Of a DNA stretch of 64,000 nucleotides, positions 1 through 64,000 are shown piece after piece. Source of the stretch: Microbotryum violaceum (Eukaryota); contig CDLV01000006.1 in NCBI GenBank assembly GCA_001244265.2, positions 682,001 through 746,000 on the forward strand, written 5' to 3'. The notes beneath the pieces are model-generated. The model was not told the DNA's origin. It searched no databases and worked only from the letters and a program-made list of their open reading frames with translations. How positions within the stretch are numbered: position 1 is the first letter of the stretch; each line of letters begins with the position of its first letter. The position numbers and the translations under genes are program-made.

Positions 1-48
1 ACTCATTCCCACCTGCGTCTTATCTGCACGACCTTCTGTGCTGCTCAG

Positions 49-358
49 GTTTGCTAAAGAGCTCTCGACTGCCTTCGGACTGCTGAACCTCAAGAACGAC
101 AGTTTGCGCAAACGCTTCGATTCGATCAAGTACGATCTCAAGAAGCTCGAAGAGGGTCAGCTGCATACTTGACGCGAGAGTATTCTCGTAAAAGAAGCCG
201 TTTACTTATCAGCTTTTTCATTCCGAGCAGTTGTGTACGATCTCTCCTTACGAGGGCTACTCAAATCGGCGTCGGCATCGGCGCCTACCCTCTCGACTAT
301 GGACGAAGAGCAAGGACCAACAAAACGAGGGAGGATGGAACTTGCGTCCGAAGGCTAA
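49..358 (+). CDS. TSN: Translin, last two exons (49-155, 231-358); 5' part lies outside the window
   Basis: The spliced translation FAKELSTAFGLLNLKNDSLRKRFDSIKYDLKKLEE-VVYDLSLRGL matches the conserved translin C-terminus. Intron GTCAG(156)..GCAG(230); TAA at 356-358. Confidence 0.92.
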
Positions 359-434
359 AACTGACACCGAACTTGTAGTGACAGCATGCTCTCTTGGAGG
401 TGGTACACGCGTGATGACAATTTGGCATGCACCA

Positions 435-592
435 TGGGTCAGGAAGCCCAGAGCGCCTCCGCAGTGCGCCCGTTGTGAAACCCATTCTAGTCTTCGTAGC
501 TTAGACTTTGACCTTCTGTGGCATTAAATCTCATCTCATCTCCTCCCATCCGTTGAGAATCGTGTGCAGTGCCGTCAGAACCTCCTGCTCCA
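435..592 (+). repeat. 5' LTR (lacks the first about 5 nt, TGTTC, present in the 3' LTR)
   Basis: TGGGTCAGGAAGCCCAGAGCGCCTCC...CAGAACCTCCTGCTCCA is repeated at 7947-8130 with small indels. Confidence 0.92.
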
Positions 593-1019
593 AGTGGCGA
601 TTGCGACAGGCCGCCCTGCAGCGTTTCCCAACCGACCCAAAAACAACAACAAAAACGAAACTCCCTTCACTGCACAATCCACCCACCACGACCCAATTCT
701 GCCTATAGTTGGCTCCACTCCCGAACTCACAACCCCATCCTCACCCTTCCCGATCACCGTGGCTCCTTCAACGGACCCACAACAAACGCCTCGATCGCCT
801 TCCTACGTCGCGATCGCACACGTCCACCACCCGCCGAGTTTGGCCTCACCCCGCTCCCTCGCTGCTTCTACAACACTCCCTCCGTCGTTTACACCGACAC
901 CACCCGCGCTTCGTCCTCGCACCGCGAGACCTACCTTGTCCTTTGGCAACGTAGGGCCCTCACCCTCTGACCGCATACAGAAAAGAAACCCCCTTACAAC
1001 TTTACTCCTCCGTTAGCCA

Positions 1020-2966
1020 CAACTTTGACAGCACCTCCCTCACGATCACCGCTCATTCTACCGCCCACCAACGCCGCTCAGGGCACGCCCCCCCCCTGCC
1101 CCCCTCCCCTCCCCCACGACCTCCTCCCCAACCTCCTCCCCAACCTCCTCGGGCTCAACGACATCTACAATCCGCCAAACCCCGCCCCACCTACACCTCC
1201 AACAGGCAAATCGCCCTCCGACCCACGACCAGGCACGTGCACCTCGTGCTTTTCTCGTGCCGCGACTCTCTACCCAGACAGTTGCCCTACCTTCTGCCCT
1301 GATCGTAGCCCCGTTACCCACACCTGGTACCCTCCTCGTGCAGCGGCCCCTTCCCCAACCCACGACTTGGACCCCGTGCTTCCTTGCAAAGGCAGACCAT
1401 GTTACCCAGATGCGAGCGGACTACAATGCCATTGAGGATCTGTCCGATGAAGCGGCCCTCTGACCTCTTGCAATTCTGTCGATCACCTTGGCGCACCTAT
1501 TGATTGGAGCCAATGTGGTCGAAGATGATCTGGAAGCGGCGACCCGGGCGCTTTGGGACAAGAGGACCGACCCGGTGACGGAGCTCAGGATCAACTACGC
1601 TCAGTTAATGGGCATAGCCATGGGACTCCCTCTACAGCGCAACGCACCTAACGCACCAGTTTGACAGGGTGGCACCGACCCCACCACACTCTGGTGCCAG
1701 CAGACCCGAGTGGATGCGGCTCGCAACCAGGGTTTGAGCAAACTCGGAGCTAACTCCTCCGACGGCCTCGACACACTGGTCAAGCTGATGGAAATGTGGC
1801 ATGTTAGCACAGACCCATCCTTGTTCGAACCAAAAAAACGATTCCCGATTTCCCGGAGCCTCTCAACGTCCTGGCAATGTTCAAGTTGAAGGTAGCCAGT
1901 GGCGCCAATGAGCGTGCCAGGGGGTTGCTCAAACAGTTGATTGCTTGCAACCCTGATTGGGGGTGGGCTGAATTTGTTGCATGGGCAGAGAGCACGACCA
2001 CCACCCCAATTCAGTGTACCAACAGGGATATAGCCGCCTCCATCAGCGAGATTTCCTTCGACTGGTGGGCAAAGCACACAGCACCGGACGGACGACAAAG
2101 CACGCCGGCCATCGAATTTAGCCGCACCATGCGCAACGCCTGCACCGACGCCCTTAGTTCCCCCCACAGCGAGCTGGTCGCGTCGGCAATCTTAGACAAG
2201 GTTGACGTCTCTCTCCGCCATTTGCTGGGACCCAACATGGCCCGGGTCACGAACGTGTTGGATCTCTGCAAAATGATTGAGAGCATACCCCAGGTCAGCT
2301 ACCAATTGCACCTTGCGCAGCATGAGCGGATCACGGGACTTGTCACACGAGCTGATATCCGTAAGGAGATGACGTCAGAATCCGGCAGAGCAACGGCTGT
2401 CGACCGAGGACATTCGGGAACTCAGCAACAAGGGCGACGGGTTCCGCTCAGCACTGGATCCGGCACCCAAATCGCATGTCTCGCCCCCCGCAGGGTTACA
2501 AGGATCGTATTTCACGACGGAGGACATGCGCAAACCAGAGCACCTCCTGGGTATTTCCTACTCACGATTTGACGATACGACAGCCGGAAGGCGGGATTTC
2601 ACGCTCGCTTGCACGGCGTACATGAAGCAGAACCCGCCAACTTCAACGAAACCGAACTCGTCGGCCTTTCCCTTAACGCCGGGAACGCAGGCCCCGGGTG
2701 CATTCCGTTCGTGTGACAAATGCGGGAAGGAAGGCCACATCTCCCGTAATTGCTCAGGCTCGCCCGTCAACGAAGTTGAGCGTCGCTTGCGCAGCCTCGT
2801 GCGAGCAGACTCCGTCCTTAGCCGGGGACCCCGCAACGCCCACCGCACCCGAATGGTGGCATTGCTGGCAGAAGACGACCAACTCGATATGATTGACTTG
2901 TACGAGACGTTGTCCCAGCTCCCATCGACCGACAACTTGGAGGATCAGGATTTTCTGGATGCCTAG
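1020..2966 (+). pseudogene. gag, frameshifted, with C-terminal zinc knuckle
   Basis: ORF fragments 1877-2572 and 2526-2966 are in different frames. CDKCGKEGHISRNC fits CX2CX4HX4C. The 5' boundary is approximate. Confidence 0.75.
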
Positions 2967-5900
2967 GTAGACAAGATCAACTACCTAGGCCCGAACCTCA
3001 AGATCATCCCCCACCAAGAATGCCGGCCACCAGGGTTGTTGAAGGAAACTCTGGTGGCAGACAACCCGATCTGCTCAACAACTTACAGATCAAAGACGCC
3101 CATCGCATCACCAATGATGTGCCCAGCCCCACCCCCCCAGAGCGAATGATAACACCTTCCCCGGTTCCCCTTGATACTCTTGTCTCCTTAATCCCCATAG
3201 TGGTTGATTATCTGCATTGGAAAGAACGCGCGTGCGTACTTGAGTCAGATAGAGACAGATCCAAGAGCAAGGAACCAGGGAAAGCTGGAGAGTCAAGTAA
3301 AGCGCTACTACTTCTGGGAGAGCAGGTGGAAGAGACATTGACCCCCTATGACCCTCCTCGCCCGTTCTCCGAATCACCGGAGCCCCCGGAAGAGAGCGAC
3401 CCCCCGCCAGAGGAGAGCGAACCCCGCTTCCCAAACCATCGGAACTGGCCCCTACCACGGAGCAACCAGAAGATGACCACCCCCTGACTGCAATCCAGCA
3501 CGACAACAAGAGCCCGTGCATAGGCACCCCGGAAACACCCGATGACACGCCCGCCTTCCCGGATCTCGACAACGATATGGACGACGCATGTCTACAGGAG
3601 CTCCAACAGGCCCAGCCGCTTGAAGTCCACCCCGAATCTGAACAATCAACAAACGTGACAAGGCCGAAACCCCCGAGACCGGAACGCAGGCGGCCAGTGG
3701 TCAAATTGCTCAAGCAACGGCGCAAACTGACATGGCCCCCAGACAAGGGCAAGACGACCTTGGAGGACACGGTTGCTGCAGCGCTTCGAGGCCGTCTGTT
3801 CAAACACCCAGCATACGTGGGGGCCCCAGGTAGTGACGATACATCCCGCCAGCCCTTGATCGCCATCGTGGACGACGGGGCGGAAGCAATTGTTCTAAGC
3901 TCCGAATGGTTCGAACAGATGGGAGATGCTCTTGGGCTCACTGTGCGCACAAACCCCGGGGAGGACAGGGCTTTCACAATGGCGAATTGCTCTCGTCACA
4001 AGCTTCTTGGTGACATTGATATTACAATCTCTATGGGGAACTCTACGGCGACTGTAACGGCACAGCTCATGCCTTCGGGGGGCCTATACGACATAATATT
4101 AGGCAAACCCTGGAAATCAGCGATCAACGCGATTCACTTTTCCACCCTCGACTTGATCATGTACCCCATCAAGAACAGCCTCTGATACGGGAAACTATGG
4201 AATCGTAACCCATTGGTGACACCGCGTTTTACTAACGTCCCAGATGATCCGCGAGACGTGGTCACAATGCTCGAGGAGCACTGGCTCCGGTCAGAGCTGA
4301 GCAATTGGACACCACAGTCCGCCCCTGACCGCGACGAATGGATCGTGGAGACATCGAGGCGCATTCTGTTAGTTCACCGCGAGAACGAAGAGAATGACCC
4401 CAACTGTGACCTTTCCAATTTCTGGACGGACGTCGAACGCGATGCAAACGCGGGTGATTCCTGGGAAGAAGCAGCCCAACACCGCCTCAACAACCTGGCA
4501 ACAGCATTCCCGGGACTGGCTACGGCACAGGTGTCTAGATCCTCCTCCCTCGATGCACGCAGAGACGAGCTCCGGCGCATAGCATTTTTAGGCGATGCGA
4601 CCGGAACCAATTTGACAACGGAAGAACGCGAGACAATTTTGTCGCTGGTTTGCGAATATGTGGATGTGTTTGCATTTTGCTTGGAGGACGTCACAGTGAC
4701 ACCAACTATCAAGCACCACATTCCCCTTTTACCCGGCCACCACCGCACAAACCCTGGTTGGGTTTCGACCATCAACTCACCCGATCAACGCAAGTTTCTT
4801 TATGAGCAAGTTGACAAAATGCTGGCCGCTGGAATTATCCGGGAAGTTGACAGGAATGACGTCACATGGTGGGCAAACTCCCGTGTTGTCCCAAAGAAGG
4901 ATTTGACAGCGGTCTCAAAGTCCAAAGCGGAGCTCAAGGAGACGCTTGAGGAAGCAGTCGCAAGGTCACTCTCGGACAAGGGCGGATGGGCAGAACAAAA
5001 GCGGCACGAGTTCCCCCACGACAAAGCGAAAGCGCCAAAGTTTCGATTGGTTCATGCTTACCTCCAGGTTAACGACGCAACCGCGAATACGGCGTTCCCT
5101 ATCGGCGACCTCGACGCGATGACGGAGAGGCTCGCGGGGAAATCGTTCATCACGTGCCTCGACATGCATTCGGGTTATTTCGCAATAGGCATGGACGAAG
5201 AGGATGTACTAAAAACCACCTTCCGTGTCGAAGGCCGCGGGTATTTCGCGTACAATGTCATGCCCTTCGGTCTGAAAGGTGCCCCCGCAAAATGCACGTT
5301 TGCGCAGTCGTCGGCCGTCTGGTGCGGATCCCACCTCTCCGCCAAAGGCAGAGAACCTGACAAGGCGAAGGTACAGGCAGTCATCGACTGGCCCAAACCG
5401 AATACACCTTGGGAGGTCTCAAGTTTCCTCAACTTTGTCGGATACTACCGTAAACTCATCAAGGGTTTCGCGGCGATCTCCGAGCCTCTTTCAGAACTCA
5501 CACGTGGTGTCCGAGTGGAACAGTCTGCCCGCCGGCAGGGCGGCTCGACCGCGAGAGGGGCTTACAAGAGGGCAATGAAAACTCGACCTATGGACTGGAA
5601 ATGGGGACCAGAGCAATAAGAGGCGTTCTTGGCAATCAAAAGGGCCTTATCAACGTTTCCCATTTTGCGGTCGCCAGACTGGAACCAGCCCTTCATTGTT
5701 GAGACGGACGCCAGCAAGAAAGGGATGGGCGCCACACTATCACAACGCTTCACGTACGCCCATTCCGGAACAGGAGAAATGGTTACTAGGACCCACCCAA
5801 TCGCATTTGCCTCGAGGCCAACATCGGCAGCTGAGAAAGCGTACCCGGCGTTTCTGCTCGAGCTAGCATGTCTCAAGTGGGCAACGGACAAGTATGAGAA

Positions 5901-7859
5901 ATACCTCTTTGGCAACCAGGTCGAGATTGTCACGGACTGCATTGCGTTGGCGGGCATTCTGTCCAACGAAAAGGTGAACCATAACCACGTCCGATGGAGG
6001 GAAAGTATCCTCGCATTGGATATTGTCAAGTTCACGCACCAACCCGGGAAACAGCATAACGCGTGTGATGAGCTGTCTCGAGTCGTGGAGCACCTCGAAT
6101 CATCTGAGTCAATATCTCCGGAGTCCAAGTTACCTATCGATTGGGACGAATACATCCAGAGTACAGGGCCGCGCCAGGTGCTCCTTCTGGCGGAAGCGAC
6201 AGCTTCGGCGGAACAGGGCAACGACTTGGCCACGCCCTTGTTCCCAACTCAGCCGGATGACGGGCTGGCAGACCAAGTCATGTTCCTTGAACAGGCAACT
6301 GCATTGACCGCACTGGATGCCCGGTACAAGGAAGAACCCCTGTTTCAACCATTGGTGACATTCTTGACAACATGCCAATTCCCCACCGGGGCATCACACT
6401 CGGAGAAAGGCCGCCTCCGCCAGCTGGCTAGGCGCTACGCAATCCGGGCCCCGGATGTCCTGCTCTTCAAGCAAGGTGAAAAAACCAGGGAGTGCATCCC
6501 CCTCCATGAACGACAGCAGTTGATTGAAGACACGCACACAGCGCTGAACCACGCGGGAAGAGATCTAATGGTGGTACACCTCTCTGAACGGTTTTACTGG
6601 CCCGGTATGGCACAATCGGTCGCTCCAGTAATTGTCACATGCGACCGATGCCAACAATTCGGGAAACGCGTCATCCGGTCCAAGTTATGGCCGATCACGG
6701 TGCTAGCACCAATGGACCTTCTGGCAATGGATTACTTCTCCTTACCCGCGAGCCCCAACAAGTACAAATCAGTCCCAGTGGTCACAGATCTCTTCTCCCG
6801 CTATGTATGGGCCTTCAAATTCAAAGGAGAAGGCACAGCAAAACGCACCATCGAAGGATTGGTTGAGATCATCAAGACCTTTGGAACGCCACGGATCCTG
6901 ATGAGCGACGGGGGAACCCATTTAAGAATGCAAAAGTCGAGGCGTTCTGCGCAGACAAGGGCATACTCCGCATCACTACCCCGCCCTATGCACCGCATAC
7001 CAACGGGGCCGTGGAAGGAGCCAACAAACGCATTCTGCAAGCGATTTCCCGCGCTACCGTTGGATCGGTCGACGCAACCACCTTCTCACCCTGGTGTCAG
7101 TCACTTGAAGCGGTGGTGTACGCGATGAACAATAGGATTATCCCTGCCACGGGATATCGACCAGCGGATCTGATGTTCAACTTCGCGAGGTCGATGCCTT
7201 CCGAAGGGGCACCCCCCGAAGAGCAAGCAATCGAGATCCTCGCGCACGCGCTCACGTCGTGGGCAGACCTGACCCTGAGGGCAGCATGCATGGTCGCGGA
7301 CGCAGAGGGACGTGTCTCGACAACGTACCAGACCATGTTGGACGCCCAAGCACGCCGGAAGGAGGCCAAGGACCGCCAACTCCAACGTTGGACCAAAGCC
7401 ATTCCGAAAGACGAAAGGGACCGCCCATTCAGGAGAGGCGACCTCGTCCTTGTTCATGCCTCTTGGCTTGAGGCAAGTCGAATTGGAGGAAAACTTCAGG
7501 CACACTGGCTGGGACCGTACCGTGTGGTGGCTCCTGCTACACGCACAGACGACGCGGACAACCCCAGTGACGAGCACGTGACGTTCTGGCTCGAGTCGCT
7601 GGAGGACAAGTCGCCGGTAGCTGGACGCTTTCACGTTAACCGGCTCAAGCTATTTCACCCACCGCACGACTTCCCGATCCCAACGACAGAACCAATGACC
7701 TTGGACGAGTTTCATGCAGCACAGCGACCTAAAACACAACCCCCTCGTACCCAGAATGAAGACCTACCAGGGGATGTCTTGGACGACGACACCGACACCG
7801 AGGATGAGGACGGAAATCGGAACAGGCACGACACGGCCAACGTCCAACGCAGGTTCTGA
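2955..7859 (+). pseudogene. pol (protease, RT, RNase H, integrase), disrupted
   Basis: Protease AIVDDGAE...YDIILGKPW; RT LDMHSGYF and MPFGLKGAP; RNase H VETDASKKGMGATL; integrase H..HAGR...CDRCQ, MDYF, SDGGTH. In-frame stops at 4183 and 5617, a frameshift near 6925, and no YxDD. Confidence 0.93.
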
Positions 7860-7941
7860 TCAAAAAAAATCAAAAAAAAATCACCTCTCCCCCTGGCTAT
7901 TCTTATCTTTCGTCGCCAGAGCTCCTTTTTCCTTTGGGGGG

Positions 7942-8130
7942 TGTTCTGGGTCAGGAAGCCCAGAGCGCCTCCGCCGTGCGCCGCGCCTGCGGCGCGCCCG
8001 TTGTGAAACCCATTCTAGTCTTCGTAGCTTAGACTTTAACCTTCTCTTGCATTGAATCTCATCTCATCTCATCTCATCTCCTCCCATCGGTTGAGAATCG
8101 TGTGCAGTGCCGTCAGAACCTCCTGCTCCA
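7942..8130 (+). repeat. 3' LTR (TG...CA)
   Basis: Starts TGTTCTGGG after a G tract and ends GCTCCA; direct repeat of 435-592. Confidence 0.93.
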
Positions 8131-8375
8131 ACCAGTAGGACCTCGAGACAACTTGCAGTAACCGTCGCAATCGGAAATCGGAAGCTTCACGTCTTTCACT
8201 CCAGTCGTGTAAGCTGGTCCGTGTGGAGAGCAGAGTATCTTCCAGTGACTTTCGTTTTGAAGTTCTTACACGTGGACGTGGTGAAAGGCGAAAATTAAAA
8301 CAGACTATGCGCAGGCGGAATTAGGCCGATCGTTGGGGTCGAAAGAAATTGTCCGTATGAAGATCTAGATCGTGC

Positions 8376-9671
8376 TTAGAAAAGGGTGGCTTGAAGAGGA
8401 ACCTATGGTTTACAGTGGGGGCCTGGTACATCAATATCATGGCCATGCTGGAGCGATCGAAAAGGGTCTCCGTTAGGGAGGAAAGACTCACCTCGACGAT
8501 GGCGGGACCTGCCAGGGTATTGTCGTCCGTAGCGGTGCCGTTCGTCTTGGTAATGACGACGTAGTTCTGGCCGTACAAACCCGAAGGGACAGTTACAACG
8601 CCATCGGAGGGAAGAGCGACCGACTTGGCGCCGAGGGCAGTGATGAAGGTGGCGAAAGCGCCGGATTGGGCGTTAGCGTACGTGAGCTTGACCTTGTTGC
8701 CCGACTCAAGGGCACCAGCAGTCAATACGGGGAACGCCTTGACAGGGAGAGTCGGGTTACTAGAAGGGCACGACTTGATGAAGCCCGCTGCGAGCGAGTA
8801 GACTTGGTTCAAACCGAGCGCCAAGTCAAACGGACTAGGGAACGAATCGAGTTGTTGCGCAGCACCACGGATCCAAGCCGAGTGGCGAGCCTCAACGGCA
8901 AGTACTTGAGCTGCGTACTGCAAGTACGCCGGGTTGGTGATCTTGTTTGCCGCACCGATGTAAGCACTGACTCCGACCCCTTCAAGGATCTGCGCTACAG
9001 CGATGAAGGTCTCGGGCGAGTTGTCCGGGAACGAGTACTCGCAGGCGGCGGTCGCTTGCGCGCCGGCGGCTTTGAGGGCATCGGTCAAGAACGAGACGTG
9101 AGTTGCCTCGTGCGAGGCGATCTCGGTCAGGCGGTATCGAACCCATTCTGGGAAGGCAGCGGATTGGAATGCTTCGGCAGAATACCTGTGCGAATAGACG
9201 TAAGCGAGGAAGGCGCGATCAGCAAAGGCGCGGGATAGGCTGTCGAGACAGGAGGGGGGGCTGGGGGGGCTTTCTGGTGCCCCGACAACGACGGCAGGGA
9301 ACGCGTACTTTTGGAGACCTTGCTTGTAAAAAGCGGCTTCGAGGTGCTCACTGAAGAGAAGAAATTTCCACGTGAGTCAGTTTCTTGTTTCGAAAACGCA
9401 AAAGGCCGCATGGACGGTTCCATTCCTGGGCTCGTTTCTCTGCAGAGCTCGATCGGAACGTACAGAGTAAGAGCATCTGTGATAGGAAGCATATGCGCAA
9501 TGAGCCACCGTCTTCTTGAAGCACCGTTCATGCTTGATTCTAGGATGTAAACTCACAGTTGAGGATGACGGGGTCAATGTCGGTGGATTTGCCATCGTTG
9601 TTGCGCTTGCCGAGAGGGGCGGCGATCGCGAGGCCGGCTACGGCGAGGGTCGTAAGGAAAGAGGTACGCAT
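8376..9671 (-). CDS. Secreted ferritin-like (Ferritin_2/Rds1-family) protein, 5 exons
   Basis: Signal peptide MRTSFLTTLAVAGLAIAAP. Spliced ILNYALTLEHLEAAFY, HEATHVSFL, LEGVGVSAYIGAA, EARHSAWIR. Last exon VPLQATLF*. Confidence 0.88.
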
Positions 9672-10537
9672 AGTGAGTGATTGGACAGGTGTGATAATTT
9701 ACTGTGAAACGTGTGTGGGAGAAGAGAGAGAGGAAGGAGGAGCAGGAGCAGGCAAATGAAGGGGGATCAAGGTCCTTGGCAGACCGAAAATTGTACAAGT
9801 GGGGTCACCTGCTGAATTGTTGGCTGGTACGAGCGCATGAGCCGACCCCAGTGAGAAGGGGTCCGATCGTACGAGACCGGTGGGTTTCAGACATGGCAAT
9901 CGCTCTCTGGCCCAATCGCCTTTATTATATTAGTTCTGGTCCCTTGAACGCAAGGTTCGGCCCAAGCCATTGGGCTACAGCTGATGTCATTCCAGCGATG
10001 CCATCGAGCTCGATCGCTCACTGTAAATGAACAGCGCGGTATTCGCGGGAAACAGTCGTACGAGATCGAGGCGCGCGCTGCCGGTCCACCAGGTGACAGG
10101 CACTTTTAAAATACTTCTAGCGCGAGGCGGCGCGGAGAGCTCACTGTGGGCCGGGCCATCTTGGGCCGCGGAAGATGCCTTAGCATCGGATATCGGCTGA
10201 TTCACCTCATCAACGAAAGGTCTCAGTGGCAGGCATGCAAGGGGGGGGGGGGGGGGGGACAACGAAGCGACATGGGCAATCCACATACATAAATGTCGGT
10301 CAACCATCGACGCCGATGCAGACTCCTGCATTGACCCCCAACGAGCTCGAGTGAGTCCATCGTCACCAGGAGCTGCACATCACGTAATCAGGGCCCTTCA
10401 GGATATTGAGTTTAAAGTTAAACGCCTGCCGTCGGAAGCCTTGGAGCTTCGATCGAGCTGCTATGTCATCGGTGCAGGGAGAAAGCTCGCTTCTGGTCCG
10501 GTCGCTCTCACTACTACCTACTGAAAGGAAGCTACAC

Positions 10538-10949
10538 ATGTGCGCGCGAAACTTATGGATCCCGCAGGGCCTAACTTGACGTCTATCGACGTCTGTCTGC
10601 AAGGACCAAAGTTACCTTGCGCCGTGAACGGCTCCCTTTTGATTTCAATCAGCATCAATTGAGATTGTTAGTTTTTTTTGCCAGCCCCTCACAGCTGGAC
10701 TACACAGCTAAAAAAGCGAACAATTTCAATGAGTTCGGAATCAGAAGGCAGCCATTTAAGGCGCAAGGTAACTTTGTGTGTAGTCCAGTTGTGAAGGGGC
10801 TGGCCTCCACTGGACCACACAGCAAAAAAGCTAATTTCAGTCAATGTTGATTGAAATCAGAAGGGAGCCAAGGTTACTTTGGTCCTTGCAGACATACTTG
10901 TTTTTCGTCAAGTTATGCCCTACGGGATCCATGAATTTCGCGCGCGCAT
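10538..10949. mobile_element. Non-coding foldback/MITE-like element with nested inverted repeats
   Basis: Inverted pairs: 10538-10581/10906-10949, 10594-10619/10869-10894, 10630-10651/10848-10869 and 10680-10706/10777-10804. Confidence 0.7.
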
Positions 10950-11742
10950 TTGTATTACTGATCCAGGTATCGGTAGCCCCGCTCCCGTCGTTGACCCGAG
11001 GGCTGCAATGCAAACTAGTACAGCGAGGACGCTTCGGCGTCGCAAGCCCCATATCTGCCACCAATCACATAAAGGAGGGGAGCAAATTTCGAAAGGCACC
11101 TTGGCACCTCTCTGTTCTAGGGCAGCGCATTGACCATCGTTTCAGGGAGTTGTTTTCGCTCGAGCCCCTGTCCACTGCAGCACGTTGCCCCGGGTGAACT
11201 CCCTCAGAGCCCGCGGTTGCTCAGCAAGCTATATTTTAGCAAGCTCTGGCCGGATACCAGGGTAAGTGCTATGCCCTAGTTGGAGTGCATCAATCCGTGC
11301 TCGTGCCTTGCTCGTGTCGCTGCCAATTGGTATAGGTCATGGGCTCTCCTAAGCAAACTTTGGTTCTCTCGGATCGCCAAGCTTGTAGTGACCAAGCGCG
11401 TGGCATTGATCACAAGCATGTGCGTGATGGGAGTACGGCAGATCACTTGGAGGGACCCTAGGTTTTCCTCTGAGCTCAAGTAAAAGTAGCTACGCAGTGC
11501 ACAGCGGGGTCCAGAAGGATGCGTCGGCGTCACCCGGGCCCTGGGAAAGGCTTTCGCCCGTCCAAGGGTCGCGGCGGTCAGTCGGCCACGGACCCCATCG
11601 CTTGCTGCTCTCCTCCGCAGCCTATCCCTCACCTCCACGTTCTCTCCTTCTCACCACATCACCCTCGCATTTCTCTGGACTTGAACCTTTTCCCTCACCC
11701 ATCGCCTTTCATTCTGTTCAAAGTCCACCTTCGTCCACTCAG

Positions 11743-12260
11743 CTGTTTCGCCATCCTTCATCACTCGTCCTGCTCTCCGTCTCCGCGTCTGCGGGTGTTC
11801 TTGCTCAAGGTGTCGTCTACGGTCAAGCCCTCTCCCGATGTTCTCGACATCATCTGATCCAAACATAATCTTATTGCGCGCTTCCCTTGCCACCTCTTGT
11901 CACCCTCTCTTCCCCTAGGTATCTCGACAGCGCATCCTTGATGGTTTCTTGCTCACTGCCCCACCCCTGTTTTGCTCGCTCCTCTCCAGGCGGGCCGTCG
12001 CTGTCCTGCTTCGTACAACGGTGTCGGCAAGCCCGTTCCTTCCGCCGGTCGCTGCCGCATTAGTGAGCCCCAATCTATCCCCTTCCGATATTTCCTCAAA
12101 CCCACTCCCGGCTGACGTTCTCCCTCACCTTTGTGCTGGCTATCCTCAGGCTGCACACGCGGTTGTTCGACCAAGAAGCGGGGCTCAAGCCTCTCTACAG
12201 CACCACTCGCGCGGTCTGATCGATTTGGCTCTTGCACTTCCTCTTTCATCGCTCTGGTCA
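11743..12260 (+). pseudogene. Possible relic of a small Cys-rich secreted-protein gene
   Basis: Signal-peptide-like LFRHPSSLVLLSVSASAGVLAQ with no ATG, intron-like GT/GC..AG segments and Cys-containing pieces. The predicted second exon has an in-frame TGA. Confidence 0.25.
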
Positions 12261-12625
12261 CCACCACCATCTGCACTTCTCATGTCGCACGAACCGTCGC
12301 CGCTCCGACCACTCCATCATTTTCAATTTGACCTACTAGACCTTCTGTTACTCAGTCTTTACAACTAGAGCTTCACCTGGCATCACCTAGCATCTTCTCT
12401 GCGCTTTCTCGCTCTGTACGCCGTGCCCTCGTTAATGCAATCGATGCCAATGCACTGGTCATAGAATCTTACATCCGAACGGACGCGGTGGTGAAAGAGG
12501 TCCGAGCTCAAAGACCGGTGAGAAGTGAGCTAAAAGTGGAGCGCAAGGGAAGTGTCGGGCCAATTTTGACCCTTTTGATCCTCGCATTACATATCGCGAT
12601 AAGATCCCGCTGAACATCACCTCCC

Positions 12626-14439
12626 ATGTCCAAGCCCGTCACTTTCATCCAAGCCCCTGTGCTCACCTCAGCTCCGCCAGGGAACAGCGGCGATAGCGGA
12701 CATTCTCACCCGCACGATCATGCCCATGCTCACGACCACGATCACGCTCACAACCACGCCCACGACCATGGGGCACAAGAACACGGTCACACACATGAAG
12801 TGATGGAACACCCGGGTCAGTGCTTCGAACCGAGATGGTCGAGGAAGGCGCTCCCTCGGGTCGTAGACGAGAGGAATCGGATAGACTGACCTGAAGTTGA
12901 TCGCGGGAACCGGAAAAAAAAACAGGCAAGTTCGCCGAGAGGGATCTCCCCGACTACAGTGGCCGTGATTGGAAAGAACGGGGGTTCACCATTGGCATTG
13001 GAGGGTCAGTGCTTCGTCGTCGCAGAGAGTCTCGTTTAATGGGCGGCGGCACCGGCCACGACACCGATGGAAGATACAGAGCTCATGCCATTCTTCAATC
13101 CCCGGAACAGCCCTGTTGGGTCAGGCAAGACCGCTTTGACGTTGGCGCTGTGCAGGATCTTCCGGGATACGCACAACATCGGTGAGATTTCAGGCCGCCT
13201 TCCAATGTGGGGGTCGGGCCACGACCCGCGCGCGGATCTGATATCGCCAAGGTCTGAGACTGACAGAGAGTGGACGCGCCCCTGTTCCCCGTCTGTACAA
13301 CAGCTGTTGTTACGAACGACATCTTCACTAAGGAGGATCAAGAGTTTTTGATCCGAAACGAAGCATTGGCAGACAAGGACAGGATCAGGGCCATCGAGAC
13401 GGGTACGTACGGGCAGTCAGACGGGCTCACGGGCTGAAGCTGTGCGAGTTTGCGCTTGTTTGAACCTGACGCAAGTTTTCCTGTGTTCGGGTGGGTGCAG
13501 GTGGCTGCCCTCATGCCGCCATTCGGTAAGTCTTGTGGCTCGTTGCCCTGATCCCAGAGTCAAGGATGGGCAACTTTACTGACCGCCGGCTCGTTGAGCG
13601 TCCTTCTTCCCAGTGAAGACATCAGTGCCAACATCGGTGCGCTCGAAGGGCTCCAAGCCGACTATGGGTGTGACATGCTCGTGAGTCGGACCTATACCCG
13701 ATTGTAGCATGGCTCCACCCTCCTGAACCCGGTCTGGAAAATCTTTGCTACGATGACCAGTTCGTTGAGTCTGGGGGTGACAACTTGGCAGGTGAGTTCC
13801 GTGCAGGCTTCAATATTAGAATCCTTGATTTTTTTGACAGATTATCATTGACTTCGTTTCACAGCCAACTACTCTCGTGAACTCGCCGATTACGTGAGTC
13901 ACGCGTAAAGATGTGTCCTGGCGGTTCAGTTGATCCCGAGCCTTCTTCTTTGACGACCATTTGCGACAGATTATCTACGTGGTGCGTGAATGACTTCTGC
14001 TTGATCGCTAAATGCACGGGCCCATCGCTCTCCTCCGGTTCTTTGTAGATCGATGTCTCGGGAGGTGACAAGATCCCTCGGAAGGGGGGACCAGGCATCT
14101 CTCAGGTGAATGATGGTCTCGAGGCCCCGGCCATTCAAGCTCTTGGCTGATAGACCGATTACTTTGTGTCGTCTACAGAGTGACTTGCTCGTCGTCAACA
14201 AGGTACGTTCGATGATTCTCACGTTCAAGCTTTTCATTAACCCTGACTTTCGCCGAACCCAGATCGACCTCGCGCCGTATGTCGGAGCCTCGCTGGAAGT
14301 GATGAAGAGGGACGCCGACAAGATGCGTGACTATGGACCGACCTTGTTTACGAGTGTCAAGCTAGGGCAAGGTGTCGATGGTGTGGTCGAGCTGATCAAA
14401 GGAGCTTGGAAGGCTGCTACCGGGGGCAACAGTGCATGA
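12626..14439 (+). CDS. ureG: Urease accessory GTPase UreG with His-rich N-terminus, about 12 exons
   Basis: [83 protein letters not shown]. Confidence 0.96.
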
Positions 14440-14839
14440 GCTGAATGCTGAGGTTGAGTTTCTAAGGGGGCAGTAGACGATGCAGTCAAGTGCGCCTGCA
14501 ACGTAATCTCTTTGGTCTGACAAAGTTACGCATTTTCCGAGTCAGATGATGAAGTTCGGGTTTGGTTACCCATCATTGGGCGCAACGCCGGGTTCAACCG
14601 AAGCGAACCGAGAGCGGGAATCGGCCTGGCCGGTGATCGGTGATCCGCCCGGAGCATGTGGGAGCAGCAAGTGGGGGGGGGGGGGGGGGAAGGGGGGTGG
14701 GTTCCATTATCGAGTGTCGCGGCACCATGCGCATCCAGAGCTCCCAATCTTGTCCGTTCAGTGAAAAGCACTCTGACCCGGCTTTATTCGGTTTCTCGTC
14801 CCTCACTTCTCGCTCTGGGACACTAGAAGGCCTGAGATG

Positions 14840-15638
14840 AGCCCTGCAAGTGTCAGTCCGATCCAAACCCACGCTTTGTGCCGGAAAGCAGACGGGCTGA
14901 TTCTCAATTGTGTTTCAATACAGGGCTGAACATTCCATATGATTGCGGCATATTCTTCTCGCGTTCGTCGGGCCTGTACGAGCTACTGGGACCGGGGCAA
15001 AACTCCTCGGCCTACCTCCGCTCAACACAGGTGTCAGTTCCGAGCTCCCCCACGGAGACCACGACCCCTCTCTTGGATCCGTACCGCACCATGACATCTC
15101 CCATCTTCCTCGACGTGGAAAAGTATCGTCGATTGTGCGTTCTCTCTCTCTTCTCCGGCGTTTTGCTCGTCCCGGGCTGATGCTGAATTTCGCCCTTGAG
15201 CTGCTTCTTTTCTCCAGCCGAGCTCTCCCCGTCTACACGGCGTTGAAATCTCTGGGGACATCGGGCTATGCCGAGCTATTTGCGAGCAACATTGCCTTTG
15301 CTCATCGCGTTGCATCCTACCTCGATTCCAACCCAGCCTTCGACGTCCTCACGCCTTCCTCTCGGTCTCCTGGGTCCAAACTTCGTTTCCGACAACTCAA
15401 CATCGTCCTCTTCGCCCCCTCTATGTCCAAAACGCCGGTACGTTTCAGAGGCGAGAATGGCACCGATGTCCTCCGACAAGAGATCAATAATACTGGGAGG
15501 ATGCACTGTACGGGCACGAAGTGGAAGGGGAGAGGCGCGATCCCCATCGCGGTGAGCAATTGGTCGACGAATGAGGAGCGGGTTTGGGCAATTGTGAGAG
15601 AGGTCTTTGACAAAGTGTCGGAAGAGGCCACCGAGTGA
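14840..15638 (+). pseudogene. C-terminal fragment of a group II PLP-dependent decarboxylase
   Basis: Spliced CK-WLNIPYDCGIFFSR (family HKWLNVPYDCG) and RALPVYTALKSLG...IAVSNWST. Only about 400 bp separate it from the ureG stop, too little for the N-terminal half. Confidence 0.7.
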
Positions 15639-16263
15639 TGATGTGTCAACATACATTTAAACCCTTCCAGACAGCATATATGACTGGTAGACACTGGATG
15701 ATTATCTCTGCTGACTTCGGACTCTCCTGCGACCTCCTGCGACCTTCCCCAAGACAAACCATGAAGGCATTGCGCAGCCGCGGACGAAGCTGCCCTTATG
15801 CTCCACGGGAGTGACATCATGCCCTTCATGGTGATCCAGCCGCCACCCCACGAGAACCGCAGATACCCAGTCCTTAAAGCAGACCATCAGAATTCTGTCC
15901 TACGTAACACAAGCCACGTGTAGACCCTGTAGAAGATACGTGAAATGGCGAAGATCATAAGCGCAATTTTTAGCCATCAGAGATATCTCTCGCGAGCCAC
16001 TAGTTTGAGACCTTTTGAGACCGCGGCTCCCGCGCGGCACTGGCTCTCCGCTGGAGGTTCACTCCGCTTTCGCTTCGACCTCTTAGAGCCTCTCGGACGC
16101 GAACCGGTACTTGACTACACGAGAGAGATATTTCAAAACTACTCTTTCATCTCCCTCGTTGCACCCATCCCGCTCAGCCACTGCGAACTACTGCCAGCCG
16201 AGTTGCTACTACTCGCCCCCACTTTCGCACCCTTTCTCATCGAAGCTCATTCAACATCTTCCA

Positions 16264-17565
16264 ATGCGCGCCGCGGCCTCCGTCATCGCCCTGGGCGCCT
16301 TCGCCGTCTCGTCCGTCTCGGCCAAGGGCCCCACCTTCTTCGCTTGGAACAACACCATGCCTTCAGCAGCTTGGGGTTACGGACGTTTTCCTTGCTCTGC
16401 AGTCCATGCAAATGGATCTTTCTACGGCAACGAGTCGGCGTGCGCAGCCGGAGCGATGAAGCGTGAGTTCAAACGAAACTTGCCAGGATTGCTTCTTCGT
16501 TCAAACCTCGATTAGCTAATGCCGATGTTGTATTATATCATTTTATCAGTCCCCGGGACGGGTGCAGGAAACGAGGAAGGGAACCAAGGCGATGGTATCA
16601 AACCGACCTTGCCTCAGTGCTCTCGGTTCGGGCGCAGCGGGTCCGTTCATCGCAAGCGTTCTTCTCGCAAAATCCTTCCATCTGACCCTTCTTGTTTTTA
16701 TGATTCATAGTGCCTATTTCTGTGGTGTCTCTCGCGCTCGGTTAGTCTGGTCTTGTCACGGGGTGAAGGACCGCCTCGGGACCTCTCACATCCTGAGCTC
16801 GGACCGCTTCCTTTGCTCCCGCCGTGCACGGACTTGCTCATGCTGACCTTTGTTTCGCACACCATGTCGGGATAGCTGCAAGACGGACGCAAACTGCGAC
16901 AATGGGTTCTGTCACGACGGTCGATGCAGGTCTGTCTGGTAGTTTTCGACAGCCTGAAACGCGATGCCTGACACCTTTTCATATCCTCACGCGCAGCGGT
17001 GGCTTCGGCTACAAGTGCAATGGTGACGACACGGTCTGCTCCGGTTATCTCTACTGCAACGCACAAAACTTTTCGAGGACTGCTTCCGGGACGTGTGGAG
17101 GACTTGGCTCGTTCTGCCAAGTCAGTATTGCATGCCACCGCCTTCTGGAACAGCAGACCCAGCAGACTCACCGGCGTTTTCTTTCCTGACAGGATTACAC
17201 CCTAGGCTCCAAGAACTTCACGGCCGAGCACAACTTCCAGATCTTTAATCAGAACTGCGCTTCCAACTACTGCAACACCAATACCGGAAATTGCGACACC
17301 AGGAGAAAGGTGAGCAACACCCACGCTAATCACCGCGGTTTCAACGAGGGCTGCTGCTGACACCTCGTGCGATTTCGTACAGCTCGGCGAGTCGTGCAGG
17401 TCCGACCCCGACTTTGCTTGCGTGGATGGATTGATCTGCAAATCCAACATTTGCGCCAAGGCGGCAAATGGAGAGGTTAAGGCCCGAAGCTCTTTCCACG
17501 TTGGGAAGCGATCCGCTCTTTGCCTCGGTGGAACGGACTGTGTCGCCGAGCTGTCGATGTTCTGA
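16264..17565 (+). CDS. Cys-rich secreted protein, multi-exon
   Basis: Signal peptide MRAAASVIALGAFAVSSVSA, a YGRFPC motif and several Cys-rich exons (CSGYLYC, CGGLGSFC, NCASNYCN, CRSDPDFAC). TGA at 17563-17565. Confidence 0.75.
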
Positions 17566-18532
17566 GCGGTGACATGGTGTCCACAATGTCGCTGGTTCCC
17601 TTTTCCCTCACTCGAGGTGTCGTGTATACCCTCCATCTGCGCGAATGGCAAGCCCACTCGCCGCGAAATTGGGATGTGTCGTCTGTTTTATCAGTATTGC
17701 TCCCGCTGAGGTTCTGTAGTGGCGCTTCTAATGTGCTATAGCTCCCCTTGGAACAGCGCTGTTCAATACTTTGGATTGAGACCCATCATTCACGTGATCT
17801 GGCAGCAAATATAGAGAGATGTATACTTAGTAGGTTCGTGGTACTGTACTACGACTGATCTAGAGAGATTCAGAACACACCACTCCAAAAAATGGGCTTT
17901 CCGGCTATTGATTTCCCCGCGTCGCTCCGTGCTTCCGTTCGCTTCCCCTCGCTTGCATTCGTCCTATACGACGTCCCGCAAGTCTTGCAACGAGATCCTC
18001 TGCTGGACAGCGATTTGAGAGCATTGATAAATCTTTACCCATATCCCTTTACCCGTATCCCCTCCATCGTCCTTTTCCGACAGTACCGAGCTCGCAACTA
18101 CGGACTTCTACTAGTAGACCTTGGGGGGCACATCTTGCCTCGCACCGCATCGTCGCGAGATGCGAATGGTCACGGTTGGGTCGAATCCATACGTCAGCGA
18201 CAAGTGCGTGGAATGGGGGTGAGATGGTTGGGGAGCAAGAGCTCGTCAGGTGCGGTAGAATGAAAGGACTCATGATGCACCTGAGTTAAGTGACTGAAGT
18301 CGCACTCATCCAATCTCAAAATCCTAGCCCTTGCTCACCGATCGCCAGATCGCCGAATCTGCTTCAAACTCAACCGCCCTTTCTTGATCGCGCCATAAAA
18401 ACCGATGACAAGTACGTATTTATTGCAAAGATGTTGGAGTGCGCTAGAAAGGTACGACATCACTGACGTGTCTCATCTTCCCACCCACCAAGGGGTCGTC
18501 TCTCGCGCCCACTCGACGCAACCCCCTTTCCT

Positions 18533-19682
18533 CTAGCAGAATGACTCGCCAGCTCTTGTGTTGAGGATGAGAGCGACAATGAGACCGTACAGACCGATGA
18601 CTTCTGTTTAACGGTATTTCGAAAAGGTCAACGAGGGCCCGTGGACGAGGCAGTGAGGGCGAATGCGGAGGAGCGGCGCAACGGAGCGCAAGTAGAACGG
18701 CAATAGCGGGTGAGACAAGCGTTCACGATGAGATTAAAACGAGAAGGTTGGTTAGTGATACGGCTCAAGTACGTCGAGGTGTATCGGACTCTAAACGAAC
18801 CAGCGAAAATCTACGGTATGCGAATCAAGGCCGGATCAATCAGTGGCCGACTCGATACCAGCCCAGTATAAGAGCAATCACGCTCACCAGCATGAGCACC
18901 ATCGCGACAAATATCTTGGACTGGAACATATAGGTCCGAGCGCACTGTGTACAGGGTATGAGTCACCTTCAGCTTCGCCCTCCGATCGAGGTCCGTACCG
19001 CGAGCCGAGCTAGGCATACAGCATCACCAACGATCCCGACCGCATGGCCTGCTGCCAACCCCGTCAATCCACAACTCAGCCCGGCTGCGAGATGAATGAT
19101 TCCGGCATAGAGCGAGTACGGCACGTCCGGTGAGAGGCCACCGACGATAAGCACCGAGACGACCAGCCCATAGACGGCGATGATACCAGCCATGACGACC
19201 GGGATGAGCGACTTCACGTTCAGTCCCACATCGCAAAAAATGATGTCAGCGACCTGCATCGAATGCATCAAGTGGAGAGCCTTGTAGATGGCGATCAAGC
19301 CCGGGTGCGCACCTTCATGATGAGGTCCGGCCGTAATGTACCCATGCCCGAGATTCCGATCCCTGCCTTGGCCGTCCCGTATGCCGCTCCGATTGTCGAA
19401 AAGACCATCTGTAGAATCAGATCCAGTGAGGCGAGATGGGGATGCGGTGTGTGAGATGGTCAGCCGTCCGGTTCGTTCGCGCATGAGTCGATGACGATGG
19501 GATGATCGGGCAGCTGCCAGCTCCCCGCCGAGTAGACCAGCCTTGGGCATCTGGTACTTCCGAAGCCACCAAATCACTGTTGTTCCCCATCCATCGTTCA
19601 CATGTCTGGCCTGACTTACAGCACAGAACACGCCTGCGAACCCAAAGAAGGGCGCATAGACCGGGCAGCCGGATGTCGACAT
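18533..19682 (-). CDS. VMA11: V-type ATPase proteolipid subunit c'
   Basis: [41 protein letters not shown] and [21 protein letters not shown]. The catalytic Glu is formed across a 10-nt micro-exon (18801-18810). Confidence 0.9.
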
Positions 19683-20853
19683 GGTGGCTTGCTATCGAGA
19701 CAAGGTATACGGTTCCTGCCCAGATTCGTACAATGTGCTGAGTAGTGTCGGACGAAGAAGGAGAGTGCGGAACTCTTGCGGAAAGTGTGGCGAGGAGAGC
19801 TGCAGAGTAAATGGGCGGAGCGCGACGTCCGGTGTGGGCGGTGGCGCGCTCAACACTGCCCTGCTCTGCTCAAGCATCGAACTCGATGCGATCAAATTCT
19901 GTCATATAAAGTTTTCGAGCTTAAGCGGGCCCAGTATGATTGGTCTGGGATTCAGGTTTTTTTTTTACGTAGGCACGATCGAGCGTTTATACCTCGTCCT
20001 ATGTCTTGAATCGAATCCCGACAGGTGCATACATGCGGACCTCCCCAGAACGCCGAGGAAGCAAAAGATGAGTTTTCGAAGGCACTCACCCGAAAGAAGG
20101 TGGTACAACATTTTGGACCAGCACACTCATGTCATAATCTAACCCACCTGACTCCCAGCTGCTCGGCCTTGAAAATCAAGCGGGCACTAACTTTGGCCGA
20201 CAGCTCCTCAGCGGATGCATGAGATTCGCAGGCGTCGAGAACAGACATAAAGATGAATAGAAGAGGATACTTTTGTTTGGGTAAGGTAGAAATTATCTAT
20301 ATGAGAGGTTTACTAGATCACGCGCTCAGGTACGTCAACACCGCTCAAGCCTGCTCAGGAGACAAGATGAGTTTTATGATACTACCTTATCAATCGAAAA
20401 TGGGGAAGAGGTTGAGATGTTGGAGCCCAATGATGGGGCCAGTGAAAAAAGCAAAGAAGACGGAAGGGGTTTACGTCCTGAACACCCTAGGGTGCCAGCG
20501 AAACCAATGCCTGAGGCACGCCTTGATGCTGACCTCAAAGGGCTTTCGGAGCGATACCGAGTCTTTGCTCGAACAGTTTGTGGCCGTGGGTGATCCACAT
20601 AATGGAAGGTAAAGGGGAGAGATCGATTCAAAACCTCGGGGGTGAGGCACTGAGACGGTGGTACTCGAAATGCTCGTCGCGCCGGGGGTGGACAAATTGC
20701 GCGTCACGGGGACCGACGCACTGCGTGCGTGGACCGCATCTCCTGTCGGAAGCGGACCGACCTAGCGAGTTTCGGAATGAATCTGAGCCATAGAGGGGCA
20801 TGACAAACAATTCGTTTATGACAGTCCTCGGAAATAGGAAAGGTTCTAGACTA

Positions 20854-21101
20854 TGTCGTTTGATATGTGTCTGTGCCTGTGGTATCTGCGCGGATGCGCG
20901 TGCGTTTAGTCATTAGTCACTTTGGTATTGGAGTTTGATCTGTTTAAGTTAGGGAGCGCGCGGGGCTTTTCTTCCCGCGCGGCTGTTTACTCTTGGTAGC
21001 TTTCTCATCACTCGCTCTACATTGTGGTCCTGACTTCTCGGTCTCGGTGTCGTGCACCCTCACCTATCGGAAGGCTTTACTTCCGCGCTCTCATTGTTTC
21101 T

Positions 21102-21139
<38 letters not shown>

Positions 21140-21416
21140 AAGCAGTGAAACGTTGTCAGTAATATTGCAGAAACGATGAGAGCGCAGAAGTAAAGCCTTC
21201 CGATAGGTGAGGGTGCACGACAATGACACCGAGAAGTCAGGACCACAATGTAGAGCGAGTGATGAGAAAGCTACCAAGAGTAAACAGCCGCGCGGGAAGA
21301 AAAGCCCCGCGCGCTCCCTAACTTAAACAGATCAAACTCCAATACCAAAGTGACTAATGACTAAACGCACGCGCATCCGCGCAGATACCACAGGCACAGA
21401 CACATATCAAATGACA
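20854..21416. repeat. About 250-bp inverted repeat around a T35 tract and a 29-nt spacer
   Basis: Arm 20854-21102 is the reverse complement of 21168-21416 with about 6 mismatches. T run at 21104-21138. Confidence 0.95.
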
Positions 21417-22190
21417 GACTATAGTAAAGACTCCATTGAAACTAGGGGATTGCGAGGGATCTCGGATAGGTCTGCTGGGCAAAAGCAACGCATGGGTGGT
21501 GAATGAGGTAAGGTGGAGTGAGGTGCCGAGATGAGACTGGGAAGGATTAGGGAGTGAGAAAGGAAACTGTTGGTCGCAGGAAGGAAGGAAGCAACTTGAG
21601 AGAGTACGACTATCTCTAATCATTCTGGAAAGGTTGAAGGAATATTTGAACGTACTAGGGCCCGGGGGCGCTGTGCGCCCACCTCGCTGCGTGATTCAAG
21701 GTCGTGGCGAGCTCGGTTGGGAAAATAGGAACTGCCGGAACTGAAAGTTACGGAGACCAAAATGTTGGGCTGAACTGAGAGTCGAACTCAGATCCACTCC
21801 ATTCATTATGTTTCTTCTGACCTCTGAGCTACTCACCCAGCCGGAACAGGTGTAGGCGGCGGCGCACCCGGGTCAGGCCGGCGGCGGTTCTCCCTGGCCC
21901 CGTGCGCAGCTTACGCATCTTGCGTTCGCCGACGATGCTGTGGAGAGGCGGTGGTGTCACCGGTGGCATTGTCGAAGCTGCAAATACTGTCGCAGACGTG
22001 TTACACGGCGACCTGTGAGAAGACAAACACGGACGTGGTACAAGGCGACCTGTGGGAAGACAAACACGGACAAAACGCTTGTGCTACCTCTCGGACACGC
22101 TTCGGGACGAGACTGCGCAGGTGTTGCCGACAGTGCAGGAGGGAGGGAGCTTTAGGTGGTGCGGCTATGCCTTCATTCGCTATGGTGAAG
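21104..22190 (-). mobile_element. Probable 3' end of a non-LTR retroelement (minus-strand poly(A) and 3' UTR)
   Basis: The minus strand ends ...CACTGCTTC(A)35 after a pyrimidine-rich UTR-like stretch, with decayed Cys/His-containing ORF pieces upstream. A 28-bp direct repeat lies at 22007-22034/22044-22071. Confidence 0.45.
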
Positions 22191-22199
22191 TGAAACTGT

Positions 22200-22800
22200 T
22201 TTAGACCCATGTTCTCGACAGGATCAAGACCAAGACCCGCGCCGCTCAAGACGGGACACTTTTGCCAAGTGGGTTGAAGGTCTTCTATGCCAACGCTCAG
22301 ATCATCTTGACGGTTCTTCATGTGCTGTCCTTCGACATGCGGCCTCAATGGTTCATTAAAGCGGTGGAGAAGCATGGAGGGACTTTGTCTGGGGAGTGGC
22401 AGGGCAGAACACGGTCGCTCGCGAGTTCGTGTTCCAGGCTCGGGAGGACGGTGGCTTGGGCTTGATTTCGATCGGCGACTTCGTTTGTTCGGTGGCGCTT
22501 CGAGTTTGTGATGCTGTGGCGGGCTCGGACGAGGCGATCTGGGTGCCTCTAGCTCGCGAGAGCTGGAGGTCTCTCGTCGCTGCGACTGCAATTTTCAGCA
22601 GCAGGGCTCGGGTCGAGAAGCTGTATCGCGACTCGACGCGCTGGGGGCCAGTCATTGCAGCGGCCAGGGTCACAGTTCCAACCATCAAGTCCGAACTCCT
22701 TACGCTTCCCAAATTGCTCTCGCTTCCGCCTCGCCTCCCTTCACTCTATGCTAAAGATGTCAAGGACGAATATGACGATGCGGACGCAGTGGCGCAATTT
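22200..22800 (+). mobile_element. Old L1-like LINE ORF2 fragment, left part (interrupted by the Penelope-like element)
   Basis: KVFYANAQI, then after a frameshift DFVWGVAGQNTVAREFVFQAREDGGLGLISI, the L1 post-RT FxW...GGLG signature. Confidence 0.75.
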
Positions 22801-22801
22801 G

Positions 22802-23642
22802 GACGCAGGTGGGGAAATGCTAGAAGCCTGGCAGACGACCGTACAAGATCTCACCAAGACTTTCAAATCGAACCTCTTGAGTGCCATGATTGACGTTCGC
22901 ACGAAGCAAATCGCCAAGTGCAACGCCGTTCTCAACCATACGAAGTTCATTCAACATTGCATCGAGTCCTCCTGGACTCCGCTGTTGTCGTCTCGTTTTG
23001 GACCAGATCCTACGTTCGACCATAGGAAAGCGATCAAAACTCTAGCCAATGCTGCAGGAGAAGATCTCGCGCATAACATTGTCAACTACGACGTGTATGC
23101 TTCCCACCAGAGGCAGCTCAAGGAAGCTAAAGCGGCCAAGGCGAAAGCCGATTCCGTCGACGCTGTTATGGATATCGACGCGGTTCACACCCAAGATTCC
23201 ATCCTTGAAGAGGTTCGCAAGGCCATCTCGGCCTCCCTCAGACCCATTACCAAGGATATCGAGTCGCTTAAAGCGATCTCCTCGGTGAGTCCGAGCCTGC
23301 GAACCTCTATCGACTCTCAGTTTGAATATCCTTATTCATTCTCGACCGTCTCTTCTGTTCCAGAACAACACCAAGAAGAAGACATCATCGTCGAACGGAC
23401 CAGCTGCTCCTCATCCTCCCAAGAACCAGAACACCGGTCCCTCTCGTTCGTCGCAAGTGCACGGCCCCGCCAAGCCTATACCGAAGTCCAAGGGCCCTCC
23501 GCGGCCCTCAGCTCCTCGCACGTCGACAAAGGGTACTCAACCCATGTCGAATCAGTCTACCTCGAAGCCTCCTATCAAAAGAGGAATCGAGCACGTCAAA
23601 AAGGTCGCGAAAGGAGGAGCCAAAAAGCGCACGAAACGTTGA
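22802..23642 (+). CDS. PLE ORF1, 5'-truncated; coiled-coil region plus basic tail; intron 23285-23363
   Basis: Coiled-coil-like RQLKEAKAAKAKADSVDAVMDID. The phase-0 intron GTGAGT..TTCCAG joins it to a Lys/Pro-rich tail ending KKVAKGGAKKRTKR*. Confidence 0.65.
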
Positions 23643-23822
23643 TTGCCAACACGTCGCTCTCCTCTCTTCTGCCTCCTCAAGTTTCCACACTTGTTCATCA
23701 GACTGTACTTGCCACAAATCGAAGTTCTACTAGAAGTAGAGAAAGGAAATTGCGTTTGAAATTGAATTCTCCATACCCCATCATGATGAAGGATGTTGAG
23801 TCAATCGCGAGCTTCATTCTGA

Positions 23823-26153
23823 GCTCAACTTCGCAGCCTCGAGAGTCGTCCCGACTCTCGTCCCGACTCTCGAGGCCGCGACCTTTCGCAACCTCTACTT
23901 GCCATCAACCTGGATCTTCCTCTTATTTTCAACATAAAGAAGTACCTGACATGGCCGTCGCTGTTCTTATTCCTGGATAATGAACAACAACGCTTGTTCG
24001 TCGCTCTTCACTCAACTCCCCTATGGGTTGACACGTCGATGAAGAAACCCAAACTACTCAACCCGTTTGGACTCCCCTTCCCGACCGAAGTGCAACGTCT
24101 CCTTTCCAACAACATCAAGTTCATACCCCGACCCCACATTCACAAGATGAATCCGCTCGCGGGGTATGATCGACTTGAACGATCAGTTCGAACGAACTAC
24201 CTCTTCCGCAAGGCGGAAGAGAAGACCGGCCGTGATACCTTCATTCCGAAGCTTCACGTCAAGAGTCTTGATTGGTCTCCGCCTCGAGCGAGCCTAATTA
24301 TAGAGAAGGGTCTACGACTTGGTCGCAATACACTGCTACAAGCCGTTAGAAACGCCGACCCCACTTTGTGGCGTCCGAACCTCTCTATCAGTACGTTACG
24401 TTCTCTTGGACACCTGATGATCGAACACGACTTTATTGTCAAAGCATCAGACAAAAATCTAGGTTTAACCGTGCTCCCGAGAGAATGGTACATCAACGAG
24501 GCACTGAGGCAACTCAGTGACACGTCGACGTACACCGAACTGGATCCTGCCAACCATGACGCCGTCATACCGACACTCATGTCCGCTCGATATAAACTTG
24601 TCTCCAAAGTTATGTCTTCGCCGGAGTTGTTCAGGATCATCCCCAAATCAGCTGAGAAGTTCCTTCTGCAACTAAGTACGGACGACGTGAAACTCCCCGA
24701 GTTTCACCTCCTACCAAAGCTGCACAAGAAGGCCATCGCAGGAAGGCCCATCGTACCATCATACGCATGGGTGACGTCTCACGTCAGTATCTTCATTGAT
24801 ACCCTATTACAACCCATCCTTCAATCGTTCCCATGGATTATTAGAGACTCGAAGGACTTGCTTCGCAAGCTCCTCGAGCTTGAACTCCCGGACGACGAAG
24901 TCTGGATTGTGACTGCAGATATTCGCTCGATGTACACCAATATTCCTTCCACGGAAGGTGCCAACGTCGTTGCATATCTAGGCCACACCTTCTACGAGAC
25001 GAATCAGGCCCCGTGGGACAACTCTGTCCCGCCGGTCCCGCCGACCTCCACACCTCCACCATATGTCCTCAGACGTGATGAAGACTACCTACATTCCGAA
25101 ATCTGGCGAGATTTCTGTACGGATCACTTTATGGAGGCCTCTGGAGAATCGACGACGACAGAAGAAGACATACAGCCGTATAGCTACGCTCGCGACGGGT
25201 TCTCGGACCCGCGCGTGGCACCGCCGAACGACGATGTCTTCTCCGTCAGGGAATTCTTGCAAGAATCCCTATTATTCGTTCTCAACAACAGCTTCATCGG
25301 CTTTCAGAACAGAGTCTGGCATCAGACCTCCGGCACCGCGATGGGTACTGCAATGGCTCCCGCCTACGCAAACCTCTTCGTTGGCGCTTTTGAAAGGGAA
25401 TTAGACATTCCGAACGCCGATAACATTGTATTCTACGGTCGATATATCGATGACGTGATTGCCATAATCAAAGGTCCCCGTGACAATGTCGATAAGTTTG
25501 CCCAAAGCCTTAACGATATTCACCCGAACCTCGTCTTCGATTTTGAGATTAGCAACACCGGTCTTCCCTTCCTCGATGCTTTTGTATCGTTGAACCCCGA
25601 CCCGTCGAGCTCTGGCAGAAAGAAGAGAATCTCTACGAAACTCTATCAGAAGCCACTCAACACGTATCAATACATCCCATGGTCATCGTTTCATCCGGTC
25701 GACGTCAAACTCGCCTTTGTCAAAGGCGAGCTGATTCGATACATCCGTTTGAACTCGTCCAAAGAAGAATACCTCAAAACGATGTTACTCTTCTACGGAC
25801 GTTTAAGAGCTAGGGGCTACCCTCCTCGATGGCTTAAGAAAGCATTCTCACAAGTGCAGTACGACGATTTTCGTGCAAAGTCCCTTCTGGTCTCCCAGAA
25901 GAAGGACTCAGACACGAAAGTTCCGTTGTTCTTCGTTACCAAGTATAATCCAATCTGGGACCAGGTAGATGCATCAGTTGTACTCAATGCCATTGTCCAA
26001 GATTGGGACCCAGCTACTCGAGCTGAGGTCACGCACAATCCAAAACTGCGTATTATGCGAAGTCGCAGCCGAGCTCCGAACCTCGGCGACATCGTTAATG
26101 CACTTAACAAGAAGGTTCTCCATGGACCCAGCATATCCCCCGACTGCCGTTAG
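23823..26153 (+). CDS. Penelope-like reverse transcriptase, uninterrupted frame, no endonuclease
   Basis: KFIPRP, KASDKNLG, LPKLHK..GRPIV, TADIRSMYTNIP, GTAMGTAMAPAYANLF, YGRYIDDV, FLD, YQKP..QYIPWSSFHP, KGELIRY. Ends soon after RAPNLGDIV. The frame is open from 23823 and the first ATG is at 24039. Confidence 0.93.
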   Translation, partial: AQLRSLESRPDSRPDSRGRDLSQPLLAINLDLPLIFNIKKYLTWPSLFLFLDNEQQRLFVALHSTPLWVDTSMKKPKLLNPFGLPFPTEVQRLLSNNIKFIPRPHIHKMNPLAGYDRLERSVRTNYLFRKAEEKTGRDTFIPKLHVKSLDWSPPRASLIIEKGLRLGRNTLLQAVRNADPTLWRPNLSISTLRSLGHLMIEHDFIVKASDKNLGLTVLPREWYINEALRQLSDTSTYTELDPANHDAVIPTLMSARYKLVSKVMSSPELFRIIPKSAEKFLLQLSTDDVKLPEFHLLPKLHKKAIAGRPIVPSYAWVTSHVSIFIDTLLQPILQSFPWIIRDSKDLLRKLLELELPDDEVWIVTADIRSMYTNIPSTEGANVVAYLGHTFYETNQAPWDNSVPPVPPTSTPPPYVLRRDEDYLHSEIWRDFCTDHFMEASGESTTTEEDIQPYSYARDGFSDPRVAPPNDDVFSVREFLQESLLFVLNNSFIGFQNRVWHQTSGTAMGTAMAPAYANLFVGAFERELDIPNADNIVFYGRYIDDVIAIIKGPRDNVDKFAQSLNDIHPNLVFDFEISNTGLPFLDAFVSLNPDPSSSGRKKRISTKLYQKPLNTYQYIPWSSFHPVDVKLAFVKGELIRYIRLNSSKEEYLKTMLLFYGRLRARGYPPRWLKKAFSQVQYDDFRAKSLLVSQKKDSDTKVPLFFVTKYNPIWDQVDASVVLNAIVQDWDPATRAEVTHNPKLRIMRSRSRAPNLGDIVNALNKKVLHGPSISPDCR

Positions 26154-26928
26154 CATTATACCCTAATCTTAACGGCGAGAGTAATCTCATGCAGTCATTC
26201 CTATCCTTATGAAGGTGGAATTTGTGAACGACTTCAACGATCTTTGATCGTTGCAAATCTGATCACTCTACGGGAGAAACTCGACGGTTTTCTTACTCTT
26301 AAGAGGCTTAATCACCCTAAACCGTTCAGGTTTACCGTCATCTCTATATTCTGGACTTCAACATATATCGCGTATGATACCGTGTACGAAGTGAGCAACC
26401 ATGGCAAACACGTACGATGAGGCTTAATCCGACGACCCGTGGTCTCGGTCACTTGCGGAAGCCTTCGCTCCCAAGTGTCAAGCACATTGCACATTAGTAA
26501 CCGTGGCGTAACACTACGTCTTGTTCACAACTCTTCCACCACCACTTCCCCCATGATACCGCTGTCCCCTTGAATGGGTGTACGCTCTCATGGCCCGGTT
26601 ATGGTTGGTGCGAAGAATTTTTGTTCATCTCACGATTTCAAACAGATCTCTTTGTGAATCTTAACGCATGTATACATGAAGTATAAGGCCTTTAATCCTC
26701 TACCCAACTTGTGCGGACAAGTGGGCATGCCATCTACAATATCTCTTACGCTTCGGCCTTTCGGCTCGAAGATCGTCGAGACTCACGGAATTTTTTCCGT
26801 ATGTAGACACACTAGCTATCTTCTCGGTTCGGTGCCGACTCGATAGACCATCTTTTCATCATTCATCTACTATTTGTCCCGTACAAATACAATGATTTTT
26901 GACTGAGGAATGATCGACCAAAGTCCTT

Positions 26929-28600
26929 GCGCAGATCGTGGGCCTGTACTGGAGGGACGAAGGGAAGGGATGGGCTATCGTTGGTCGTCGAAGCGGGTTC
27001 TGGTAGCACTCTAAGGAATCCGCCCTGCCGCACGCGCACGTGTGGTCGCGCGTGGGTCAGAAGCTCAGGGCGAAAGCCTTGCTGTCCAAGACCGCGGTGC
27101 GACCCGCTCGGATACCTTCCACAGAGGCTCCCCATCCTCGGTGCTTCAACTTCTTTAGGCTCACCCGGCCTTCACTATTCGCAAGCTTTGTCGGTGTGGT
27201 TCGGTTCCCAGGGAAGGTGGACCGGGTCAAGTGCTTCTCTGTGGGGACTTCTCAGAGCGATAGGGAGATAGCTTCATGACCGGTTCGAGTCTGCTGTGGA
27301 GCCAGGTACCCACTGGCGGCTCATGTACAACGTGACGCCGACACGCAAGAGGCAGCACACTCAGGGCCATGCCTCTTTGCCGTCGTGGTCGTTCTGTGGC
27401 AAAGCTACAGCGGTCATCTAGATGGTGTCGCGCTAATTTATTAGGTACTCGGCCAGCTTCTGGGGTCGGGCGCTACACTCTCTGCTCGACAAGCTCGGCA
27501 TCGAGGAAGCCGACGTCGTTCCGTCGACGTTCATCCAGGAGCAGCTAACCATGGGGCTCCCCCTTCTACGGGGTTGTGGGAGAATCACCTTGAAATGGAT
27601 GTGGGTTCGGTTGGCCTGTGTGATCGGCTTCCAGCCGCTGCACCTGGTCCGCTGGCGCGTTCATCAGTGATTCCAGGAGGTCGGTGTCGTAGCCCCTCCC
27701 TCAATTCCCCGTGCGCTCAGAGCGTTTGACTCTTTTTCGGGCGGGCTTTGTCCCTGGGGCTCGAGCTTGGGAGCTGTGAAGACCGATTTGAGTCTTTCCT
27801 TCACTTTCCTCCCCTCTCTTTCCTTCCTTTCTCCTCTAGTGGGCCTTCGGAAGTTGACATGCCTCGAAACTTGTTGCGCAGTGGAAGGCTGCGCTGCGCA
27901 TCTTACCCCCCCACCCCCCCTCTTTTTGTTTGTGGCCGAGGGTGGTTTCCTTGTTTGTATGGATCCGCAAACAGGGTGAATGTACAATAACGCTTGTGTG
28001 ACCGGCTAAGTGTCCCCTGACTCTCTCTCTCTTCCTTTCTGGTGGCTCAGATGTTGACAAGAATTTTGGTCACCACCCCTTTCTCCCTTTCAGGCTTCTG
28101 GACCCGAGCCGCTTGCGTTGGATCGGCAAAGAAGGATCGCTCGCTTGGGTCAAGATTCTCGCGAGATAGCGAGGCTCGTTGGTGTTTTTGTTTTTGTTTC
28201 GAGTGTTTGCTCGGCTGGACAGCTCAATAGTCAGTGCTCGAGACTCAGCCAACGGAGGACTTCAGGCGCTGTCGGGGTGACGAGTAGCTGGGGCGTGGCT
28301 GCGGCTTGTTAGTCCCTGGGGACCTCTATCTCTGGCTTAGAGCCCCCCTCGCCCCTCGGGTGTGTTCTCCCCCTCCCCTGTGTCTTAGTTCTACTTCTCC
28401 GTGTTTCTGGTTGTGGCCTTTTGTATATGTCTCTTTAGGTGCTCCCTGGTTATCGCGTATCTTCGCTCCCGATCCTGGGATGTGACGGAAGCGGCAGCAG
28501 ACTCACCGCCCAGCGGGTTTTGTTGATCTGCGCGTCACTCTTCGCGCGCAGGGTTTCGATTTCTTCCCATCTGCTGGTCGTCATTGCTCAGAATAATAAA
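26929..28600 (+). mobile_element. Old L1-like LINE, right part (decayed zf-RVT region and 3' UTR)
   Basis: AQIVGLYWRD..., then HWRLMYNVTPTRKRQHTQGH..SFCG...RYSASFWG and LHLVRWR, with stops. Ends near AATAATAAA; the 3' boundary is approximate. Confidence 0.7.
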
Positions 28601-28884
28601 CTGACGAGCGTGTAGCCCAACCGACAGTTAATTACGTATGATAGTAGCGGTAATGATAAATGTACGTACCTGACGAGCGTGTAATCCAACCGTGGAGAGA
28701 AGACAACGGTTGGTGCGCATCGCCAGGCTTCCCTAATATAAACAGACGCGCGCTTCGAATCGAATAGCCAATAGCCGCCTTCCTGCTAATCCTCCTTCAC
28801 GACACACCAACTACAACCTTTTTTAGCTCTTTTTGTAGCGGTCCCAACCAACCCGAAGGATCGCAAGGTATGAGCCCCTCGTGA

Positions 28885-29645
28885 TAGAGGTCCGTGCTCA
28901 GGAACAGCTCGTAACACGTTCGGACTCGAAAGTAGTACGAGCAGACGCGTAAAACTACGAGTGTCATGTTACAAAAAACATTGATCATTGCTGCCGCTAC
29001 AAATCACGTTGAAGCGGGTCAGAGTGACCTTGATGCAAAAGTGGCCTCGGTGACCGAGTGGGTCCCCTTTCGAAAGTCCGCAGCGCCGGGGAGCTGCGAT
29101 GCCGAGCGGCGGCGGCGACTGACGTACTGACGGGCTGGCGTCATTGGCACCGATCGAGCGATCTCAAGTGCTCGCTTGACTCGACTCTCCCGGCCTCACC
29201 GGGGTGGTGCAAGATTATCAGTAGAATTAATGTGCCTAAGGAATTTTAGTCAAACTGGTTCGCACTTCAGTATCGAGGGTGGTGACGTGGACAGTCGCGC
29301 AGCGAGCAAACTAGTCAGGCACGCGTGCTAGAGGTCCGTGCTCAGGAACAGCTCTTAACACGTTCGGACTCGAGAGTAGTACGAGCAGACGCGTAAAAAT
29401 ACAAGTGTCATGTTACAAATATCAAGAACACTGCTTTTGATCATTGCTGCTGCTACAAACCACGTTGAAGCGGGTCAAAGTGACCTTGATGCAAAAGTGG
29501 CCTCGGTGGCCGAGTGGGTCTCCTTTTGAAAGTCGGTAGCGCCGGGGGAGCTGCAATGCCGAGCGGCGGCGGCGAAACGGGCTGGCGTCATTGGCACCGA
29601 TCGAACGATTGAGATCGCTTGCTTGACCCGACTCTCCCGGCCTCA
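28885..29645. repeat. About 315-bp diverged tandem duplication upstream of the second Rds1-like gene
   Basis: 28885-29198 and 29329-29645 both run TAGAGGTCCGTGCTCAGGAACAGCTC...GACTCTCCCGGCCTCA. Confidence 0.92.
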
Positions 29646-29880
29646 TTCCTTCTTTTCACTTTCTCTCTCTCTCCTTCGTTTCTCTCACTTTGGCTTTCCT
29701 CGACCCCGCCGAGTTTAATACACCTCCTCCGAGTGAGTCCGCTTCATCTACATCTCTGCCCATTGGTTCCATGCCCCCACCACTCATCTTCCACCCGCCT
29801 TGAACTCATTCGATAGTATCAGCTCCTGTCGGCCCCACGTCGCACCGACCCAATTCTGCTCACCCGCCCATCGAACCACG

Positions 29881-31909
29881 ATGAAGCTCGAAGTCCCCTT
29901 TCAGCTTCTTTCACTCGCTACCCTCGTTTTTGCCAGTCCTCTGCCCCATAACGATGGTTCTGTTGGCGTCCATTCCGAACAGACACGAGACCCGAACTTG
30001 CGCGATCCCATCTTCGTCAGCGTGCCCGAGCCGGTCAAGAACAATCCCCCACTTCAAGGCAATCCGGCGGTCAACGGCACCAACACGACCTTTTCTGCAC
30101 CCTTTACCCCTGCTGGCGGGCTTTTGTCCCAGAACCCAAAGTGTGAGTCACCCTGGTCGCCCGAGAGTGGTCGCACGGCTGCGGCCCAGCCGCGGCCATC
30201 ACTCCCTCACGGACTAATCATGCCTCGGACTCGTCTTCAATAGACCGTGTCAAGTCCAATTTTGATTATCAAAGCTTGAGCGTCGGTCTCCACCAAGAAT
30301 TAATTGAACTTGTAAGTTCTGGATCTGTTTGGTGCGACACGGCTCACCGGTGGCCGACTAGCGCTGACGCCCCTATCCACTGCTGGTCGCTCGCTCACAA
30401 CTCACCGCTCCCTCCCAGGATTTGTTCCAAGATGCCCTTTCAAGGTCTGTCAATAGTTATGTCAATGGTCTGGTTGGGCCTATAGCTTATCGGGGTCACC
30501 TGCCCGCTGTTTTCGACAGGTTCTCCGTCGACGAATGGGAGGCTGCTGGCATCACCGCCGAGGATCGCTTCTTGATCGAGTTTATGGCGGACCAAGAGGT
30601 CGGTCATGCGACTGCGCTCACCAACATGGTCGGTCCTGAGAGGGTTAGTGATTTCACTACATCCTTCGTGCATCTCCAATGTTCTTTTGCTTAACCAATT
30701 GCGATCTTGTCCACACACAGGCAGTGAAGCAATGCGTCTATCGGTACCCATACAAGACCGTCCGAGAGTTCATTCTGTTCTCGCACTTGCTCACGCGCTG
30801 GGGTGAGAGTGGTACTCTCGGTTTCTTGCCCCATCTCGACAATAGAAACACGGCGCAGATTGTCTTGCAAGCAATCACGACCGAGTCGAGGCAAGAGATG
30901 ATCTTTCGCCAGTTTCAGGGGCTTTTCCCCATGCCCATGTGGTTCGGTAAGTTGCTCCTCCTCTCGATGTGGCGATCACAGACAACCTCTGTCACTGCTT
31001 GCTGATAGTGAATTGACGCTTATTCTCCCGCTGTAGTCACCGGCGTGCCCCAAGCGTTCCAGTGGACCTTGCTGCAACGATACATCAAGTCCTGCCCTGC
31101 GAACAACCCCACGATCCAGTTCCAGATCTTTCCCGACTTGCTCATCACGAATGCACCCAATCTGCTCGGTCACCCTCCCGCCATCACTCGCAACACAAGT
31201 GGCGTTACATACCCTAGTCGCGTTATTAAGTTCGAGTGGGAGGCTCCCGGTAAGGTTACGGGGTACGATGACAAGTACCGCACCGCCACGACCGCTGGAC
31301 CGCCCAAGGTATACCCTTTCGCCATTTACCTGCAGAGCCTGTCTCGGATTGTTTCTGATCCTTACTCTTCTCATTGTATGATAGTTTGCTGCTTTCGTTT
31401 CGCAACTCAACGTCACCTACACCGACCTTGTCGACATTGATCTTGCCAAGCGCACCGCAGGTATGTGATCAGTCTTCCTCCCTCAGAAGCACAGCATTTT
31501 GACGCCTCTTCGACTCTCCGACTCTGCCACACATCATGATGCACAGCCACGAAGCAACCTTGCGCGCTTGTGTTCCCTGGTGCCAATGGCCGCCCGGGAA
31601 ACTCCCAGGTCAATGAAACCGTCTTCGTCGTTCTCACCGACTCGAAACCCTTCCTCACCCCGTAAGTGGACGTTTGCTATTGGACTCGCCGTATCCTAGG
31701 CTAGAGAGTACATTTACCAATAACTGTATTATTTGTACGATCTAAAATCTAACATCTACAGCGGCAACATCACGCTAATCAACCCACACGTCGTGGCGGG
31801 TCCTGCACTGTGAGTTTGACCTTGGTTTCGGTAGCCCCTACATATATTGGCGCCTCGATAACTCACCCTGCTTGTGCCCACCTTGCCACACAGCTACCAA
31901 TCGGGCTGA
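29881..31909 (+). CDS. Rds1-like secreted ferritin-like protein, multi-exon
   Basis: Signal peptide MKLEVPFQLLSLATLVFA; FDYQSLSVGLHQELIELDLF, MADQEVGHAT, RWGESGTLGFLPHLD, TESRQEMIFRQFQGLFPMP; last exon YQSG*. Confidence 0.88.
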
Positions 31910-32283
31910 CGGCAAACACTCTTTGTTGTAGCTTTTCCGGCCAGACGTTATCCTTAGTCGACTTGCTCGATTGCCGGTTCGTTTCGACCGTCTCACCCAG
32001 TTAGGCCCTTTCTACGTGTGCTCTTCTTCGATACGGACAAAGAAAAAGTAGTGCGCTTGTACTGATAGTCATTAATGGAAAATACAGAAAAATATGGATT
32101 GTTTTTTCTGATGTTTGAATGCCGTCTCGCTCGCAGAGGTCAACGAGACCTGGAATCGCGATACCGACAGAAGCCTTCATTCCACCCTCACCTCGCCCGA
32201 ATACCGTGCCCAGATACTTTACAACAAAGATAGCCTCGACATCCCTCCTGCCCCGATACAATCATCCTGTCTTCCCCGTACCA

Positions 32284-33657
32284 TTAGTCTTTGGACTTTT
32301 TGCTCTTCTTCTTCTTGGGCTGTTCAGCCTCAACAGCTTGAACGGGTTCGACCTCCTGAACCGCAGCAGCTGCAGCAACAGCATCGGCGTCCCTCTTACC
32401 CGCTCTCCCCTTCCCAGTCTTTGTCGCACTCCTCTCGATCCTCCTCTTCTCCTTCTCCAGCTCCTTCTTCTGCTTCTCCAAAGCAAGCCGTTCCTTCTCC
32501 TCTTTCTTGGCCTGCACGACCTCGATCTCGGCCTGCGAAGGGCCCTTGAAGCGCCCCTGATCGTCCAACGAAACGTTGTAGATGGGCAACGCGGTCGAAT
32601 GGGTCGACTTGATGTGCAGAGTTTGGATGATGTCGAAGCCGTCGTTGGGGAACGGTAATCGGACGGCGAGTTGGGGTATCACGCACAGCAGGTTGTCGAG
32701 CAGTTGTTCGGGGGTGTGGAGGCCGGTCGAACCGAATTTGATAGAGCTGAAACGAGGAAAAATGAATTTAGAAGGGAATGCTCCAGCAAGTGAAACCGTT
32801 GATCGTGCAGGCAAAGAACTGACAAAGTCGTGCCGGTGTTCACCTGGACATAGGTCGCAGAAACGGCTCGCTCGAGCTCAGCTTTGAGGTCTTTGCGGGT
32901 GATGGTGGTGGGGACGGGTTGTCTTGAAGGAAGTTATTGGATTGTTAGGAAATGGACTGGTAAGCAATACGAATCGTAGCGGTACCACTCCAGGCCAGGC
33001 AGAAAAGCTCACTTGTTTGCCTCTCGGAACATTTTGCCGATCGCTTTCCCGACCTCAATGACGACTCGGTCATCGACGAGGAACAATTCGGCTTCCTTCA
33101 ACAGGGCCCGCTTGGCCTCGAACGTCTTGTGCTTGTTGCGCAACTTGTCGAGCCCGACGACACGCGAGATGAAGTTGATATCGGACGTCTCGAGCAGATC
33201 TTTGTACTGTCGCTGCGGGTCCTTGACGAACAAAGTTACGGGCGACTCTTTCGGGTTTATCAACGCATGCTTCAAAGGTCTGTTGATTAAGCGGTAAAGT
33301 TGGGTCAGCGATCAGGTACGAAGAAGGCGGGAGCTCGAAGCTCCGAGTCGAGAAGGAATCTTGGGGGTTGGAGACTGACAATCGGATCGGCTTGTGAACG
33401 GGTCGCGAGGGCACCTTCTTCAACCCCACAACGAGGGAGAGCTTGTGCTGCTCATCCTGCAAGAGATCGAACGAAAACTTCGACTTTGCTTTCTCGAGAT
33501 GGGCCAGGAGTGCGGTAAGCGCCTTTTCGACTTGGATTTTGTTCACCGGCAGCGACTCGAACGAAGGCACGACCGCGGGGGCGTTGGGAATGATCGACTT
33601 GGGCTTCAACAAGGGAGGAGGCGGTTGCGCGATCGAGGCTTTGCTAGTGGAGGCCAT
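32284..33657 (-). CDS. Ribosomal protein L1 domain nucleolar protein (Utp30/Cic1/RSL1D1 family)
   Basis: QVEKALTALL, KPIR, LFVKDPQR, VVGLDKLRNKHKTFEAKRAL, LFLVDDRV, IGKMF, LHIKSTHSTALPIY and a Lys-rich tail. Confidence 0.87.
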
Positions 33658-33898
33658 AATTGTGGTGATCGGAAGGGGCCGAGGGTGGAGGATGTGTGAG
33701 AGTGGCGGGAGAAGCGAAGCGAGGAACGAACGAGCTGAGGCGCATGAAACGGTGCGAAGCTGCCCCGAGCTGCGAAGAGCGAAGCGCGTCAATTCAAAGC
33801 TAGTCAAACTCCGCTGATCTCAACTCTAATGGCCAGTTGTAATCTCTGCCCAGCTCTTCGTTAGTCCTCGCCCATCCTGGCGCCAGGTCATCCACGCT

Positions 33899-35687
33899 AT
33901 GGACGCGATCGAGCTTCCCTTTGATCTGGTCGAGTTGATCGTATTCGCACTCGAGGATCGACAGAGCCAGGCTTTCATTCACTCGGCTTGCAACACCTTT
34001 TTCGCGCCAACTGCCAAATCCACGCGCGCAAACTCGTCGACCACGGGGACGGAGGCATATGTAGCGGTTCGACAGGAACCCTCGGGATGCTGGCCCCTCC
34101 TACCTCAAGGATGGAGGGACTATTTTGAAGCTGTCGACCCAGCCCAGAAGGGCGAAGTACTCCAAGACGTCGCAGATGGCAAACTGCGGGTGAGCATCGC
34201 TCGGTGGCCTGGCTTCCAGCGAGAGCTCATCGTTGCGTCGAGTCCAATCGCTCCAGGATGATTACCCGCCATCTCTCTCGTCGTATCTCGACTCGTGCCG
34301 AAGCCTTTCGTTCGATCGCACATGTTCCCCGATCCCGATCTTGGCCCATCCACCGCGCTCACCATCAGGGTACGGACAGCCAGGTCACGTGCCAAACGAC
34401 ATCGGTGTCGGTGCCGCCCCTGACTTCAAGTTTGACCCATCGATCGGCACCAAGGGAAGGAGACTACGACAGGGACAGAATCCCAAGAAATCTCACGAAG
34501 TCGATCGCTTCTCTCACCTCGTTCAAGAGATCAAATCGACCAGGCCCGGGATCACGAACATCATCGACGTCGGCTCGGGAAGGGTGAGCTCGCGTGAGCG
34601 CTCGTCTCACGCCCGCTTGATCAGAGAGCTGACGCAGTGATCGTATCATATGCTCATATAGGGACATCTATCACGTGTACTCACGCTGCCACCCCTGAAG
34701 CTCGATGTTCTCGCCGTCGATTGGTCGTCACGGCAGATCTCGGGATCCGAATATCTCGAGACCCTCGGCAAAGCACCTTCGGCTCCTAACCAAATCGAAG
34801 TCCAGCCATCCGTTGATACACCGGCAATGAGCCTAGCTCCCGACAAAGGCACCTTGACTCATCTCACATCTTCATTGGATGCCCCGTCGATCGCGCAACT
34901 CTACGCCCTGCCCCAGGCTGCCGAAAATGCCGAGCCACCAGCACGAGACGTCGAGCCAGCAATGTTGATCACCTTGCATGGATGCGGCGACTTGACCATC
35001 TCCGCACTCCAAGGTCTCTTTCTCGCACCTTACTCGCTCCCGACTGCGATCCTTGTTGGCTGCTGCTACAACCTGCAAACGCCTTCCTCGTTTCCGCTTT
35101 CTGATTGTGTCGCTCGAGCGCTCGGCGCCACCTCACTAGGGTCAGAAGCGAAGCAACCAATGACACGTTCACATCTAAGGATCTCACCTCAATCTCCTGG
35201 GTTGTGGTACCTCACCCCCACGAGTCAACAAGAGCTCAAGGAATCGATCGTCAAACTGGGTTATCGAGCACGACTTGAAGCCGAACTAGCGGCCCAAGGT
35301 TTAGGCTCCGAAGGGCAACGTCGTGTAGGAAGGGTGTCCAAGTCGCAAGACTTTGACGACTATCGTCTCAAAGCTTTGAGCAAATACGGCGAAACGGAGG
35401 TCCCTCGCTTGAGATTCGGGCCCGACGAGATGGGCGAGGAAAAGGCTTGGATCGAGGCGTTGTACCAGTTGCAGGTGTTTTGGACGTTGAGGTGTCATCT
35501 GGGACCTGTTCTGGAGACGTTGTTGGTTTTGGATAGGTTCGCATTCTTGGTTGAGCGGTTGGGGGAGGTTGAGCAGGAGCAGGAGCAGGAGCAGGGTTCG
35601 TCGAGGAGGTCATTGGTGTTGGAGTTGAGAAATTTGTTCGATCAGAGCTCGGGGAGCGTGAGGAATATGGCGCTGGTGTTGAGGTAG
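33899..35687 (+). CDS. RRNAD1/METTL25B-like SAM methyltransferase (Methyltransf_32), 3 exons
   Basis: KKSHEVDRF, IIDVGSGRGHLSR, LHGCGDL, VGCCYNL, LETLLVLDR, and a terminal S-RN motif. Confidence 0.85.
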
Positions 35688-36068
35688 AAAGATTGAAATC
35701 AAGTCATGCTTCAAGAAGACATAAATCAGCTCCTTCCAGCTGGCTTCGTATAGCACTCGAGTCGATGACGCACCGAGATCGACCACTCGCCCAAGTTTAA
35801 TTTCCCATCTGTCGATTTTCCCAGGTTATTCTCGTCGTGCGAATGGTGCTTCATCCCTTCGTCTCGAGCGCATTTTTTGTGGAATGGGATAGGTGTGAAT
35901 AAATCTTGTGCCTGGCCATGGAGCTGTGGTGGCGTTTTTCTGAATATTTAATGGTAGGCTCGTGCTAAAGAGCGAGTTGGCCCGTGCTAGAGCGCTAGAG
36001 CGCTAGAGAGCGATGAAGGAAAAAACGGCGAGAGGAAAAACAGGAAAAGAGGCGAATTGAAACTTTTC

Positions 36069-36154
36069 CTGCTCGTTTTAGCTGACTGCTCGTTTTAGCT
36101 GAGACGTTTTTCTGAGGGGGGCGGCGAAGGCGCGCGCGCAGAAAGCTATAAAAG
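36069..36154 (+). promoter_or_regulatory. U3 promoter: 17-bp tandem repeat and TATA box
   Basis: CTGCTCGTTTTAGCTGA twice (36069-36102); TATAAAA at 36147-36153, about 40 nt before the predicted U3 5' end. An RRPE-like TGAAACTTTT lies just upstream. Confidence 0.55.
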
Positions 36155-36189
36155 CCGGGTCCAAGGTGCAACCTTCCTTTCTCTTCTTC

Positions 36190-36790
36190 AGACCACACTC
36201 AGTGAGCAAAACCGCACCAACATGTTCGCATCCACCTTGCCACCCCAGCCCACTGACCCATACATCCCCTTCATCGTCACCTTCTTCCTCTGCGATTCTC
36301 CTCTACTCCTGCCTCATAGGTCAGGATCTATTTACAGGTTAGTCGCTGCTTCCTGCTTCACTGCCTCTTTAGCTTCGCAGCCAGCCAGCCTGGTCGCGGC
36401 GCTTGCGAAGCTCGAGCGGCCCTAAGCTACCATCGAACACGTACTGACCTCATCCACCTCGCCCCTTCACTACCCAACAGTTCCTTTCCGATGTTGTCTT
36501 GCTGACTCAGAAGAGCCACAATTCGTTTGCGGGTCACGATGATTGATCGGCCGTCATCACCGTTTCGCAGAGTGAGAACCTTTTGCCTATGCTTCCTCTT
36601 TTTGGCCTCGGTCTTGAGGAAGAGGACGTGGGCTCGATGAACTCGGCCGGATTCACCTTGCCTTCTTTATGAAAGTACTGTCGTGGCTCTTGGATTGGCT
36701 CGCTTGCTTGGCCTCGTTGTCATTCAAGACCCTTCTGTTTTGGAGCCTGTGCGATCCGTGCCTGGTGGTGACGGACCTTTCTGAACCTGC
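36190..36790 (+). ncRNA. U3: U3 snoRNA with two spliceosomal introns (36202-36319, 36338-36480)
   Basis: Spliced 5' end GACCACACTCA-GTCAGGATCTATTTACAG (GAC/A'/A boxes), then AAGAGCCAC, box C' GATGA (about 36538), box B AGAGTGAG (36569), box C GATGA (36636) and box D CTGA (36781). Terminal stem GCGGGT/ACCTGC. Confidence 0.85.
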
Positions 36791-38074
36791 CACAATCAGT
36801 TGTAGTTGCTTTCTTTTTGTTGTCTAGTAATGATAAACGCCCCGAGTTGTGCTCTGAACCTTCCTGACTTGTTGCATTCTGCGAGAAGTAAAAAGTAATC
36901 GCTTTGCGAGCCTTGAGGCCTAAGGAGCTTGCCAAGCTCGAGATGCACCCTATCCAAGTTGGCTTGATCCTTTCTCCAGGGGCCCGGGACCAAGCGAAGC
37001 ATAGATATAAGAACTGAAAGCAACAAAATCATAATGCCGTAGTAGTGGATGGATTCCCTCATGTTGTCGTTCGGCTCTCCTGACCACTCGCGCGAGTCGT
37101 AGCGGAATAGTGGTCCGAGTTGCAGCAAGACGAAGGACAACATATGACAATTGGGAGCTTTGCGACCCAAGCTTCTGGATGTCAGTCGGCTGCAACTGAT
37201 GAAGGAGCAAGTCCACTGATCGTCTCAGCATACCTTTGCGACAAAGGCAAGACACTGTATAAAGACAGTTGTGGCGCGGTTGGTGCAAAGGACGGCAAAG
37301 GGTCTGCTGAGAGATATGCGATTTAGCTCGTTGCCCAACAAGGACTCGGAGCAAAATGCCCCCACAAAGAATTCGCAGGGATCCAAGTGCAAAGTACACC
37401 GTGCAACAAGCTTGGGTGTCTCGAAGCACTTACCTCGAGCTACTCTAAGCGAGCCACGTCGAGGGTTTCATTACGAGCTGCTAAAAGCTGTGAACGTCCG
37501 GCAAGATGGAACTCTCGATCAGCGACCTCGTCAGCTGGGAGGTAGTCTTGGGAGTGAGGAACGCACCTGTCCCTACAGGTGGTGAACGCAGCCACAGAAG
37601 CTGGTAAGGAAACGTCGACAACGCAGTGAAGGCCCAAAAGGGAACGTGCGTTGCGAGTACCGCCCGTGAGCCCGCGTGTGTAGGAAGCACAGCTATAGCA
37701 TCCACGGGGGAGAGAGGGTCCGTGCGCGCGAGCCCGAATCGGCGCAGGACCCCCGAAAGCCCAGCCGGAGGCGCATTTTTTTTTTTTTTTTGACGTTTTG
37801 AGGACCCAAAATCCTGAAAATCGTCGAAGCGCATTGCAAAAAATTGACATTTTGAGACGAAACACACGTTTCGCCCACGAGGCGCATGTCCAGATTTTGA
37901 CATTTTCCCGTGAGTCGGCCCAATTTTGGCCTACCGCATGACTTTGGGCCGGTTTGCCTTCGCTTCGAGATGCTCGCGCTTGAACAAGTCACTTAGTACT
38001 AGCCATCTTCGGTGATCACTTGAGTTAAGTGGCTGTGAGGGATTAGGCCGATTAGATATTGAAGGGGCGCACTA

Positions 38075-38973
38075 TTTCGAAGCCTGGGATTTGGTGACAA
38101 CGCTGAACCCCCCCGAACTTTCCAAGAGCCCGAATCTGGAGCGGTGGGCAACACACGTCCTCTACTTCCCAGCAGGCCACGGAATCCGACTCTCGGTGAA
38201 CCCGACGCTTTTCCGAGGACCCGATGGCGAGGTGATGACTCCGTCTTCGTTTGTGAACGCGTCCAAACGCCACCAAGCCTTCCTCTACCCTCCTATCCTC
38301 CCTCTCGGTCATCAGAGGGTTTTCTGTCTCCCCGAGCAACGCTGGAATGCCTGGTGGAAGGCGCTACGCAAGATTCGCAGGGTTCATTCGGACGCCGAAG
38401 ACACGGCCCACCTCCTCTCCCTAGGTTCACTTCATCCAGGTAGCCAAATCGCTTCTCCAAATAGCCGTTCTCTCCACAATCGATCTACCGCATGTGTCAT
38501 GTGCCTGTCGGAGGCTCCGGAGACCCTGGCACACCTTGCGGTCGGTTGCCCGTTTGCCCGCCGCCTCTGGTCTGCGCTCACTCCTATCCCACACCCCGAC
38601 TTTGTTCAGTTCGTGTGCCCGGTCGTTTCTCGCTCGGAACGCCGACCCGTCGAGCTGCGTCTACTCTTCTTCCACGCGATCTGGAAGCTCTCTCGTCGCC
38701 GTCGATTTTCGTCGGATCCTCTGGAGCCGATCGCCGAAACGGCATTTGAGGAGCTCCGCGCGTCCATCCAGGAGTCCAAGGGACGACTGGTTTCGCTGTA
38801 ACCGCCTAAGGGGTTTTAGTGGGTATGGTTGATTTTGTTCCAAGGTCAACGAGTCCCACACTACTGGCCTCGCCAGTGTGCTTAACTGCATTCCCTCCGT
38901 CTTTTCCGAGGATTTTTAGGCATTAATATAGATATGCTGTTAATGAAATCTATTAGATAAAAAAAAAAAAAAA
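38075..38973 (+). mobile_element. Young 5'-truncated L1/Tx1-like LINE (zf-RVT end, 3' UTR, A15)
   Basis: CVMC..ETLAHLAVGC zinc finger and a poly(A) at 38959-38973. Near-identical to the reverse complement of 40431-41323. Confidence 0.92.
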
Positions 38974-40430
38974 GGTTCCGTTCCGCTTCACTTTGGTCCG
39001 AGATTGGAGCATAGCACAACATCATCATCCCATGCAGGCCTTGAACGATGCCTTCGATTGATTATTGCCGCTCACCAACATGAACATGACGATCGCCGAG
39101 CTCCTGTTTGAACAGATTTGTCACAGTACCTTTGGATAGTCTTTCTTTCCTTTAGACAACTTAGAGACGACTTAGACGAGATCAACCTGACACGAACCGA
39201 ACACGTCAACAGTCGATTGTAGCAGTTCTCGCGACCTTTGAGGGATCAAACCCTTACAGTCATGAACGGTCCGGTGCGGCACTCTGGTTCAAAATGTACG
39301 AATGTCATTTTCTTCAGCTGGGCTATCGGAGAGCCCATTGGTCCGGCTCTCCAGAGCATTACCGGCCGGGGCAGACCTGACTTTTCCGTGCATTCCGGAA
39401 GGTTATCTTATCTTTCCAGTCTTTTGCCCAACCGGTGCTGTGGTCGCGAATCGCATGACAGCAGCGTTCAACGCCCCGTCTCGACACCGGGCCAGGCTTC
39501 TCGCAGCGAGGTACGAAAATTTTGGCGGATCCTGCCGTTCTGTTTGACCACATCGAGTCACAGCCAAGATCGCATAGTCCCTGAAAATGAGGAGTTGCGA
39601 CTTACCCCAAAGAGCCGACTGCTCGGGACAAGATCGAGGAAACTTATGAGGGTCACGGTGGCGCAGTGAGAGACATACCAAACCCCGAAACGGTCCACTA
39701 CGAGTGACAGTAATCGAACGGACCCCTATGCCATCAGTCTTTGACACTCAAATGACACTCAAAGCCGCAGAAATAAGCTTTCAGGACTAACATCCCTCGA
39801 ACTCTTCGTGATCGACCCTCAGCCCCTTCAAGCCTTCCAGCACTTCCTACGTCCTCCGAATGCGTGAATGCGTCGTGAATAGGGCGGCGGGTGCACTTTT
39901 CAGGCGTTCAACCTACGAGTATGCTTTCCCAATTCTCGATAAAAATGCTCCACACCATCGCCAGACCTCTGCACCGCATCCTCCTGAACCCCACGATCAG
40001 TGACAAGATATTTCCCTCGAACGTGAAGCCCGATGAATGGTGGCGGGGTGTTGAACTCGTTTCCGAGCGGGCCTCTAAGGTCGATGGAAAAAGCTGGTAG
40101 GTGATGACATGTATATCATTGTGGAAATGTAAGTGGAAGTGGAGGTGCTTGCCGACGCGAGTCCAGGAGGGGTCGTGCGAACCGAGGTTCTCGAACGAAG
40201 TTGGGTCGATATGAGTCTGCCAGCGATGAAACGGACAGGGTAAAGTGCAGACCGAGACAAGACGGATCAGTACCAGCCAGCTGAGCTCATCCATAGATAT
40301 GGACTTGGAACTGCCCCGCTCTGGACGAACCTGAACACCTATCGTTGAGGCAATAGACCTGCTGTTCAGGCGGTGGAAATTCCTCTTCCACGCCGTCCCA
40401 TTTCTCCCGCGCGATCTCCCCTAACGCTTC

Positions 40431-42815
40431 TTTTTTTTATCTAATAGATTTCATTAACAGCATATCTATATTAATGCCTAAAAATCCTCGGAAAAGACGG
40501 AGGGAATGCAGTTAAGCACACTGGCGAGGCCAGTAGTGTGGGACTCGTTGACCTTGGAACAAAATCAACCATACCCACTAAAACCCCCTTAGGCGGTTAC
40601 AGCGAAACCAGTCGTCCCTTGGACTCCTGGATGGACGCGCGGAGCTCCTCAAATGCCGTTTCGGCGATCGGCTCCAGAGGATCCGACGAAAATCGACGGC
40701 GACGAGAGAGCTTCCAGATCGCGTGGAAGAAGAGTAGACGCAGCTCGACGGGTCGGCGTTCCGAGCGAGAAACGACCGGGCACACGAACTGAACAAAGTC
40801 GGGGTGTGGGATAGGAGTGAGCGCAGACCAGAGGCGGCGGGCAAACGGGCAACCGACCGCAAGGTGTGCCAGGGTCTCCGGAGCCTCCGACAGGCACATG
40901 ACACATGCGGTAGATCGATTGTGGAGAGAACGGCTATTCGGAGAAGCGATTTGGCTACCTGGATGAAGTGAACCTAGGGAGAGGAGGTGGGCCGTGTCTT
41001 CGGCGTCCGAATGAACCCTGCGAATCTTGCGTAGCGCCTTCCACCAGGCATTCCAGCGTTGCTCGGGGAGACAGAAAACCCTCTGATGACCGAGAGGGAG
41101 GATAGGAGGGTAGAGGAAGGCTTGGTGGCGTTTGGACGCGTTCCCAAACGAAGACGGAGTCATCACCTCGCCATCGGGTCCTCGGAAAAGCGTCGGGTTC
41201 ACCGAGAGTCGGATTCCGTGGCCTGCTGGGAAGTAGAGGACGTGTGTTGCCCACCGCTCCAGATTCGGGCTCTTGGAAAGTTCGGGGGGGTTCAGCGTTG
41301 TCACCAAATCCCAGGCTTCGAAAAAGCGGATCCATCGTGGAGGGAGCAGGGCCTTCGTCTTCCTCACTGCGCGTTCCCACTGTGGAGGAGGGTGGCAAAA
41401 GTAGGCCCACCAGATCCAGACCCACGAGCGACGATGTGGGTTGGGGCCTGATTTGGGCAAGGTAAAGGGGGTGCGTTCGTTCGCCGCCTGAAGGCGAGTG
41501 CGGATGTCGAAGAGGTGCCGAATGAAGCAGCCGTCCGGGTCCCGAAGATGAAAGACCCACTTGGCGTGATCGACCGCGAGGCGCCGAGGTAAGTCAATCA
41601 AGCCAAAGCCGCCGTGGTCGAGAGGGGTGCAGAGGCGCAGCCGAGAGACCTTCGGGGGTTTCTGAGATCCGTCCGAGGCTCGACCGTGGATAGCGATCAT
41701 GACCGCGTCCTCGATCTCCTTGACGACGCTCTTGGAAGCTGGGATGAAACGATTATGGTAGAGAATCTTCGTGTAGCAGTAGATATTGATTATCGAACAT
41801 TTCGCTGCGTACGGAAGGTCGTACATTGGGATGGATCGTATCCGGGCGACGGTCGCGGACTTGACCTCCTCCCAGCCCGCATCCTCGGCGATGTCCACCC
41901 CAACCTGCACTCCCAGGTAACGAAACTGCGAGTCGCTGAGACGCCAGGACCCGAGGTGTGAAGGGATCGGACGGTCCCTGAATGACCCGAGGGGGTAGAG
42001 GAAAGATTTGGCGTTGCTGAGCTTGCTGGCACTTGCCCGCTCGTACAGCTCGATCGCCCGATTGAGGTGGTCGAGGTCCGAGGTGTCGTGGAGAGCACAG
42101 CAGGCATCGTCGGCAAAGAGAAGTTCTCGTATGGTTGGGAGTCCCGGGCTCGCGATGCCTTGACTTGTGACCGCAACTGTACGGCGAAGCCCTCAATTGC
42201 GAGAACGAAGAGCGACGGAGCCAGCGGGTCGCCTTGTCGAACTCCCGAGAGGATATCGAACGCGGCCGAGAGCCATCCGTTGAGGTAGATTGAGGCGGAT
42301 TGGTTTGTATAGGTCGCTCGGTACCATTGGCAGGCTTTCGGGCCAAGGCCAACGGCGCTGAGGACTGCATCGATGTAGGTGTGGGAAAGACGGTCGTAAG
42401 CCTTCTCGAAGTCCATCACTGCGAGCAGACCGGACACCGGCTCTGAACCCGGGAGCCCAGGATCCATGAGACACTGCACCTCGGCGATGTTCGTGCCAAT
42501 CCAGCGGTTCGGAATGAAACCGCGCTGGGTCGAGCCGATCAGGGTCTCGAGCAGAGGGGCAAGGCGCTGGTTGTGGGCTTGGGAGATGATGCGTTCATCA
42601 GCGTTGATGAGTGATATGGGGCGTTTGTTCACCAGCCGATCCCTCTCGCCGCGCTTGTGGATGAGGTGGATGTGGGCAGTGTGGCGGGCCGACGTTCGAG
42701 AACTGGCGTCGTCGGTGGGGATCGAGTTGATGACGTCGCGGAGGATGGGGCCTGTGGCTGTCCACGTTGCGCGGTAAAACTCGACCGGGAGACCGTCGGG
42801 TCCAGGCGAGGAGTT
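40431..42815 (-). mobile_element. Young 5'-truncated L1/Tx1-like LINE (RT to poly(A)), one frameshift
   Basis: SSPGPDGLPVEFY, RPISLIN, DFEKAYDRL, GVRQGDPLAPSLF, a 1-nt frameshift near 42158 before LFADD, GGFGL, zf-RVT, and T8 at 40431-40438. Confidence 0.94.
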
Positions 42816-45800
42816 CGACTTACACGCCTCTTGTGCCTTTGTTATCTCCTCTAGGGGGTACGCTCCTTCGAGCTTGTCCGAATCGGCAGGGGATAGGCGA
42901 GTCGAGGCTTCGCTATCTTTGCAACTCGCAATGAATTACACTGCGGTGAAATTGAGCGCCTACCCGTATCTCTCCTCATCGGACCAATACGTCACGTTGA
43001 TGTCGAACTCTGCGATTTCCTCAGTTGGTGCTCCGATGCCCCAACAAAAGAGCTTCACCCTCGACCCGACCAGTTTGATTCCGGCCTATTTGAGGGTTGG
43101 CCCACCGATTCTTTAGACGAAGCGGTCGAGGTCGTAGAATTCGGGGAATGCCTCATCCATTTCTTGGTTTCGGAGTTGCATCAGTCGCGGTCTGGTACAT
43201 TGAGATGAAAGTGAAGCACTTTTGGTCGTACGAACCTCAAACTGCGAACCTTCGGTCCGGGAATTCGATGATGGTACGTGTCTGGTGAAGTATCGACTCA
43301 CAATATGGCGACCCGATCCAGCAGTTGAGCGAGGTGCATGATCTCTCAGACGATAAGTAATTGGTTCGCTGCGCAGTCGCACTCGTTTCGCCCAGCAGAA
43401 AGGAGTAGCTTGGCAATACGGACCTCCTGCTAGCCTTGGTGGAATGCAATTCGTGGTACGCACAACGTCCGGAAGACGGAAGGGTGGATGGCTACTTGGT
43501 GCTTATCCTCGAGGGTTGTCTCGCAAACTTGAGCCGTTCGCTCGAGTGGAGGGCCTGTCGAAACGAAAGTGAGCGTGGGCGCAGAAGGTGAGATCAGTGT
43601 CTCGCTCCGATTGGCAGGCTAATACCCGTTGTTTTGTACCTGTTTAGCGGAGATATCTTCGTATTATCATGCTCATCTTCTTCCACGGTCGACGTCGCGC
43701 CTAGCCAAGCTCCAAAATCGACCGGTCGCTTCAACGCAATCCGGGCCGACTGCAGGCTGATGGTCGATAACCGACCCGTGGACCCGACGTAGGACATGAC
43801 TACGACCAGGATACCTTGACCTATGATGATAAGGGTGATGGGTCCCCGAGAGTGTGGGAGTAGTCTGTAGAAGCCGACCCGTCGTCTTCGGGCATGTCTC
43901 TGGGCCTGACTCTTCTTCCACGGACCGTTATGAGGTGATGGATGCATGTTGGGTAGGTGGTCAATGAACGGTGTCAGCAACTTGGGTCATAGAATGCCGG
44001 TGCTGGACAAGGGCGGGTGTACAGCGTGCGCAGGGTCAACCTTGATTGAGCTGCCGACGTGGTCGAGCTCACCCAACGGTCCAACGGTCGAGGCTGCTTG
44101 GCGTCGCAATCGAGTGTTCGGTCGAGGTCAAGGTCATGGTCACGTGATCTGACTCGGAGCGGATAAAGAGAACGTATGATAAGGAAGTGATACTAACGCT
44201 AGGTGTGGCATTTGAGGGAGCGCTGGTCGGGAACCCTTCGTCCACGGGACTCTCCATTGAGCTCCTAAGTGGGCCAACGTCAGAAAGGGAGTCCACTCAG
44301 CAACAAGCCAGTTCGAGGAGCGAGTATCTGAGCAATTAAGTAGGAATTAACTGTTCTGGATGTGCGTGAGAGTCAGGATACGTCTGTAGTCGTGACACGA
44401 ACCGGCGAACGAGTCCGAGTCATCGAGTTTCGGTCGAGAGCCCAGACGTCCAGACGTTGGCCTGCTGCCACCGAGTCGCTTAGTCGCCAATCAGTTAATC
44501 AGTAATCAGTATCATGGCCGGCAGCGGCAGCGGGTGGGTAGACGGCGGTACACATCACCTCTCAGAGGTACGTGCGGCGTTGGCTGCAGAACATCCATCT
44601 ATGCTGTTCGCTGGCCAATCCGCAGTAAAGTCAATAGAAGTACAAAATCAAATTCATGGAATATATTTATTCACAGCCTGACTTTTCTACTCGAACAAGG
44701 GAAGGTTGGTGGAAGCCCTTTATGCCAGCTTTCGCCCGCGCTAAAATCACTTTCAGGGTGAGGAAGTGGCCACTTTGGTGGGCTTCGTTTCCCAAAACTC
44801 ATACCGCTGGACCTGGCCAACGCCCTTGGTAGTACTCGAGTCATCGACCCAACGAATCATCGATTTAAGGATCATCGAGCATCTAATGTAGTACACCTTC
44901 AAAGGTCTGAACCGATCTGAAGGGGCTCCCATCCTCCCTTTGCTTCCACACGCCCCCACCCCCACTCGGTGCGAAACCGGCCCAGCCTGGCAGTCGCCTC
45001 GCTGGCAGCCGTCCGCCGTCGCCTCTACGTGTGCATATGTGTGCATGCATGCGCACACCAATGCATACTCTTACAGACCCGTTTTTATTCCCTCTACACG
45101 GCATCGCACGGCTATACACCCTGGTGCACGCTCGGATCGTGTCGGCCTTCTGCGACCTGCTTCGCCACCGCCGAGGGCACGTCGAGCCGAAGCGAAGAGG
45201 GAGCCGGGCGGGGAGCATGATCCACGAAGAATAATGAGCGGGACAGTAGGCGATATTAAGGTTCAGCGACAGAGTGAGTATACCTGTGGGAGGCTTGGCA
45301 GGAACGTGCAAGGGGGAAGTGAATCGAGCGAAGGGCACGACCGGGCTCAGGCTACTCGGCGATCAAAAACCCTTTGGAGTGGGCTGAGATGAAGTCGGAT
45401 CAAGTCCATACTAGTGTAGGTCCCTAATCAGCTTGGACCAGTATTGGTGCACACGTGTTGATATTGATGCACTGCGATGCAGCCGTATGCATCGACGTGC
45501 AGTTTCGGCGCCTTGAACGCCCGGGTTCTGGCGCGAGACGCCCGGGTCGATTAGGATCGGCATCCCAGGGCATGCATCCCGTGCATGACAGTGTACATCG
45601 GTGCAGCTTAACAGGAAAGACATTGAAGCCCAGAAGCAGAGTTATGCATGCCCATGCACAAGCATGGTCCACTCGCAGAAAGCCGCCCGCGACCGATGGT
45701 CTCCTAAGCAGCGGAATCACTTTGTAGCAGAAGATATCTACTGGATCTCGATTCCATTCGTTGGCGTACAGGAATCACTGTTTGACTATTTTGGCGGCCC

Positions 45801-48733
45801 TCGACTCGCCGCGTCGTTGACCTCGATGTGGGGTGCACGGTCCCCTGTCTGCGATTTTGCTTCAGACCCGTACCCCGCTCCATCGGCCTCGCTCTGCGCT
45901 TTGGGCGGCGCAAACGCCATGATCCGTGCACCACCCTGGTCCCTGGTCACGTTTGAACGAGTTCGGGCCTATACCAGTATCCTCCCACCCGTAAGTGCTT
46001 CCCTTCTCGTTTGCCCTTGCTCTTGCTCGATCGATGTCCATCGGGTGGCACGGCCGACGCTTATCCGTTGATGGTGCTCCCATGCTGACCCCCAAGTCTA
46101 CCAATACATGATCACCCCCGACGTTCCCTAGCCCCGCAAGGGGTCATTCGGCTCTGCCCCCGGATGACACCACTTTCAACCTAGCTCGTACCGCCCACTG
46201 CTCAAGAACGGTGAGTCGGCTTGTCATGCGACGTTGCTGCCCGCACTAATCGACGGTCGCACAGTAAGCGGTCGCATAGAGGAGGTCGCCTCGAGGACCC
46301 CCCGATCTGATGGTGCTTACATTGCCACTGGACGAGCCCGGTGACTGACACTGCCATATGTTCATCGCTCTGCACTAGCTCGAGCTGGACTCTATCTCCC
46401 ATCGAGAATGATCTGCACGTGGTCGGGGTACAGTAAGTGATCAAGCCTCGGCTGACCCGTTTCGGGCTTTCGGACTTATTCTAGACATAGAAGAGGAGAT
46501 GATGGGGTTGGACCGTGAGATGGAGATGACAAAGTGTAGAATATTCTGCTCGTCATACTCACAAGACATCGAAGTATGGTGAGTCAGTTCGTGCGACGTT
46601 CCCCTCTGGCCCTCGCTCGGTCGCACAGGGGCGGGTGGGGGGTTTTCGTCTTGGACTCGACCTCGCTCGATCATGCATGGTCATTATCATCATCATCAGC
46701 CATCATGGTCATCCATCATCATTCATCATCATCATCGTCATCATCCAGAAGTCGCGGCCATATCAGGCGGTCGTAACGTGTAACGCATACCAGGGTGTCC
46801 CGTGAACGCAACTGGACGGGCTCACCTGTCACGTAGGGGCAGAGAAGGTGCATGCAGAGCACTGAAGCTCAGCTCAAAGTGTATTGATACAACTCGATCA
46901 CTGACCGTTGATCGCTCACGGTGGGGCGTTTTCGAACCCAAAGACAGATGTTTATTCGAACTGTCTCGCCGTCCATGATCTTCGCAGTATGTCGTTGTGG
47001 TGCAGTGTCCAGAGGACTGCAGCTCGAGGCTCAAGATAGGTAGATACCTGCCCCTCCAGCTACCCCTTCCCCTCCCCGAGCTATGCTGCATTGAAACCAT
47101 CTTTTCCACCGTTGTAAGCCTTTCGACGCTTGGTGGGAGCACTCGGCACGAAATGAACAGGTGCATACAGTCGCTGGCTTCCAGTTTCAAAACATCCCTT
47201 GAACATCGTTATGATGGTGGATCCAGGTAAACAAACTAGGACCATGGGCAGGATCTAGCCAGGTATGAAGGTGCAGAAATATTGAGATTGTTGTGCACGT
47301 TGTGCCGTACCGGAGTTAGTGTCGGTGCGCTGTCGCAACGACACGCTGTGTGCTACAACCAGCGACGAGCGATGGCCGGCTTCGTCTGAGTCGTCTCGGT
47401 CTCGCCCCTTGAGACCTGAGCTGAGGTAGACCTGAAGGGCAAGGATGCTATAGTCACGTGGCGTGGCAAGACAGCTTTATCCTGGCTTCATTTGAGCTGA
47501 TCTAAGCACAGCAGGCAGGGCTCAAGCTTCGATCCTCGCGTCGAGGGCAAGCCTTTTCACGGCTGAGTCACCAATGGCCGCGGCCGCCGTGATGTCGTGG
47601 ACCTTGGCTGCTCTTGTTTCACGTCGCGACCTGTCCCCACGCGCGATGCCACCGGCCAAATTATCTCTCACAGGATCACTCATGACGATTTTCCTCTCTC
47701 GACGGTTGTAACAAGGTAAATGGGCATGAACATCCACTCGAGTTGGGCATCCGCCACTACCTGATAGGTCGGCAGACTGCAGCCTATAGGTCGTACGTCG
47801 GCTAGCCCTCGGCACATAAAAGTCGTACGTCGACCAGCGGGAGCAGTGGCTCGGCCTTTAAGAGCAGAATTCGCCATCGTTGTTCGGCACGCACCAGCCG
47901 ATTTTCGTCGACCCCGACCCCGATCGATTCCCTGAAATTACATTGGGGTGCGGTCAGCGACTATTTCGCCGGGTGTTGCCACCTAGCACCTCAGTAGTTC
48001 CCTTTCATCATTTTCAAGGTGTTTCAAATGGGAAAGGCGACTTTGGCAGATCAGCGCACGGTCGGTGGAGGAAAACCAGCAGGAATTTTCTGCGTGCACT
48101 GGATGGTGGATCCGCTGACGACAGGTGGCAGCTGTAACAAGACCGAAGATTCCCGCGAGCACCTAAATCTTGACTCTCGATTCAAGCCGACGCGGAACAG
48201 CGAGCTAAGGTCTTTGAGGTCTCGGATCCAAGTCCGACGGCACTGTCTCGGCGCGACGCAGGGTGGCCCAGCTCAAGGAAGTGCTAGCGCACGACCGGCG
48301 GAGGAACGCACGGCACCGCTTGCTTAGCGCGGCCATGGAGGGCGGCGGGAGCGGAGGGTTCAGCAGGTTCGACAGCCAGAACGATGTCTCACACCACGCC
48401 AAATTCTTTCTCATTATGTGCGAACCCAAGCAAGGTCGGGCGACTCAGGTACACGGTGTCGTGTTTGAGTGATTAGCAAGCGCTCGCTTCATTAGCGACA
48501 GGTTACTCGTGATTTGTGAGTCCGCGGGACGTAGGTAAGGCCTAAATGAACTGTCCACGGCTTGAGGGGCAGCCGGCGGCCTCGCAGCAGCCGATTTCGG
48601 TTCCGGCAGTTTCCGGCCACGTTTGTGGCACCGCATCGGTAGCTCGCCCCCGGAGACGAAGATGAATCATTTCCCTCCATTTTTCTACCTGCACACCCGC
48701 AGCTTGACCTGTTGACTTCTCCTCGACCTGGAA

Positions 48734-50397
48734 ATGCCTTCCACGATGTTGAAAGGTGACAATGGCCTGCTTCCCCTGGCCAAAGGTCTTGCCTGTGAGT
48801 GCAGGTCTTGTCTGGCAGGGCCGGTTCATTTGGTGCAGCGACGAGTGGCTTCTCGGACTTAGCGACTGACCGTGATTGCCACTGCTCGCACGCTATTCCG
48901 CGGAGCTCAGGTCAGCGCTGCAAGGCACGCAAGACTCGTTGCTCTGGCGAAAGACCCGCGTGTTTGGCTTGTATTCGTTCTGGTGAGTGATGCATTGCTT
49001 GTGCTGTCGAGTTCCCCTGTGGCTCGACCGACCCTCGAGGGCCTGGACCAGGGGTTCCCCGTGCTGACGAATTGTCGGGTCTCCACGCACATGTGCGGCA
49101 TACTCAAAAATCGCCCTCCGCCTTCTAACCGATCTCCAACAGCTCGATTCAAGCATCTCCCAACAGATAACATCGTTTGTACTTACAACGAGGATCCTAC
49201 GAGCCAACCTGCGAGCTCCGAGTTCATCGTGTCAACTTCCTCTAGCTCGCCAAACCGCAGCCGCCACGGGACGGAGTCGCCTCCTGTTGGGGGCTCTTCA
49301 CCGAGTTAGTCAAGTCCTCCTCCCTCCGTCTGATTTTCTTCCTCGATATGTACAGGTTTGACGTTTTTAGAGCTCCATACTCACTGGCATCACCCCCTCT
49401 TCGCACAGTACCGACATACGCCCCTTTTCGTGTCGTTTCGGATGCCCCAGCGCATGCCACCACTGCTTCGGGCTCGCAACCCGTTGGTGCACCACTAGTG
49501 TCGAATGGACTCGGCCATGACTCTGGTCTCTACTCGCTCAATCTGTCGGATCTTCACGGGGCGTACAGACCTCCGGGTGACTCATACCAACACAGGCCAC
49601 TCGCCGACACCCGAGCGGACCCCTCAATGGATCGCCCGCCTCTAAGTCGACTCCACCCCGTGCTCCACGTCGCACAAAGTCAGCTCCACGTACCGAATTC
49701 GCAGTTGCATTCGACGGTCTATCCACAACCAACTTTCTCACCCTACTCCCCCACACTGAACAGCCTTCCCTTGTACGCGCCACCGGAAATACCCACCAAT
49801 TTCAACCTGGCATATTCATCGTTGCATCGGTTCGCGGATACCATCGCGACGGGGGTCAACACGGCACCATCACCCATATCCCACTGGGCGACCCTCGGGC
49901 ATAGCTCGAGGAGAGCTTCCGCATCGACCATTCCCTCGCAGACCCCAACCCCAGACCCCGCCGATGTCGCAATGCACCGCAATGCCGATGGCGGTAGCAC
50001 CATCGGAGGTCGTAGATCGTCCGAGCCAGACCGCGCAAGCGTCGCTGGAAAGCACCTCTCCTCAATTCCGGACTCACCACGTGGTGCTCGTCTTCATCAA
50101 CGTCCTCATCGAACCATAAGCGATCGAACACCAGGCAGCAGTCCCTCTACTCTGCCCTCTCCCCTTCTGCCCCTCGACCTCGCTTCCGTGCAAGCCGCCG
50201 GAGCCGCCGAGCTCGGATCAACGGCATCGTACAGCCACTGGGTCGCGGCGGGGTTGCCCACACACGCGATTCCGGACGCAAACGAGGGCGGGGAGTATTC
50301 GGAGGACTTGTACTCGAGAGCGATGTACGACCTGAGCTGGGAATATGAGCCCGCCACTGTCTGGGGGAACCCGAGCACGTCGGGAAGCGGCGGGTAG
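48734..50397 (+). CDS. Zn(II)2Cys6 transcription factor, 4 exons
   Basis: Spliced KGLA-CQRCKARKTRCSGERPACLACIRS-ARFKHLPTDNIVCTY, followed by a Pro/Ser-rich C-terminus. Confidence 0.85.
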
Positions 50398-50640
50398 CAG
50401 GTATCTGGACGGAGTCTGATCTGGCGTTCTTGGAGGCCTTGTGGATCACAGGAGCTATTCGGGGAGTGATCGTTTGCAAGAGGTTGGCCCGCTTAGATGT
50501 ATGAGCGGGATTAAGTATGTAGTTCTCTACGACTAGTAGTATCGCATAGGACCGCGCACCACAATCCGTTTAGCATAGCAACATCGCCGTTAAATACATT
50601 TGCGTTTCCATAGTGTCTAGTTTTATGGTCAATGACATTT

Positions 50641-52167
50641 CTATCGTTTCTGAAGTGCCAAAACGACCAGGTTCGAACGATGAGCGAGCGCATGTGGATG
50701 ATTACGAACAGTCGTTGCCAAACTGACCTTGCTCGCAGCTCCACGCTTCGCTTTGGGCTCGGCTTTGGCCGACACCGACGCTTGCGTTTTTCTCCGCCCT
50801 ACACTCTCTTGCTCGGGAGCTGTGGCGACCGACGACGAGCGAGTGTGTCGTGACCGCTTGCTCACTTTGCTGGCGGCAGTGGCTGTATATACAGTGGACA
50901 ACAGCGATCAGTCATCGGGCGTAGTTGCACCGCGCGAGCCCGAGTGACAAGCTCTGGCACCCACTCTTTTCCTCGTCCCGCTCTTCATCTTCGTCCTCCT
51001 CTTCGTCATTCCTGTTTGCCTCGCTCGCTTCGTCGTTGCCATCGTCTTCGTCGCTCATGTCCGTCAGGTCGCTTTCGCTATCCGCGCCTGCGCCCGCACC
51101 CGCAGCCTTGTCGTCCGACGCCGCTTTCTTGGTCGCTTTGGTCTTAGTCGTAGATTTACCTGCGCCGGCTCTTGTCGAAGTCGCAGTTGTTTCGCGCTTG
51201 GTACGCTTTCTGCCCTTGGGCCGCTCGTCTTCTTCTTCCTTCTCGTCCTCCTCTTCGTCTTCCTCGTCCCTTTCTTCCTTCTCATGGGACTCGGCGTCAC
51301 TCGCCTTCTCCTCGTCATCACTATCATCTGGCAGTGTCAGGGAAAACTCTCTAACGGGTCCTAATTCTGGGCTGGCTGGGTCGCCCTTTTTGCGCAACTT
51401 CCTCTGCACCAGGAGTTCGTTGAACATCGATTCGGGAGCCATAGGATCGATCTCGGCAAGGGAGTCGTCTTCCTTGGTTTTGGATCTACCCCGCGCCTTG
51501 CTCGAGGTTGAGACGGGTGGTGTCACGGTCGATGAAGAAGAAGAAGCAGGGGGAGGGTAAGAGACGAGAAGCGAGAAGGGGCGGGGTGGGAATCGGCGAG
51601 AGATCCATGCCGGTGCCGAGGGAGGCTTGGTCGACGATTTGCGAGAAGAGGCGTCTTGGGGAGCGCCTACATCCGATCTTGTTGATACTGGGGGCGAGTT
51701 GGCCTCCGAGTTGGAATCTTCTTCGTATTGCTGGAAGGCGGGGTTCAGATCATTGGAACGGGTCGTCAGCTCGAGCTCCACGAGGTCGCTTGGACAGTCA
51801 GCAAGTGCGGACCGACCTCATTCTCCCACGTCTGTTCCAGCTCAGCAAGGTCATAGCATTCGTCGTACTTGTCCCAGAAATGTCGCATCTCGACGTTCTC
51901 GGCGTCGCGGTACTCCTCAAAGCCCTCGCTGACCCGCGAGCGGCAGTAGTTGCGGAACTTGAGCGCGACCGACAACATCTCCCAATGGCGGTCCGGGCCG
52001 AAAGGTCGATGGTAGATGAGCGCTCGGAAGAAGGCTAATTCACCGGGGATGGTCGAGAGGTAGGACGAAGGGGACGTGGACGGGGAGGGGGAGTTCGAGC
52101 TAGACGTGGAATCCTCCGCCTTGGCCGACGAGGACAGCGGAGGAACCCATGTTGGTAGGGCGACCAT
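50641..52167 (-). CDS. EAF7: NuA4 complex subunit Eaf7 (MRGBP family)
   Basis: GELAFFRALIYHRPFGPDRHWEML...FWDKYDECYDLAELE, an EFSL motif, and an acidic/basic low-complexity tail. Spliced end KR*. Confidence 0.8.
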
Positions 52168-52625
52168 TTTAACTCGATTGACCTTGTTGTTGATGTCGTG
52201 TAGCCAAGAAGTAAATCTGAACGGCGGGCGCGGCTGTGGACTGGTCTAATGTGACGCACACCGTGTGCACACGATTGACGAAGGAGCGACGGCGTGTAAG
52301 TTTGTCGAGACGGAAACTCAGTATCTACAAAAGTGTGTGTGTTCTTCGAGGAACTGTCGAAACAAAGCAGAGTAGAGCCGTAAGCAGAGCGCGAAGGGGC
52401 GGGCGCTCTGTGCTGCACGCGACCAGGAAGCTGAACTCGGTTGCTCATTCTGTGTCTAGAGGATTCAGGCGTGCGCGCACGACAACCCCTCGCGATGGTG
52501 ACCCCGATTGGAAGCACACCGTGATTTTTACAACATTTTTGCATCAAATAGTTACGAAGTAAGAAAAACAAACGACATCGCTGCCGTGTGAAAGACGAAA
52601 AATAACCCTAGTTAAGCATCCTCAA

Positions 52626-53213
<588 letters not shown>

Positions 53214-53725
53214 TCAGGTCAATCTTGAGCCGCTGCCTCGCGTTAGGTGCTCCAGGTCCCTGTCAGGGAAAATGTCAGGCCTGTCATTAGAGCGCCTCGA
53301 GTGATGATGGTACAGGTTGAACGACCGAGCGCGAGCGCCTCACCTAGCTCGAGACTCCCCCGAGCTCCGCCGAGCGGCCGATCGCCTAACCCGAGGCAGC
53401 GCTGCGTCCACGCCTCGGCCGCAGCTCAATTCGCTTCCGCGGGCTTGCGCGGCGCCTGGGGGGTTTGAAAAGTGGTGACCTAGGTCGAGGCAGCACATGG
53501 GGGCGTACCAACCTAGAGCAAGTCAAAACGCCTCGCTCTCTCAACCGGCAAACGAACGCAGACGCAGAGAACGACTTTGCGCATCGTGGTTGCGTTACCT
53601 CTTGTCTTCCTACACACCACACCACATCTCACTCTCTCACGCTCGGCCTGACCTAATCCAAGTCAGCCCAATCAAAGCACACTTCTTCAACACCCACTAC
53701 AACCCCCCCCTCAACCTAAACAAAC

Positions 53726-54202
53726 AGTGAGTCTTTACATTGCAACCTTCAAAGCCACAAGATAATATACTGACCCTTGGTGGCCCCTATCTTACTGCTT
53801 CGCGCCTCGCCAGTGTCTGGACGTGGAAAGGGCGGAAAGGGACTTGGAAAGGGCGGAGCCAAGCGTCACCGCAAGATCGTGAGTCGTTTGCAACGTTTAC
53901 GTCTCTTTCACATCTTGGCTACATGTCCTTACATTACCATGTCTCGCATCTCACAGTTACGCGATAACATCCAGGGTATCACCAAACCCGCCATCCGCCG
54001 TCTCGCGCGTCGTGGTGGTGTCAAGCGTATCTCCGGCCTCATCTACGAGGAGACTCGAGGTGTGCTCAAAATCTTCCTCGAGAACGTCATCCGTGACGCG
54101 GTCACCTACACCGAACACGCCAAGCGCAAGACGGTCACCTCGCTCGATGTCGTCTACGCCCTCAAGCGATCCGGACGAACCCTATACGGTTTCGGCGTCT
54201 AG
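53726..54202 (+). CDS. HHF1: Histone H4 (introns 53727-53813, 53879-53956; ATG split by intron 1)
   Basis: A|TG TCT GGA CGT GGA AAG gives [41 protein letters not shown]...TLYGFGV*. Divergent from H3. Confidence 0.97.
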
Positions 54203-55900
54203 ATTTATTGATTATTGTGCTTGTGCTCCTTTGATTTCCCCCCTGTTGTAACACATACCGGCATTCCAGTCTACACTTGTTTTGTCACCGTCAGGTGGGG
54301 CGAACCTCAGTGGGCAAGTATTCTGCAGAGCTACCTAAAGAAGCGCCGCTCGTTGTGATGCTTTACGGAACGGGCGTATATGTAGGCACCCTTCACGGCT
54401 AGAATTATCGAGTTCTAGTACGGCTCGCTTTTAGTCTAGCGGTTAAGAACGACAGATTGTGGTTATGCACACCAGTGAGAACCGGATCAACGGGGTGATG
54501 TTCAACTATGCAGGAGACCGTCGCGTCGGTCATGATGGCCATCGCGCGGACCACGCTGCTGCTAGCAGCACGGCTGGCTCGTATACGTGTCGCAGTACCA
54601 GGATTGGTTGGGTTGTTGTCATCATGTCCGGGGGCCTGAATCCGTTGATCGGAAGTTCGGAATGGGACGAAAAGGACTGAAGGAGGGTCGAGCAGCGGCC
54701 CCTGGGTAACGTGGCGCCAGGGTGAGCGGCCATCGCAACTTCGCCGAGTATTGGGAGCGCGGGTTTCCCCTTGAATGAGTGTCACCAAAGTGCAATGAGA
54801 GTGGGAGAGTGGGAATAAGGAGGAAGGAGTCACGCGCGATTATCTACAGCCTCTCGACCTTCATGTTGTTGAGCAGCCCCTGAAACCGGTGTCGCGATAC
54901 GTCACGTCATTGACAGAACCAATCGCGCGGTCCGCCCCACGCATCAACGACGACGGGCCCATGCCCGAGCTTTATAGAAGAAGTGTCATGCGGACCCGTG
55001 CGCTTGCTATCGACTGCTTGCTATCTATCTACCCATCTACCTACATGTACTTTAAAGATTGCACCACAAAAAACCTCTTTTAAATAAGGGTTCCACGCTT
55101 TTTTTTCTTTTTTTTTTCTTTTCTTTTCTTTTTTTCACCTTCTCCGCTTTCCGCTTAAGGTCTAGGAGGTGCGGGCGGAGCTCGCATCGACTTTGAGTCA
55201 AGCAGGGGGAAAAGGGGGGCCCTAAGTACATCAATTACTACACAAGCCGCTCAACGGTGCCCCCGCCTTGCGGGCTTAAGCTCAATTCTCATGGCCGAGA
55301 CAACGCAGAAATGGCCGTACATGACTCCTGATTGGGACGCCGATACCACAGGCAGGCGCAGCAGACTACAGTATGCTCACCACAGGCGGCCCGCAACACG
55401 GTCAAAAACAGCGACAGCGATATAGGTACATGCCATATGGATCGCCGATCGACACCTTTTAGTTAAAGAGGGAGTAAGCAGAGGCGCGAACCTTACAGCT
55501 AAGTAGGCGGGGACTCGGGTGCACGGAGATGCCTTACAGAGTTGTGATTCACCCAAAGTTTAAGCAGAGTATTCGTACCGGGCTTACTTTGGGTCAACAA
55601 ACAAGTCCGTGCATCCTCGGCATTTTTCTGCCCCTTGTTAATAGTACCCCTTATTAGTAGTAATGCATTTTCTGCTGCACAGGCGGACCAGCCGGAAAAG
55701 GCAAGCGGACGGGGAAAAGGAGACGAACGTTAATAAATTCGCTTGCGTCACTTACGTCTTTGCCTCACAGTGAGAAAAGGGCCGCGGAGCCGCGGGCTTC
55801 CCCACCTTGCTCAAAAAAGTTCGCCACCGGTAAACCCCCTCTCCTCGCTATCTCCCACCGCCTCACACCTCGAAAACTCATCATCCATTTGAAAGACACC

Positions 55901-58337
<2,437 letters not shown>

Positions 58338-58856
58338 GATCTGAGATAAGGGGGCTCGGAAGGGTTTTTTGCGTGACTATCGATGGCACTTGGGTATAAA
58401 ATATTTCGGAATGATCATATGGGAAAGAATCGGAAATGAAATGCAGAAGCTTCTACTGTCCAATCTGGACTTACGACGGCGCGCAGACCCCGAGACCGTC
58501 AATCCGCAGCAGTTTTTCGTACGACGTCAGCCTGTGCACTCGTTTTCTTCGCCGCCTTTGACTCTTGCCCTAAGCTCGACCGGAGCTTGTATCGTTTGAA
58601 ATCGGGATTTTTGTGTGTGTGCTGTTCTGGCGAGTTAGCTCCTGTCTGAGATCATCCACCTGGCACCGCTGTCACCTGTGGCCCCTGCGCGCACATGAAT
58701 CCCCCACAGGTGGGCAGCAATTGAAGGTGCTCCGAGCGCTGGGGGAGCGGGGCCCGACGGGGCCGACGCGACACGCCCATTGGTTGAGTGGACTTTCATT
58801 GGGCTCCGCTCATCTCGCGTTCGACGTCTCGGCGACAACGGCATCACATCACCAGC

Positions 58857-60700
58857 ATGGCCCCGAACGCGATCGCTTTAGCCATGCAACAGAACCTCGA
58901 TGCCGAAGCCGAGGCCGATCGTTTCTTGCAAGAGCAGGACGAACAGGATGAACGAAGTCTTGGAACGATTGAAGGGGGTGCAGGGGGAGGAGAAGGAGGG
59001 GGAGGACCCAACTGTGCAGGAGGAGGAGGGACCGGCGGCGCAGGAGGGGAGGGTTTGAAGCTGAGCTCCAAACCGCTTGAGACGAGGTTGGTGATGCAGA
59101 ATAGTGGGGAGAATGACGACGATGACGACGAGGCGTTTCGGAGAGAGTTGGACGAGTTGGAGAGGGAAGAGAGCATGATGCCTTCGAGTGCGGTCGCGAC
59201 ACCGGCGGTGAGTACGAGGCTCAGCGAGGAGATCCCTTGCAGTACATACAACTAACAAGTTGGCACGGCTTCATAGGTACGACGGATGCATCCGGCACCT
59301 GTCATCGCCGTGTGGATCTTTTTGTCGTCGTCCGTCATCCTCTTCAATGCTCGGATCCTGGGTCGGTCCTCTCTCTGCGGTCCAGCGCGCTAGTAGGACA
59401 TTCTACCATGGATTCTGAACGTATTTTACCACCTCACAGGCAAAAAGGAAGGCGACTTTAACTTCCCTTACCCCATCTTCCTGACGACCGTGCACCTTCT
59501 CTGGGCGACGATCGGCACCCGAGTCCTCGCTCGCTTCACCCATCTCTTGGACGGTCTGCAAAACATCAACATGACCTGGGACCAATACACGCGCAACATC
59601 CTCCCAATCGGAGCCTTGTTCTCGGCTTCGCTTATTTTTTCTAACCTCGCGTACCTCACCCTCTCGGTGTCGTTCATTCAGATGCTCAAGGCCTTTACTG
59701 CTGTCGCGGTCTTGACGATGAGCGTGATGATGGGCCTTGAGCAGTTCAGCAGGAGAACGACCATCGTCGTGTGCTTCATCTCGATGGGTGTCTTTATCGC
59801 GAGTTACCACGAGGCCAATTTGTGAGTCTATCGCCGGGTTTTGGAGCTTGTCGTTCGTAAAACGCGCACTGACCGACGAACGTCTCGTTGTTTCAGCATA
59901 TTTGCCGGTTTCATCTTCCAATCCTTGGGCATCTTGTTTGAAGCGACACGACTAGTGTAAGTCGTCCACTTTCTATTGACCTGAACGGGAAACCACTTCG
60001 AACCTCACTTCGATGCTCGTTACCGCCCCACAGAGCGATCCAAAAACTCCTCCAAGGCTTGCGGATGGACCCGCTCGTCTCGCTGTACTACTTCGCACCC
60101 GTATGCGCGGGGTTGAACCTTTTTCTCGTGCCTATATTCGAGGGGTACCGACCGTTTGAACTCATTCTCAAACGGGTGGGAGGGTGTGTTACGATGTAGA
60201 TTACTCGAGTTGAGATGATCTCGATGAGAAGCTGACATGTCGTTTTGCGTGTTCATCTTGCAGTTTCACCTTGTTCATCAACTGCAACTTTGCGTTGCTG
60301 CTCAACATCTCAGTCGTATACCTCATTGGGTGCGCGAGCTCGTTGGTGCTCACGCTTTCGGGTCAGTCTTCTTTCTTCGAGCTGGATATGGGTGGGGCAT
60401 GTGTATTGATGACTGATGGTCTGTTACGTTTTGTCAAATCCACTCCAGGCGTATTGAAGGACGTTCTTCTCGTCACCGGCTCCGTGGTGCTCTACAGATC
60501 GCCCATCTCGTTTGCCCAGGTCAGAACACGGGATCCGAATCGCCCGACCCAAGAATTCAAGGTGTGTACTGATACAATTTCTTCTGTCCATGTAGATGCT
60601 CGGATACTCGATCGCCCTTGGTGGTTTAGTCGTGTTCAAGACGCCGCCGGAAGTGATGGCGGGGTATATCGCGAGGGTCAAAGCGATAGTCGGGCGGTAG
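58857..60700 (+). CDS. TPT / nucleotide-sugar transporter family protein
   Basis: WIFLSSSVILFNA, FPYPIFLTTVHL, SNLAYLTLSVSFIQMLKA, MDPLVSLYYFAPVC, LTLSGVLKDVLL, GYSIALGGL. Confidence 0.88.
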
Positions 60701-62037
60701 GAGTGAGGGCGGACGGACCAGGTAGAAGAAACGTTTTTTTCAGCTGGAGTTGTGACGCAGTAAAGAGGATGACGCTGTCTCTTTGTATGTCTTGAAGGTC
60801 TGTTCGAAAAAGTGAACTTGTAACGACGTGCTTCCCCTTGTGCATCGATATCTCCCTTTTTGTCGTCTGAGTTTGTGCAACTGGTGCACGGAATCAGGCT
60901 GATCCAATTGCGTGTGGATTTTAATCGTGCAGTAAGATATTGAAAAATTTGTTGGAAAAGCTGTCTAAGGCAATAAAACTGTGAATCCTCTCGGTGCCAC
61001 CGTTAACGAGCCGAGCAGGAATATCAAGGAGCTGTGGTGCATGCGCGAGGAACCGGATTCAGTCCCTTTGATTCAACGAGAAAGCAAAAGCAGACACTGA
61101 TATTACCAACCTTTCGATCTCACCGTACGTACAGCCCGATCGTTCGAGAACTTGAAAAAGCTGAGAAGGTTCAACTTGATGCCGTATGCTTAAAGCCCGT
61201 CCCGGCCCGGGGGAGTTTGGTGGGGAATATTCCACTAGAGAAGTAGGGAATGGGGAGGATGACATAAGAGAGGCAATATGAACTATCCGTCGAATCACCA
61301 AAGGTCTTATGCGAGGATGAAGTCGACATAGTGAGGTGTCGAGCTCGAGATATTGAATGTCCGGAGAAACGCTCGCTGCGAAAGAGTCAAAGAGCCTGCG
61401 CTAGCTGGCCCCGCTCGGATTCGACATCGTGGCAACCTTGGAATTTTTCGATGAAGAAATAAAATAAAACCCGATTTAACCTTGAAGATCCAGGCCCTAT
61501 GTGCCCTCACAATCCGAGATCTCGATAAAGGCGAGCGAGGTTTGTTCTTGTTTGATCGGGACTTTCAAGAAGAACGGTGGCGGTGCTGTTGGACGGGTTC
61601 GGGCGCCGGGCTCCCGAGTCGGATTCGAGAGCGAATCGACTCAAGTCGGCTCAGCCTTCAGCCTGGCTCAGCCGTCACTCGGCGCCGTGGCAGAGAGCAC
61701 GCGGCGACGACGAGCAACGGGAATCCCTTTCTCCCGTTCACCTCTCTAGCGCAACTAATAGCACCTCCGCGGTTGGAATCTTCATCAAGGCAGGGAGAAC
61801 AGCTCGACAATCGACTTTGGATCGATCCACTTCGGGGACCAGCTCTAGCTGCTCCGACTCACACCCGGGGAGCGACGACCAGAGCTAGCAACGCGCGCGT
61901 GGTTTCACACCCAACACCACCTCAGCTGAGACGACCGAGTCGACCCGAAAATCGACCCAGACACCTCGGCTAGGTACACGTAGAGCCGTCGCATTCGGTA
62001 TCCTCTTGGTTCCTCAGACGCATTCTTGGAATCCATC

Positions 62038-64000
62038 ATGGCGGTGAGTTTTTTCCCTCGAGACCAGGACAAAGCAACATCCCGTCGGTTCGAGTGACGG
62101 AACGCGCTAGTCACCCCACCCCCTCCCATCGCCCGAGAAGTCCAACACTGACATGTCCCTTTCCTCCAACACCCAGGATCTCTCGAGCAAGATCGCGTCG
62201 TTGCACTCGCGCATCTCCAAGGAGCACAAGATCCTTGAAGGCTTCCAGGCGATGCGCTCCGCGACCTCGAACCAGGACGTGATCCGCACCTGCGACGCCA
62301 AGATCCGCGAGGCGCAAAAGACGATCGGCTGGTTCGAGCAGAGCTTGCACGAGTTGCAACAGCGCGCTGGAGCGGGCGCAGTAGCGGGCGCAGCGGGCGC
62401 AGCAGCCGCGGGACAAGGCGTTGGTGGGGTAGGAGGAGCCCACAGTCCCGTCCAACAGCAGCAACACAACTCACAACGCGGCGCATCGTCCATGGGTCGC
62501 GCGGCTGGATACGGCAATCGACCGGGGGCGAACCAACCCTACACCGGTGGAGCACCAGGGGGCAGGGATCTTCCCGCACCTCCACCCGGCGCGATGCCGA
62601 CTTACCTCCAGCACCAGTACGGCCAAGGCTCGATTGGAGGTACCTCGGGCCGCGGCGACGATGCTCGCTCCGAGGGTGTCATCATGGGCGAAGGAACCGC
62701 CGTGGCCAAGGTTCACTACTCCAGTCTGGGTCAGTTTCCGGTCTGGGCCACTGAACCCGGGCTGCTCTTCGGAAGCACTGCGCTGATCGTGTGACCACGC
62801 GCGCAGACCTAATCAAGGCCGATACCCCGCTTAACACCGCCAAGATCTCGCGCATGCTGCACCAACTCGAATTCAAGCTGCACGTCGAACGCCAGTACAA
62901 AGAAGGCATCGACAAGATGGCCAAGCTGTACCTCATGGACGGCGATAAGAAGGCGCGCGCCGACACGGAGAACAAGCGCGTCGAGTCGAGGCAGAAGATG
63001 GTCCTGCTCAGTCAGGCGCTCAAGAGGTACAAGACCTTGGACGTGATGGGCGAACTCGGCGAGGATGACGATGGTAAGCAAAGGCTGATCTTTTCGTTCG
63101 AGGTTGCGAACACGTGGCTAACTCTTGCTTCGCCGTCCCCGATCAGGCATCTCGGAAGACGTTAAGAACAACATCCGAAGACCACTCTCGGGTGCCCTGC
63201 AGATCACGATCCGTCAAGCCCGCGACCTTGCTCACGCACCGCAACCCAAAAAATCCAAGCACTCGTCTGAAACGGTCATTTACGTCAAGGTCGAGGACAC
63301 GCCGCGCGCGCGCACGCATCCTTCCAAGACTGATCGATGGAACGAGGACTTTGAAATTCACGTCGACAAGGCCAACGAGGTCGAGGTGACCATCTACGAT
63401 CGGATTCCCGGTGCCGAGGCGCCGCAGCCGATCGGGATGCTGTGGTTGCGTTTGAGCGACATCGTCGAAGAGTTGAGGAGGAGGAAGACAGGTGCCGAGG
63501 CAGGCCCGGGCTGGGTAACCGCCGCAAGGGTCAATGCCCATCCTGGAAGTGGCGGACATTTGGGTGCTGCGGGGATGGACCAACCCGTTGTAGGCGAAGG
63601 GTCGGCCGCAAACAGGGCGCTAAGTTATCGAGGCGCAGGGGGTGAATTTGGGCAAGCCGGTGGGGCCAGCGAGGGCATCGATGCTTGGTTCGCTGTCGAG
63701 CCCGAAGGTGCTATCATGCTCCATCTCAATTTTGGTCAGTTCTAAACCGGCAGCTTGTGGACGTGTACCTTCCGACGCTGACGCGATCGCTGACAACTGC
63801 CTCACATCTCCACTTTGCTTTGCACAGTCAAATCAAACGTGCGTAAGCGCCCCTACGACGCCGGCGGGCTCGGTCGACAAGGCGCTGTGCGCAAGCGCAA
63901 GGAAGAAGTCCACGAACAGAACGGCCATCAATTCGTACAAAAGCAATTCTACGCCGTCGTGCTCTGCGCGCTCTGCGGTGAATTCTTGCTCAAGGGTGCG
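62038..64000 (+). CDS. PKC1: Protein kinase C (HR1a, HR1b, C2, start of C1); 3' part lies outside the window
   Basis: Exon 1 is [80 protein letters not shown]. Confidence 0.96.

What the first reader, a model, noticed from the sequence alone, without database searches (positions are those of the whole stretch)
22200..28600. Endonuclease-less, telomerase-related retroelement inserted inside a LINE at an interstitial gene-rich site
Seen: an uninterrupted PLE-type RT with no GIY-YIG domain. The flanks rejoin as one L1 ORF2 (...DADAVAQF at 22800 | AQIVGLYW from 26929), with only a TTG microhomology, no clear TSD and no telomeric repeat array. Known: EN-deficient fungal PLEs (Coprina) are described mainly at telomeres, priming on chromosome ends. 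Inference: this copy integrated internally without its own nuclease, at a DNA break or a nick supplied in trans (for example by LINE endonuclease). The intact RT inside a decayed host implies recent activity. This is the best candidate here for an under-described system.
Basis: partly seen in the sequence, partly recalled or inferred. Interest (0 to 1): 0.8.

Follow-up and report, generated by a model that had tools for sequence, protein, structure and literature searches.

The report
Nuclease-less retroelement captured inside old LINE
A telomerase-related jumping gene that has no DNA-cutting enzyme of its own recently landed, clipped at both ends, in the middle of an old mobile element far from any chromosome end in a smut fungus, most likely by patching a chance DNA break; this is an expected but seldom documented event.

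Summary
Mostly confirmed. A Coprina-like Penelope element without endonuclease (22802-26926) interrupts one decayed L1-type LINE about 0.7 Mb inside a contig of an anther-smut fungus. The flanks rejoin, and one of four sequencing runs laid here carries the empty site, so the insertion is polymorphic and recent; only TTG is duplicated or shared. No GIY-YIG domain was found, the RT folds like TERT and groups away from EN+ elements.

Corrections: the copy is not intact. It lacks about 110 N-terminal codons, and the hammerhead plus TAACCC end that its sister family carries. A small duplication also uncouples ORF1 from RT. Help from the LINE endonuclease is not supported: the site lacks the A-tract this LINE uses.

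Best reading: break repair primed inside the RNA (about 0.55); DNA-templated capture is the main rival. Priming at DNA breaks and Microbotryum Coprina elements are both already in print.

Extra finding: in two families here, a 3n+1 intron gives ORF1 alone when spliced and an ORF1-RT fusion when retained.

The parts
21896..22801 (+). Left part of an old, 5'-truncated L1-type LINE copy (RT end and C-terminal region of ORF2)
   Evidence: 83-84% identical to the best of many genomic copies; the family carries APE-like, RVT_1 and zf-RVT domains
22799..22801 (+). TTG, left copy of the 3-nt duplication or microhomology; could also be the PLE's own Leu codon
   Evidence: aligns with L-D in P0002
22802..26926 (+). 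Endonuclease-less Penelope-like (Coprina-like) insert, 4125 nt; 5'-truncated (shown), 3'-truncated (inferred)
   Evidence: empty allele skips 4128 nt including one TTG
22802..23284 (+). ORF1 exon 1; lacks about 110 N-terminal codons and the 5' UTR
   Evidence: 34% identical to P0002 residues 111-445 when read unspliced, E 6e-35
23285..23363 (+). 79-nt GT-AG intron (3n+1), open in the unspliced frame
   Evidence: removed in a contig of run X16; 85-nt counterpart in the sister family
23364..23642 (+). Dual-coding stretch: basic K/P-rich ORF1 tail ending in TGA when spliced; linker towards RT when unspliced
   Evidence: unspliced frame open in 1 of 20000 shuffles here and 0 of 20000 in the sister family
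23846..23870 (+). 12-bp tandem duplication plus one base; shifts the frame between ORF1 and RT in this allele
   Evidence: comparison with P0002 and P0006; run X7 has a 55-nt deletion across it and its unspliced frame is open for 1099 codons
23823..26153 (+). Open RT frame: DKN motif, motif A Asp366, GxAMG, YIDD, thumb and C-terminal extension; disordered insertion at residues 397-469 (IFD position); no endonuclease
   Evidence: the 12 best structural matches are all TERT
26154..26926 (+). 3' UTR remnant without hammerhead or TAACCC; single copy in the assembly
   Evidence: the sister family's 3' UTR is 1339 nt against 776 here
26927..26929 (+). TTG, right copy
26927..28878 (+). Right part of the same LINE copy, interrupted by an unrelated ~220-nt insert at 28589-28811

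Best explanation
A Coprina-like EN-less PLE was copied into an accidental double-strand break in an old LINE. Steps: (1, inferred) an unspliced RNA of a full-length donor copy, absent from this assembly, was bound by its ORF1-RT fusion protein. (2, inferred) A break with a short stagger opened at CAAT-TTG-CGCAG. (3, inferred) The right-hand 3' end primed reverse transcription inside the 3' UTR, upstream of the hammerhead and TAACCC end that normally pair with telomeres. (4, result shown) About 4.1 kb was copied, stopping inside ORF1 and keeping the intron. (5, result shown) The end was joined to the left flank with no target loss and a 3-nt duplication or microhomology. The LINE is a passive landing site. 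The copy cannot move by the usual route because it lacks both ends. In the intact family, splicing of one intron chooses between ORF1 alone and the ORF1-RT fusion.
For: Empty allele with a clean 3-nt overlap. No endonuclease in the element. The one GIY-YIG match in the genome looks like the host SLX1 gene (name recalled from motifs). TERT-like fold and EN-less clade, split from all 8 EN+ rows by a branch of 99 SH-aLRT. The sister family ends in hammerhead plus TAACCC joined straight to non-telomeric DNA at all 7 near-identical ends read. Its internal copy at C3:1.03 Mb has such ends facing out on both sides, as expected if both ends of a break primed. A second, 230-nt piece of this family sits internally on C10 between two AAT triplets that are not PLE sequence. 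Both internal 3' junctions of this family fall at a run of C, like the TAACCC end; with n = 2 this is a hint only. Priming at double-strand breaks is the published expectation (PMC3846280, passages).
Against: Nothing in the sequence proves an RNA intermediate: PLEs keep introns, and there is no poly(A) or ribozyme end. The true 3' end of this family was not seen, so the 3' truncation is inferred from the sister family and from three distant relatives. No donor copy was found, and contigs of X1 and X7 cross both junctions unbranched. The 40 contig ends read show no telomere array, so a terminal donor cannot be excluded. There is one empty allele from one run, with a 67-letter left side; precise excision is unlikely but not excluded.
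Confidence: 0.55

Rival explanations
1. DNA-templated capture: the broken end invaded a terminal or subterminal DNA copy of the element and copied 4.1 kb by repair synthesis, with no reverse transcription.
For: Both ends are clipped at arbitrary points, the intron is present, the overlaps are 3 nt, and the C10 fragment is an internal 230-nt piece. All of this fits templated insertion (general knowledge).
Against: It needs a DNA donor in the same nucleus; none is seen now, though the RNA model needs one too. The sister family shows ribozyme-defined ends at internal sites, which points to RNA-based insertion in this genome.
Confidence: 0.25
2. The LINE's AP endonuclease nicked the site in trans and the PLE RT used the nick.
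For: A young LINE subfamily with an APE-like domain is abundant: most fetched copies are 98-99% alike. The insert lies in a LINE, and some LINE target sites also end in TTG.
Against: The site has no A-tract, whereas 4 of 10 listed LINE 5' junctions follow one, some with long A-rich duplications. The host copy is an old 83% relic. The other internal PLE pieces (C3, C10) and four near-end copies do not adjoin this LINE. A study in rotifers found no sign that EN+ PLEs mobilise EN-less ones (PMC3846280, passages; a different nuclease).
Confidence: 0.1
3. The site is a former chromosome end or fusion scar where the element attached terminally.
For: 13 of 14 loci with the sister family's 3' end lie within 55 kb of a contig end, against 6.4% of the assembly. 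Several of these are duplicates of one event, and contig ends are not shown to be telomeres.
Against: Both flanks belong to one continuous LINE copy, the empty allele exists, and there are no telomeric repeats.
Confidence: 0.03
4. The element has, or recently had, its own endonuclease (a spliced exon, or a lost N- or C-terminal domain).
For: The first ~110 codons are missing from this copy.
Against: No GIY-YIG in 32 of 32 relatives scanned, including full-length ones of 900-1200 aa, nor in P0002-P0005 by the custom profile. The relatives stop at the same place after the thumb.
Confidence: 0.02

Closest known systems
Coprina clade of EN-deficient Penelope-like elements (fungi), including the Microbotryum violaceum Coprina named in Craig et al. 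2021 (PMC8557442)
   Same: TERT-related RT with DKN motif, no GIY-YIG, ORF1 upstream, an insertion at the IFD position (as noted for M. violaceum), and hammerhead plus reverse-complement telomeric repeat at the 3' end of the sister family.
   Different: This copy is interstitial, clipped at both ends and has no ribozyme or telomeric repeat. ORF1 and RT are coupled by intron retention, where relatives L085, L086 and L088 have two overlapping frames. Identity with the published M. violaceum sequence could not be checked (not found in the cut supplement).
Coprina-1_Alen of Ascochyta lentis (PMC13159263; passages and Discussion part 1 read)
   Same: EN-less, ORF1 with coil plus RT ORF, transcribed, present in some isolates and absent in others.
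   Different: All 13 copies there are at chromosome ends, bounded by telomeric repeats except one degraded copy.
EN-less PLE-X families of Chara and Selaginella (PMC8557442, passages)
   Same: No endonuclease, yet inserted away from telomeres.
   Different: Chlamys-derived; genome-wide or targeted to 28S rDNA. The element here is a rare single capture.
Endonuclease-independent LINE-1 insertions and templated insertions at DNA breaks (recalled; PMC5110952 seen in a search listing only)
   Same: Truncated at both ends, little or no target duplication, microhomology junctions.
   Different: Different RT class; here the enzyme never had a nuclease.

Membership tests
Penelope-like elements | RT closest to telomerase RT, with the N-terminal DKN motif | tested here: met
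   12 best Foldseek matches are TERT, E 1e-8 to 3e-6, TM 0.32-0.37; DKN at 210-212 nearly invariant
Penelope-like elements | Spliceosomal intron retained in genomic copies | tested here: met
   79-nt intron present in DNA and removed in a contig of X16
Coprina (EN- PLE) | No GIY-YIG endonuclease at either end | tested here: met
Coprina (EN- PLE) | RT groups with named Coprina references | tested here: inconclusive
   The tree (50 rows, quick method, midpoint root) puts it among EN-less rows with a Rhizopus protein and two hammerhead-bearing relatives, apart from 8 EN+ rows. No named Coprina, Athena or TERT sequence was in the tree.
Coprina (EN- PLE) | 3' hammerhead followed by reverse-complement telomeric repeat | tested here: inconclusive
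   Absent from this copy (0 matches). Present in the sister family in this genome, so absence most likely reflects truncation.
Coprina (EN- PLE) | Location at or near telomeres | tested here: not met
   This copy lies 705 kb from the nearest contig end. Sister 3' ends cluster near contig ends, but telomere arrays are not assembled.
EN+ PLE (Penelope/Poseidon, Neptune, Naiad/Chlamys) | GIY-YIG fused to RT | tested here: not met
L1-clade LINE (host element) | ORF1, then AP endonuclease, RT and C-terminal zinc motif, with a poly(A) end | tested here: met
   (APE match E 7e-4, below Pfam's cut-off); no clade tree was built

The most novel reading that the evidence does not exclude
These fungal Coprina-like elements use retention of one frame-shifting intron as their gag/pol-like switch: spliced RNA makes ORF1, and unspliced RNA makes the ORF1-RT fusion and is the template. 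This would explain why PLE introns survive retrotransposition. Their RT also acts as a recurrent break-patching enzyme that primes inside the RNA at C-runs, without the ribozyme-telomere end, leaving 3-nt duplications.
Probability: 0.3. Interest if true: 0.68.

Novelty: new member of a known kind. Interest (0 to 1): 0.42.

Why it matters
It gives a filled and an empty allele for an event that the literature predicts, an endonuclease-less, telomerase-related RT element entering a chromosome interior. The junctions can be read to the base, and the same genome holds two more internal cases. The intron switch offers a concrete, testable answer, for this group, to a question that Craig et al. 2021 call open: what intron retention in PLEs is for. 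It does not reveal a new transposition system or a LINE-PLE partnership.

Tried and rejected
Rfam found no hammerhead in window 19000-31000 but also missed the sister and metagenome hammerheads, so it is uninformative; a descriptor with controls was used instead. Folding of four short stretches gave no significant z-scores, including the sister hammerhead. No RNA holder was listed among the runs; this is no evidence on expression. X16 has no cover over 26169-26870, which is not used as evidence. Depth was similar inside and outside the insert in X7 (245 against 232-239), but depth is no copy number. The first tree dropped 21 of the 52 listed proteins, including all 8 EN+ rows, and the two metagenome rows, through a faulty core filter; it was replaced (50 of 50 kept). 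The splice-variant scan kept only 2 variants that lengthened the frame; neither matched. The diverged 70-74% copies of the sister 3' end do not match this element's 3' UTR, so they do not supply its missing end. A shared CGCAGAT just right of the 3' junction here and at C3 is not seen at the other junctions and is treated as chance. A sequence search of solved structures gave only weak RT matches, with group II intron RTs ahead of TERT. A sensitive profile search of this genome for distant PLEs was not available, so further families may be missed. Gladyshev and Arkhipova 2007 and Arkhipova et al. 2017 are not held and were not read; they may already describe the intron arrangement. The Craig 2021 supplement was cut when stored.

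Full report
WHAT IS THERE. The window is G000:C4:682001-746000 of a 33.2 Mb, 20-contig assembly. The nearest named relatives of the RT are Microbotryum silenes-dioicae proteins (P0006, 87% over 281 aa), so the host is most likely an anther-smut fungus. A search of the genome with 20800-28700 matched 21896-22808 and 26927-27894 to many LINE copies in which the two parts are adjacent. All 29 non-self loci fetched from that search read ...GAAGTTTGCGCAGAT... or a one-base variant across the join. The LINE family has APE-like, RT and zf-RVT domains and a poly(A) end. Most fetched copies are 98-99% alike, while the window's copy is an 83% relic. So one old LINE copy was split by an insert.

THE EMPTY ALLELE. 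Of 24 runs listed, 13 hold at least 0.91 of the sampled words (one may be the source of the assembly). Four were laid. X19, with the same organism label as several holders, has a contig joining 22798 to 26927 with 3 ambiguous letters, and no cover over 23010-25817. Its flanks differ from the window by about 0.5%. X1 and X7 hold the insert, with contigs crossing both junctions; X1 shows 0 differences over 3418 nt. The insertion is therefore polymorphic and recent, removes no target DNA, and leaves TTG on both sides.

THE INSERT. The RT frame (23823-26153) has the DKN, motif A, GxAMG and YIDD motifs. Its model (pLDDT 84.9) matches TERT in the 12 best Foldseek rows, with a disordered insertion at residues 397-469. 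No GIY-YIG was found in it by Pfam or in 32 of 32 relatives. A profile from 4 EN+ relatives found the held-out control at E 5e-30 and nothing better than E 1.3 in the insert or downstream. The one GIY-YIG match in the genome is a host gene with SLX1-like motifs (name recalled). In a 50-row tree it sits with P0002 and a sister family from contig C3, separated from all 8 EN+ rows by a branch of 99 SH-aLRT. The tree used the quick method, a midpoint root and no named references. The host has its own TERT gene.

IT IS NOT INTACT. The first codons align with residue 113 onward of P0002 (1213 aa, 67% identical in RT), so about 110 codons and the 5' UTR are missing. A hammerhead descriptor finds 5 of 5 controls and nothing here on either strand, even with one mismatch, and there is no TAACCC in the insert. 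The sister family's 3' UTR is 1339 nt and ends in hammerhead plus TAACCC; this one stops after 776 nt. The 3' truncation is thus inferred, not seen. A 12-bp tandem duplication plus one base at 23846-23870 shifts the frame between ORF1 and RT. X7 carries a 55-nt deletion there, and its unspliced frame is open for 1099 codons.

THE INTRON SWITCH. 23285-23363 is a 79-nt GT-AG intron, removed in a contig of X16 that has no other differences from the window. X16's kind is not on record, but it also joins two exons of the neighbouring host gene (loose end at 19620 matches 19379-19408), so it is probably RNA. Spliced, ORF1 gains a basic tail and stops at 23642. Unspliced, the frame runs through the intron and the tail region towards RT. 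The sister family has an 85-nt intron at the same place with the same two outcomes. The unspliced frame stays open in 1 and 0 of 20000 shuffles that keep the tail's codons. Three metagenome relatives instead have two overlapping frames. Craig et al. (PMC8557442, passages) draw conserved introns and an optional ORF1 frameshift for PLEs and call the significance of intron retention unknown. Paper searches listed nothing on this switch, but the two key papers on EN-less PLEs are not held.

OTHER COPIES. This family has only one other match, a 230-nt piece at C10:620 kb, 5 differences from the window, between two AAT triplets that are not PLE sequence. It is also present in X19 and X16. The sister family has one decayed internal copy at C3:1.03 Mb, with hammerhead-TAACCC ends facing outward on both sides. 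It also has 13 further loci, all within 55 kb of contig ends, against 6.4% of the assembly; several are duplicates of one event. The 40 contig ends show no telomere array, and four TTAGGG in a row are absent from the assembly. Those ends are therefore not proven telomeres, and terminal copies may be unassembled. Unbranched contigs across both junctions in X1 and X7 suggest no second near-identical copy in those samples, though contigs show presence, not absence.

MECHANISM. Shown: no nuclease, internal site, 3-nt overlap, no target loss, 5' truncation, recent origin. Inferred: a break supplied the primer and copying began inside the RNA (0.55). The rival of DNA-templated capture cannot be separated by sequence (0.25). 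LINE endonuclease in trans is weak (0.10): the site lacks the A-tract seen before 4 of 10 listed LINE 5' junctions, and other PLE copies do not adjoin this LINE.

WHAT IS KNOWN. Arkhipova et al. 2013 (PMC3846280, passages) state that EN-deficient PLEs prime at deprotected telomeres or at double-strand breaks. Craig et al. 2021 (passages and searches of a cut supplement) mention Coprina with IFD-like regions in Microbotryum violaceum, and EN-less PLE-X families away from telomeres. PMC13159263 (passages, Discussion part 1) describes terminal Coprina in Ascochyta. PMC4209133 (passages) describes fungal PLE hammerheads. PMC6431247 (passages) describes the hammerhead-telomere end. [quoted passage not shown] In the Microbotryum TE preprint 10.1101/2022.08.03.502670 (word search and passages), 'Penelope' and 'PLE' do not occur in the main text; its supplements were not seen.

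VERDICT. A real, well-resolved instance of an expected but seldom documented event, in a known kind of element. It works like a Coprina element; membership is likely but the tree with named references is missing. Interest 0.42; the intron switch is the part most worth following.

Noticed in passing
window 20846-21424: Fold-back element: 257-nt arms, 96% complementary, around a 35-nt T run; related pieces on C3 near 1.886-1.891 Mb and 2.981 Mb, some abutting a LINE.
   Followed up: no
window 38072-41326: Two LINE 3' fragments of about 900 nt in inverted orientation, 99% complementary, around a 1.46-kb spacer; both read as a cysteine-motif C-terminal frame and end in A runs.
   Followed up: partly
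window 28873-29645: Tandem duplication of about 450 nt, 87-97% alike, just right of the LINE's 3' end.
   Followed up: no
window 28589-28811: Short insert in the LINE 3' UTR with internal repeats; high depth and fold-back joints in the laid runs.
   Followed up: no
L045-L047, L051, L052, L055, L058, L067, L070, L081, L082, L084, L096: One repeat end (…GATACGTATATA followed by CT or CC) occurs near many contig ends, always facing inward, and caps several sister-PLE fragments; perhaps the end of a large Helitron-like element (guess) that causes the assembly breaks.
   Followed up: partly
L039:9500-9690 and 3716-3832 (C3:1.026-1.032 Mb): Internal sister PLE with hammerhead-TAACCC ends facing outward on both sides and a palindromic piece of another repeat in between; a candidate break healed from both ends. 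Empty allele not checked.
   Followed up: partly
L041:4976-5205 (C10:619975-620204): The 230-nt PLE piece lies inside a 1693-nt contig of the probably-RNA run X16, so it may be part of a host transcript.
   Followed up: no
P0006 (Microbotryum silenes-dioicae gene model): Its last 14 residues match the sister family's 3' UTR while the rest matches this family's RT, suggesting the two families lie side by side or share a 3' region in that species.
   Followed up: no
L085, L086, L088: Distant metagenome relatives assemble as permuted units of about 4.1 kb with a hammerhead; L085 and L088 also carry TAACCC repeats. This is the classic head-to-tail arrangement.
   Followed up: partly

Follow-up and report, generated by a model that had tools for sequence, protein, structure and literature searches.

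The 64-kb stretch of Microbotryum DNA analysed here (hereafter the window) probably contains an independently transcribed U3 snoRNA gene with two spliceosomal introns, each of which would split stem-loop M1. RNA polymerase II would start transcription about 40 nt downstream of a TATA box, and the spliceosome would then excise positions 36202-36319 and 36338-36480. This would leave exons of about 12 nt (with a box A'-like motif), 18 nt (with the box A core) and about 310 nt, which together make up an RNA of about 340 nt. The 3' domain of this RNA, with its C'/D and B/C motifs in nested helices, is expected to assemble a U3 snoRNP, while the spliced 5' end would pair via CAGGAUC with the 5' end of the 18S pre-rRNA. 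The features of the locus are, from upstream to downstream:

36069..36102, + strand: perfect 17-nt tandem duplication, two copies of CTGCTCGTTTTAGCTGA, forming a repeat family of 100% identity 45 nt upstream of the TATA box
36147..36153, + strand: TATA box TATAAAA, identified as a sequence motif
36190..36201, + strand: proposed exon 1, 12 nt, with the box A'-like CACTC, ending directly at the GTGAGC donor
36202..36319, + strand: proposed intron 1, 118 nt, with GTGAGC, ACTGAC (36252-36257) and TAG
36320..36337, + strand: exon 2, the 18-nt micro-exon GTCAGGATCTATTTACAG, with the box A core GGATCT within CAGGATC
36338..36480, + strand: proposed intron 2, 143 nt, with GTTAGT, TACTGAC (36442-36448) and CAG
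36481..36790, + strand: exon 3, about 310 nt, with the 3' strand of M1, the hinge region and the entire U3 3' domain, from motifs and folds
36529..36534 with 36785..36790, + strand: terminal stem GCGGGT/ACCTGC, 6 bp, in the MFE and centroid folds
36536..36542, + strand: box C' ACGATGA, which fits the relaxed consensus WYGATGA (PMC5832005)
36551..36561 with 36764..36774, + strand: inner helix CCGTCATCACC/GGTGGTGACGG, 11 bp and perfect, from sequence and folds
36569..36579, + strand: box B AGAGTGAGAAC (AGAGTGAGAA at 36569), identical letter for letter to the Fungi_U3 consensus, with the core AGYGA
36634..36640, + strand: box C TCGATGA (CGATGA at 36635), aligning to box C of Fungi_U3
36781..36784, + strand: box D CTGA, with the 3' strand of the terminal stem directly after it

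Every string that the sequence-only reading had listed was recovered in its place, both by direct reading and with a script. In-silico splicing yielded 340-343 nt, in agreement with the mature length of about 340 nt that had been proposed. In these figures the 5' end of exon 1 at 36190 is a guess and the 3' end of exon 3 is approximate.

Upstream of the gene, a script search for the string located TATAAA at 36147, i.e. 43 nt ahead of the proposed start, and this was the only copy between 36100 and 36850. The 17-nt duplication further upstream may, speculatively, be an upstream promoter element. An 11-nt repeat, CGTTTTTCTGA, found at 35933 and 36105, is another possible promoter element. For the Homol D box, a motif of fission yeast, no match with at most one mismatch was found between 35915 and 37588. 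Over the whole window 40 Homol D-like matches were counted compared to 53.7 expected, i.e. fewer than by chance. A run of five T residues is located within exon 3 (36599-36603), and such a run would terminate RNA polymerase III. Together with the spliceosomal introns it argues for RNA polymerase II, by which we infer the locus to be transcribed.

Exon 3 carries the U3 3' domain. Its boxes follow each other in the order C', B, C, D and are nested inside the 6-bp terminal stem and the perfect 11-bp helix, in which all pairs are formed (6/6 and 11/11). In the MFE as well as in the centroid fold the terminal stem brings box C' and box D together. When 36529-36790 was folded alone, a free energy of -93.8 kcal/mol was obtained (z = -2.17; 4/200 shuffles as good). 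The structure has the nesting expected of U3: outermost the terminal stem, followed by C'/D and the 11-bp helix, and within these further hairpins, both in the B-C interval and downstream of C. For comparison we used the study of Canzler, Stadler and Hertel 2017, which describes 310 U3 genes from 147 fungal genomes, 138 of them with introns (PMC5832005). There, the fungal U3 consensus is WYGATGA for box C', AGYGA for the core of box B, RTGATGA for box C and CTGA for box D. Box C of the locus keeps the GATGA core and differs from its consensus at the first two positions.

Rfam at the gathering score returned no match in the whole 64-kb window, and thus no rDNA either. A permissive Rfam scan of the genomic DNA gave a local match to Fungi_U3 (RF01846) of 15.4 bits, 80 bits short of the gathering score of 95 bits; its E-value was 0.28 when 1 kb was scanned and 0.09 for a scan of 320 nt. 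The match aligns 36568-36687 to positions 108-249 of the 274 model positions and takes in box B (AGAGUGAGAAC), box C (CGAUGAACU) and the hairpin between them, while model positions 1-107 and 250-274 stayed unaligned on the genomic sequence. Fungi_U3 was the sole small-RNA clan signal at the locus under permissive thresholds. When only the 5' part of exon 3 (36481-36582) was scanned, Rfam returned no U3 match. The permissive scan revealed no second U3 in the entire window, and a blastn comparison of 36100-36850 with the window revealed no paralogue. Box order, nested helices and the local Fungi_U3 match thus bear out the proposed identity as a U3 snoRNA gene. The standard Rfam scan misses the gene because of its introns. 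Since the locus is missed at the gathering threshold, routine annotation would probably miss it as well, in line with the expectation that it is likely unannotated.

Box A belongs to the 5' side. Exon 3 contains no GGATC and the core GGATCT is found solely on the 18-nt piece at 36320-36337, such that box A is supplied by exon 2 only. We calculated duplexes with a universal primer sequence as a proxy for the 18S 5' end of the organism. With this proxy, exon 2 reached -12.4 kcal/mol compared to -6.4 ± 2.6 kcal/mol for shuffles (23/1000 as good) and the spliced 5' end reached -12.2 kcal/mol. When exon 2 was omitted, the proxy duplex dropped to -5.0 kcal/mol, and 806/1000 shuffles were as good. 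Published mean values for the U3/18S duplex are -12.17 for fungal U3 vs -7.30 for random controls (PMC5832005). Box A is thus predicted to be complementary to the 18S 5' end, as judged on the proxy.

The micro-exon is flanked by intron-like sequence on both sides. In either proposed intron CTRAY is matched just once, by CTGAC, and the next AG after this site is the acceptor. Both introns conform to the pattern described for fungal U3 introns (PMC5832005), with GT-AG ends, an RCTRAC branch site (ACTGAC in both) and a YAG acceptor (TAG and CAG). The donors GTGAGC and GTTAGT each have one mismatch to the consensus GTRWGT (PMC5832005). As had been proposed, sequence bearing canonical intron signals thus separates the box A core from the other parts of the RNA. 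Intron 2 is conventional, with 33 nt from TACTGAC to the CAG acceptor. Intron 1 has a pyrimidine-rich 3' part, a donor with C at position 6 and, with CTGAC at 36253, a distance of 63 nt from the branch to its TAG acceptor. Among fungal U3 introns TAG was found as acceptor in 8/137 and CAG in 129, and a branch-to-acceptor distance above 36 nt occurred in only 4% (PMC5832005). The assignment of intron 2 is more secure than that of intron 1 and exon 1. A GTGAGC donor also starts the intron of a neighbouring protein gene (34584-34700), which is a single example.

In the spliced RNA positions 1-50 folded into one hairpin, the predicted M1 (z = -2.26; 12/500 shuffles as good). In this predicted structure exons 1 and 2 provide the 5' strand and the loop, with exon 1 as the outer 5' strand, and exon 3 provides the 3' strand. 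The splice junctions would accordingly be placed by this single-sequence fold at 12/13 in the 5' arm and at 30/31 at the 3' base of the apical stem. The pairing of exon 1 with exon 3 was not distinctive, ranking 52 of 309 alternative upstream 12-mers. Neither the whole 5' domain (z = -0.46, with a weak M2) nor the full spliced RNA (z = -1.24) was unusually stable, and thermodynamic stability is a weak test here.

How often such a constellation arises by chance was estimated from random sequences. The descriptor of the 3' domain consisted of WYGATGA followed by AGAGTGAG, GATGA and CTGA, plus two helices, one outside C'/D with a minimum of 5 bp and one that pairs the C'-B spacer with the C-D spacer over 8 bp or more. 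Within the window it matched solely the U3 locus on either strand, and among 1000 random 64-kb sequences with the dinucleotide frequencies of the window it matched 2. With box B cut to AGYGA, the looser descriptor matched 11/100 random windows. For the box A region we used random stretches of 436 nt. While GGATCW was present in 11,852/50,000 of them, GGATCW followed by intron-like signals downstream occurred in 110/50,000. Intron-like signals that ended at most 6 nt upstream of the motif were seen in 131 of the 11,852 GGATCW-bearing stretches (~1%), and signals on both sides in 0/50,000. All descriptors were composed after the locus had been seen, such that these chance figures are generous. 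Despite this, the motif constellation at the locus is clearly not random.

Intron 1 is the weaker of the two. As an alternative we weighed a U3 gene with a single intron (36338-36480), whose mature 5' end would be near 36296, with TACTC at 36304-36308 as box A'; 36202-36295 would then be untranscribed or a leader, and the intron-like signals there would be coincidental. Box A' with the sequence TACTY is nearly perfectly conserved in fungal U3 (PMC5832005). Exon 1 with its CACTC does not reach this consensus by one mismatch, whereas the TACTC within the proposed intron 1 is exact and is the only TACTY nearby. The one-intron 5' end would also form a stronger duplex with the 18S proxy (-15.6 kcal/mol; 8/1000 shuffles as good), and the signals of intron 1 (GTGAGC, TAG, 63 nt from branch to acceptor) are the weaker set. 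However, no TATA-like element is present 25-45 nt upstream of 36296, whereas a start at 36190 would suit the position of the TATAAA at 36147. The perfect TACTC lies 15 nt from GGATC rather than about 5 nt, and such a motif arises easily in a C/T-rich tract as is typical of the 3' end of an intron. In addition, intron-like signals abut box A by chance in just the ~1% of cases given above. The fold of the one-intron RNA sequesters box A against the pyrimidine tract and lacks M1, and its stability is not unusual (z = -0.23). Overall, we regard a single intron as unlikely and retain the two-intron gene as the preferred reading.

A further possibility is suggested by the surroundings of the locus, which lies in a transposon-rich stretch. 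Retroelement remains were found at 3352-7859, 23823-26153, 38016-38801 and 40597-42192. They include a gypsy-like pol (4186-7128) with reverse transcriptase, RNase H and integrase domains as well as several reverse-transcriptase and zf-RVT fragments with broken frames. The upstream neighbour of the U3 locus is a gene with a Pfam Methyltransf_32 domain (34389-35684), which over a 286-aa query has 94% identity to a protein of Microbotryum saponariae; the matches that follow, Leucosporidium among them, have 42-48% identity. By this the window is assigned to a Microbotryum species. Its 117-nt intron (34584-34700), which begins with GTGAGC, seems from the protein alignment to end with AAG and not with YAG.

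Two other elements of the window gave small-RNA matches below threshold. An inverted repeat at 20846-21424 consists of 257-nt arms (20846-21102 and 21168-21424) that are 96% complementary and are separated by a 65-nt spacer, in which about 39 T residues follow each other. The repeat gave sub-threshold matches to plant microRNA precursors on both strands (MIR4208, 64.7 bits, cut-off 140), which most likely merely reflect the long hairpin. A transposon duplicated in inverted orientation may be the origin of the element, or it may be a locus for a hairpin RNA. On the - strand, 46695-46747 matched the archaeal Rfam family sR5 in a box C/D snoRNA-like manner (24.3 bits, cut-off 40, E = 0.18), probably by chance.

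In such a transposon-rich region the U3 sequence might be a decaying or non-functional copy, with one or more working U3 genes elsewhere in the genome. The abundance of retroelement remains in the window would fit this, as would the very low Rfam score and the deviations of box A', the downstream part of box A and box C from the published consensus. Fungal genomes usually carry up to three U3 copies (PMC5832005), which would leave room for such a copy. Against decay speak both nested helices, which are intact in every pair, and the four boxes of the 3' domain, which have all kept their cores. Likewise, donor, branch site and acceptor are kept in both introns and the TATA box is in place. A decaying copy thus appears rather improbable to us, and a probably working two-intron U3 gene stays the preferred reading.

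That the region is no U3 gene at all, with the motifs assembled by chance or with a protein encoded by the 67-aa ATG ORF that had been reported and does exist at 36222-36425, would agree with the missing Rfam match at the gathering score, but is extremely improbable given the 2/1000 and 0/50,000 random matches to the 3' domain and to the box A and two-intron arrangement, U3 as the only clan-level signal in Rfam, correctly placed and ordered, and an ORF translation that is low in complexity, rich in Pro, Ser and Leu and spans the pyrimidine tract. Neither this translation nor those of two neighbouring ORFs had an exact match in a collection of 15 billion proteins. The suspicion that the locus may have been miscalled as a 67-aa protein thus found no sign in its favour.

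Among known U3 genes, those of Saccharomyces cerevisiae (snR17A/B) reportedly have one spliceosomal intron each, as is said to have been described by Myslinski et al. in 1990. In yeast the intron separates box A' from box A and sits in the 5' arm of M1. Such an intron position, a first exon of small size and independent transcription would be common to yeast and the present locus. The yeast genes differ by having one intron instead of two, no micro-exon and a box A' that fits TACTY. Of the present locus, box B, box C and the intervening hairpin align to the Fungi_U3 family (RF01846); the yeast 3' domain scores well with this model, whereas the locus reaches 15.4 bits only.

A closer counterpart is found within the class. 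Microbotryum belongs to the Microbotryomycetes (Pucciniomycotina), as does Rhodotorula graminis, both of whose U3 copies are among the four U3 genes for which two introns were predicted (PMC5832005). The two-intron layout is therefore no new phenomenon, and an internal exon of such size follows from the layout. Common to Rhodotorula graminis and the present locus are two predicted spliceosomal introns per U3 gene; Rhodotorula graminis differs in order and genus, and the comparison is with its published description (PMC5832005). Fungal U3 introns are located almost exclusively in M1, 133/138 of them in its 5' half, and three of the four second introns interrupt its 3' side (PMC5832005). For our locus the single-sequence fold would place the junctions at 12/13 and 30/31 of the predicted M1. 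Microbotryum is not mentioned in the text of that study. In our literature search it was the only source on two-intron U3 genes, and the search returned nothing on U3 in Microbotryum. A Kuraishia paper considered as a further two-intron U3 report was rejected, as its 'two introns' concern protein genes.

A far-reaching extension would be that the Microbotryomycetes inherited the two-intron U3 with its obligatory 18-nt box A micro-exon from their ancestor and have conserved it throughout the class, with splicing as a control point of ribosome synthesis. We consider this very unlikely. If it were true, skipping of exon 2 or intron retention would yield a U3 that, its 3' domain being intact, still assembles the snoRNP but is unable to pair with 18S, and the level of active U3 would be set by the capacity of the spliceosome.

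The locus is a sound annotation and a further case of a two-intron layout that is already known, and it leaves the knowledge of how U3 works unchanged. Its value is first the correct annotation of an essential non-coding gene that a standard Rfam scan misses. Furthermore, a second order of the Microbotryomycetes joins the few fungi for which a two-intron U3 has been predicted. This is relevant to whether U3 acquired its introns in a single event or several times, which was left open (PMC5832005). Finally, with an internal exon of 18 nt, this non-coding RNA offers a small natural system in which the recognition of micro-exons can be tested.
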